Shown here: one piece after another, positions 1-64,000 of the stretch | Numbering within the stretch: the first letter of the stretch is position 1 | How the letters are laid out: every line of letters starts with the position of its first letter | Origin: Daphnia carinata | Lineage: Eukaryota | NCBI RefSeq assembly: GCF_022539665.2 | Contig: NC_081333.1 | Span: 8,494,001-8,558,000, forward strand | Length of the DNA stretch: 64,000 nucleotides | Reading direction: 5' to 3' | Position numbers and translations under genes: made by a program | The notes under the pieces: generated by a model | The model's input: the letters and a program-made list of their open reading frames with translations, nothing else | Database searches by the model: none | What the model was told of the DNA's origin: nothing

Positions 1-447
1 GAGAGCGCTGTGGTTACCAGAAAATACATTATACATGACATTCGTTTGAAGGTATGGCCCCACACCGTCCGTTATTTAAATTTTAAGGATTTCCAAATTA
101 TTCTTTAATTTACAGCTATTTGCAACCACAAAAACTATTTATTTAAAAATTTTTGAGCCCCAATCTCGCTAACCTACTGACACTGGTAAACATGTGGTGA
201 TAGTCAGCGGTTCTCTTGCCAATTTAAGTCACTCCTAACTTCTGTTGTAATTTTTAAGGGATTGATTTATTATTCCTCTAGCCAAATTTGATTATTAAAG
301 GTAATTGGCCACTTGAAGGGATTTCATTCTTTCACAAACTTAAATTCTGAAAAGTAGAAAGTTCTCCATGTAGACTAAAGGCTTCTTGGATTTTATTATC
401 CAATCAGTGTATGTTTTACTTTATAAAGATTTGTTTCAATGCACAAC

Positions 448-3400
448 ATGGTCATAGAAAAGGAAAATATGGAGGGTTCTGCTTCCCTTGAAACAGCTAT
501 CCCGAAAAAGCGAGGGAGACCTAAAAAGGTATCCATCTTGGGTTATATTAATACAGAATAAATTTTGAATAGCATATGTTTTCAAAAGATCAATTTACCT
601 GCCAGCCCAACTTCTCCAGCTTTTCCTGATGTGAGGGAGGATGATGATCTGTCACTAGTAGTCAAATCTTCCAAGAGATTTGTTGAAAAAATAGTCGCTG
701 AGGATTCTTTAGTTGGAAAGAGTACCCCTACAAGACGTTCTGGGCGTCCCAGAAAGGTAATGTACCAATATCAATGGAGTACATTTAGCTGAGTAACTAA
801 TGTCAGACAAATTCATATTCTGCATCTAAGGGCACTTTACCAGCAACACCATCTTCACCCTTATGTTCTGAGAAAGAGGAAGAAAGTGTACTAGCAAAAA
901 GAAAAATTCTGTCTTCAAAGAAGCACAAAGAAATTATAGGTATAGAGGATTCTTTAGAGGAAAATGTCACCCCTAAAAAACGTGGACGACCCAAAAAGGT
1001 ATTCAAGTATAAGTTGCTGACAAATCAATTCGTTGATGCCGACCGGTTTATCTAGGCTGATTTACCTCCGACTCCATCTTCACCGTCATGTTCTGACAAT
1101 GGGAGAGAAGGAAATTTACCGGCAATCAGGTCGGCTAGGCGGTCCGAGCCACGGCCAAAATTTCTTGATCCATTGCTGGAACCAAGTGCAGAAAATTGCT
1201 CCGAAACACCAGCAAATAGTAAACGAGGAAGAAAACGGAAAGCCATGTCACCCGAAGATGAAATTACCCCAAAATCTCCCGTGAAAGTTAAAACCATACC
1301 GAATGTAATGTGATTAATCTTTAGATTTATAAGCTTATTCATAAACTTTTTTTGTAGGTTGTCTGTGGGGTTTGCAAAAAAGAAATGCCACAGCCAAACT
1401 TCACCTACCATCGATACGCTGTACATTATGGGTTAGCAAGACTAGAAGGAGCATCCCAAGTAATATTTAGCAACTCCTGATACTGGCTCATTGTATCTGT
1501 ATAATGGATAATTTTGCAATATGACTCTTTTATAGGTATTTACGGAAGCCGAAAAAACGCAGCAGTTGAAAAAAACTCTCGAAAAGATTAAGCGATTGTC
1601 TTGTTCCAAGTGCTCCACCAGCTTTACGACACTGTTGGGTTTTCAGTACCATCAGAAACGCTGTGGCGTTGATGCTGCCGATCTTCAAAACATGTACGTA
1701 TTATTTCTCATTCATACGGCAATTGAATCGATCTTTATGTTTTTGTGATATTCAAGGTTGAATGAGTGTACGATTTGCGGTAAACGGGTAATGGCTTTAA
1801 CGGCGCACATGAAGGTTCACGATAAAAAAACAGAAAACGTTGAAAGAATAAAAGCTGCGACAGCAGTACCAGCTCCAAGTCCAGGAACAAAATCGAGAAG
1901 GGTCGCCGCTCAAAAGTAAATACTAATTTGTATAGCACGAAGATCAAATACGTAATATATTTTTTTATTTAGAGCTGCCTCTCTTTTACGGGAACTCAAG
2001 GAAGATCTTGTGGATGGACCAACTCAGAAGCCCATTAGCAAAGCGGTAAATAAAAGCAAAACTTGGAATAACACAAAAAAATATATATATCACCGTAACA
2101 GTATAGCTTAATACTGTAATTGTTTTAGATAAAATTGTTCACGGAACCTTCAAGCAGTAAAGTTACGAACAGTATTATTGGAGCTTGGAAAAAACAAATT
2201 GACCAAAATTCCATAGCTCAGTGCCGGTACCCCAGCTGTCCTTTTAGCTCGGATAACATTGACACATTAAAGGAACATCATGTTCAATGCGAAATCGGTT
2301 CACGCTCCAAATGTTTCGCGTGCCTGAAGTGCGATTTCCGCTCCCAAGATCGGTCACAAATTCTAGAACATGCGCTTAATACCCATGTCACAGAAAACGA
2401 TGACGCATTTGAACTGAGTGGAGCTAGTAGCAGCAGCGAAGACACAGAATACGATTCGGACGCTGAAGGAGGAAGCGGACGTGACAGTGACACCGAGGAC
2501 CAAAGACTAAATAGAAAGAAAATCGTTCCCCAGAACACAAAGAATGTAGAGAAAGCCTACGGGTTACATTGCCATGATTTGCAGCAATTTAAGTCTTTAG
2601 TAACATCACAGCATATTCCAGTTTGGCTCGCGAAATTGTACTACGATAACGAGCATAGCTCTCCACAATTTATTGACTTCTGATTTGTCACTTTGTCTCT
2701 AGCCACAAGAAGAATTTTACGTGGGAAACTTCACTGTACGGGGCCTGGACACCGAATGTGCAAACCTGCGTGAACCTTCCGCCAAATTATTTCCCATCCA
2801 ATGAACAATCAGTTCCTTTTGCCCGCCGGTTAGTTACTTCGGGAAATTTATTTCCGACGAAAATTGACGTCACTCTGGAACGGCTTTCGAGGTTCCAAAG
2901 CAAATTGCAGAATGGTCGAATTCAACATTCTTGTTTCATTTGACAATTTGTAATGTTTTTGTTTGATTTTAGGTACGCCAATCTTTTTCTGTGGGGGGGC
3001 CATACAAAGTGCATCTTGGTGCCCGATGCCTGCAGTCGCAGACGTTGCCACTGTAGACAGAGACCAGTATCTAGCGTTATCAATATTTCACGAAGAACAC
3101 CGATTTAGAAGCGCGTCACAAGCTGCGTTTGCATCCGAGAACCTTATACAAATCTGGAACTGTGGAGCTCTTCACAACGCTATATACCCTCTAGTTGCCC
3201 CACATTTAGAAATTTGTGTCGCACATAACTATGGAAGAATTTGGTCGTTAGTTTGGTGTCCTAGCGGATGCTACGAAAAGGAAAGACTGGGCCTATTAGC
3301 GGCGGCTTGTTCCGATGGCACTATACGTATCTTCAGTATTCCAAACACTTCGCTGTCGACCAAAAAGATTAAGTATACAGAAGTCAGCTTTTTGCGCAGT

Positions 3401-4952
3401 GTACTGTGTCTATGACCATTTAAACGTTTCTTTAGCGAACCGTCGTTTTTACGTATTTGCCCTAATGCCACTCTTCGGTTGAATACCGCAGAAACGAGCG
3501 AATGCACTTCCCTTGATTGGGATTCGACATCTGGCCACAAGTGCGTAATTTCAATTATTTTTTACCCAGGATAGTTACATTCTTTTAATCTGTTAGGTTC
3601 ATCGTAGCCGGGTTCGCTAATGGTATTGTTGGGCTCTGGAACTTACAAACAAAATCTCCTCTTCTTTTGAGGGAAGACGGCCATTATCCTGTGTGGTCAT
3701 TTTATGCCCATTCTACTGTTGTTACTGGTATTTTGTTAATTATTCTGTGGTAATTCAAAAGTCTTAATTTTCGGTTTACATTTCAGCCGTGTCACTGTCG
3801 CCACACCACAGTGATGCGCGTTTTATAGCAACGGCTTCCACTGACCGTACCGTTAAGTTGTGGGATCGTCAAGACCTTGCTGTACCTATCAGTTGGAGTA
3901 AGCGGTCTCGTGTTACGGATATTAAATGGAGGCGGCATTGGCCTGGCATACTTGTATGCGTTGAAGACGTATGCGCGTGAGTATTGCTAACGTTTTTCAT
4001 ACCAGTGGCGCATTCAATGCTTTTGTGTATTTTTTTTCCAGATTATTCCGATCTTCGTCTGTGTTTTATGATTTCGGCTATACGGGAAATAAACAAGCAC
4101 TTCTTCCTCAGAACTCTGTCGTTTGGGTAGTACAAAATTTCTTTAATTTCTATATTAGGGATGGGCATTATTTTCTTGATTTTTACAGTCTTCTGCCGAG
4201 AACGAATACCTTGATGTCATAGCCCATTGTACCAGTGCCGGGGAAATCGTGATATATGCTTCACATTTGGCCGTGTTCGATTGTGATGAGAAGAAACTAC
4301 GAAAACAAAGAATTGTATGCAATATTCTATAGAATTCACGGGAAAATTAGCAAATGATAATTCGCTGAAACGTTTCCTGACTTTTTGCCAATAGTTGCTA
4401 TTACGAACGGATCTAATCGATGCGAGTGCGAAGAAAGACATTTTCCTCAATCGGATGCAAAAGAGCTACTTAGAAAGCTCTAAAAAGGCGCCTGAAATTA
4501 AAACAGAGACCCGAGAAAATCTTAATTATTCGCTTATCTTTAACGATGTCACTACAGTGAGTTACTATTTGTTTGTCGATTGTTGATACTTGAATGCCCC
4601 GGATGATTACTGTTATTATTATAATGTCTTTCTTTTTGTTTCAGCCTATGATCCGGACTATCGGAAATAGAAAGCAACCTCCTGTGATTAGCATCTCTAC
4701 CGAAAATATGGATGTTCATATGCCTTGCCATGATCCGTTGACATCAATCAATAAGGTAAACTAAGTTTTACACTGGCCCTATTATTTAATGCTGATACCA
4801 TGTTAAACCGTTAGATCTCCTTTAATCCCAACTTGGAATCACATGCATGGATGTGTGTCTGTGGTGAAAGTGGGTTGGTCCAATTATTGAAAATTAATTC
4901 CCCTTCGATTTCTAAGGTGACAAATTGCTATGTTAAAGAAATGAATAGCTGA
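448..4952 (+). CDS. GTF3C2: TFIIIC subunit 2 (TFIIIC110/beta, WD40) with N-terminal AT-hooks and ZNF512-like zinc fingers; multi-exon
   Basis: Hand-spliced with GT-AG introns. Exon 1 448-528 (MVIEKEN...KKRGRPKK), then 589-756, 831-998, 1056-~1304, and zinc-finger exons 1358-2637. The join at 2637/2703 stays in frame into WTPNV..NYFPSNEQSVPF. WD40 region: FFCGGAIQSASWCP, LIQIWNCGAL, HNYGRIWSLVWCPSG, RLGLLAAACSDGTIRIFSIP, ATASTDRTVKLWD. The last exon ISFNPNLESHAWMCVCGESGLVQL matches the GTF3C2 C-terminal motif as I recall it. TGA at 4950-4952. The start could instead be the in-frame ATG at 439. Confidence 0.88.
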
Positions 4953-5689
4953 TACGTTGACATTTGAAAACATGACCCGATAATCTTAAAAGAATTCTCA
5001 TTGCTTAAAGCATCTTGTTTTGGACTATTTTGAAAAAAAATTACTTTTTTGAGAAATACAACTCTTTGGTGCATCACAATCAAGCTGTATTGTCTTAATT
5101 TGTTGCGTGACGCACATTGTGATGCCCTGAAATGTCTGCCATGCGTATCAGAGGTGAGCTTCTACCATAAACGATACGGATGTTGGAGTATTTTGAATAA
5201 ATGCTGTCACTTAGTATCCAGTCAAACACTTGGTCAACAAGTTGAAAATACCTGCTTGTCTATCTGGTTCTTTATCACAATTATCAACCTTAGTTAAAAT
5301 AAACGTTCTTTTATGATTCCGAGCCTAATCCTATATGCCCACGACTGCTTTTCGCCTTTTGAAATTGTTTCTTTATATATTTTTTGAACCACCACCCTAT
5401 TTGCGACAGCGCGTGTCAACCTTGACAAACCTTTTTACACTGGAATGGTAGCAAATCCGAGAAAAGTATTCAAATTACTTTCAAGGGCAACATTAGTGCT
5501 ATTTCCATGGAAATTTTCGATTTTCTCAGCCCATTTTGTTTCTTACCCATCCTCTATGTCAGTATTACCCCACTGTCCTGAACATCAGTGGATATACAGG
5601 CTTCGGAGCGTACAGTCTACTGGCTGCTTGGTCATAATAGGCCAGTTTAACTGTATTTCCATCAGCTCTGACGCGTTACGTTGTTCGCC

Positions 5690-7514
5690 ATGACGGGAGT
5701 GTTTCTTCTCATTATTTCGTTATTCGGGAAAATATCAGCGCAGCAAAGTAAGTACCGATTTATATATGCCATTGATTGTTGAAAACTGTAACTTGTCTGG
5801 AGCAAAGATTGGTAAAAAAATTTATTTGAAATTCATTGAAGCCTTAGATTCGATGGAACGCCCAATATTTGAAGGTGAAACAACCCCGTTCCGAACAAAT
5901 TCGCGTCCATTGCTAGCTATCGATCAGCATCTTACGGATTCGAGTGGCCTGCAAGCCAAGCCGATTCTGGTGAATCTACACCAAGTTTCGCCATCATCGC
6001 TAATGATTCCGTTACCGCCACAATCTCATCCACAAACCCCTCCACAGCTTCCGCCTCGTCCTCCATTGCATATCATTCCCCAGCAAATTTCTCCATCGCA
6101 GAGACTGACACCTGTTTCGCCAAATGTACCTTCGATTCGGCAGCCACCTGAGAGCGAAGAATTACCTCGTGTATCTTCCCACCTTCAATTTCCAAGGCAG
6201 CCACTACCGTCGGACCCTCCAGGTAGGACGGTGTTAGCTCCAAGTTCATTGGGTGTTTTAAACCAAGATCGAATTCGCGTTGAGGGATTTCAGCCAATTG
6301 AACGAAGATTTATACCAACAAAAAGGAAACGCTCATTTGAGGTCCTGAGTAATTTAAATACATCTGATGAAGAGAAGGAAGACGAATTTTTGCCGGTTGA
6401 GCCTTCTGCTCGTAGGTTATCCGCACTCGATTTGTTTGACCAACGCGAATCTGATGTCGATAGCAATTTGATCAGCGAAGGCAGTGGTGTAGGTTTTCAA
6501 AATGTTTCACGTTCTGGCTACATCTCTTCCACAAATCTCCGGCCCGAATCAGGTTACCTAGCATCTGCCACACGACTTTCAAACGAGATCGTTAAACCTG
6601 TTATGTCGAAAAATCCCATGAATTCGCGGATGCAGCAAGAAGAAGCAGAGGAGGAAAGCAATGCTATTCTGGATCAGAAAGAGAGCTCTGGGTTTGGGGA
6701 AGTTTCAGGTGTGTCAGCTAACGAAGCAAACGTCACAGAAGCTCCGTCATTTGGGTCTGTCCTTGTATCTGAAGCTTCCGAAGAAAACAGCGAAGATGTT
6801 CCGTTTGAGGTTGGACTCGTTACTAACTCGCCAAATGCAAATGTTACCACGGGTTCGATCACGAATGTAACGTTCTCTACACTTAATCAACCACAGACAG
6901 CTGAAACGAGGCTGCCGTCAACCCGAGCCGCCGAAGGACTGTTTATCCCAACCGCTAGTTCCAATTCTGTTCCTTGTGAGTATAACACTTGACTTGTGTT
7001 AATATTATAAAAAAAAAATAATTCTTGTTTAGTTGTTCGTGACAGCAAATTGCTGCGGATTTTCAAGGAATATGCGGTTTTGATTGTTGTGTGCCTACTG
7101 GGATTGCCGGCCATTGTAGTTCTCTGCTACTTCCTTAACTTGAAGCGGGTGAAACGGTACAGTGGCACAATGGATGTAACACCAAGACAGGCAATTTGCC
7201 ATCACAAAAAATCAGAAAGGTATATCTTATATTCGCTTTTATTGGCTGTAGATCCGGTTAATAATTTTGTTTCTATACATTCAGCCGTAAAACCATTTGT
7301 TCAGAAGAAAATGAACTAGCCTGCTCGCCACCGACTTCGTCCTCGAAAACTCCTCAACCTCCTCCATTCCCGAATGGTAAAAAATACGTTCATTGATGCG
7401 AGGGGGTTTCCACAAATTTATATTCATATGTTTCACTGTTGGGTTCTTATATTATCTAATACATTACCAGGATTATGTGCATCCACCGCAAACAAGCGGT
7501 TTTTTTCAAATTAG
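5690..7514 (+). CDS. Uncharacterised single-pass type I membrane protein with Pro/Ser/Thr/Glu-rich (mucin-like) ectodomain
   Basis: Exon 1 5690-5747 encodes a signal peptide (MTGVFLLIISLFGKISAQQ) followed by gtaagt. Long exon ~5842-6975 is part of the 408-aa ORF. The exon from 7033 encodes a TM helix (YAVLIVVCLLGLPAIVVLCYFL) followed by basic residues KRVKR. Two small 3' exons end at TAG 7512-7514. Intron phases are consistent. Confidence 0.75.
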
Positions 7515-7810
7515 ATTTGTTAAACTTTATTTTATTTAATCATCGTAGTATAAACAAAATGTTTGAAATTGCTCTAGCCTCCTCTCTGAGATATTACGTT
7601 ACTTGAAAACAGTATGTAAACTCCTATTCTTTGACCTGATCTTTTGCAAATGTGGCTTTCGCTCATTCCGGAATTGTGAGCATTTACTGTTGCATGTTCG
7701 TCAATTTTCTAGAAGAAATCCAGATCCGCGAACCCTAGAAAAGCATAGATGCTTTGCATGACCAACGTAAAACAGTTTCCCTGTAAGTAAAAGTTCGAAA
7801 ATGAAAGAGT

Positions 7811-7849
7811 AGAATGCATATGCCCACAAGAATGCATATGTCCACAAGA
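7811..7849. repeat. 18-bp tandem duplication
   Basis: agaatgcatatgcccaca followed by agaatgcatatgtccaca (one mismatch). Confidence 0.9.
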
Positions 7850-8060
7850 TTTGGTCGCAACACGAATTATTAACGTTCAAATGTTTTTAAACTGAATGAA
7901 AGTCTTACATTGAACCTAACATGGTTCTTACCAGAGATCGACATGAACTGTTAGATGCCTTCTGTGTGCAAGTGCTATTATTGCAACAAATTTGTTCTTG
8001 CAACAAAATAAACCCGACTTTTCTTAAACTTAACGGTTATCGCCACAACTTTATTCGTCC

Positions 8061-8494
8061 GTTTTTTACGTTTATTTTAGAAACTTTAATGCTCACGCCA
8101 AAACAACCTTGATTTTTGTGATTTTCAATCAATTTGCAATCGAAATCATGTATTTAAAGTCATATCTAGGATTTAGCCAAAAATGAAAAAGTGAGAAGGC
8201 TATAGCCTTCCAAAATTGAACGCTGAGCTCGATTACGTAAGTGTTTTTCTCCTTAAACCAGTCGTTATTATGTTTTAATAGGAAAATCTATAGAAATTTT
8301 AAGCCCGACTTTTTAAGCCCGAGAAAAATAGGCCCGACTTTTTTGTTTTTTACGTTTATTTAAAAAACCATAAAGCTAATGCAAAAATGAACTTGATTTT
8401 CATGATTTCCATTCAATTTTGAATCGAAACCATGTATTTTAAGTGAAATTTAAATTTTGGCCAAAAATGTAAAAGTGGGAAGGTTTATGGCCTT
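8061..8494 (+). repeat. Diverged ~150-bp direct repeat (8061-8209 vs 8345-8494) near the outer arm end; mirrored in the right arm
   Basis: Both copies read gttttttacgtttatt...cttgatttt..gattt..atcgaaa.catgtattt.aagt...gccaaaaatg.aaaagtg.gaagg..tat.gcctt. A cccgactttt motif recurs at about 8013, 8304 and 8333. Confidence 0.85.
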
Positions 8495-8678
8495 ATGGCT
8501 TATAGCCTTATGGCAATCCGTTTTACACAAAAAAAAAAAATAAAATTTCGCCAAAAAAAAAAAAATCACACTTTTTTCTTTTTTCCGACACGTAGCCATC
8601 TACCGCTCAGACTCGTTATTACTGGCGTAGGCAATTTCAGTCCATTGGATTCCATTCGCAGTTAGTTCAGTAACGTGG

Positions 8679-9920
8679 ATGGAGAATAACGCGTGGCTGG
8701 AGGAACAATTGAAAAATGGATAAGATAATACGACAAAAGGATGGTAAGTATAAACATTATTATATTGGTTTTCAATTATTCATTATTTTTTATTAGATCA
8801 AATTATGAAGCTGCAGGCCCAATTATTGGAACAACACAAAATATTAGATAACAGCAAAGCTAAGGATGGTAAGGCCTAATACGTAATGATTCTATTTATT
8901 TGCTTTTATTCATTTGTGTTTTGTAGCTCAAATTTTGAGTCTACAAGCTCAGCTAGGGGAAAAGAACAAATTGGAACGGACCAGTTTCCATACAGTGAAG
9001 GAGGTTTTTCCAAACTCATCCCTAACTGAACATGAGGATGAATTGGCATTAGGCGAACACAGTCAGGTACCTAAACTTTTCAAATAAGAATTCAAAATAA
9101 GTATAGAATTTTAACAAACAATTATTTATTGTTTAGTTATTCAGTCTACCACCTGACAGTGTGTTAAAGTTTAATTCTGTTAGTGCTGCACTAAAAGAAT
9201 TATTAGTAATAAGTCCATGCAGCGAAGGAAGTGAACAATTGTGGGACCGTATTTGGGCTGAAAATGGGTGTGGTACGGAAACCCAGAAATAGCATGAGTT
9301 CAACATAAAACATGAATTAGGTACTTTTCGGTTTTTTGTCAATCGAAAAAGTATTTTTAATGCTATTATTTTGCATTCACAGAATTTTAATGGGGGTTCA
9401 AGTCAAGTCTGGAAGTGTTACAGAATGGAAGAGTGAGCCTACAGTTGAAAAACACTGAAAGTGCATTACCATTAAGGTATGAGGTAAAGTAATAGAGTAT
9501 GCAAATTGTCTAATGAGAAGTACCATCTTGTGTGAATGAATCCTGTGTAACAGCAATCCTTTATAGTTCTGTCACAGCTAGAAGCCTCAAATAATTCTGC
9601 TTCTCTGGCTAAAGAACAACTTGTCCTTTACGTTCAGAGTGTTGGTGAAGCTGGGTACTTAAATGGCCCTAAAGATGTTTCATTTCGTTGGCATTGCAGC
9701 GATGAACATCATACATGGACTTTTTAGGTATGAAAGGATTTTTCTTCAAATAATTTTGAATTTATGACAAAGCATTTCTCCTCCTTTTTGCCAACCAGGT
9801 CTAATCTACCAAAAAAATTTTATCCTATAGGAAAGGATTTTCATGTACTGGGAACACAACTATCAACAATGCAACATTCTAGGGGTGCTATTTTATCATT
9901 CAAGAGCCTTATACAATGAT
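8679..9920 (+). pseudogene. Disrupted intron-containing gene of unknown family (coiled-coil N-terminus) in the left arm
   Basis: TCAGT (Inr-like) at 8667 precedes ATGs at 8679 and 8716. Exons -8743, 8797-8868, 8927-9066 and 9137-9320 are separated by 53-70 bp GT-AG introns. They read MDKIIRQKD-DQIMKLQAQLLEQHKILDNSKAKD-AQILSLQAQLGEKNK...LFSLPPDSVLKF...EQLWDRIWAENGCG. In-frame TAG at 9290. Further exon-like blocks at ~9554-9727 and 9799-9920 carry stops or frameshifts. Confidence 0.7.
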
Positions 9921-10780
9921 TTTCATCTGCAATTTGTATGGCCTTTCCCAAGCTTCTGCCAGAAGTTGAATCTATAAGTCATGTAAGTCACATGAGCAAC
10001 AATTGAGATGCTTAATGGTGTTGTTTTTCTTTTCTCAATATAGGTTAATAGTAACATTGGATCTGAAAAGATTCTTGGTTGGGGCAAGACACTGAATAAA
10101 TTGTATTGATTGGATGGATGACATGACATTTCTATACTTAATTCGGATTCCCCAGACGGTATTTGATATTTAAAAAATTGAAGTGCATATCTGGGCTCCC
10201 TTCTTTTCTGAAGCCCCGTTTCCCCTTGACTCATAATAAGCCCGTAGGGGGTCATGCCCCTACTGTACGGTATATATAAAAACAACATATACCGAGGTTT
10301 GGAGGGCTCTGGCCGGAAAGGGGACGTGGGGTGCCGCTTAGTCCGATGATGTGTTCACGGAGGGCGATGTGGCTACCCACAAATCCGAACTAAAGGTTAA
10401 TCGCTCCTGTAAAAATGTTCCAAATCTTCAGCTCTTCTTCCGGCTTCTCTTAGCCAATCACCGGGTAATCTCCCCGGTGGGTCAACAAGGCAGTGTCTCC
10501 CCCTGCCTGGGTTGACGGCAACTTTTGAAAGGGCTATTGTGCCTTTTTAAAGTTGCAAAAAAATTGTAATGTGCAGAGAATTGTCAATAAATTTTTTTTT
10601 CTAAAATGTTTTTTGCAAAATTTGTTTCTTTCATTGTCTGTGTTCGCTTTGTTCACACATTATCATTATCAACTTTTTTTTTCATTTAGCTTGCTCAATG
10701 CACCTTTGGTTTTTATGCCACCTTTGTTGGTAAGCATTGTTTCCATTGGTTTATCGTTTATCTGTAAGCATTCATTTTTA

Positions 10781-10845
10781 TCCGGGGATCGAACCCTGGA
10801 CGTTCGGCATACCGCGCCGATGCTCTACCAATGAGCCATGAATCA
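10781..10845 (-). pseudogene. Degenerate tRNA-like unit 1 (A box and B box)
   Basis: Minus strand: TGGCTCATTGGTAGAGCA-TCGGC-GCGGTAT-GCCGA-ACGT-CCAGGGTTCGATCCCCGG. D arm, 5-bp anticodon stem and T arm are recognisable. The acceptor stem does not pair and U33 is absent. Confidence 0.8.
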
Positions 10846-10959
10846 CATGATGTCAAGTTGGTTTTTTTCTAGCCACTTGCGGACTTGCATTTACACTTTG
10901 AATAAAACTGAAATGCAATACTGCAATATTCTTTTCCACATTTAGATATAGATCTTTAT

Positions 10960-11030
10960 ACATCTACTAAGGTTTGAACCCAGGGTAACAGTTATCGCAG
11001 CTGAATGCTCTACCACAGGGCTATGGACCT
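10960..11030 (-). pseudogene. Degenerate tRNA-like unit 2 (A box and B box)
   Basis: Minus strand: TAGCCCTGTGGTAGAGCATTCAGCTGCGATAACTGTTACCCTGGGTTCAAACCTTAG. B box GGTTCAAACC is good; the anticodon arm is decayed. Confidence 0.7.
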
Positions 11031-11126
11031 TATGATAGCAATAGAAAGATAAACATATATTTGTGAAAGACTGCGTTAACATCCTAGAAGATAACATATG
11101 ATGTGCGATAATAAAAATTTTAGATA

Positions 11127-11197
11127 TATCTCATGGCTCAATGTTAGAGCATCGGCGTTGCACGCTGAATGTCTGGGGATCGATTCTCATACCAGTA
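11127..11197 (+). pseudogene. Degenerate tRNA-like unit 3 (tRNA-Ala(TGC)-like)
   Basis: TGGCTCAATGTTAGAGCA-TCGGC-GTTGCAC-GCTGA-ATGT-CTGGGGATCGATTCTC. TGC sits at the anticodon position and the T loop is GATCGA, as in eukaryotic tRNA-Ala. 44/57 nt identical to unit 1 by hand count. Acceptor stem lost. Confidence 0.75.
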
Positions 11198-11342
11198 AAC
11201 CAATATACAAATACAAAATTACTTCAGAAAATATCCAGGTATTACACGTTCTTTCTCAAGTTCAAGAATTCAAAAAGTGTAATAAATAATAATTGAATAC
11301 TTACAGATAAACGATACAATGGTGGCAAAAACAAAGATGAAA

Positions 11343-13992
11343 TGAGCAAGCTAAATGAAAAAAAAAGTTGATAATGATAATGTGTGAACAAAGCGAACAC
11401 AGACAATGAAAGAAACAAATTTTGCAAAAAACATTTTAGAAAAAAAAATTTATTGACAATTCTCTGCACATTACAATTTTTTTGCAACTTTAAAAAGGCA
11501 CAATAGCCCTTTCAAAAGTTGCCGTCAACCCAGGCAGGGGGAGACACTGCCTTGTTGACCCACCGGGGAGATTACCCGGTGATTGGCTAAGAGAAGCCGG
11601 AAGAAGAGCTGAAGATTTGGAACATTTTTACAGGAGCGATTAACCTTTAGTTCGGATTTGTGGGTAGCCACATCGCCCTCCGTGAACACATCATCGGACT
11701 AAGCGGCACCCCACGTCCCCTTTCCGGCCAGAGCCCTCCAAACCTCGGTATATGTTGTTTTTATATATACCGTACAGTAGGGGCATGACCCCCTACGGGC
11801 TTATTATGAGTCAAGGGGAAACGGGGCTTCAGAAAAGAAGGGAGCCCAGATATGCACTTCAATTTTTTAAATATCAAATACCGTCTGGGGAATCCGAATT
11901 AAGTATAGAAATGTCATGTCATCCATCCAATCAATACAATTTATTCAGTGTCTTGCCCCAACCAAGAATCTTTTCAGATCCAATGTTACTATTAACCTAT
12001 ATTGAGAAAAGAAAAACAACACCATTAAGCATCTCAATTGTTGCTCATGTGACTTACATGACTTATAGATTCAACTTCTGGCAGAAGCTTGGGAAAGGCC
12101 ATACAAATTGCAGATGAAAATCATTGTATAAGGCTCTTGAATGATAAAATAGCACCCCTAGAATGTTGCATTGTTGATAGTTGTGTTCCCAGTACATGAA
12201 AATCCTTTCCTATAGGATAAAATTTTTTTTGGTAGATTAGACCTGGTTGGCAAAAAGGAGGAGAAATGCTTTGTCATAAATTCAAAATTATTTGAAGAAA
12301 AATCCTTTCATACCTAAAAAGTCCATGTATGATGTTCATCGCTGCAATGCCAACGAAATGAAACATCTTTAGGGCCATTTAAGTACCCAGCTTCACCAAC
12401 ACTCTGAACGTAAAGGACAAGTTGTTCTTTAGCCAGAGAAGCAGAATTATTTGAGGCTTCTAGCTGTGACAGAACTATAAAGGATTGCTGTTACACAGGA
12501 TTCATTCACACAAGATGGTACTTCTCATTAGACAATTTGCATACTCTATTACTTTACCTCATACCTTAATGGTAATGCACTTTCAGTGTTTTTCAACTGT
12601 AGGCTCACTCTTCCATTCTGTAACACTTCCAGACTTGACTTGAACCCCCATTAAAATTCTGTGAATGCAAAATAATAGCATTAAAAATACTTTTTCGATT
12701 GACAAAAAACCGAAAAGTACCTAATTCATGTTTTATGTTGAACTCATGCTATTTCTGGGTTTCTACCACACCCATTTTCAGCCCAAATACGGTCCCACAA
12801 TTGTTCACTTCCTTCGCTGCATGGACTTATTACTAATAATTCTTTTAGTGCAGCACTAACAGAATTAAACTTTAACACACTGTCAGGTGGTAGACTGAAT
12901 AACTAAACAATAAATAATTGTTTGTTAAAATTCTATACTTATTTTGAATTCTTATTTGAAAAGTTTAGGTACCTGACTGTGTTCGCCTAATGCCAATTCA
13001 TCCTCATGTTCAGTTAGGGATGAGTTTGGAAAAACCTCCTTCACTGTATGGAAACTGGTCCGTTCCAATTTGTTCTTTTCCCCTGGCTGAGCTTGTAGAC
13101 TCAAAATTTGAGCTACAAAACACAAATGAATAAAAGCAAATAAATAGAATCATTACGTATTAGGCCTTACCATCCTTAGCTTTGCTGTTATCTAATATTT
13201 TGTGTTGTTCCAATAATTGGGCCTGCAGCTTCATAATTTGATCTAATAAAAAATAATGAATAATTGAAAACCAATATAATAATGTTTATACTTACCATCC
13301 TTTTGTCGTATTATCTTATCCATTTTTCAATTGTTCCTCCAGCCACGCGTTATTCTCCATCCACGTTACTGAACTAACTGCGAATGGAATCCAATGGACT
13401 GAAATTGCCTACGCCAGTAATAACGAGTCTGAGCGGTAGATGGCTACGTGTCGGAAAAAAGAAAAAAGTGTGATTTTTTTTTTTTTGGCGAAATTTTATT
13501 TTTTTTTTTTGTGTAAAACGGATTGCCATAAGGCTATAAGCCATAAGGCCATAAACCTTCCCACTTTTACATTTTTGGCCAAAATTTAAATTTCACTTAA
13601 AATACATGGTTTCGATTCAAAATTGAATGGAAATCATGAAAATCAAGTTCATTTTTGCATTAGCTTTATGGTTTTTTAAATAAACGTAAAAAACAAAAAA
13701 GTCGGGCCTATTTTTCTCGGGCTTAAAAAGTCGGGCTTAAAATTTCTATAGATTTTCCTATTAAAACATAATAACGACTGGTTTAAGGAGAAAAACACTT
13801 ACGTAATCGAGCTCAGCGTTCAATTTTGGAAGGCTATAGCCTTCTCACTTTTTCATTTTTGGCTAAATCCTAGATATGACTTTAAATACATGATTTCGAT
13901 TGCAAATTGATTGAAAATCACAAAAATCAAGGTTGTTTTGGCGTGAGCATTAAAGTTTCTAAAATAAACGTAAAAAACGGACGAATAAAGTT
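11343..13992 (-). repeat. Right arm of inverted repeat (2650 bp)
   Basis: Reverse complement of 8047-10697. Confidence 0.97.
12120..13360 (-). pseudogene. Mirror copy of the disrupted spliced gene in the right arm
   Basis: Reverse complement of 8679-9920, with an additional 2-bp deletion (~12763) and a 1-bp homopolymer insertion. Confidence 0.7.
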
Positions 13993-14568
13993 TCTTTATA
14001 CTGTTCTCTACTTCCCACTTTTGTCAAAATCTGAAAAAATTGACATCTCTCGGAATTGAATGAAGTTTACCCTGTACAATCAGTATTGAACCGTGACTTT
14101 AAATTTGATTTGTTTTCTCATCTAACTCAATCGTTTTGGAAATAAATCGAACAAAAGTGCTGTCGGCGCAAAAATTTTGTTCCTTTTTTAATGCGTTTTT
14201 TTTCAAAACTGTAATCTCACAGCTAAACAACTTGGTTTTCGTGATTGTAGTTTAATGTCTTCCTATTTTTTTGAGATCCAATTTGATTTCAGAATTACCG
14301 TCGTACACTACGATATGGTAATAATGTCACTTTAGTACATTAGAAACTATCCAAGCGTGGACGTACAGAGGCCGCTTCTTAGTTTCTTGAATTCGGTACG
14401 ATTGGAATTCAAATCTGCATGTCTTACTTTATTAGCTCTTTAAAAATGCAATGGTCATACCTTTTATTTCTTGTAGGAAATTGCGGTTTGCACTTTACAA
14501 CGGGAACCCTCCGCGATCGCAAATTATAAATTAATTATTTTAATCAACTTAATCCCTCCTCGATTTTT

Positions 14569-17271
14569 CTACATGCCGGTATTACGATTGTCGTAATCTG
14601 AACCGGATGATCGTCGGTCATATTCACTAGGAATAGCATAGATGTGCTGTTGATTTGGTCGGGTAGGAGGTGGTGTGAGCGACGAATTTGCCTGATCATC
14701 CGGATCGCTGGTATTACCCGCAACTTGCCACGCTTTTGGAGGAAAAGAATGATGAAGGTTTTGTAAACCCATAACGATTTTTGGAAGGACAACTCCGAAA
14801 AGGATTACGAAAGCATTTCCTATAGATCAAATATCAATATCAGATAACAATGTAGAACTAACAAAATGTGAAAATAAAAAATGGAGACCTTGGATTCCTG
14901 CAAGAATGATGACATCTCGCCATTCATTTCCAATCTGAAAATATAAAACACTCCACGTTATGTTGATCAATAAGCAGATCAATGAAGATACGCTGAGGTT
15001 GATTTTGATGGCTGAAACGTGCCTGTCAATGCAGAAGTTTTTTATTATTTACAAATGCAAACGGTTTTTGGATATTTGAATGAGTTTTACCAGTGATGAT
15101 AAATGATGATTAGACTTCCTAAGCTGACAATCCCGTGTAGTATGGTAGGGTACAAAAATAGCTTCAGCGACAGTAAATCATCAAGAATGCACTCCGTTTT
15201 TGGGCCATAATCAGTCAAAATTTTGTTGATCTGTAAAGTGTCATCGCGAAAGAGCGTCTCATATGTCAAAACGGGGGCTTGGACACTGATTGCCAGAACG
15301 AAAAGAAGCATCTGAATGCATAGGCGGGCAGACTTGTCATCCGGTCGAGTACCCACCAGGCTTGTTGCCGCGGTTGAAAATATGGAAGCCAGAAAAAAAG
15401 TATAAGCTCCACTCAAAGCGATAACACGGCCTAGGCAGAGGACGTTACTAGGTACCAAAAGATAAAGGAGGCTGACCAAAAAGAGCACGAGGATAGCAAC
15501 TAACAGTAAAAAGATAAAGTTGCCTGATCTATCTTCGTGATTTGAGCAGCACTGAATATGAAATATAAACATCGTGCCAGTTAGAGTTAATAAGATGCCT
15601 AAGATAGAAATTGAGCCAATCATGATGATGTGTAACTCGGTGCTAAGTTGGAAGATAAAGCCTGAGGAAGAATCGACGTTTGTGCACAGACAATCTTTGC
15701 ACTCTGTTATCTCTTCTCGTACAACGTCCATGTTTCGTGTAGGAATGAACTTATCCTCGTGGATATTGCCAACCTCAACGATAGTTTGCGGACCTTTGGC
15801 ACTCTTCTTTGACACATAGGTGACAGGAAATAGTTCGTTGTAGATGCTAATGTCAGTAGAAAGTTTAAGAATTCGTAGATCCTCCTCTGCGAGCGTGGTC
15901 TTCTTTATCAAGTGATGAGGTTCAAAATCACAAGCGTTTATCTTGTCGCTGCAGGTGCTTGATAAATGGTTCTTGAACTGCTTGATCAGCGAATACAGAA
16001 CTCGTGCTGAGACATTATCGTCCGTTAGCACTCTTTGTGGGCGAATGATAAAAGCTTCTTGGGCGATCGCCGCCACTTCTACAATAGTAACAGGATACAT
16101 AAATGATACTTATTGATCATTCAAATGACTTAAATACCTTCCGTAAAATTTGAATTCCAGTTATCGGCTGCCACGAGCACGTATTTGTAGTGGGAGCTCG
16201 TCGTGTTGTTTGCTTGAAAGTGTGGAAGAACGGCTAATAAAAATTCACTGGAACCAATCAAAAGGTATACTTTTGACCCGGATCGTTTTGATCGTCGAAC
16301 GGCTCGAACTGTCATTTCTTTCGTCCTACTTTTTTTTTTAAAAGCAATAGCGGAAAATGAATTTACTCATCTTTTTTTGGAATTCTTCTTGGGTTAAACT
16401 TGCTTTAGTGCTTGCCTATTAATCGGGGAAAGCACTGTTTGCGCCACAATACAGATACTACGTTCACCAGCTTTTTTCGAAAAGCTGAGCAACGCTTGCT
16501 TAGATTGGCTAATTACTGCGATCGATGACCATCGCAGTCGAACGAGAAGATCCGAAACAGCATCCAGAGGAGAAGTTGTTTGCCAATATGAGATGTCAGT
16601 GGCAGGTAAATTTAGCACAGACAGTAGTTGTACCGCAGAGGGATAAGAACGAACGGGGAAAAGGAAACCTGAAGAACAAGAACAAAAACAAATGAAATAA
16701 AATAAAAGCTTATTGGTAAACAATATCAGCACCTAAGTAAACGCCCACTCTGCATGAATAGCCATGCGTTAAATTTGCCTCAAGAGCAGTTTCCAAGACG
16801 GCTTGCAGCGCTATGCTCTCCTGGCCACATGTGTCAAATATTCGAATACCTATAGCACAATGATAATTGTCAATCATAAATTCCCCGGAAGCATGCAGCG
16901 ATTTGAATGCCTTACCAATTCGTAGATCTTTTAAATACTGAATCGAGTTGAGTGTTTGAAACGTTTGCAGAATCCCGTTCATGCTTTGCATGGATGCAGC
17001 ATTTTTCTGATTGCATTGCGGACCCTGTGTCAAGTCCAGCAGGACGGTGACCGTAACATCGCCTGAAACAATAAAAGTCAAGGGAAAGGTGACGCATTTT
17101 GATTACAATCTACATGCGTGGATGAACAGTATCAAAGTCACCTTTCTCTTCGTAAACTAAGCTGGATTCTTTAGCACACTCGCTCACATGCTGGTTTTGA
17201 TCACCGAGAGATTGTAGAATCCTCGTGGTCAGAAGCAGCGTTACAACAATCAATGGCGAGATGGACTTCAT
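14569..17271 (-). CDS. Class C GPCR, bride-of-sevenless (boss)-like: signal peptide, degenerate Venus flytrap-like ectodomain, 7TM
   Basis: Signal peptide MKSISPLIVVTLLLTTRILQSLG from ATG 17271. Spliced LRIG-IRIFDTC matches the class C ectodomain G..I.DTC motif; LLVRLRWSSIAVI follows. TM1-5 lie in ORF 15087-16100 (LCLGRVIALSGAYTFF; IQMLLFVLAISVQ). TM6-7 lie in exons ~14890-15022 and 14569-14819 (WRDVIILAGIQG-NAFVILFGVVLPKI). Boss assignment rests on recalled similarity, so no symbol is given. Confidence 0.8.
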
Positions 17272-17307
17272 GGAGAACTGCGGAAACGCCTCCACCCGAA
17301 CATTCAC

Positions 17308-17600
17308 TAGAAAGCTGGCTGGAACAGTTCAGGTAACAGACAGCTTTAATTCGAAACAAGCGAATGTGACGCTCACCAATTTCGTAGTGCCAATAACTTC
17401 CTGCATATTCAAACAAAAATTACTTATCAAGACCTTTGAACAATGCCGTCGGACGAGCCAACGGTCTAGGCTCTCTACAGACTTACTGCGCATGCGGAAG
17501 ACGAGGAATCCGTAATAAGGTAAGCCAATTAGTGCGGCAGAGGTCCGAAATCAAACAAGGGCTGCGTCTGCCCAATTGCATAATCCTATGGTACCATGTT
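17308..17600 (-). promoter_or_regulatory. Putative 5'UTR intron and promoter region of the boss-like gene
   Basis: Minus-strand gtaagt donor at 17481-17486 and tttctag acceptor ending at 17308. TGCGCATGCG (NRF1/Ewg-like) at 17487-17496 and CCAAT motifs at ~17525 and ~17572. Confidence 0.3.
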
Positions 17601-19277
17601 TAAATTTTCTCTTTGCATTGGACTGGCATCCGGTCGTGTACAACTGATCTATAAAAAGGTCCTATTTGGAATGACTTAAACTGCCATTGTAACATGAGTG
17701 GGCCATTACAAATGTAAACTAACAACAACTTACGGATTCTAAGGGCGGCGGTTTTTAAAATGTTTTGGCCTCCTTCTCTCCATGCGCAAAAACCGCATCA
17801 TTTTAAAGTTACGGTTTAAAAAAGGAAATTTAAAAAACTGCGTCGCCATACTGGCTGGTATTTTGCCTGAGTTGCTGCATCGCATCTTTGTTTGTTTTCT
17901 TTTTCCAGCGTTGATTCGTGAGAGAATGTACGATATCACACTAAACCCCCAACTCTTTCTAAGGATTCAACTGAGTCCGGATCGTGGATAACACGGGGTC
18001 ATTTCTAATTCATGGGAGGATAGCAAATCAAAGGATCAACGGGTAGAAGGACTGCGCTCAACATGATTACAGTGTAGTAGGGGAACAAACTAGTTCCATA
18101 ACAATTACATTCGCTTCGTGCACAGTAGATTGCCTAATTGCGATAACCTCGACTATGGAACGCTCGCTTCTTTAACATCTGCTGCGTGTTCGGTAATAAG
18201 ATGTATTAAGAGACAGGATGTTTCTGTGAATGAATATTGTTGGCTACAGATAACGAATGACATGAGAAGAGGAAAAGAAATAGGTATGAGTATTAGTGGC
18301 AGCAATCCGATCGGATGTGGAAACCGGACAGAACAAGTTTCAAAGTTCGGCATTTAAAGGTAACACAAGTATTGTAAACAAGAATTTGGGGAAAAGGGAA
18401 TGGAGAAAGCGAAAGAAAAATGAACGGGCGATTACAGCATTTCTTTTTTTCTTGGCACCGCTGCTCAACGCTACCGTGTAATAATATTTAAATTCAAACT
18501 TTTCGATTGACAAAAAGGAAACCCGCAAAACGAGGGGGTTCCTGAAAACAATTTTAAAAAATGGAGAGGGGGAAAAAAAAGAAGCATATATGTACTTATT
18601 TCAGTGAAATCAATACCGAAACGGGGCGTTGACCAACGAGGAAACAGGTTTTTCAGGGATAGAAAAAGAGGAGGATGGGAGGAAAATGTCACTGTGTGAG
18701 TGAGTGTAAAGTGGCAACGTAATGGCTAACGTAAGCACAGACATTTCTCGGGTTGCCCTGTCCTATGCATATATTCAAAACTACCCACACCCGAAATCAT
18801 TATGCGTCATGACTTGGATCGATTCGAAAATCCTTTCAGTCAACATTTCTTTTTTTTTTTTGTTCTTAGTCTTTTCCGGCTGTACTTTGTTTTTCATGTG
18901 TTGCTTGTTCACTTCCGTGATTTTCCAATCGCTAAATATACACTGATGTCCAATTATTTATACTCCGAAGGGATCCAAACGAAAAAAAAAGCAACATGGA
19001 AGGGACTTGCTATCAGACATCTTATAGCTTGAAAAGAGGAAAATGATAATAAAAGGAAGCAAAACGTAATAGAATAAAAAATTGCTGTTAAAAATATACG
19101 CTACAAGGGGATAGGAGGAAGAGAAATAGAATCAAATCGCTAGCAAAGGTTTTTTTTGTTATATACCGTAATTTTGTCGATTGTTTTCCTTTTTTTTGTT
19201 TGTTTTTTTTGTTTATGTTGTCAACGTCTTACCCTCGTTCAGCTACTGCACTTGATTACGTGGCCTTTTCGCAGCGC

Positions 19278-22200
19278 TTACAGACACTTCCTAGAGCAGC
19301 CGCATTTGCGGACGATTTCAATCTCCTTGGTGTAGCGCGTTCCGTCATTACAGATGAGCTTCAGGCGGCGTTTCTTGGAGCGTCGAGGTCGGCAGCAATC
19401 GGAACCGCAGTTGCCGCTGCAGACGGAATTCCGGACTGGCTTTGTCGATCGGCAGCCGTGTTCCATGTAGTAGTCACGGTATTGTTCCTTCCGGCATGTC
19501 GGCGCTATAACGATAGCAGGTTAAGCAACGAATATGCGAAAGCAACCGTGAATTAACACTTACCAGTGTCGCAGTATTTGCCTCCCCAACCAGCTTGACA
19601 TTTGCAGCTGTAATTCTTGCCGTCTTTCTTTGAAACGCACTGACCCTTACGGCAGCGGTGATCCTTGCACGGGTCATATGAAGTCAGCACTGACGTCTTG
19701 AGCGTGTTCATCTGCACATTGTAAAATTTGCACAAGACAATTGAAACACTTGTTTTCGATGTTCGTGTTTGCATCTTTTCATTTTTCTTACATAGCTCTG
19801 CGGCTGGGCGGCACTGTCTTTGACTTCACGCTGTCCATTATCCTTTTTCAGGTTGCTGGCTTTGGGCTTGACCATTTCGGCGACCGTGTCCTCTGATTCG
19901 GAATTGGCACAGCCAGGGATGATTCGGTTCTGTTTGGTAGCAGCCTGAGCGTAGTCTGTTAACTTGCCGTTGATCCAGAGTTCTGTTGGGAAGACAAACG
20001 CGACAGGTTACGATGTGAAACCAAAAGAAATAAAACGAAAGAGTCTATAAAAACGAAAAACGAATTGCAATAAAGACCTTTTATGCAACCGCGGAAGCTA
20101 GTGGTGTTTCTGAGTTGCCACTGTCGTGCGGCTTTCTCAGCCGCTTCATTGGGCAGGCCTCCAATAAATAGTGGTGTGCTCAAGCGCAGGTACTCGTGCT
20201 CTCCCTCATTGATCATGGAACGAGCGTTCCCTTGATCAACTCGCAAGGTAAAGTTCTTCTTCTGCGACAGCAACTCCACGGTGTGGTATCGACCATCGGA
20301 CACTGTCTCGTAGCTAAAACAACATCGAAAGATAAAGTAAACATTTAAAAGCCTGGTCATGCGGCTATAAAGTGAATAACAAACCTGAACATGTTGGAAA
20401 CTGGGTAGTTTCCGACATCGTAGCTGACGCGAACGCGGCCTCGGAAGAGTTCGACGGCGATGTGCTGCGATTCTCCATTGTAGACAAGAATGCCGTTTTC
20501 TTCTTCGGTCGAGAAGATCATGGTAATGTTGGCTTCTGGTTTGGTCTTCAGCGATGGCATCTCAATGTAAGAACCATTTTGGGCGAAGCTAACGCTAGTC
20601 AAAAATTCGCAACGCTTTCCTGGATGGACATCGTCATATAAAAACGCGATAGAACCAACATTTTTCAACTGATTTCAAAATGGACTTACCGGTGTAACCC
20701 GAGGCGCACTTGCAAATGTAATCCGTCAATCCTTGAGGTTGAAAGCAAATGCCATTTTGGCAATCGTGCTGTTGACAAGGTGAAGTCTGTGGGTATAACA
20801 GACTCACCATGGGGGAGGCCTCGCAAAACTTGCCAGAAAATTCAGGCGGACATTTGCAAGTGTATTCGTTAATACCGTCAATACACGTGCCACCGTTCTA
20901 TAAAAAAGTTGGAACAATTCGAAATTCGATTCACTAGAGATCCCTATATAGAAACTAGTAATACCTGGCACATGTGGTTGACACAGTCGTCGTTATTAAT
21001 TGTACAATTTTCACCGCTGAAACCAAGGGCGCATTGGCAAGTGTAGTGATCACCGCGGTCCAAGCAAATGGCACCATTTTTGCAAGGATTGAACTCTTTG
21101 GTGCAGAACTGGATCTTCTTTTCGCAGTACGTTCCTAAAAGAAAAATAGAGCTGTATTGCAGGACGAAACTAACCAATACTACAATAGATAATTCAAATC
21201 ATTACCTGTGTATCCACTCTGGCAATCACAACGGTAGGATTCGACTTGATCGACGCAGGTGGCATTGTTGACGCACTTGTGATCCAGGCAGTCGTTGATG
21301 TTTGTTTCGCAACGATCTCCCTCGTAACCAGCAGAGCAGTGACAACTGAGTAATAAAACGCGCAAGTTTAAAAGGCGAATTTAACGCATGACAAATCGAG
21401 TGGCAATACCTGAAACGACCTTCTTCTAAAACTTTGCAAATGGCAGAATTGCGACAAGGGTTTCCATAACAGGCGTCTATGGCAGACTCGCAAAGTTTTC
21501 CGTGATACCCAGGAGCGCACAGGCATTCATAATCCCTCTCGCCCGTCGGCCGGCAAGTGGCGCCGTTTTTGCAGGGGAAGGTATAGCACGTGTCGCACTT
21601 GGCCAGCACTTCATTGGAAATTTTGCCTAAGGAATAACAATCAAGAGAAAGCCGAAACATCTCAATTTGAGGTGGATAAGAAAATGGTTCAATTTAACGT
21701 TGTTTACCTTTGCACTGGAAGTGATCAGCGGGGGAAGTTAGAAGGAGCTTGTCTCTCAACAACGTCGGCTCGGCGCAGCGAGCGATGCCCGGCTCAACAT
21801 AGTCTCGTTTGACCCACTCGGCCAGCCAGCGAAGATTGCAATCGCAGTAGAATGGATTGGAGCCAAGAGCCCTGTACCGTTCAAACACGATCATTAAAAA
21901 CGTGCGTCGGAACGAGTCGGGAAAACAGAGAAACTCGGGAAAGAAAAAAAGAATTTTTAAATTACAAGTGGGTGATGGATTGTAGATCGGTGAAAGCGCC
22001 TTCAGGTATCATGGATACATCGTTCCCGTGCAACGACCTGAGATTGAATAGTAATAATAAAAAGAAGAATAAAAATGGCAATCAACACGTTAGAGACAAC
22101 GGTCACGTTCTGTTGGCACGTACATATTATAACTCGATTTGAATCAAGCCAAATGCTAGAAAAACAAACAACACACGAAAAAAAGAAATGACGTACAGAA

Positions 22201-25200
22201 TGCGGAGAGAGAGCAGTCCAGAGAAGGCGTTTCGCTGCACGCACTGCAGTTTGTTGTAGCTGACGATCCTGTAATCAACAAAAGCAAATAGGAAAACCGT
22301 CAGGGCTTGACCGAGTTTGTTTTTTTTTGGCACATGCCGCAAAAGGGAGGCAACTTACAAGCTGGAAAGTTTCGTCAAATTGACGAAGGTGTTGTTGGAT
22401 AGAACGGAGACCATGTTATTACTGAGGTCGAGCCGGGTGAGGGCGCGCAGGTGGCTGAGCCGATCCGACTGGATGGACTGGATTTCGTTCACATCCAGGT
22501 AGAGCTCCGTAGTTTCCGGCGGTATGTTCTTAGGAATTTCGCGCAGCTTAGCCCGACTGCAGCGAACTATGGTGCCGGTGCACGTGCATTTCGGCGGGCA
22601 GTAATCCTCTCCCAAACATCCTTGGTCATCCAGCTCGGTGCAGCGGAATTCAAACGACGGCATGTCTTGAAGTGGAATGTCCTTGACGCGGGCCGGGCTG
22701 GCGCAGCGGGGCGCGCCCGTACTTAGCTCTTGCTCTTTTTTGCGCAACCAGTCGCCGAACCAGGCCATGTGGCAATTGCAGTGCAGCGGGTTACTCAAAA
22801 TATTCCTATCAGTGCAATCATTCAAACGTTACTACAGGCAATCAAACGACGGTATCATCAAAGCGATCAAAGGATAACCAGACACAAACAAAAAAAAAAA
22901 CCGACCGATAGGATAACATATACTTACAAAGAAGTGAGAGATCTCAAGTAATCAAACGACCCCGGGGTGACGCACGTAATCTTATTTTGGAACAGTGACC
23001 TACAACACAAAATTGCTGTTAATCGACACGTTTTTTCTTTTCCGAGTGAAGGTGCTGCTATAAAAAAACGAACGACATACAAAGTCCGCAAGCTGACCAG
23101 TCCGGTGAACATTTTGTTGTGGATTTCCTGGATGGCATTCTCGGCCAAGTTTCTGTTCATAAAATAAATTTTAAAAATCAGAATGAGAATGAAAAATATT
23201 CAAACGGGAAACAAGAGACAATTAAGACAGTAGAGAAAGAAAACGGAATGAGGACAACGCGGGGTCACGAAGTGCTCGGCACTCATCTTATGAAATCCAG
23301 AAAATAAAAAGGAATAAAAATAATGGCTGTGTCCAGTCATATAAACCAGGATTATTGCAGCGCAAACCCATTTTGATGTCACGACTAGGACTCATCTCGT
23401 GCGGGGCAAAGCCGCTGTCATGCGTTAATCACGCGTCTCGAATTGCCCGGCAGTTATGAACAACAACAGCTTGACGGTCAGAGAGCGAAACAATAACATC
23501 AACAGCGCAAAGAAAAAGAAGGCGCAGTCTCTCGTTGGGAATAGTGAAAGAAGGGCTTTCAAAACGATCTTTTTTAATCCGCTCAACAACTGCGTTGCAT
23601 CTCATACGGCCGTAATGGCTACGCTGTTCTCTTTCTCTTTTATACTTGACGCTACAACTTAAAACCTACAACTTACAAGTCAACGAGCGTGCTGGCTCCC
23701 TCGAAGGCTCCGTTCTCGATGGAAGAGATTTGATTTCGCCTCAAATCGACTTTAAGAAGATTGGGCAGGTCTCGGAACATGCCATCCGCTTTAATCCGGA
23801 CGATCTCATTGTCGTTCAAAATCCTGTCAAAGCATTAAACAAAAAATACGGAAATGTGACACAAAGCCGACAATGATTCCAAGGTTCAAATTTTTTTTTT
23901 TACAGTTCGGTGGTGTAGAGAGGAAGTTCACGTGGGATCTCCTTCAATCCTTTGTTGGAGCAATCGACAATAGTTCCCTTGCAAGAACACTCAGCCGGAC
24001 AGGACGGATCATCTTCACAAGGGCTGATTTCCAACAGATTGCGTTCCAGGTCACGATCTGTCAGTCACAGTTACGACCAGATATTTAAGCATTTAATGAA
24101 GCCACACAAATTGAGTGAGACGATAAGGAGTTTCCAGTTTACCACTGCAGCGTGATTTCTCGTCACGCAAGACGGCGATGCGGCGTCTCTGCAATCGACG
24201 GGGAGATTCGCAACGGACGCCCGAGGTTTCGACTGGTTTGCGGTGCAAATAATCAGCCAACCACGTGAGGTAGCAATCGCACAAGAAAGGGTTCCTTCCA
24301 AGATGCCTGTAGAAAGTTAATTGAAGTTAACATCATCGAGCTTTTAACATAGAAAAAATGAACATTTCTCTTACAGTGTTTGAATGTTGCGAAGACTGTC
24401 GAACGTTCCATTGAGCAGGGTCGGGATGTTGTTGTCGTAGAGAGACCTGGATCGAAGCGAAAAAAAGAAAGAAACCACAATAGGTCAATATCCGACAGTA
24501 TAAGGATTCGGAAACTAATTGCATATAGATAACGTAATGGGCGTGGACGGTGTGCCTTGTTAGGTCGTCGGGCAAAGCTTTGCGCTTAAAAAAAAAAAAA
24601 AAAACAATAATTTTGCGGGCAGATAAAATACGAGGAATTGAGAAAAAAAAAAGAAGGGAATTTGCTGTCTCTCGAGAGCTACGCAATTGGATATCGACAT
24701 TGAAAGAGGACGAAGTTAGACGGGCCGGCCCTGGCCCGAAAGAAGCTTGGCTCTTGCCGAGAAGTAGGCGGTGGCACAGGTCTTATGTAAATGTAGGCTT
24801 TTAGTCCCGCAACGCTAATTAAATCAAACTTTTTGAGGAAGCGCACAAGCTCCTCTGATGCCGCCGAGTGTTATCTTCTCTTATTTTCTTTTGAGCGGGG
24901 AGGGGGGGTTGGCCACTTGGCGTGACTGGACTCCATCCACTTGACGATGAATGCTGTTCCGTGTCGGGATCGAACTACCTCATAAAGGGATATTCATCTA
25001 CGATTCGTATCTATCGGCTCCATCATGGAACGGGACTCGGGAAGAGGGGAAAAAATGCATATAATAATACGAGCCATTTTGAAAAAAGCCTTCGAGTTTC
25101 AATACTCGAGGCTTCTAAGTGTTCTCAGGGTCATCCCAATCCATCCAACCCGTCCATCTAATCACCACGCCTCTTGATACCTTTTCCCTCTGACTTGGCT

Positions 25201-27522
25201 AGCGAGAATTTTGATAACCAGAGGGTAAACGTAAAGTAAAAACGAAAATAAAAATAGTCGTGTACACACACACACACAAAAAAAAAGGTTACGCAAGACG
25301 ACAGGGGGGGGGGGGAGGCAAACAAGACGGGGTTGAAGCGTTTCCCCATGTAAACAGGTCACGAAATGCTTGAATCTTCCAAGCCAATCTACGTTTTTCT
25401 GCTCTTCAATTTGAGGTGAGTCCACTAGAACGAGAGCGGCGGACGAAAGGCATGAGCCTGAGCCTCTCCTGATGGTCCCAGTAAAGATCTGAGACTCTCT
25501 AGATGAAAGGCCTCAACGTTAAAAAAACATGTTGTTGAAACACAATGACGACCGGGCATTCTGTTTTGAACTGCGTGAGCGTATAGTTTAAGAAAAAGGA
25601 GGGGGGGGGGGTGGAGAAAAAGAGAGATGAAACAGAAATATATCAAGCTGCTACACGATGGTGGACAAACACACAACCCCCTCTAAGATTGTCTTTTGTC
25701 CCCATTTTCCTCTCGAATTTCCTTGTGACTCGGCGCTCTTCTCCCCCCCCCCCCCCCAAACTCTTGAAGACTCATCAGCACCCAATGAGACAGCTAAGGA
25801 TTTATAGCACGCACTCGTTTCCGGAACGCTTCTAGCGACCCCATCTTTCATGCTTCCCTTTTTTTTTTCTTGTGTGTGTGTATAAAAGACGAGTTACTAC
25901 CACTACTATACTACTACTACCCCCACTAGCTATTATCCACTCCTACGCGCTATAGGAAGGCATGAATCAATCGACGAAAAAAAAAAAATAAATAAAAAAA
26001 ATACAAAAATCTTCCGGTTCCAGCTGAAGGACACCACCCTTTTCTCTTCCCTATCTATAAACTATTCTTCTCAAGTTCTGTCTTTTTTACTCTCTTTTGC
26101 AAAGAAAGAAAGAGATGTATTTATACCGCGCTGTGCTGGCTTGATGCCCGCAACTTAACCTGATCGGAGCTGGGATTTTGGTGATGAGTAAAAGCAAGAC
26201 AAGAGACAAGGGGTTGATCATTAGCGAGAAGCTTGAGGGGGTTCAGAGACTAGACCAAGTAAAACATCGGAAAGTCAACAGAATAGCTGGGCTCCGTAAT
26301 TTGACGAGAGCATTTGCTGGGCTCCACCTTCAACTCATTTGCTTTTGGCTTCGCACGGCGGGCAAGTGAAGAAAAATATATATAAAAAAAATACGGTCTG
26401 CGAAAGATAAAAGGAACTTTCTTGATGAGTCCGGCGAAATGATGGGAACGTTTGATGGGAAAAGCCGGGCATTTGTTTTTAGACGGGAACGTAAGACACT
26501 GATGAACAAGACGATAGTCTAGGATTAGTTTATGTCTTACAGTAGATTGAGGTTGTGAAGATCTTTGAAGGAATCTCGTCGGACGCAGGAAATACGGTTG
26601 GCATTGAGTAGAAGAAGTTGCAACGACGTCAGACCGTGAAACATGCCAGCCGGAAGCTCGGTGATCCGGTTGCCGTATAAAATCCTATTCAAATGAAGAA
26701 ACACACCGCCATGAAAATGTTACGTAAACTCGGTCCGTTCGTTTTCTATAGACCCGCTCGAATGGAATGAAATGCGGATGGCATCAAAGAAAAAGGAATC
26801 GAGCAAAAAGAGGGAAACAGATGAGAAACCCCATAAACTTACAGTGACGTTAGAGATTTCAGTCCGTGAAAGGCGTCGCCAGCGATGGAGCTGATCTGGT
26901 TGTTGCTCAAATCGCTACAATGTGTCCATTCAAAGTACATGCATTCCAACATAAAAGAAAAAATTCAAATACGATAAGCGAATGCTTAAACAAGCCGACA
27001 AATGCAGGGACAATTGATGGACTTACATTCGCTTGAGTTTTTTATAAGCGGCGAAAGCTTTGGCCGGAATTTCGGTTATCTGGTTCTGTTCCAAACGCCT
27101 AACAATTCGTGAGGGAAAAAAAGGGCAAAATCATTTCACAATTCATTCAACAACAATTAGCAGTTAAAACAAAAATGCAATAGTTGATGATAACTATAAA
27201 CGACGATGACGACAGTTCATTTAGTGGTTATTTTTTTTTTTCCCCCTCTTCTCCTCGTTCGTTCAAGGTTTTATTAAAAGAATGTCTCGACGGCAGGTGT
27301 GCACCAATTAATTGTCCTTGCCCGAACAGTCTCCTTGAACTTTCGGAGATTGTTCTATACGAATCGGTCCCATCTCTTTGTGGGAATTCAGATAGAAAAT
27401 CTTAGCTGCTTACGAACAAAAGTTTGACGCCCTCCCAGCGAAAACCCATTTCTCTCAATGCATTTTCGTTCGGTTCATACCGTCGCTCCCATGGCCGTTC
27501 AAATCGATCGACTACAATCGAA

Positions 27523-27557
<35 letters not shown>

Positions 27558-30500
27558 CGTCCTTTCCAATGTAGAGGCATTATCGATATGGCCGTCATTT
27601 TTAACAATCACCGTCGTCAACGTTTCATCATCATGTCATATCGTTTACGTGCGTCAATCTATTCTAGTTGGGAAATGCACGTAAGCATAAAAAAAGGGAA
27701 GTTATACTCACAGTTCGGTAGCGCTGTCCGGCAAATAGGGCGGGATTCGGCTGAGAGATTTATCTCGACAATCCACCACGCCATCGGCGCAGCGGCACAT
27801 CAGCGGGCAGCCGGGCTGGGCCGAACATTCCTCCGATGGCTTTTCAGCAGCTCCTAAGAAAAAAAAAAGAAAATTCGACAGGAAAAAGAATGGCAACCGA
27901 TTAAAAACAAGCCGAAACAGAAAAAAAATACACAAAAGATTCGAGAGGCGAAGCGACGACGAATTAAAAAGACAAGGCAAATCAATTGTTAGACGCTTGG
28001 AAAAAAAAACATACACAAATGAATTCTTTTGAAAATAAACGCCGGATTCCTGCGTTAAGCAGAGATTACGCAATCTCATCGCTAATGATTTATTCAAACA
28101 ACTAATGATCGGTCCCGTAAATCATTCTCATTAAAGACGGTGCCACAGACGTTTTCGACAATAAGAAAAAAGATGCTCCATCACGGTTAAAACGTAAAAA
28201 AGGAGGAGGACCCTCTATTTCTTTTTTTAAAGAGCGTGCATTTCGTGGATTTGCATCAGCGAGTGGTTATAAAGAATTTTCCAAACGACTGTTGTTGTTG
28301 GGTTCGCTGGAAAGGGAAAATGGCGTGGCCCTTCAGACGGTGCGCATTCACTTTTGGCAAACAATAAACAACACTTAATTCCAGCGGAACGGATGATTGA
28401 ATCGCAAAATGCATACAACCAACAAAAAAAAAAAAATGGTGCGCGCCCCACCGTAAAGTTGAACGGTAACAAAAGGACGTCAATTTCTTTGGCGAAGAAA
28501 AATAAATAAAAATATGGCCAAAAACGATGGTGCATCGACGGCGCAAAAGAAGCTGGGTGCCGCCCTTTTCCTAAATCAAATATCTTTCACGTTGTCGGAG
28601 AGCGTCTGTCGTGCAGATCTGCTGTTGTAATATTTTCTTACATTACTATTTTTTTTTTTTTCTCATCGCATCATTATGCAGCACGAACGGGGAGAAATCA
28701 AACAAGCAAGAAGAAAAAAAAAAAAAAAAAAAAAAGGAAGAGGAAAGCAACTGTGAGTGGCTGCTAGTAGGGAACTGAGGAGCGCTGCCATATCAACAAC
28801 AATAACAGCAAGGAAAGAGTACTGCATTTTCTGCTGGAAAGTAATGTCGGTAATAGCCAGGCAGGGTGAGAGAAGACGGGAAAAAAAAAAAAAAATTAGA
28901 CTTTCTAATCGGCCACTATCTAAACATTTTTATACGAGCTTTGTGTGTATCTATGTATATATGCAATATATATAAAGTGTTCAACCATCCGAAGGAATAA
29001 AGAGATTTTTTAATATTTTTTCTGACAGTCCCGAGTCCTCTCAATAAAAACCCCTTTGCATCGTACGGTATCTTTTTTATTGTGCCTCTTTTTTTTTTTT
29101 TTTTAACGTTTTATTTGATCCTTTTTATTTTGTGATTACTAATAAAGCAGAATCGAAATAATAGCTTCAAGGGGGAAGGACAGAGATCATTAAAGAAAAC
29201 TAAGTAAAATGTTTCTTTCTAATGGAAGAGGAAATAAAAGTAAAAACGAGCCACATGTCTCCATTTCGGGCGAGATGAGAAAAGAGAATGACATGTTACT
29301 TTAAAGTTTTCAAATGCGATTCAAAATGGGCCATAACTCGAATGAGAGAAAGCCATCATCATTCAGATGTTGAACGCGAAAAAGAAAGATTCAAACGAGA
29401 TTTAAGAGGTGCGCATATGGAGGCTGCACGACACGGTCATTCTCTCCGTTTTTTTTCACGTTACGTTAATTCGGCTAAGGCCGAACTGAAATCAGACAGG
29501 CGGAAACACATCATATAGATGTGTTTTTCGTTTTTGCTCTCCTAGTCTATTTCAGCTGCGTTTCTGTCCTTCATTCATCCTTTTGAATCGCCAACAAAAG
29601 TCCTTTTCAACTTGTAAAATTCATTCCTTTTGAAAAGGTGTCTTTCCAAGAACTAAACGAGGCCTTTAACCGGACTAAATCTGCACCTCGTGCTGCCCCG
29701 TTTCAGGTGTTTCAACACGTCTTTCATCAATTCTCAATTGAGGCAGTGCTGAAGGGCGTTGGCAACTGGCCGAAACGTAAAACTTGGTCACTCCCAGATG
29801 TTATGGAATTGAATCAGAAAAGAAATAAAAATGTGTTTCTTCATCCATCACGGTACAGAGAATGTACATCACTGTAATCGAAACCTAAAATTTCACTTAC
29901 AGTCCCGCGGAAAGCTGTTCCTGCCCGACGATGGCACAACATCATTGGCCATATAATAGGGAGGAACGCACAACAACAACAAAAAAAAAAAAAAAAAAAG
30001 GGGGAAGAAGACGGATGGATCCGGAGTATCTTTCGATATTTTTTTTTTTTGTTCTCACCAACACCCAATCGGTCTCCCATCTCTTTACAAATCTGTGTGA
30101 AAAGATCTTACCCTTTTAAAGGCAGTAAAAAAGAAAAGGGAAGAAAAGAAGAGCTACAAAATATTTTTTTTTTTTTCCTATGAAAAGGCACACAGCTTAG
30201 ATGAAAAGCAGATAGTGTAGATATGCATCACCGGCTGTGCAATTAGCAGCATTTTCTCATTGACAAGCCAAGCCGACCATTCTACGCAAACGAGGAGCTA
30301 GGTGATAACACCGAAATAGAAAAAAAGAAAGAAAGAGAGGATTCGACTTGCTGCTTTTGAGAGAACTCTTCTACACCAGGACAAAAGCAAAAGCCGTTTA
30401 CAAAAGGATTGGGTCTCTAAGCTCTTTTTTTTTTTTTTTTTTTTTCTCGCTCTTTTATGAAACGGCGAAATATGAAACATCGAAATTCTTCTCAGGAGAT

Positions 30501-30615
30501 GGGGAGTGACAGCTGTCAGACCTTTAGTGTCGGTGGTGGGACTGTAAGGGGCGAGTGTAGTACGAAGTCTTTAGTTACCTGAACAATGTCTATACATAGC
30601 TGGAAAGATACCTTC

Positions 30616-30646
<31 letters not shown>

Positions 30647-33240
30647 TTCAAAATGTGTCATCTTTCACCTTTTTTTTTTGGCAATGATTGTGATTTTGAC
30701 AAAGAAGAAGGCAAAAAAAAAAAAACTTTTGTTGCTCGACCTTCTTGTTAGTTGAAGACCTCCAAAAGAAAATCGTACCAAATCATCATGGCGGCAACGA
30801 CGACGAATTTATGGAGAGATTTTCTTTTTTATGTTCTCCGAAAAAAAAAGATTTGAAGTTATATATATATATATATTTTATACAGTGAAGTTGCTCAGAC
30901 GTATGAGTGAAACGTCTTTGATTTCGTTTTCTCTCCAACGGCGCTAATCGTTCATCCGCGATGAACTCAGCGCGACACCGCACGCACGCGCTCCACGCCT
31001 CGTGACGCGGCTGAATAGATCATTTCTCATACAGAAAAGATAAACATGGAAAATAGAATTCGAAATGAGTAGGAAATTTGAAAGGCTTTACACACAGACA
31101 CACACACACAAAAAAAAACTTGTGCGGACTAGAAATGGTGGGGGGAAAAGAAAAAACCCGCTCATCATTGGGAATGGTCATGTCAGTAGTGGAGACGTGT
31201 CAACAATACTTTCCTGGAACATGATGGCCAAACAAGAATGAAAGACGGAGATGGAAAATGGGAAAAGAAGAAGATGGAAGAGAGAGAGAGAGAGAGAGAG
31301 AGAAAAAAAAAGAGAAGAATACGATGAGGATAAAAAGGAAAACAGTAAAATGAAAAAGAACCAAGAAAGAGTTTGGCCAAATTGAGAGAAAAAGATACAG
31401 TAATATCAAAGGACAGACCTATAGAGCGAGAGAGACGGCCCCATCAAAAGGTATTTTCTGCGTGCGAGAGATTGACTGGTCAATGAGTCGCCACCAGCAG
31501 GGAGTCCATAAATAAATACTTAGATTTTTTTTTTCCCTTTTTTTTTTTTTTTTTTTTCTAATATTCCATTTTGATCTATGAAAAGAAAAAGACCCTCTGA
31601 CTGAATCTGCTCAACTTCTTTTGCTTCTGGCAACACTGTGAAAAATAAAAAGGTCCTTTTTTTTTTTCGACGTGTAGTAGTGGAGGAAGGCTACAAAAAA
31701 AAAAAAAAAAAGAAAAGAAAAAGAGGACCAGAAAAGACGACCGAATTGACAGGCACCTGTGCATTCTATAGATTGGCGGTAGATATGTGCATGCGCATAC
31801 CGGGCATGTCACAACGGGACGACAGGGGCATCGTTTCCTGCATAAATCTCCCTATCGTGTTACACTCTCTAGAAAGATGATATACGAACCCACAGTTTTC
31901 TCTTTCTCTCCTCTTTTTTTTTTAGTTCACTCGAAGGATAAGCAGATAAAACCGATTTCCTTCTTAACGTCTGTCGTGCTATCAAACAGACCTTGTCAAT
32001 CGAGCAGCTGTTGTTGTTCGGACGGGGCAGGTTAATTTATGTACGGATTTCGTTAGCAAAAAAATCCAACGTTTCCTAACCAGCAAATGCCACAAAGCTC
32101 TACGCTAACAAATTGTTTGTTGATTCCCAAACACAGAAGAAGAAGAAAAACAAAACAAAAAACATTTCCAATACAACTCCCGAGCCATTAAAAGGAAACA
32201 AAAGACGAACGACGGCAACAAAAGAAAGTAAAAATGACTTCTGGGACGGTTTGCGGTGATTTCTATTTTAAAAAACGATTAAAGTCTGAAGGAGGGGGGG
32301 GGGGGGGGAGAAATGAAGGATGCTCGCCATCTTTTATGCCTAACGTGAAACACGCAATCTACATGTAAATTTTCAATCGCTTCCTCCAACAATTCACTGC
32401 TTTCCCCTTGTACATTATGTTTGGTTTTTTTTTTTTCTTTCTTTCTTTCTCCTTATTATTTATTTGCTGTTGTTTCTTGTCTTTGTTGCTGTTGTTGATG
32501 TCGAAAGAACATATACATAAAGCATACAAGAGGTAAAAAGAAAAAAAAAAGAACCTAGACAAGAGATAATTCCTTCCTTATTCTTTTCGGGAACCTTATG
32601 GTGTTGGTGATATACGATCCGTGGAAGGAGCTTTCGCGATGGTAAATATAAAGAAAAGGAAAAAAAAAAAAGGACCCCTAGAAATAACTCGACGACAGAA
32701 TAATCTAACGCTCGTTGAAGATGAATAACGAAAAACAACCACCTTGGGCTGTGGGGAAATTGAAAAAAAAAAAAAAAAAAAAAAAAAACACGGCAAAACA
32801 AATCATCAGGTGCCATTTAGCCACGGGCTGCGCTAGCGCTGCTGGCAAACAGCGGAGAGAACACAAAGTTCTGATGACACATATTTTGTTTTTTGTTTTT
32901 TTTTTTTCTTTTTACCTGTGCATTTGAATTCAGTGTCAAGAAGCTCCGACACGGCTTTGATGCGGAGGCCGAAAGGGGCGTGACAGCGGGGCAGGTAGCC
33001 GTTGGCGGCCAGCGGTGAGCCGGCACGGGCGTGGCGGCGTAGGAAACGGCCGAGCCATGCTAGATGGCAGTCGCACAGCCACTTGTTCTCCGAAAGGCGT
33101 AAAACGCGAAGCCGACTCAGCGGCTCGAACAGGTCACGTGGCAGCGAAGTCAAGTTGTTATTATTCAACGTCCTGGAACAAATAAAAATAATTTTTTTTT
33201 AAATAAACCAACTTTGTTATCTACATTTGTTTTGATTTTT

Positions 33241-33277
<37 letters not shown>

Positions 33278-34334
33278 CCCCATGTTCTCGGAAGACGGAA
33301 TATGAAAAAGAAAATCAACTTACAAAATTTCCAATTCCTTCTGAGAGCGGAGAGCTGCTTCGTCGATGCACGTCAGCTGGTTGTTATCCAGTTGCCTGTA
33401 CAAATATCAGAATTAAACATCTCCACCGAGGGGTTGAAGGTTCGGGGCAAAAAAAAAAAAACAAAGAAAAACGAGGAATAGACCAAACATGGACACACGC
33501 AGCAGTTGCAACCGGTAGAGTCGTTCACTCTGTTGCACATAACGAATTGATATTCGACAGCGACAAGAAGGAGAGAGAGAGAGAGAGAAATGGGAAGATG
33601 AATTGGTCTCTTGAATCCCACGTCTGTCTGTCTCTCTGTTTGTACTGATCGTTTCAAACTTCCCACGAAAATACACTTCTCCTTTCCCTCCCCCTCAAAA
33701 GCAGCACATTGTATTATTTATACACATCCTCGCTATCTAACGTATTCCATTTCGCTTCCTTCTCCTTCTTCACACACAATCGTTCAGCAGCTTTTTTTTC
33801 ACAGACCCCCACCGTGCAATGATATTTTTATTTAGTGAGCACACGAGACCTGTGTGCCTCGTATCGCGCGCATAGGTGATTTTCATTTTGACAGAAAGGA
33901 GAAACGAAAAAACAAACGTTAACTGCACAAGGCAAATAAGGGAGACGAAGAAGAATAGATGAAGAAACCAAAGAAAGAAAAAATTGACTTACAAATTGCG
34001 CAGCGAGTTGAGTCCTCGGAGGGTGCGTTTGCCTACAGCAGTCAACTGGTTGTGGCTCAAATCCCTGCAAAACACGGAAAAGAGAAAAGAAAATCATCAT
34101 CAATCAGTCGACAAAATGAAAAGGAAAAAGAAATGAGCAATTCGTTATTGGGTTTCCCGTTTCATCGGGCCAGCGAATAGAAAACAAACCCCCACATACA
34201 ATCGAAAAAAGAAAACTAAATAGGAAATGGAATAGCCATTGATTCCGTCGATAAACATGTCTATTCACTGCGCAGCGATGGACTTTATATGCACATCAGG
34301 TTAAAGGGGAGGATAGAGGAGAGAATGGATCATC

Positions 34335-34366
<32 letters not shown>

Positions 34367-37222
34367 AAACAAGCCCGGATCGCCCTCTATTTATCTCTTT
34401 TGTTTTCTCATTTCAGGCAATTTTCTCAGCCATCTTTTCTCTTTTTTTTTTTTTTCTTACTCCACAGGGCGAGAAAAGATGGAATTAAATGCAAAGATAT
34501 GCAGAAGCAGCAGAAGCCAGACCGTGAACCAATGAAATAATCATCCGAAACGGCGGTGTAGGGAAATGCAGAGGATGGGGTAGGACTCCGTAAGTATACA
34601 CACTATACGCTACACGTCGAATTAATAAATTTTCTCCCAAAAAAAAAGAAGAGAAGAGAAGAAGATAAGAGAGAGGATCGTTATAATCAAGAATGGTGTG
34701 CGCGAGAGAAAGAAAAAATGGAGAGTCTGTTGGGAAGGGCATTGAAGAGTGAATCAAAGTGTCGGACGGATGCGTGATCGTCATCGATCGGATGCGGGAC
34801 GGCGCGACCGATTTATTATGATCAACTCTCCTATTCGAGCCTTCAGGAAGAAGTGGAAAGCGATAGAAGTTTGAGTTAAAATAAAATATATAAAGAGGAT
34901 AGAGAGAGGGAGAGAGAGAGAGGGAGAGAGAGGGGGGTGATCAACTATAGCGCCACCAATCGAAGGGGGGTCCAAATGTATGCCAAGAGAAAAGAGCTAG
35001 GCATCCATTAGACCCCCACCGATGTAGATTGTCGTTTCGCTGCTGGAGCGCTCCGCATTGTCCGTGCAGCGAGAAGAGCCACAGAGTTGCACATTAGCAT
35101 AACTATCAACACGTTATGTATGTACAGTGTGTGTGTGTGTTTATATAAGAGCAAACGAAGAGGGGCGCAAATGTGGAAAACAACAACAGCAAAAAAAAAA
35201 AAAAACATCGTTTGGACCGTGTTGGAATACTACATTTGGACCCAGTTGAGAAGGGCCAATCTCAGATAAGCCTACCAAGGTTCTTATAAGAAAAAGATTT
35301 GTCCTTTACAGATGAAGTCAATTCACCTGGCCCTTCCCTTGTAGGCCTTAACACTATAAGTTGTACACACACAAACTGACTACCTTCCTCGGTGATTGAT
35401 TTCCCGCAAGGGCAGAATCCCGTGCCGGGTCGTGCCTCGTACGGGCAAAGGAAAGGACCCAAAATGAAGGAAGAGCGGGTTAAAAAAAAAAAAGGGATAT
35501 ACAAATTTCTTTCGAATGATGAACTAGCGGTGGAGGTCGTCGGGACTTGGGAGTCAACGAGAGTCTCGGGCGGGAATCGTTTTTTTTTTTCCCCTTCGAG
35601 TTCTGTGTGTCTTTTTTCCTTGCACGGGCACAAGGAGCTTAATGATAATTTATGAGACGGTCACACGAAGGAGTTGCGCCTGGAACACGAGAAGGGGTAA
35701 GAAAAGTATAGGATCCAGCAGAGTTTCCGATCGCGGAGGCCCAACTAGAGATTCTGGGTAGGGCCGTGGCGACTAAAATTTATCAATATGCAAATTGTTC
35801 TGGACATGGTGTCACTAAGGTCGCATTGGGTTTTTATTTAAACGAAAAAAAAAAAAAACATCTCCCATCAATGTGTCAACCCTTCGATTTCTTCTTTTAA
35901 AAAAGGTTCTTGGCAACAGTCCGATGGGCAAACAACAACCATCCGGAGACCCACCAAGACGAAGTCAAACGCAATCAAAATTTCAAACGCATAAACATCA
36001 ATTAGATATTCATAAAAGTAAAATCAAGAAAAATCAAATCGCATTGGCTTATTTTGCTAACGAAAACAGGATTGCGTTTCAAAGTCTAACTCAGAAAGAA
36101 CATCACACAAGGCAAAGTGTTTAATGTAAGACTTTTCGATGGGGGGGGGGGGGGAGGCAAGAGCTTGTCCATTTGAAAGAGCACGGCATTAGAACGGATT
36201 TTGTACGATCCCGGACTCGAGACTTCCATCATCCCGTCCGAACGCGCTCTATGCAGATAAGGCAAAAGCAGCTCGTGCCCCCCTCCCGTACAACTAAACT
36301 CGGCTACTATACACGACGGCCACTCTAAGTGATTTCACAGCAGTTTAAACAGGCCACGATTGATCGAGATACATTCACGGCAGCAAGCGCTGTTTGACCA
36401 ACCTGTCCCGTTTTCGCTGCTTTAACACACCCCTCCATCTCCCTGATTTCTATTTCAATCCCTGTCGTAATCTCGCGCTCACTCTTAAGAGGTTTGCTTT
36501 GGTTCTTCGACTCAACCCAATATGTGAGTGTGTACATGTTGACACACTGTCGCTCTCTCTCTCTCAACGGGCGCGCTTCAAAGATATTAGCCGCCCTCGC
36601 CCTCCCTGTTGCCCTTCTGAAAAAGGGAACTACATAGTTAGTACGTACATTAGATGGACATTCGTTCGATAGGGTGAGAATAAGGGTCTCTCATTCGACC
36701 AGTATATAATAACTTTTTTTTTTTTCTTTTCTCACCACTTTCATTATCTCCCGGAGAGGGACTCCCGAGGTACAAACACTCAAATTCAATTGATAATTTA
36801 CTCAATGAGAATGAATCGATTTTCCCGCATTGTATACGTATATGTTGGTGTTGCAAAGGAGAATAGAAGTGAACAAAAGAGGGCAATTTTCTTTTTTTTT
36901 TTTTTTTTTCTATCTCTTGCACGGTCTTTCTAATAAATAAAAATACCCATTTTCTATATATGTACCCAAAATACACAGATGGAAGCCGCGAAGAAGAGCG
37001 AGATGACATCCGGCCGCACACCCTAGCTCAAATCCGTCCATTTTTTTTTGTTCTCCCGATCGAACTCTCTCTCTCTCTCTCTCTCTCTGTTTCCTTCCGT
37101 CGTGTGTGGCACACAGTATATAAAACATGTTAGCCAAGAGAACGGCAGCTCCACTGCTTTAAGGTTATATACGACTAACAAGACTTTCAGATAACAATAA
37201 ATACGTATATATTTATTGCATG

Positions 37223-37261
<39 letters not shown>

Positions 37262-38756
37262 CGTACGTCATCTTGATTCAAGTGTACGGGTATTAAAGAA
37301 GAAGAAATTGTTGGGGACATTCTTTTTCTTTTTCCCCAGGACTAGCTAGCACTGACGATACAATGGGTCGATGTTACGACGACAGTTATGTGTAATCAAG
37401 CCGGTACCGTTGTCTCGCGCCTTAGTCGATTTTTATCCCTTCCCCCTCCGCTCTTTCACTAAGACTAGCCAATACAGGACCATATTTGACTGGTAACAAA
37501 CGGATATGGAAAATGCAGTTATTTTCTACCGATCGTTTAATTTTATGACGATAAAAAAAGAAAAATGTTTTGTTTGTTTGTTTGATTGTAAAATTAAATA
37601 ACAATAGCGGGAAAAAAAAACGGAGGAGGGAACAACATTTTTCGATTTAACGATTCATTATCGTGCGCGAACATGCATGTCTCGACTGCTTGATTGCAGG
37701 GCTATTTCCCTCAAACACGGACGATGCATCAAACTCAATTACAAGCAATTCCCGCGTCTCTATTTCACGTTTTTCTTCTATCTTCAACTTCACCTTTTAT
37801 ACCACGAAATTCACATTTTGAAGGATAGCTCTCCCTTTTTTTTTCTTAATAAACGAAAAAAAAAAAAGCAAAAATAGAAGAAGCCTAAACATCGCGTTTC
37901 GTTGTCAGCAAAAGAAATCTCTTTTATTTTTTTTTTCTATCTCTCTTCGTGCGAGCATTTATTCTATTCGTTTCGCCCCACCGCAGCGTTCATCATGATC
38001 GTGATTACTGAAGATAGACGTGTAGAAGCGCTTTTTATTTTCCTCGGGACAAAAAAACGGCCACCCGGCGTGCGGTTGCGTCCCGCCAGTTATTCAAAAC
38101 ATCGCCATTTGTTGCCAAAATGCAGATAAATACCATCAATGTTTTTCGCGGAACGTTCACTAACCGCGATAGCCACCAACAGCTCGACCGAGCATAAAAG
38201 AGGGGAGTTAAAAAGAAGCAGACACATCCAATCGTTTACACGGCCGCCATCGCTAAAGAAAGATACAAGAGATTATGACACCAAAGTGATGGCGTTTGGC
38301 CGAAGCCACCCACGTGCGAAAAATATCAAATGGCGTGGAACGGGGTTGGGCTCTCGTACATCACTCCCCTGTAATATACTGTGTATGTGTTACACCGGGA
38401 AAAAAAAAAAAAAAAAAGCAAACGACCAACGACTTGTCAAAGTCCGCCGGCTCGTTCAAATTTTTAACCAATGTTTTTTTTTTTACAACGCTGTTCGGCC
38501 CGCCCGAGTTCCAAAGAAAAGGCAAAATGACCTAACTGCCAAAAAAGATAAGAAAGAAAAAAAAAAAAAAGGAAAGAAAAAAGGGGCACGTCTTTTCTGT
38601 TCCAGGTTATTGTTTACCGTGTGGAACAACGACACAAGAAGACTCGGGCGTTTTTCGTCTGGTTGGGTAATCACACCCCACCCCCCTCCACTCCCGGCGG
38701 CGGAAAGAAAAGATAATGACACGCATTCACGTACAAACCAGGGGGAATGCAAAAGG

Positions 38757-38787
<31 letters not shown>

Positions 38788-41700
38788 ATACAAGTCGCAG
38801 TATGGATGATGAGGTGGCCAAGTGTTATGCCCGGCCAGCCGAGAGTGCCAGTGAGTTAGGAAACATCAGAATAGTACTTAACTCTCGTCGGCACTCTCTT
38901 TTGCATACAGAAAAAAAGAAAAGAAATGTTCTTCTGATGTTTCCCGACAATTCAAAAAAATAAATCCCGAAACAATACACAAACCTATCGCACATTGTGT
39001 ACCATACGTGACGTATGTTTGCCATTATTAACGAGCGTTCTGTGTATATATGTATATACGCACACAAGGAACACAAAAGAAAAACAAAGCGATAAGAATA
39101 CGCGAGCCTAAGAAAAAGAAAAAAAAAAAAAAAAAAAAAGGAAGGACAGATAAGGAAAATGGGGATCGCTGTTATTAGCTGGGCATCTCTTCTTTTCTTT
39201 TCTTTTATCCGGGGAAAGAGAGTACAAGAGACTCAACATCGTCGTAATCACTACTGGCACCATCGTACAGGGAGTCTTGTTTGTAATTAGCCGTTGTTCG
39301 GCGGCGTGAAAGCCCGAACGAAGCATCGCTGCCTTCATATTTCTAAACACGGTCGACTTCGCTGAATGCAGCTGCTAATTGCAGAAAGCTGTCCGATTCA
39401 CACACGAAAATGCGATGGCCCAACATTTCGAGAATGTCTTGGAGTGCGTCTCGCCGCGCTATTCAATCTCATCATCCATTCACGCCAAGAAGACGCGACC
39501 AGTTGTTGTGGAATGCCATCGCTCGTCCGTCTCTATTGTACCCAAACTGTCTCTTAACTATAATATACACCCCGACGATGGGTAAAGTAGATCGAAGTTG
39601 ATCCTAGTTGTGAGAGACGGGTCGATATAAATATAACAACATTAAAAAAAAAAAAAAAAAAATAAAGAATTTTGTCCGTTAAAAAAGGGAAGCCCGCCGC
39701 AGGATTTGAACACGAAACTACTGCGCCCGTTTTGACAGATAGATCAAGACCGGTTTTTCCTGTCAGTCTTCCTTCACCCCTCTCACTCTTGTACACGTCG
39801 TTGCATTGCGCTACCAATATGGAAATACAGTCAGCTAAAAAAAAAAAAAAAAAAAAGATACGGCATAGTCACTCTTGACATAGAGCTCATCTTGCATACG
39901 ATGAATATTCGATCAGACGGTATAGAAAAAAAAAAAATAATAAAACGATCCGACCAGAAATTTATAATTATAGAGAGAGCCACAACACTCTGAAAATGAA
40001 GCCTGGGACGCAAACGTTGTAGGCATTCCACAAAAGGTTTCTCCTTATGTGCATATGCACACATACATAGGTGTTGTGTGTGTGTGTGTGTGTGTGTGTA
40101 TACAGAACGGTTGATTGCGTTCGTCTGCGTCATAGTTGAAACCAAAGACGGCTGGATATTTTCCTTTTTTTTTTTTTTTTTTCTCTTATCTTTCGTCTTT
40201 TCTTAGCAAGGGGTTTGTTTCTCTTATGCCGCCTGCTGCCGCCACCCAACCACAATTCATATTGTGGAGAGAGAGAGAAAAAAAAAGGGGGGGGGGAGAG
40301 GGAAAAGGTAAAAATAAATCAAGAAAAGTCAACAACGAAAACAACAACCACCAACCTCCGAATAAAAAAACAAAACAAAAAAGTGAAGACAAGCAGAAGA
40401 AAGAAGAAATTCTAACGAGAGCCCACCTTAAAGGAGAGATGATTATCGGATAGAGATCCGATTTCCCTGACGGATATCTTTTCTTTCTTTCTATTGGTCT
40501 TGGTATTTTATTTTATTTTATTTTATTTTTTTAACTCCGCCAAGTATGTGGGCAGAGACCCGAGCTGATTGTGCGCGAGATCGTTACGTTTGCAAAACAA
40601 CGTGAAACGCTACAGAAATGTACGAGGAAAAATAGCTAACTTCCCTAGAGCTTTCTCGTCTTGCTTACTTTTCTTCTAAGGGTGTATTTGAATAATTGAA
40701 TCAAGAAGAAAACATCACCATCATCATCATCGTCCAGATCAAAAGAAATTTTATGCGCATTTTTGCTTGGCATTCACGCGCGGATTTCACCGTCCGGCGG
40801 GGTTTCTAATTTCGAAAGAAGGGCGTCCCATCCCATCCCACAGATGGTCTCGTTATCTTAATCGAGCAATTCGTCAAGCACACGAAAACAAAACAACAAT
40901 AGAGAAAGAAAAGAAAAAGAGGGAGAGGCACAAATGAATAGCTAAATTGCTATATCGAATTATCAAAAAGATTTCGGGCAATCGAAACGTTTTTACAACA
41001 AGCGTACGAAACGCGAAACAAAAGCGCAAAGAAACTTGACCGACAACAACAACAAAAAAAAGGGGGGGGGGGAGGAATTCAAATGAACCGTGACGTTGGC
41101 AAGGGCCTTTAGAATTGGATTCGAACGAGAAAGGAGGGCAGAGGACGATTATTGTCCTCAAACATTGTCCCCACAGCAATTCCTTGTCGCGCCCAATCGT
41201 CCCCCGCATGAGGGCACCATTGAAAACAAAAACTTTGCGTCTCATATTCCTCGGGCGTCTCTCATTTATATTTCGGGAAAAGAATTAAATAAATAAATAA
41301 AAAAAAAAAAAAAAAAAGGAAAGGGTCCGCGTGCCCATCACGGTCGTCAAATGGGATGGTATAGGATTTCAATCAGCTTGATTCATAATGAATGATGACG
41401 GCAGTAAAGATTGTCTTAGATTGCGGGCTCCGATTGATCGATGGTCAGTCACGGACTAATGTGTTGAATTTAATTTCAACTTTGTTTTCGTTTCGTTTCG
41501 TTTGGCGATCGTTAACGACTTTTCGAGCTTCGTCCCGACGGAACGAGGAAAAAAAAAAAGAAAAAAAAGAAGACAAAAATGGGAAATGTTTTAAACAAAG
41601 TCCCGCATTTTCTATCCGCCTTGCTCGGCCTTCTCCGGCATACGTTTAAGACACTCGCCCATCTTTGGATTGATAATCATCTAAAAGCTGATAATTATGC

Positions 41701-43813
41701 AGCTAAAAGAGAAGGGCATTTTGGGCAAGTGAAAGATTGTCGCACTGATTACATCCCTAATTCCTCGGCTATTTAAGAACGGTTGGGGAGATCCAACGAT
41801 CCGATAAAATAGCGGACGAAGAAGAAAAACCGCATCGAGCGATGCATCTTCCCTAACTTCACATTTCACCAGCTGTTGGCCTTTCACCGAAAATTAAAAC
41901 TTGTTCAAATAGCAACGCAACACGAGCCGCTTGATGACTGATGATTACAGTTCGTCTTTATTTACTTTAACAAAAACTTGTAAACATTTTTTTTTTTTGT
42001 TTTGTTTAAATTCAAATTTTCGTTTTAAGATTGAATAAGACTCCTATAAAAGAGGATGCTCATCATTACGGGGTTGGTAGTCACTCATCACTTTAAAACC
42101 AAATGTCATAAGAAAGAAAGAAAAAAAAATACGTTGGGGCTGACCGCACTTGTTCGAATGTTGGGCATATTTTTTTAAAGGATTTAAAACATAACGGGGA
42201 AAGAGACGGAAAGGCGTATTTCTTAATTTTCTGGTTTTTTTTTAATTTTTTTTTAATTTTTGGAACTGTCATGCACCGTCACCGGACATGTCGCCGCCAC
42301 TCTTCGTCGCAATCGGCGCGCACGCGTGTCTATGGGCGATGAGGCTGACTGGGACAGAGCAACAGACGAGTGAAGAAAAAAGAAAAACGAATTCGAAACC
42401 ACTGGTATTAACGTCGGCGGTCGCTATTCAAACGTAATAACATGCCTCGATAGAAGATTGGGAGGCTGGGCCTTCATTTTCGTTTTCATGTTCACCTTTC
42501 CCGCTTTAATTTTTTTTTTTTTTTCTTTTTCTTGGGAAGGATAAAATATATACATATATATATATATATTTTTTTTTAAGAAAAAATAAAAACAGTCCAC
42601 AGTCTGAACTTTCTTTTATTTTTGTTTCGGTTTGATGGATTTTGTTTTGGTTACGAAATGTTTCCCCCCCCCCCCCTTTAACTTCTTTATTTCGTTGGAC
42701 GTGTGGTTCATCATTATCCCCAAAGTGTTGAAAGACGATCGGGAGATTCAAAAAGGAGGGCCAAAAGGCTAGTGATGGTGTTGGTAGTAGTAGTAGTAGT
42801 AGTGGTAGTAAAATGAAATATAATAAAATAGGTCCTAGTGGGAATTGATTCACGACTTTTGGATGCGGTTCGGTCACGACGCGCACGCAACACCTCGGCC
42901 TTTAAGAGAGTTGGCTAGTGGTGGCTATCTCTTTCATCACGCTCCACTTCCGCGCTCGCTCTTCCGCAGCCTTTCATTTTTTTTTTTTTTTTTCAAAAAT
43001 AACATTCTACCCTCACCAAGGGCATCTTACGCTTACGTTTTTTCATCTTCATTTTCATTCCCACGTTCCCGCGTTCACGATCTTTCCTTTCTTATTCCAT
43101 CAGGCTGAACCACTAATAACCCGAGGCTGATCATCCGATATCTACGCAGGTCTATTTATATATGAAAGTAAGTAATATTACGGTATCATATAAGGCGCAG
43201 CAGTTGTCTGAGTGCTCTGTGATGAGCCTCACGTACGTTAAAGTTTTGACTGTAAGAGAGAAAAGAGAGATGGAGGAAGAAAAAAAAAAAAAAAAGAAAA
43301 AAGGTGAGTGATGGGCGAGACTGGCAGGCGATAGATATAGACAGCGCGCGCTAATGCATAATCCATAAGACACCTCCTCCAGCGCTGGGCTCCTTCATAA
43401 CGCCGAGTTCCTTTTGCTTTTTCAATGTTCGGTAGATTGAAAGATGAAGCGGCGGGGATGGAGGTGGACACCGCACTGTCAGTTTCCCCATTGCGCCATG
43501 TGAGGTCTTCTCTATATCATCCAATGATACAATACAAGCAAGCAGAAAAAACTTATTTCACGGCCTCAAGGAAAGCCAACTTTTCTTTCTTGTGTGTGTC
43601 TGTCGATTCAGTATAATAGCTATCAATGTTATTTCAAAGGATAAAGCGTTTAAAAAAAAAAAAAAAAAAAAGAGGACCGCTCTTGAATTCGCTTCGGTGG
43701 ATCCGTTTTTGAATATTTCGAGAAGGAAATCGGAAATTCAAGAGAATTGTGTCGAATATAAAGAAAGAAAACAAAAAATGTCATGTACGATGTTTGTTGT
43801 TGCGCCGGTTCCA

Positions 43814-43847
<34 letters not shown>

Positions 43848-45153
43848 TTTGAGCCTGTCCCCCCAACTATGAAAGATATATTCAGTCTCCAGGTGAGACG
43901 CTGCTTGCCGACTGTGCCTCTTCAAGTTCTGAAGCGATGCATCGCGTTGAAACGACCCCACACTGCGGAGCTTCACGGAGCACTGCTCTCAGTATTTATT
44001 TATTTATTTTTTTTTTAAATAAAAAAAACCTTTTTTTTTTTTTTCTTTTTTGACCCCCCAAAATCTAGTTTAAGAGGTCTTGAACGGAGTTCCACACGAT
44101 ACAAAAAAAAAAAAAAGAAGAAGAAAAATGTACACTTTTAAAAAGAAAAAAAGAAAAGAGTTGAAATAGTTTGAGGATTCTAATCTTTACTGTCTGCATC
44201 GCCACAAAAAGATGTCCATAACTAAAAAGAAACATCAACTTAGCGGTCCGTTATAGTGCATCGACAAGTTTTTTCTTCTAATCTATTCCTCGCAGTTTTT
44301 TTTTTTGCGTTCGAAGAAATCTCGGGACCATTTTAGCATTTTTTTTTTTTTTTTAATGGACCTGTTAACGACACGGCAACCCGACTGCGGCCACAGGGTC
44401 GTCCGCGCTAATAGTAATTGCCAGCGTTTGAAAATACAAAAATAGTTGTTGCCTTTTCCACCATATTAGCGGATGGCGTGTGAGATGCAACATGTTTTTT
44501 TTTTTGTTTTTTTTTAGCGGGACATTGGAAGAAAAAAAAAAAAAAATTTCCCCCCAGTTTCCAGAAAGAGAAACACATCGTCATCTCGCCGCTGTTGTTG
44601 TTGTTCTAAATGAAGCTAATCAGCCGAAACGGGTCGGACCTCACAGGCATAACATATTAAATATATGGTAGTGCTAGTGTAGTAACACAAGAAGTACACG
44701 TTTGGAAAAAAAAAAAAAAAAAAAAAAAGAAAGAACGGCCTTCGTCTGTTGCACGCCACGTCGACAACACGGAACGAAGGAGAAGAAGAAAACAAAAACA
44801 TTAACCCCCCCCCCCTCCCGTTACATTCAAAAGGCGGCCGGACCAGCGCTCGTCGAGCCGAGCGCCAGGTGTAACTTGGTGAACACTAGAAAAAGAGAGA
44901 AATCCTTTTCTCTGTTCGTTTCTTCAGTTTTTTGGTTTTTTTTTTTTTCAAGCAACGACTTGTATGTTGTTGTGCCTTTCGGGCACCTATTTCTCTCGTT
45001 GTGGGGATAAGCCAAAAAGAAAAAAAAAAAAAGAAGAGTCAAATTAGCCCGTCAGAGAGATGAGACAGGTAGCTCACTCATAGTTCAGACGACTATCGTA
45101 GAGGACCCATGAAAAGAAAAGATGATTACAAGTCCTTACAAGAAATCGCTTCG

Positions 45154-45192
<39 letters not shown>

Positions 45193-48100
45193 TCTCTCTT
45201 TTCCCCACATTTTTTTTTCTTCTTATTTTCTTGTCTGACGGACATTTAACACATTGGCCCAAAACACGAAACGGAGTTTAGTCACGCATAAACGACATTT
45301 CTTTTTTTCCCACACTATTGAGACCATTAGGTTTTTTTTTTTTTTTTCAACAAGAAAATCGGGAGAGTCACAGATGGTTGACAATTTCCACACCATTTTC
45401 CAAAATATGTTTTGGGTGAAAAAAAAAAATGGTCTTCGTGATCTATCCTTTCAAATGTTGTCTAGTCATGTCGATTTGTGGTGCTACAACAGCACCTTTC
45501 GCTAGCGGAAAAAAAACCCCAAAAAACATGAATGCCAAACAACAACCACCACCAGATACGTTCCCTTCTTCTTGCGTTGATCGAAAAGAAAAAAAAAAAA
45601 CAAAAAAAAAACTAGGCTAACGTTCGGAAAAGAATTCCGAACACAACAAAAATAAAAAAACTTCAAACTTTTTGAAACGAGGAAGATGGAGCACGGGGTA
45701 GGGACTTTGACAAATGGCCGTGTAGGGCCTTGACATTTCCTGATATTTCATTTTTGATTCTATACAGAAAGCCGTACTAATAAAAGAAAATAAAAATAGG
45801 CATCCTGTTTGTATGGTGTTATTTCCGTTGCCGTTTTCATTGGGACATAACAACCGTAGGATGAAACGAGGAAAGAAAAAAAAAAAAACAAAAAAAAAAA
45901 AACGTGCGCAACAACATAGAAGTCGGGATTAAAAAGCACCGCAATATATTATTTCTACACAAGGGACACGAGAACTATTTTTTTTTTTTTTTTTTCCTCT
46001 CTTATAATCCGCTCAATGTGGCAAAACGAAGAGAAATAAATTCCCTTTTCACTTTTCCTTTTTCTCTTTCGAAAAACAGTTTGTATGGTCCATTCCCGTA
46101 CGGCAGCGGACAAGGACGTACAACTTCTTCTTTTGATACCCCCCCCCCCCTTCCTCCCGATGGCTATTCTGTTACTTTGTTAAGAGATTCAGTTCACACA
46201 CATTGCCCGGCATGAATCAAAAAAGAAAAAGAAAAAAAAAAAATTTTTTATCACAACGGGAGGTCGCCATCAAACCGAAAAACTCGTCAGATATCAAATA
46301 AGACTTTATGCTCTTCTTAGTGCTAACATAATAAGGGCAGACCAGTTCTCTCTTATTTTTTTTTTTTTTTGCCATCTTTATTAATGCCCCCCTCCAACTT
46401 CCACATTTTTTCCCCTCTTTTTTTATTGTCAATATACTGGGAATACTTCATCTATAGTAGACGGTACATAAACGAGATACCGGTTCTCTCACTTCATTTC
46501 GGCTAAAGAACATTTGAATATGTTTTCCCCCCTCGAGCGCTCTCTCTCTCTCTCACTTGTGATGTGACATAGTGTGACAGGCGTGGCGATATTTACACAC
46601 ACACACACACACACACAGGAAAAAAAAAAAAAAACGAGGACCGTTCGAAATGCTCAACACGTGTTGCATCCGGAGCTAGGACGGGCGACAATGGTTTCTG
46701 TTCAAGTATCGCATTGTCATGTTAACGAATAACGCGGCTGGACGGGGGGTGTGCTGACTGTGGCGTTTAAGAGTTTTCGACGTCATTTTCATTTTTCCCC
46801 GCTTTTAATTTAGGGGGAAATTCTTTATCGTTAAAGTGGAGGCTTTGATGGGCAATGGCAAAGAAAGAATGTGATGTTGACTTGCCGGTTAGCGAGAAAA
46901 CACGTTTCTATAATCGAACCGTTTGATTCAGAAAATGCGAGGCAGTGGATTTCAATTTGAAAACAAAAAAATATGGAGGGAATCGATGCCAAAGGGAACC
47001 GGCTTTTTTTTAACTAGTAGATATACAACTGCTTCAATTCTTGTTTTTTTTTTTTTTTTTTGGGGGGGGGGGAGGTTGTGTATCTACAAGGGTTGTTTAG
47101 TGACATTTCTAAACGAATCACAAAATGGAGAGAGAAATAAAGAGTCGTCGATGATGTTGAAATGCAAATGAGTCGTGCGTGGCGTGAGCGCTCGAGCGCA
47201 CCCATTCGGATGCATTATTCAACGCTTCCGAAAATTGTTGTTGTGTATAAATTGTTCATCTATCTCGTTCTCTTTTTAGCTGTTTCTCTCTCTCTCTCTC
47301 TTGAAACACCTTTTTTTTTTTTTTTTTTTCATTCCACAGCCTCTGTGCTTTGCTCGAATTTCACGCTGCATCACAGCAGTGATTGCCTGTCGAGATTGTC
47401 TGCAGCTGTCGGGGCGAATGTCTATCTGTGGAACATTTTCCCGTGTTCCCTCTCGTGATTGCATTTTGTTCCCTTAGTGTGTGCCTCTCCCATCCGCCCG
47501 ATTTTCTTTTTTTTTTTTTTTTTTTTTCAGAGTCTCAACCACAGCAATAGCCGACGCTTATAAGGGACTGATGGCGCAATTAATATGTTAATAATGGCAT
47601 TTGAACGGCTACTTTCGGTTATCTCGTCGTTCTTCTTTCGTCTCAACTATTCCGAAGAAAGAAAACAGGAAACCCGGGTACAATGCCGTGGGCTTCAACT
47701 CTACTGGAAATGTTACCAAAAAATAAAAGAGGATATCCATCATCATCAGTCGACAGGAATCCGGGAAACGGAAAACTCAAAAATCGAAAGAAGAAACTTC
47801 CTGTGGCACGTTGGATAAGAGTCAACTACCAAAACAACATCTTGATCTAATCGGCAAAAAAACAAAAAAAAAAACAAAAAAAGAAAAATGTCCTTTGTGA
47901 TGACTAACGCGAAGAATCATTCATGCGTACATTTGCACGCTACGGTAGTTTGCACGCGCAGTCGATCACAGCCAATGGCCATCGATGTGTCATCGACAGT
48001 CGTAAAAAGGTGAATATAAAAAAACAAAAACAAAAAAGGCTGCGTGTGGCTATTAGCATTTCTTTCTTTTTCTTTTTCGCTAATCGCTGTCAGAGGGGGG

Positions 48101-48926
48101 GGGGTTAGGTTAAAGAAAGATAGTTCAACGATAAGAACAGAGGGTAAAAAAAAAGAAAAAAAGAAAAAGTCAAAAATGGAATAAATCAACAATCCATCCG
48201 TCCACGAGTCCATCCATCATCAAAGAAAAGTGGACGGATACGCCCCCGGAGGTTTCCCAAAAACCCAACCGCACCTCTGCCGGTACTCGACGTAGACACG
48301 AAATCTATGCACAGTCTAGTACACAGTGTTCAAAAATTTTTGGCTTTCTTATCGGACATCTTAAAAGACAAGACTCCCCAGTCCCGAGATCGGCTGGTGG
48401 GCGTATATACGCACTACTGTATTTATGCAAATATATGTCAGACCGTGTTCTAAATAGATTCAAACGGCACATCCATCGAACCTCTCTTTGTTTTTTTTTG
48501 TTTTTTTGTTTTAAAAATGATAATAAAACAAAAAAATAAAATCACTCAGCAAGAAAAATCAAAGGGGGGGGGGGGGAGGGAAGAGAGGAGAAATTTCATT
48601 TGTTTTTCGAAAGCCAAGGGTGGTTGTGCGTAGTAGTGGATCGTCGGAGAAAATGTTTCTAGCGAGCCACGAAAAAAACGCTGCCATGATTCCGATCGAA
48701 TCATGTTACCATATACCGTGGCCAGCAAACCACCCGTCGAGATCGTTTACAAAGAATCTCTCTTTCTCATACTGAAATTTGACTTTTTTTCTCAACAAAA
48801 AAAAAAAAAAAAAAAAAAAAAGAAAACTATTCTAGAAGACGTGTCTGATACTCAAGAATCCTCCAACAACAGCTTGACTCCGGGCATCCCATTTGCTTAA
48901 GATTTTCATTTTATTTTTCGTTTAAT

Positions 48927-48957
<31 letters not shown>

Positions 48958-49357
48958 TATCTACAACTTAAAACTCTGTGTGTGTGTTGCTTCATTGACT
49001 CCCTGCCTATAAAGAGTTTCTGACACGGGTCAAAGTCAATTAAAGTGAATTAAAAGCCAAAATGAGGAGAACTGAAGGGGGAGAAACGTGCCCCCCCCCC
49101 AAAAAAAAAAGTAAGCATATAATAAACACGAGTTGTGACATGTAAAGTTTTTCTCTCTTTTTTTTTTTGTATGCGTTCAGTTATAAATGTCGACCGTGAT
49201 TCATCTGCCTACCCAAATATAAAGAGATAACGAGAAATATAACGTCATGGGGGGAAGCTGCCGGATCCCGAAGCCAGGGAAAAAACACGTGCGTGTCTCT
49301 ATATAACGCAACACACATTTTCAGTGAAGTCATACAGAACTCCACAACCTCTGGCCT

Positions 49358-49401
<44 letters not shown>

Positions 49402-51217
49402 CGTTTTTTCTAAAAAAGAAGACGGTCAACGGGCCTTCAAACAGGGAAAACGCGTATCACGCAAAAGAATACACACACACACACACACAGACAGTAGACA
49501 CACCACTGAAGGTTATTTAGAGTCTAGCCGTTTAACTGTATAAATAAATTTCAAAGGAAAAAAAAAAGGGGTGAAAAATGCGGCAGAAAGGGGAAACCCC
49601 ATTCGGTGTGTGTGTGTGTGTGCGTGTGTACTATACACATAAATAGGTAGTAGCGTGTGTTGGTCTAGTCGGAACAGTCATCTCTCTTTTTGTAAAGGGT
49701 AAAAAGAACACACACGTAGGGGTGAACATTCCCCAAATATAGGGCCCCCCCAAAAGTCAAATGAAGTAGAAACATGGTGAGGGGAAATGCAATTTGCACC
49801 GGCCTATTTCTTACTTTTTTTTTTTCAGGCTAAAATGCGTATAATAAGAACTCAACAAGAAATGAAAAATGACTTTGGAAAAAAAAAAAAAAAAGAAAAA
49901 AGAGCGGCTTTCTCTGCGCATATAAATTCAAAATCTATACGGAATACGGTGCCACACAACCCGTAAATAGTGTGAGAAATGAAATTGTTCGAAAAAAAAA
50001 AAAAGAAAAAGAAAAGAAAATAGACAGCTATACGACCTCAAGACGGCTATAGTTCATTCTTTCGCGCTACCATTATCGTGAAACAAACTAACGCGAACGC
50101 TCATCAATTTCGCGTTCAGGTGTACCGTTTTTGTCCCGCTGTTTTTTACCGAAAACATCGTTTAAAAAAAAAAAAGAAGAGTAACAAATTCAAATGAAAT
50201 ACGCGATTGCCATCGACGAAAATAAAAAAAAAACACTCAAGGCACGGCGCGTGATGCAGGAGTTTCCCGAATGCCATCGAAATAGGAAACGAATAACAAT
50301 AAATCGCGAGAGAGAGAGAGAAAGAAATTGAAAAAAAAAAACAAAAACCCCAAAAAACCAAAAAGATAAGCGACTAAAAAGTCCATTGTCACGCAGAAAA
50401 AAAAAAAAAAAAAAGGCGGGTGCTATTGAACTATCAAAACAAATCACGCCGATTCTAAGGTGGTAGTTTGTTGTTGTTGTGTTTTTAGAAAAAAAACAAA
50501 CAAAAAAACAAAAAACAACGGAAGGTTGCCGTCAACAGTGGCTTACGTATATACCTTGTTAACTTGCCATCCCCTTCATCGACTGATTACGCAACTCCGT
50601 CCCGCTCGAAAAACAAAAACAAAAAAAATAATAATAATAAGAAAATAATGATACGTTCTCGATCCTTTCCCTGTGGCTATTTATTTTTTTTCTTAACCGA
50701 AAAATTGACTCCCGTTTGATGATTATTCGCCATCACGCACAAACTCTAAAGGCGCGTTCCAAACTGCCGACCCCTCCAGATATGAAAAATCATCGGCGAC
50801 CAAAAAGGCCCATCAGAAAACAAAACAAAAAAAAAAAGAACGGCAAGAAATGAGAAGCTTGTTTCTTCTTCTTTTCTTTTTTTTTTTTTTTCAGCAAAAG
50901 GAATAATCTTTTTCCTTCTCGGCTTCTTCCCTCCGTATAATTTACGAGCGCGCGGTCGTCTGCTGACGAGCAAAACAAAAAGGGCAAAAAGAAGAAGAAA
51001 GAAAACAACACATTCAACATTCTTTCTGTGCTGGACGACCCAGCACATCTCCTTCCTTTTTCCTCGTGCAGTATATTATGCATTTGTTGTTGTTTAGAGA
51101 TCCTTCGGTTAGTTTTTTTTTTTTTTTTTTTTTTTTTTTATTATTATTATTCTTTCCCCCCGCTCCTTTCAGTATAATTTAATTTCGTTTTATCGCTCCA
51201 CAGTTTTAACACTCTTC

Positions 51218-51248
<31 letters not shown>

Positions 51249-52405
51249 TGAGAAACTGCGAGACATCCGACGCTCAAGACGTCTTGATGCAGGTGGTCTC
51301 CGGCTCACTGACAATTCCAAAACTGATCTTCAATCTCGGGTCGAATGAGAAACGGACAAGAAAATTTCGGTTTTTTTTTTCTCTTTTAAACAGATGAAAT
51401 TACTTTTTTCTTCTTATTTTTTTTTTTTTTTTTTTTGTAAAAAAAAAAACCTAACACGAAAAGAAAAAAAAAAAAAAGAAAGGGCATGGAGGGTGGTCGA
51501 TGTTCGTGACAAAGAACAGCAGCTTCAGATCAGGAAGTTTTGGTCTCTTTTACTTTTCACATTTTCCCTATTTTCCCTATTTTTGAAACGGAGATTTTGA
51601 CTTAAACCGTCCAGATGTTGATATTGTTATTGTCCTTTATTTATTTATTTATTTATTAAGTGATACGGTTAGGCAGATAACTCGACAGGGTTGCTTTCTC
51701 GCACGCGCGCTCCTCTCCCTCCCTCATTTCTTTAACTCTTATTTCGAACTGTTGTTGTTGTTCCGCTTACCCATCCATCCAGCTGGACTGTGCAAGCAGA
51801 AGCCCAGAAGGAAAAAAAAAAAAACGCTGTAATTATAGAGCCATTGAAAAAATTTTTTTTTTTTTTTTTTTTGGTAGTTCACTTTTCTCTTTCATCCCCC
51901 CCCCCCCCCTCCTTACCACGTCTTTTCTATGTGCTCATAAAGGCCAAAAGAAAAAGAGAGGAGCATGACGCGGCTGGAATTTTTCAAACCAAAAATTAGA
52001 GATACAAAAAAAAAAAAAAAAAAAAAAAAGGGAAATAGAGACGGGAGCACGGCTGATTGACGGAATAGCAGTTTTGAAAAAAATAAAAATAAAAAAAAAA
52101 AAAAAGCCCCAAAGAGAGAGCCTCAGGTGACGTTTGGTGGTTTAAATAAAAAAAAAAAAAAAAAAAAAAGCCCAACATTTCCTTCGGCCTGCGTTACACA
52201 AACAGTGTCACTACCCGACTTCTGGAGAAAGAGAGAAAATAAGATGGGATTAGAAGATGACGGGCCAAATGTCAAGAAGGAACGGATCGTCGTTTATCAG
52301 CATATTAACGCTCCGACAGATTCTCTATACTAACACGGAGGACGAGCGTCGTCGTAGAATTCCGTCACGGAGAGTTTAAGTTGTATGGAAGAAGAAGAAG
52401 AATAA

Positions 52406-52441
<36 letters not shown>

Positions 52442-64000: not shown

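What the first reader, a model, noticed from the sequence alone, without database searches (positions are those of the whole stretch)
448..4952. GTF3C2 appears fused to a ZNF512-like zinc-finger module in one reading frame
Seen: one continuous spliced frame joins AT-hooks, a C2H2 finger (CGVCKK..H....H), and two C2HC+C2H2 pairs to the TFIIIC110 WD40 domain. The pairs are QLKKTLEKIKRLSCSKCSTSFTTLLGFQYHQKRCG + CTICGKRVMALTAHMKVH and WKKQIDQNSIAQCRYPSC..LKEHHVQC + CLKCDFRS..HALNTH, with a RRVAAQKAASLLREL linker. From memory, the C..F....G..YH...CG finger and the RR.A..A...L.EL linker are typical of vertebrate ZNF512/ZNF512B. Those are separate genes from GTF3C2, and I recall ZNF512 lying in the same human band, 2p23.3. 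Inference: a Rosetta-stone fusion, or an ancestral composite gene split in vertebrates, linking ZNF512-type chromatin binding to TFIIIC.
Basis: partly seen in the sequence, partly recalled or inferred. Interest (0 to 1): 0.8.

Follow-up and report, generated by a model that had tools for sequence, protein, structure and literature searches.

The report
ZNF512 fingers inside ancestral animal TFIIIC110
This water-flea gene encodes one protein in which the RNA polymerase III factor subunit TFIIIC110 (GTF3C2) carries the zinc-finger module that vertebrates keep as the separate heterochromatin proteins ZNF512 and ZNF512B; the same joined form occurs in a sea anemone, molluscs, arthropods, echinoderms and amphioxus, so ZNF512 likely arose by duplication of this gene in early vertebrates.

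Summary
Confirmed and extended. A 19-exon frame (448-4952, 1108 aa) is 100% identical to a Daphnia carinata RefSeq 'GTF3C2-like' protein. Single spliced contigs from 4 of 4 runs of a sister species span it, including joint 2637/2703. The C-terminal half is TFIIIC110 (human chain, E 1e-51). The N-terminal fingers are specifically ZNF512-type: a vertebrate ZNF512 profile scores one collinear 253-aa stretch at 79 bits, against at most 30 for 102 poly-finger controls. This is no Daphnia fusion. The composite occurs in a sea anemone, molluscs, arthropods, echinoderms, a hemichordate and amphioxus; 5 of 5 teleost GTF3C2 and the human chain lack the fingers. Vertebrate GTF3C2 and ZNF512 both keep the helix that lies between the finger pairs, two fish gene models join the two genes head to tail, and they stay linked in human and cattle. 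Best reading: tandem duplication with reciprocal domain loss in stem vertebrates. What the invertebrate fingers do is untested; likely an extra DNA anchor for TFIIIC. Ten literature searches found no report, and one 2026 paper calls ZNF512B vertebrate-specific. This scan noted the same architecture once before in another genome (e1-9931895).

The parts
20..51 (+). 3' part of a non-coding 5' exon (its start is not determined); intron ~52-428 follows
   Evidence: Loose 5' end of contigs at 426 in 3 of 4 runs matches window ~20-50; GT at 52
439..4952 (+). Coding span of the composite GTF3C2/TFIIIC110 gene. Exons: 439(448)-528, 589-756, 831-998, 1056-1304, 1358-1459, 1536-1693, 1757-1915, 1973-2045, 2129-2637, 2703-2914, 2973-3372, 3436-3540, 3597-3727, 3787-3976, 4042-4126, 4189-4314, 4395-4556, 4645-4755, 4815-4952
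   Evidence: Open frame, GT-AG introns; 100% identical to RefSeq XP_057364695.1; spliced contigs
505..1238 (+). Disordered basic N-terminus with three AT-hook motifs (about 505-525, 733-753, 975-995; one at the end of each of exons 1-3) and a basic motif (about 1221-1238)
   Evidence: Motif scan; Pfam AT_hook below cut-off, E 0.06-0.07; pLDDT <50 for residues 1-221 of the ortholog P0001. Coordinates worked out by hand from the exon table
1364..1426 (+). Finger 1: lone C2H2, matching the second finger of ZNF512 pair 1; the C2HC partner, present in deuterostomes and ZNF512, is absent here
   Evidence: ZNF512 profile aligns from position 47 on; A2/A3 alignment
1602..1820 (+). Fingers 2-3: C2HC (1602-1664) + C2H2 (1767-1820), matching ZNF512 pair 2
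1890..2006 (+). Basic-Ala-Ala linker helix (pattern R-x-A-A-x-x-A), split by intron 7; kept in both vertebrate GTF3C2 and ZNF512/512B
   Evidence: Invariant R, A, A in 12 of 12 arthropods; predicted helix 361-378 of P0001, low pLDDT
2189..2386 (+). Trp-bearing pre-finger helix and fingers 4-5: C2HC (2222-2290) + C2H2 (2321-2386), matching ZNF512 pair 3
   Evidence: Top PDB hit 2ctd ZNF512 aligns here
2396..2506 (+). Acidic, disordered tether between finger module and WD40 domain
   Evidence: Sequence; pLDDT <50 for 478-550 of P0001
2638..2702 (+). 65-nt GT-AG intron at the finger/WD40 junction
   Evidence: Joint in 4 of 4 runs
2703..4952 (+). TFIIIC110 WD40 domain (exons 10-19)
   Evidence: phmmer E 1.1e-51 to human 8cli_C, yeast tau91 E 1e-5; Foldseek top 5 are human and yeast TFIIIC110/tau91

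Best explanation
The gene is the Daphnia GTF3C2/TFIIIC110 in the form shared by many invertebrate animals, one protein with AT-hooks, a ZNF512-type finger module and the WD40 domain; vertebrate ZNF512/ZNF512B likely arose from it by tandem duplication with reciprocal loss, and the fingers likely serve as a tethered extra DNA anchor for TFIIIC. Shown: one spliced frame, both homologies, the spread from cnidarian to amphioxus, and the absence of fingers in the vertebrate GTF3C2 sampled. Inferred history: in the vertebrate stem the gene was duplicated in tandem; the upstream copy kept fingers and helix and lost the WD40 (ZNF512, later also ZNF512B); the downstream copy kept AT-hook, helix and WD40 and lost the fingers. 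[quoted passage not shown] The hooks and fingers, on a flexible acidic tether, would grip flanking DNA and raise the residence of TFIIIC at tRNA genes, B-box repeats and extra-TFIIIC sites. The helix kept in both daughters is likely a short binding motif for a partner that is still unidentified. My odds: composite real 0.98; ZNF512 homology 0.97; ancestral form split in vertebrates 0.85; DNA-anchor role 0.55.
For: Single transcript. GTF3C2 identity; the WD40 tree groups 5 finger-less fish with finger-bearing amphioxus and crinoid (SH-aLRT 95, quick tree). ZNF512 specificity: arthropod profile ranks 2ctd (ZNF512) first of 177,635 PDB sequences, E 4.9e-7; amphioxus module ranks ZNF512B and ZNF512 first and second; Pfam ZNF512_C2HC passes its cut-off in 2 amphioxus proteins; Atlas top two hits are ZNF512, 0.96 and 0.95; vertebrate ZNF512 profile gives the window's protein 79.3 bits in one stretch, against a maximum of 29.9 for 102 poly-finger controls. 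Spread: 52 of 57 invertebrate proteins found by the WD40 part alone carry the module at the threshold, 0 of 5 teleost ones do; also Actinia, Acanthaster, Anneissia, Ptychodera, Nymphon, Chamberlinius. Reciprocal loss: an arthropod-only profile matches human GTF3C2 only at 186-218 (linker, conditional E 0.0026) and 316-886; a fish-linker matrix ranks the invertebrate linker first of all windows in 17 of 24 proteins and in the top 3 in 23 of 24; ZNF512 and 512B carry the linker. Milkfish model P0188 is a whole ZNF512 followed by a GTF3C2, with two linkers; sturgeon model P0224 also joins the two. Human and cattle linkage.
Against: No function of the invertebrate fingers was tested. The module tree makes the ZNF512 family one clade (100/99) but leaves its position among invertebrate composites unresolved. 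The linker is short: in the invertebrate-to-fish direction scores were 0.5-7.7 bits, 0, 0, 0, 6 and 37 of 200 shuffles reached them, and the best of 1000 pooled shuffles (13.2) beat all five. Some invertebrate gene models hold fingers without WD40: Saccoglossus P0185, four vespid wasps P0044-47, a partial B. belcheri model; I read them as split models but did not see the DNA. The window's own protein gets no ZNF512 hit alone in Pfam or PDB (25 member 1), and CTCF (E 2.9e-5) ranks between ZNF512 and ZNF512B. Fish adjacency rests on two merged gene models, one flagged UNVERIFIED_CONTAM. The vertebrate GTF3C2 sample is 5 teleosts plus human; lamprey, shark and tunicate GTF3C2 were not seen. The module is labile: the last pair is missing in 3 molluscs and degenerate in P0069, which argues against an essential core role.
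Confidence: 0.78

Rival explanations
1. Same history, different job: the fingers of invertebrate TFIIIC110 already recognise repeats and recruit an H3K9 methyltransferase or another silencing partner, so that TFIIIC both marks and bounds heterochromatin. Vertebrate ZNF512 would have inherited this role rather than gained it.
For: ZNF512/512B bind pericentric repeats and recruit SUV39H (passages in PMC13537249 and PMC13458389). TFIIIC acts at heterochromatin barriers and extra-TFIIIC sites (PMC12409998). The whole three-pair module with linker aligns collinearly between deuterostome composites and ZNF512 (204-221 bits for amphioxus and Ptychodera). Finger units are amplified in ticks and some insects, as for repeat-tracking proteins.
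Against: No data on invertebrate binding or partners. The SUV39H-binding part of ZNF512 is not known to me from any text read. The published TFIIIC role is to stop heterochromatin, not to start it. Most Daphnia recognition helices differ from ZNF512 (alignment).
Confidence: 0.25
2. Clean fission: the ancestral gene broke into an upstream finger gene and a downstream WD40 gene without duplication, and the helix in vertebrate GTF3C2 is a chance basic helix.
For: Head-to-tail order ZNF512 then GTF3C2 in the fish models is what fission would leave. The linker test is weak in one direction.
Against: In the composite the helix lies between finger pairs 2 and 3, and ZNF512 keeps pair 3, so a single break cannot give the helix to both genes. 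Human and 5 of 5 fish GTF3C2 have the motif and an N-terminal basic or AT-hook region before it. The milkfish model shows two copies.
Confidence: 0.1
3. ZNF512 and GTF3C2 were separate neighbours in the animal ancestor and fused, once or several times, in invertebrates; vertebrates keep the old state.
For: Yeast tau91 shows no match to the finger profiles (absent from the 60 rows shown and the 12 rows), so the fingers were gained at some point. A few invertebrate models have fingers alone.
Against: It needs independent fusions with the same internal layout in cnidarians, protostomes, ambulacrarians and amphioxus, all outgroups to vertebrates. Of 9 named WD40-less hits, 8 are vertebrate. Fish GTF3C2 nests with finger-bearing deuterostomes.
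Confidence: 0.06
4. Annotation artefact: two adjacent Daphnia genes read as one.
For: The exon-9 frame runs on to a stop at 2683 if the intron is kept.
Against: Spliced contigs cross the joint in 4 of 4 runs; there is no AATAAA/ATTAAA between 2267 and 3920; the 65-nt intron is of ordinary size; full-length orthologs exist on transcript-sized contigs and in RefSeq.
Confidence: 0.01

Closest known systems
Human GTF3C2/TFIIIC110 (PDB 8cli chain C) and yeast tau91/Tfc6
   Same: Orthologous WD40 domain (E 1e-51; Foldseek E 6e-42); an N-terminal AT-hook-like motif and the linker helix are also present in the human chain.
   Different: The human chain has no fingers; the Daphnia protein inserts five, three before and two after the helix.
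Vertebrate ZNF512 (Pfam PF21276, PF21367; PDB 2ctd) and ZNF512B (PDB 2gqj)
   Same: C2HC+C2H2 pairs with a Trp-bearing pre-finger helix, long spacers and the same linker between the last two pairs, collinear over about 270 profile positions.
   Different: They are stand-alone with no WD40. ZNF512 has three pairs in the proteins examined; ZNF512B has four pairs and a NuRD motif (PMC11602157). Daphnia lacks the first C2HC, and most recognition helices have diverged.
Invertebrate GTF3C2 database entries (D. magna XP_032778299.2, Branchiostoma GTF3C2, Actinia XP_031550880.1)
   Same: Same composite; some already carry automatic C2H2 or PF21276 labels.
   Different: They are named GTF3C2-like or uncharacterised; I found no paper that draws the link to ZNF512.

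Membership tests
GTF3C2/TFIIIC110/tau91 | WD40 domain whose best match is TFIIIC110 | tested here: met
GTF3C2/TFIIIC110/tau91 | Orthology to vertebrate GTF3C2 | tested here: met
   WD40 tree of 30 rows follows animal groups (quick tree, midpoint root, no outgroup); RefSeq name
GTF3C2/TFIIIC110/tau91 | Assembles with TFIIIC90 and TFIIIC220 into tauB | not tested
   No partner sequences held; no complex job run
ZNF512/ZNF512B | Paired atypical C2HC + C2H2 fingers | tested here: met
   Two pairs plus one lone C2H2; ligands invariant or nearly so in 12 arthropods
ZNF512/ZNF512B | Specific collinear similarity to ZNF512 above generic C2H2 proteins | tested here: met
   79.3 bits against at most 29.9 for 102 controls
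ZNF512/ZNF512B | Pfam PF21276 above its cut-off | tested here: inconclusive
   No hit for the Daphnia proteins; 5 of 12 arthropod modules hit at E<=5, best 1.1e-5; met in 2 amphioxus proteins, not in the other 11
ZNF512/ZNF512B | Stand-alone finger protein without WD40, three or four pairs | tested here: not met
   Fused to WD40, first C2HC missing. It is the pro-ortholog of the module, not a ZNF512 gene
ZNF512/ZNF512B | Binds pericentric repeats and recruits SUV39H; NuRD motif in ZNF512B | not testable with these tools
   Needs ChIP, pull-down or tethering; NuRD motif not searched

The most novel reading that the evidence does not exclude
The vertebrate heterochromatin initiators ZNF512/ZNF512B are a shed piece of the Pol III factor TFIIIC. 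In most invertebrates TFIIIC itself carries a repeat-reading finger module that can recruit silencing machinery, which would tie tRNA-gene and SINE recognition, barrier activity and H3K9 methylation to one complex; the helix kept in both vertebrate daughters would mark a still-shared partner.
Probability: 0.25. Interest if true: 0.9.

Novelty: new variant of a known kind. Interest (0 to 1): 0.72.

Why it matters
ZNF512B is described as vertebrate-specific (PMC13458389), and how heterochromatin is started at diverged pericentric repeats outside mammals is treated as open (PMC13537249). This places the origin of the ZNF512 module at least as far back as the cnidarian-bilaterian ancestor, inside a core Pol III factor that is known as a heterochromatin barrier. 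It names a candidate protein to test in Daphnia, mosquito, sea urchin relatives or amphioxus. It also means human and yeast TFIIIC structures lack a DNA-binding module that many invertebrate TFIIIC complexes have. Finally it points to a 20-residue helix in human GTF3C2 (about 193-216) and ZNF512 as a shared, unstudied motif, and it is a clear case of gene birth by duplication with reciprocal domain loss.

Tried and rejected
No whole genome is held for the window, so gene copy number and a separate ZNF512 in Daphnia could not be checked. Exon-by-exon and whole-protein Pfam scans gave no ZNF512 family for Daphnia; the Actin_micro hit on fingers 4-5 is below cut-off and was dismissed. The single Daphnia module against the PDB gave nothing under E 0.3; only profiles reach ZNF512. 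The word-indexed search with the arthropod finger profile returned 28 arthropod-type proteins and one generic ZNF536, no ZNF512. A linker profile hit human GTF3C2 (E 3.9e-4) but it contained 3 fish rows, so it is not independent, and it did not hit yeast tau91 at E<=10; a recalled similar motif in yeast Tfc6 is therefore unconfirmed. My recalled idea that Drosophila l(2)37Cd is GTF3C2 was wrong: it is GTF3C5 (PMC11495624). The Drosophila ortholog was not found; Anopheles has all five fingers. The Atlas search with the Daphnia module did not complete. In the module tree Pomacea and one ZNF512B row were dropped because the script found no linker close to a finger. In one search, 9 of the 19 'no module' rows are unrelated bacterial-type WD40 proteins and were left out of the counts; the 5 invertebrate misses are three fragments or partial models (P0011, P0015, P0030), P0069 (degenerate) and Ruditapes P0079 (23-26 bits only with filters off). 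The small word shares (0.08-0.09) were not used as evidence except for the 4 of 24 runs laid. Ma et al. 2024 (Nature, PMID 38961301) is not held.
Full report
1. Observation. The region reads as a compact-intron animal gene. A model of 19 GT-AG exons from 448 to 4952 is open for 1108 codons, with introns of 53-88 nt that are poorer in G+C than their flanking exons on the whole. It is 100% identical over 1108 residues to Daphnia carinata XP_057364695.1, annotated 'general transcription factor 3C polypeptide 2-like', which begins three codons earlier, and 91% identical to D. magna and D. sinensis proteins. I laid 4 of the 24 runs listed. Each gave one contig of 3420-3528 nt, 90-95% alike, that runs through the gene and skips the introns, including 2637->2703. 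These are contigs of a sister species, 3 of 4 are only guessed to be RNA, and contigs do not show transcript ends. No poly(A) hexamer lies between 2267 and 3920. The single frame is real. Motif coordinates in 'parts' were worked out by hand from the exon table.

2. The two halves. The C-terminal half matches human TFIIIC110 (8cli_C, E 1.1e-51) and yeast tau91 (E 1e-5) by sequence, and these are the top five Foldseek hits of an AlphaFold model of the D. magna-type ortholog P0001. In the model, residues 1-221 and 478-550 are disordered, the fingers are mostly confident, and the linker is a low-confidence helix at 361-378. The Daphnia module alone finds no ZNF512 in Pfam or the PDB. A profile of 12 arthropod modules ranks ZNF512 (2ctd) first in the PDB, E 4.9e-7, with the match covering the Trp-bearing helix before the finger; CTCF is second and ZNF512B (2gqj) third. 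The amphioxus module alone ranks ZNF512B and ZNF512 first and second of 12 hits, passes the Pfam ZNF512_C2HC cut-off and has ZNF512 clusters as top Atlas hits. In the reverse test, a profile of 9 vertebrate stand-alone ZNF512-type modules aligns the window's protein from residue 222 to 474 in one stretch at 79.3 bits (E 1.7e-20 for a million sequences); the best single stretch in 102 poly-finger controls scores 29.9, median 13.1, and the reversed protein -1.1. The homology is specific.

3. Spread. Of 57 invertebrate or unnamed invertebrate-type proteins found through the WD40 part only, 52 carry the module at 20 bits or more; the misses are three fragments or partial models, one degenerate case and a clam that scores 23-26 bits only with filters off. 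Five of five teleost GTF3C2 lack it. A deuterostome-weighted profile over 1.84 billion representatives gave 43 of 148 new rows with a strong collinear match or a GTF3C2 WD40 domain, 13 with and 30 without WD40. I named 20 of the 43. With WD40: amphioxus, crinoid, hemichordate, starfish, sea spider, millipede, weevil, shrimp, the sea anemone Actinia tenebrosa, and two fish models. Without WD40: ZNF512 or ZNF512-like proteins of lamprey, shark, smelt, pipefish, knifefish, toad and Danionella, a ZNF512B, and one Saccoglossus model. Amphioxus, crinoids and Ptychodera have at least the three pairs seen in ZNF512; arthropods mostly five fingers; three molluscs lack the last pair; ticks and some insects repeat units. 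The WD40 tree groups fish with amphioxus and crinoid (SH-aLRT 95). The module tree makes the ZNF512 family one clade with lamprey at its base (100/99) but does not resolve its sister group. Against a simple picture: the Saccoglossus model, four vespid models and a partial B. belcheri model have fingers only. The wasp halves in Mischocyttarus have consecutive locus tags and other vespids have the whole protein; the B. belcheri halves have consecutive accessions. I read these as split models without having seen the DNA.

4. How the split happened. The linker helix lies between the last two finger pairs. An arthropod-only full-length profile matches human GTF3C2 at just two places, the WD40 part and residues 186-218, which is the linker. 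All five fish GTF3C2 have the motif, and a matrix from them ranks the invertebrate linker first among all windows in 17 of 24 proteins. The opposite test was weak. ZNF512 and ZNF512B have the motif as well. One break cannot hand an internal helix to both genes, so duplication followed by reciprocal loss fits better than fission. The milkfish RefSeq model P0188 consists of a whole ZNF512 (60% identical to knifefish ZNF512 over residues 8-615) followed by a GTF3C2 with its own AT-hook and second linker; a sturgeon model, flagged as unverified, also joins the two. I infer head-to-tail neighbours merged by annotation. In human, both genes lie in one ~417-kb interval with 10 genes between (PMC2570409, one passage); cattle has the same order (PMC9602073, one table row). 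A stand-alone lamprey protein suggests the event predates jawed vertebrates, but lamprey GTF3C2 was not seen.

5. Likely working. [quoted passage not shown] TFIIIC also occupies extra sites and acts as a heterochromatin barrier (PMC12409998, passages). ZNF512B has C2HC+C2H2 pairs, binds DNA and aggregates chromatin through them (PMC11602157, passages); ZNF512 and 512B start heterochromatin at pericentric repeats through SUV39H (as cited in PMC13537249 and PMC13458389, passages; the primary paper was not readable). I infer that in invertebrates the hooks and fingers, tethered by a disordered acidic stretch, add a second grip on DNA beside the B-box (0.55). That they already recruit silencing enzymes is the bolder rival (0.25). 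Neither was tested.

6. Prior knowledge. Ten searches of the open library found no paper linking the two: ZNF512+GTF3C2 (10 papers, association or expression lists by their listings); ZNF512+zinc finger+evolution+Drosophila; TFIIIC110+zinc finger; with no paper; ZNF512+pericentric; TFIIIC+37Cd; ZNF512+TFIIIC (1 paper, listing only, one mention each). A 2025 preprint on ZNF512B has no mention of TFIIIC (term count only). PMC13458389 calls ZNF512B vertebrate-specific. Subscription journals were not searched and no supplements were read; the Nature paper's supplements or a ZNF512B alignment supplement could bear on the novelty claim. Databases already hold the hint as automatic labels. This scan noted the same architecture in another genome (e1-9931895); that note agrees but is not independent evidence.

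7. Verdict. Observation confirmed, interpretation supported and sharpened: an ancestral animal form of TFIIIC110, from which vertebrate ZNF512/512B likely derive. It is a new variant of a known factor, widespread rather than peculiar to this genome, apparently unreported, and directly testable. Interest 0.72.

Noticed in passing
window 8047-13992: Near-perfect palindrome: arms of about 2.67 kb (8047-10713 and 11327-13992) reported as three 100% complementary blocks, around a 613-nt spacer. The spacer holds two inverted 54-nt tRNA-like pieces with A- and B-box-like motifs (10788-10841, 11131-11184). Could be a foldback element or an assembly artefact.
   Followed up: partly
window ~17000-23000, - strand: Exons with LRR, LRRNT/LRRCT and EGF domains, likely a Slit ortholog.
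   Followed up: partly
window 15090-16109, - strand: 340-codon frame with a class C GPCR 7tm_3 domain.
   Followed up: no
window 5694-6989, + strand: 432-codon low-complexity Pro/Ser/Glu-rich frame with no Pfam match.
   Followed up: no
window 17304-17386, - strand: ARAGORN calls a tRNA-Thr(TGT)-like gene; not checked further.
   Followed up: no
window 448-998: Exons 1, 2 and 3 each end in an AT-hook at a phase-0 intron, and exons 2-4 begin with a similar Pro/Ser-rich motif; exons 2 and 3 are both 168 nt. This suggests exon duplication built the hook array.
   Followed up: no
proteins P0057, P0062, P0072, P0073, P0067, P0071, P0236: Ticks, a beetle, a shrimp and others repeat finger units inside GTF3C2 (up to 10 fingers; proteins of 2500-3600 aa), and Centruroides has two GTF3C2 paralogs.
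   Followed up: partly
protein P0183 (lamprey ZNF512-like): Carries AT-hook motifs on both sides of the finger module, 4 by motif count, closer to the composite layout than most jawed-vertebrate ZNF512.
   Followed up: no

Follow-up and report, generated by a model that had tools for sequence, protein, structure and literature searches.

A 5.9-kb palindrome in the 64,000-nt stretch of Daphnia carinata DNA analysed here (the window) consists of two almost identical arms, each carrying a spliced gene that points to the centre and belongs to a large, dispersed family. We tentatively interpret this palindrome as one of dozens of scattered non-autonomous D. carinata DNA elements, in which an old tail-to-tail dimer is moved by a rolling-circle partner of the Helentron/HLE2 type and its arms are kept identical by copying each other. 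Taken alone, the proposition that the dimer is the moving unit seems probable. The papers searched hold no description of such an element, which apparently is undescribed; the initial annotation of this DNA likewise recognised no described element with this layout.

Architecture of the palindrome and its centre

Aligned base by base, the two near-identical arms reported in the initial annotation (Table 1) show the three differences noted there: T/C at 8954/13085, a gap of 2 bases in the right arm opposite 9276–9277 and one additional A at 12230 in the right arm. Self-comparison confined the inverted repetition to this locus: of 4,998 exact inverted 40-mer matches in the whole window, none lay outside 8047–13992. 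The flanking genes are unique and differ between the two sides. Run X1, which we take to be RNA owing to its exact removal of introns (none of the four runs is recorded as RNA), agrees with the unique flanks of the window at 0–1 differences per 470–560 nt. A 561-nt contig from this run bridges the right junction, extending 159 bases to one side and 402 to the other, with no difference. Run X2 gave four contigs and X4 none. Among the contigs listed, none bridges the left junction or covers the entire palindrome, and none from run X3 bridges an empty site. The exact arm ends (AAC..GTT) carry no duplicated word at k = 2–8 and no 6-bp duplication, in agreement with the earlier remark that no target-site duplication is obvious.

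Table 1 Features of the palindrome and its flanks (positions in the window)
Feature	Position	Strand	Remarks
Repeat unit 1	8005..8262	+	High-copy family; begins outside left arm
Left arm	8047..10697	+	2,651 bp
Repeat unit 2	8290..8530	+	79% versus unit 1; end motif degenerate
Inr-like TCAGTC	8637..8642	+	Putative start site
Left-arm gene, 131 aa	8716..9292	+	Coding exons 8716–8743, 8797–8868, 8927–9066, 9137–9292
3′ part of transcript	9293..10610	+	Intron 9321–9382; optional intron near 9484–9637; poly(A) signal 10586
G+C-rich hairpin cluster	10172..10560		Mirrored at 11480–11868
Centre	10698..11342		645 bp; decayed mirror image flanking asymmetric core
tRNA-like unit U1	10782..10845	-	A and B boxes intact; acceptor stem absent (3/7 pairs); faces left arm
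tRNA-like unit U2	10959..11030	-	A and B boxes; 5/7 acceptor pairs; ARAGORN only at lowered threshold
tRNA-like unit U3	11127..11190	+	Mirrors U1, with degenerate B box; TGC (Ala-like) in the anticodon position; 3/7 acceptor pairs; faces right arm
Right arm	11343..13992	-	2,650 bp; 3 differences from left arm
Right-arm gene copy, 132 aa	12744..13323	-	One amino-acid change; frameshift after residue 126
Right junction	13985..14010		Mini-hairpin ATAAAG-TTT-CTTTAT over arm end and filler
Right-flank terminal-repeat relative(s), older	14011..14246		Same family; broken off where palindromic motif starts

The centre has the length given earlier for a spacer, but it is not unique sequence. Positions 10698–10777 mirror 11342–11291 with indels and 10788–10841 mirror 11184–11131 at 43 of 54 bases; overall the mirrored parts are about 80% identical, indels aside. 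A contig of X1 over 10955–11130 has 17 differences and represents a 10%-diverged copy of the centre; the same run holds a variant joint at 11235–11305.

The tRNA-like units with A and B boxes do point outwards, as first described, with U1 and U3 facing the left and right arms and U2 as a third unit. Their Rfam tRNA scores (26.5 bits at 10782–10838 on the minus strand, 22.3 bits at 11133–11190 on the plus strand) lie below the gathering score of 29, ARAGORN at default settings called none of them, and with their incomplete acceptor stems we regard them as SINE-head-like rather than as tRNA genes. RNase-P cleavage is unlikely because the acceptor stems are missing. On either strand the hairpin cluster folds better than every one of 100 shuffles (z −4.2 and −5.6), bearing out its description, and it is a separate high-copy repeat in a related species, with a boundary at 10172. 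It gave no Rfam match as a ribozyme, 7SK, RNase P/MRP or telomerase RNA; matches up to E 5 were just tRNA and low-complexity snoRNA or miRNA.

The arm gene and its family

GT..AG joints in X1 confirm the splicing of the arm gene, which points to the centre, and the Inr-like TCAGT was found again at 8637. Exons 1–3 encode a coiled-coil module related to the D. magna proteins P0060 and P0064, and exon 4 matches residues 16–60 of D. magna P0062 at 53% identity (E 1e-11). P0062 appears to be a fragment of an IS3EU-like transposase, in which a transposase-type HTH would follow the part shared with exon 4: its residues 55–164 are similar to the HTH part of integrase-core proteins of the rva_4 type (PF24764) in features (0.89–0.93) and in structure (TM 0.66–0.83). 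The stretch shared with exon 4 is only about 45 residues long, and P0062 is a gene model, itself possibly chimeric, with no match in Pfam, NCBIfam or PDB and a single one, at E 0.8, against plasmids. Judged by these homologies, the arm gene is chimeric, with exon modules related to two different families of D. magna genes, of which one represents a transposase N-terminus. The initial statement that there is no transposase thus holds for a DDE core, which the arm lacks, but not for the transposase-related fragment in exon 4. Of 115 candidate longer proteins, none was homologous to the broken 3′ frames (P0001), which were also without match in Pfam and NCBIfam. Family proteins gave weak coiled-coil matches only in Pfam, and AlphaFold models (mean pLDDT 46.7 and 41.7) were too low in confidence for fold searches. 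P0066, a bacterial-type repeat protein, was judged a chance coiled-coil match.

In D. carinata the family has 66 or more annotated loci, spread over ten large contigs of different sizes. Its 95 member proteins fall into 14 clusters, and every one of the 14 representatives and of the 56 listed members is from this species. The family is transcribed, and its members have open 131–162-aa frames and spliced transcripts. Because it is dispersed with its introns kept, the family has moved as DNA.

Pairing at other loci is suggested by the locus ids, with the reservation that consecutive NCBI numbers only suggest adjacency and that tandem pairs would look alike. Among 63 listed ids there are 7 gaps of 1, in six groups on five contigs, compared with 0.2–0.5 on average and a maximum of 5 in 20,000 random draws; about 50 of the ids have no consecutive partner. 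Five of the six groups are pairs with one common protein record and the sixth is identical across its overlap, and four of the six carry 3–4 residues absent from all others among the 56 members listed. In the window, the two arm proteins are identical at 125 of 126 residues, compared with 121 of 126 for the closest member in the database. Three residues present in both arms are found in no database member covering those positions. These private changes, common to both copies, indicate that the arms copy each other at this locus and suggest the same at the six others.

Outer repeats and known element classes

The diverged direct repeats first noticed in the arm span 150 bp at 79% identity (8061–8209 and 8345–8494). 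Unit 1 contains a 16-bp palindrome, GAAGGCTATAGCCTTC, at 8195–8210, followed by a decayed hairpin, an end that appears Helentron/HINE-like in its motifs. Unit 2 has TATGG words at 8486, 8494 and 8509 and merges into the promoter region of the gene; the inner TATGG words are mirrored on both sides. The outer repeat unit extends past 8047 to about 8005, and the right flank holds a further member. The arms therefore do not end at element termini but at breaks within a high-copy repeat. The right junction looks like a template-switch joint.

The palindromic motif has only four matches in the window (two sites, both strands), and its two copies are mirror images facing inward, not a 5′/3′ pair. The repeat units face into the gene instead of enclosing it as a 5′/3′ subTIR pair, a counter-point to our favoured interpretation. 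The same motif with an intact hairpin (7-bp stem) occurs in L001 and L003, contigs of 2.7 kb, either circular or collapsed from a tandem array, that have 99-nt terminal repeats and carry an unrelated gene. L003 has a single motif and no T run after the hairpin, and its similarity to the window past the motif was reached by 293 of 2,000 shuffles, which is not significant alone. The other two of the four loci from the motif scan, L002 and L004, were chance motif matches, the repeat being present in L001 and L003 only. The repeat family also forms opposite-strand joints in X1 and X3.

Elements of the HLE2 type insert between T and T without a duplication and have an autonomous Rep/helicase partner with the same ends. 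HINEs, in the available text of PMC4067079, have a palindromic subTIR and a 3′ stem-loop. The present palindrome resembles HINE/DINE-1 (HLE2) elements, as far as the available parts of PMC4067079 and PMC11417382 describe them, in its palindromic motif, a candidate for their 12–16-bp subterminal motif beside a stem-loop (the hairpin being decayed here), the lack of a target-site duplication, and captured gene fragments with a link to chimeric gene duplicates; the repeat relative in a circular or tandem, gene-bearing 2.7-kb unit is a further likeness. It differs in that no matching 5′/3′ subTIR pair surrounds the cargo, with the 5′ subTIR expected 2–4 nt from the 5′ end not seen, and a dimer of 2.65-kb arms with a gene per arm is absent from those parts of the two papers. 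The D. pulex Helitron consensus ends (TC-start type) in the available text of PMC2884549 showed no match to the palindrome by eye or motif. Neither Rep nor helicase was found in the window or in L001–L004, pattern scans of viral and GTDB contigs gave no match, as did further DNA-pattern and protein scans apart from the one that yielded L001–L004, and no 5′ subTIR behind a T run was found at the palindrome.

Foldback elements (Drosophila FB/FB-NOF, Galileo) and long-TIR Mutator elements have defined TIR ends, 7–9-bp duplications and genes in the loop. The palindrome shares with them very long inverted arms, direct repeats near the ends, the lack of its own transposase and inward transcription; unlike them, it has a spliced gene inside each arm, ends that are breaks in another repeat and a loop that is a decayed mirror. 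The early proposal of a foldback-type non-autonomous element with a gene in its long inverted repeats therefore survives in part: the inverted repeats are there, and the family is dispersed with introns and includes identical consecutive-id pairs, but sharp TIR termini with a target-site duplication (k = 2–8) are absent from this copy, whose arm end lies in a repeat unit. Gene-bearing palindromes of the mammalian Y and X are few, very large and immobile. They show the same pattern of arm-to-arm gene conversion, with arms more than 99.8% identical, private changes in common and a divergent spacer, whereas here a 6-kb unit is apparently scattered across all large contigs. To IS3EU/GingerRoot elements the possible links are exon 4, homologous to the N-terminus of a D. 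magna protein whose next part resembles an HTH region of rva_4 type, and TATGG near the promoter; the differences are the missing DDE core and arms of 2.65 kb, compared with GingerRoot TIRs of 100–150 bp in the available text of PMC6839031. Crypton (tyrosine recombinase/GCR1_C), considered on account of the TATGG words and an Atlas match to a GCR1_C cluster of just 0.76, was rejected, with no Pfam match and no 5–6-bp terminal direct repeat. So was the tRNA-targeting Dada, as described in the available part of PMC3706591, the palindrome having neither a split tRNA nor a 6–7-bp duplication.

Origin, movement and transcription

The history we favour would start from what is seen in the arm, chimeric exon modules preceded by repeat units that have a palindromic motif at their end. 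Read-through beyond the decayed 3′ hairpin may have captured the cargo, and a single inverted duplication would have created the dimer before the family spread; that it is older than this spread is suggested by the mirrored centre, which has diverged more (about 20% plus indels) than the family copies among themselves. The family then dispersed as DNA, presumably with the dimer as moving unit, and the arms could copy each other through gene conversion within a chromatid, or when a single strand that folds back in the course of transposition is repaired. The mRNA of each arm would stop before the centre, the central A/B-box units may function either as short units for Pol III or as a barrier formed by TFIIIC, and the outcome would be little long hairpin RNA.

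Several other origins have to be weighed against this history. The mobile unit could be one arm (gene plus flanking repeats), with palindromes recurring as local inverted duplications, by template switching or repair at repeat-rich ends, and kept by gene conversion, this locus being one accident. The repeat unit is continuous on the left and is cut and joined by mini-hairpin and filler on the right, which makes at least the outer portion of the right arm a copy made locally from the left side. In addition, most of the ids listed lack a consecutive partner, and the repeat family makes opposite-strand joints. We nevertheless consider this origin unlikely: arms of 99.85% identity and a gene 96% like the family, around a centre mirrored at only ~80% with large indels, call for an old dimer, and X1 contains the asymmetric centre in a second, diverged version. 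Slightly more doubtful still is an origin from an IS3EU/GingerRoot cut-and-paste transposon, of which the dimer would be a non-autonomous derivative made up of two left ends (promoter and first transposase exon); its true termini would lie near the TATGG words at 8486–8513, and later conversion, by copying flanking DNA, would have hidden its target-site duplication. The homology of exon 4 to the P0062 N-terminus, next to an rva_4-type HTH region, speaks for it, as do, in the available text of the sources, IS3EU termini TA..TA with 6-bp duplications (PMC10045372), TAYGG in rust fungi (PMC12730594) and gene fragments carried by GingerRoot elements (PMC6839031). Against it, the arm ends have neither TA..TA (or TG..CA) termini nor a 6-bp duplication, TATGG is five letters long and arises here within unit 2, in its degenerate end motif, and the brevity of the shared stretch and the uncertain standing of P0062, described above, weaken the homology. 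That the second arm is an artefact of assembly or a fold-back read is highly improbable. Assembly polishing can equalise near-identical repeats, and the whole stretch and the left junction lack a listed contig. Palindromes in a bdelloid draft assembly were indeed artefacts, according to the available text of PMC8494291. However, distinct unique genes lie on either side, an asymmetric decayed centre is impossible from a fold-back read, the arms differ at three places and the 561-nt contig of X1 reads across the right junction with no mismatch.

The initial annotation also proposed a source of long hairpin dsRNA or endo-siRNA, for which no support was found. Both arm genes give the same sense RNA, the poly(A) signal precedes the centre, and transcripts of the tRNA-like units, with predicted T4 stops after about 225 and 290 nt, would reach the innermost 80 bp of the arms only. 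In X1 the summed contig depth reaches thousands over the exons and drops to about 2 at 10928–11091; such depth cannot rank gene parts and is hence not counted against read-through. Maize Mu killer is a single silencing locus that produces hairpin RNA from an inverted duplication with the 5′ part of a transposase-related gene. The palindrome shares this layout, its promoters point to the centre and the family is transcribed, so that read-through over the centre would yield 2.6 kb of dsRNA silencing the family or a parent transposon. We regard this predicted role as very unlikely: unlike Mu killer, the palindrome is multi-copy and spliced, with open frames, a termination signal ahead of the centre and tRNA-like boxes within it.

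A bolder form of the favoured history, rather improbable as a whole, has the entire 6-kb dimer jumping through a folded-back single-stranded intermediate, with mismatch repair resetting the arms at each jump. The central A/B-box units would stop convergent read-through and hide the 2.6-kb hairpin from RNA interference, and the result would be a multi-copy, species-specific coiled-coil family, possibly a transposase-derived helper or inhibitor. Arm divergence would then date each insertion, as it does with LTRs.

Work on arm-to-arm conversion has so far centred on a small number of large palindromes on sex chromosomes. Should the moving unit be the dimer, one clonal-sexual model organism would offer dozens of independent 6-kb palindromes of the same sequence, in which the rate and tract length of such conversion would be directly measurable and which would test how long palindromes escape deletion and RNA silencing. 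At least some 66 ‘uncharacterized’ RefSeq genes would be explained as the cargo of a single young element, which would illustrate how lineage-specific gene families of Daphnia originate.

Extent, setting and ends of the palindrome

Self-comparison of the window bore out the two near-identical arms, with three differences, and the 645-bp centre described in the initial annotation. Across the whole 64-kb window, 0 of 4,998 inverted 40-mer matches lie outside the palindrome, which is flanked by two different host genes, each with its 3′ end towards it. Its right junction is bridged by a 561-nt contig from sequencing run X1 (13834–14394, 0 differences, 159 and 402 bases either side); among the contigs listed for X1, X2 and the related-species run X3, no piece spans the left junction or the whole palindrome. 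Because artefactual palindromes are on record elsewhere (excerpt of PMC8494291), we keep a very small probability that the second arm arose from assembly or a fold-back read, but the asymmetric, decayed centre and the different unique flanks are an impossible product of such a read. The palindrome is confirmed as a real, unusual structure.

Features of the window (window positions)
Feature	Position	Remarks
Gene	560–4220	Spliced; AT-hook-like motifs, zinc fingers, WD40 repeats (WD40 alone shown by domain match); presumably resembles TFIIIC subunit GTF3C2
Left neighbour	~5700–7470	Spliced gene
Left arm	8047–10697	Long inverted repeat
Arm-gene introns	8744–8796, 8869–8926, 9067–9136, 9321–9382	From X1 joints and loose ends
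Hairpin cluster	10172–10560	Second repeat
Centre	between arms	645 bp
Hairpin	10877–10926	Imperfect, 50 bp; asymmetric core of centre, between U1 and U2
U2 (tRNA-like unit)	between U1 and U3	(−)
Right arm	11343–13992	3 differences from left arm
Right neighbour		Class C GPCR gene (7tm_3 match)
tRNA-Thr(TGT) call	17304–17386 (−)	ARAGORN; inside GPCR gene region; probably false
Gene	19000–24800 (−)	LRR, EGF (both shown by domain match), laminin-G-like and cystine-knot-like parts; presumably a slit orthologue

A duplication looked for at the exact palindrome ends was not found, in agreement with the annotation. The alignment between units 1 and 2 of the outer ~150-bp direct repeats extends outward to 8005, beyond the arm, and the right arm is cut within a repeat unit, where a mini-hairpin and filler connect it with an older member of the repeat family (14011); this argues that 8047 and 13992 bound a copied tract and are not the termini of a transposon. 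The outer repeats belong to a family very abundant in X3 (877 and 488 contigs aligned, up to 59 per variant), and its units terminate in a 16-bp palindrome. In two metagenome contigs, L001 (1–2797) and L003 (1–2803), which are 99.4% identical and have 99-nt terminal repeats, this motif precedes an intact 7-bp hairpin. Each contig is either a circle or a collapsed tandem unit of 2.7 kb, and the gene on it is unrelated; the similarity between the window and L003 behind the motif was reached by 293 of 2,000 shuffles and is not significant alone. In both contigs a 279-aa frame matches 3-keto-disaccharide hydrolase weakly (E 3e-4) and apparently has an intron and a signal peptide; this gene was possibly acquired horizontally and amplified by the outer repeat family.

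The arm gene and its family

Run X1, recorded as ‘DNA?’, was taken as RNA because its contigs omit predicted introns at GT..AG joints, including those of the left neighbour gene; its contigs on the arm gene (757 aligned, 290 at 99% or more) derive from the whole family, not solely this locus. The encoded protein has 131 aa in the left copy and 132 aa, with a late frameshift, in the right, and is up to 96% identical to D. carinata RefSeq proteins, which identifies the host as this species or one very close to it. An exon 4 query returned 14 clusters with 95 member proteins (from 26 candidates); among the matches listed, all 56 members are from D. carinata, dispersed over contigs of ten sizes (7.9–14.4 Mb). 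The family comprises at least 66 distinct locus ids, with a mean pairwise identity of 88%. Of the ten matches obtained when a profile was searched against 1.84 billion representatives, two are family members and one is probably due to chance; the other seven are short, five of them named D. magna or D. sinensis and two without a name.

By profile matches the gene divides in two, exons 1–3 resembling the start of D. magna proteins P0060 and P0064, and exon 4 that of P0065, P0068 and the putative D. magna IS3EU-like transposase fragment P0062. Sequence searches of Pfam, NCBIfam and the PDB with P0062 gave no match; its downstream region resembles the helix-turn-helix (HTH) part of rva_4 (PF24764) integrase-core proteins, which we take to be tied to IS3EU/GingerRoot, in language-model features (0.89–0.93) and in structure comparison (TM up to 0.83). 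These two origins argue for a chimera of modules, one putatively transposase-related, without a catalytic core. The genomic copy still has its introns, as does a related DNA contig (X2, 8602–8837); this points to movement at the DNA level. Behind the coding end, stop-broken frames (9293–10130; for example, 9383–9483 and 9590–9724) resemble remains of further captured coding sequence, for which a homologue was searched and not found.

In X3 the hairpin cluster shows a separate boundary (11 contigs), and it matches no Rfam family; in the X3 species it is very abundant as a separate repeat. The boundary at 10172 starts TT-GAAGTG, comparable over six letters only with the 5′ end of HINE-Da-41A, a non-autonomous Helentron (excerpt of PMC4067079 supplement 4). 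In one X3 contig the head of unit U1 (10845) is joined to 10211. A low-depth contig of X3, a run from another species with ~86% identity in the flanks, agrees with all 162 nt of 10022–10183, reflecting either contamination or recent transfer.

The centre and putative paired loci

The centre, annotated as a spacer, is a decayed mirror, not unique DNA: 10698–10777 mirrors 11342–11291 with indels; two of the tRNA-like units, U1(−) and U3(+), are mirror images at 43 of 54 bases. A and B boxes are present in U1, U2 and U3, with a degenerate B box in U3; acceptor stems are absent, so the units are SINE-head-like. Predicted U1 and U3 transcripts would meet T4 runs at 10620 and 11420, just past the poly(A) signal (10586) and its mirror image. 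The GTF3C2-like gene probably lies near B-box units by chance. An X1 contig covering 10955–11130 differs at 17 positions and X1 also holds arm–centre border variants, whereas it matches the unique flanks near-exactly; the centre is therefore present in other copies. For a centre more diverged than the gene family itself, next to arms that are 99.85% identical, the simplest explanation is that one old dimer spread and its arms were homogenised within each copy.

In a single numbering series, 63 ids were compared (two ids from a later series and one that came up subsequently were omitted). A gap of 1 occurs seven times, giving six groups on five contigs, against averages of 0.21 and 0.49 in random draws and a maximum of 5 in 20,000. 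Consecutive ids suggest possible adjacency; as points against, the members listed are 56 of 95, and ~50 listed ids have no consecutive partner. Five of the pairs have a single protein record each, and the sixth is identical across its overlap, their nearest other relatives being 91.5, 93.1, 93.9, 96.9, 99.4 and 96–97.5% identical. Private residues, absent from every other listed member, number three or four in four pairs, one in another and none in the last. The window arms follow the same pattern: 125 of 126 residues are equal (121 of 126 with the closest listed member), and both arms share three private residues. The right-arm variant at 8954/13085 (Leu to Pro, QAQP) recurs, among the members listed, only in P0029, a protein encoded by a consecutive-id pair, through either recurrent mutation or conversion between loci.

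Mechanism and relation to known elements

Indirect evidence makes the dimer the probable mobile unit, whatever the enzyme. The favoured reading, at somewhat below even probability, is that it moves as a non-autonomous element by a rolling-circle-type mechanism, with arms copying each other. It is unlikely that a single arm moves and local duplications recur, and marginally less likely still that an IS3EU-derived element was built from two left ends (excerpts of PMC10045372, PMC12730594 and PMC6839031); a hairpin-RNA silencer is improbable.

The initial interpretation, a foldback-type non-autonomous element carrying a gene, is partly supported: the structure is foldback-shaped and its gene family is dispersed with introns, but an end duplication is absent and the arm ends are not termini. 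The 16-bp palindromic end, the L001/L003 hairpin and the cargo recall HINEs and Helentrons (excerpts of PMC4067079 with supplements 4 and 8, and of PMC11417382), but subTIRs enclosing the cargo, a T|T site and a Rep/helicase did not come to light in this analysis. Because one defining feature of each is lacking, the palindrome is not assigned to HINE, foldback, IS3EU or Crypton elements. No description of such an element was found in the open literature searched, and its component repeats may already be catalogued in databases such as Repbase or Dfam. Y palindromes display arm-to-arm conversion. In its workings the Daphnia palindrome would resemble a cargo element of foldback shape and Helentron-like character that shows a Y-palindrome conversion pattern.
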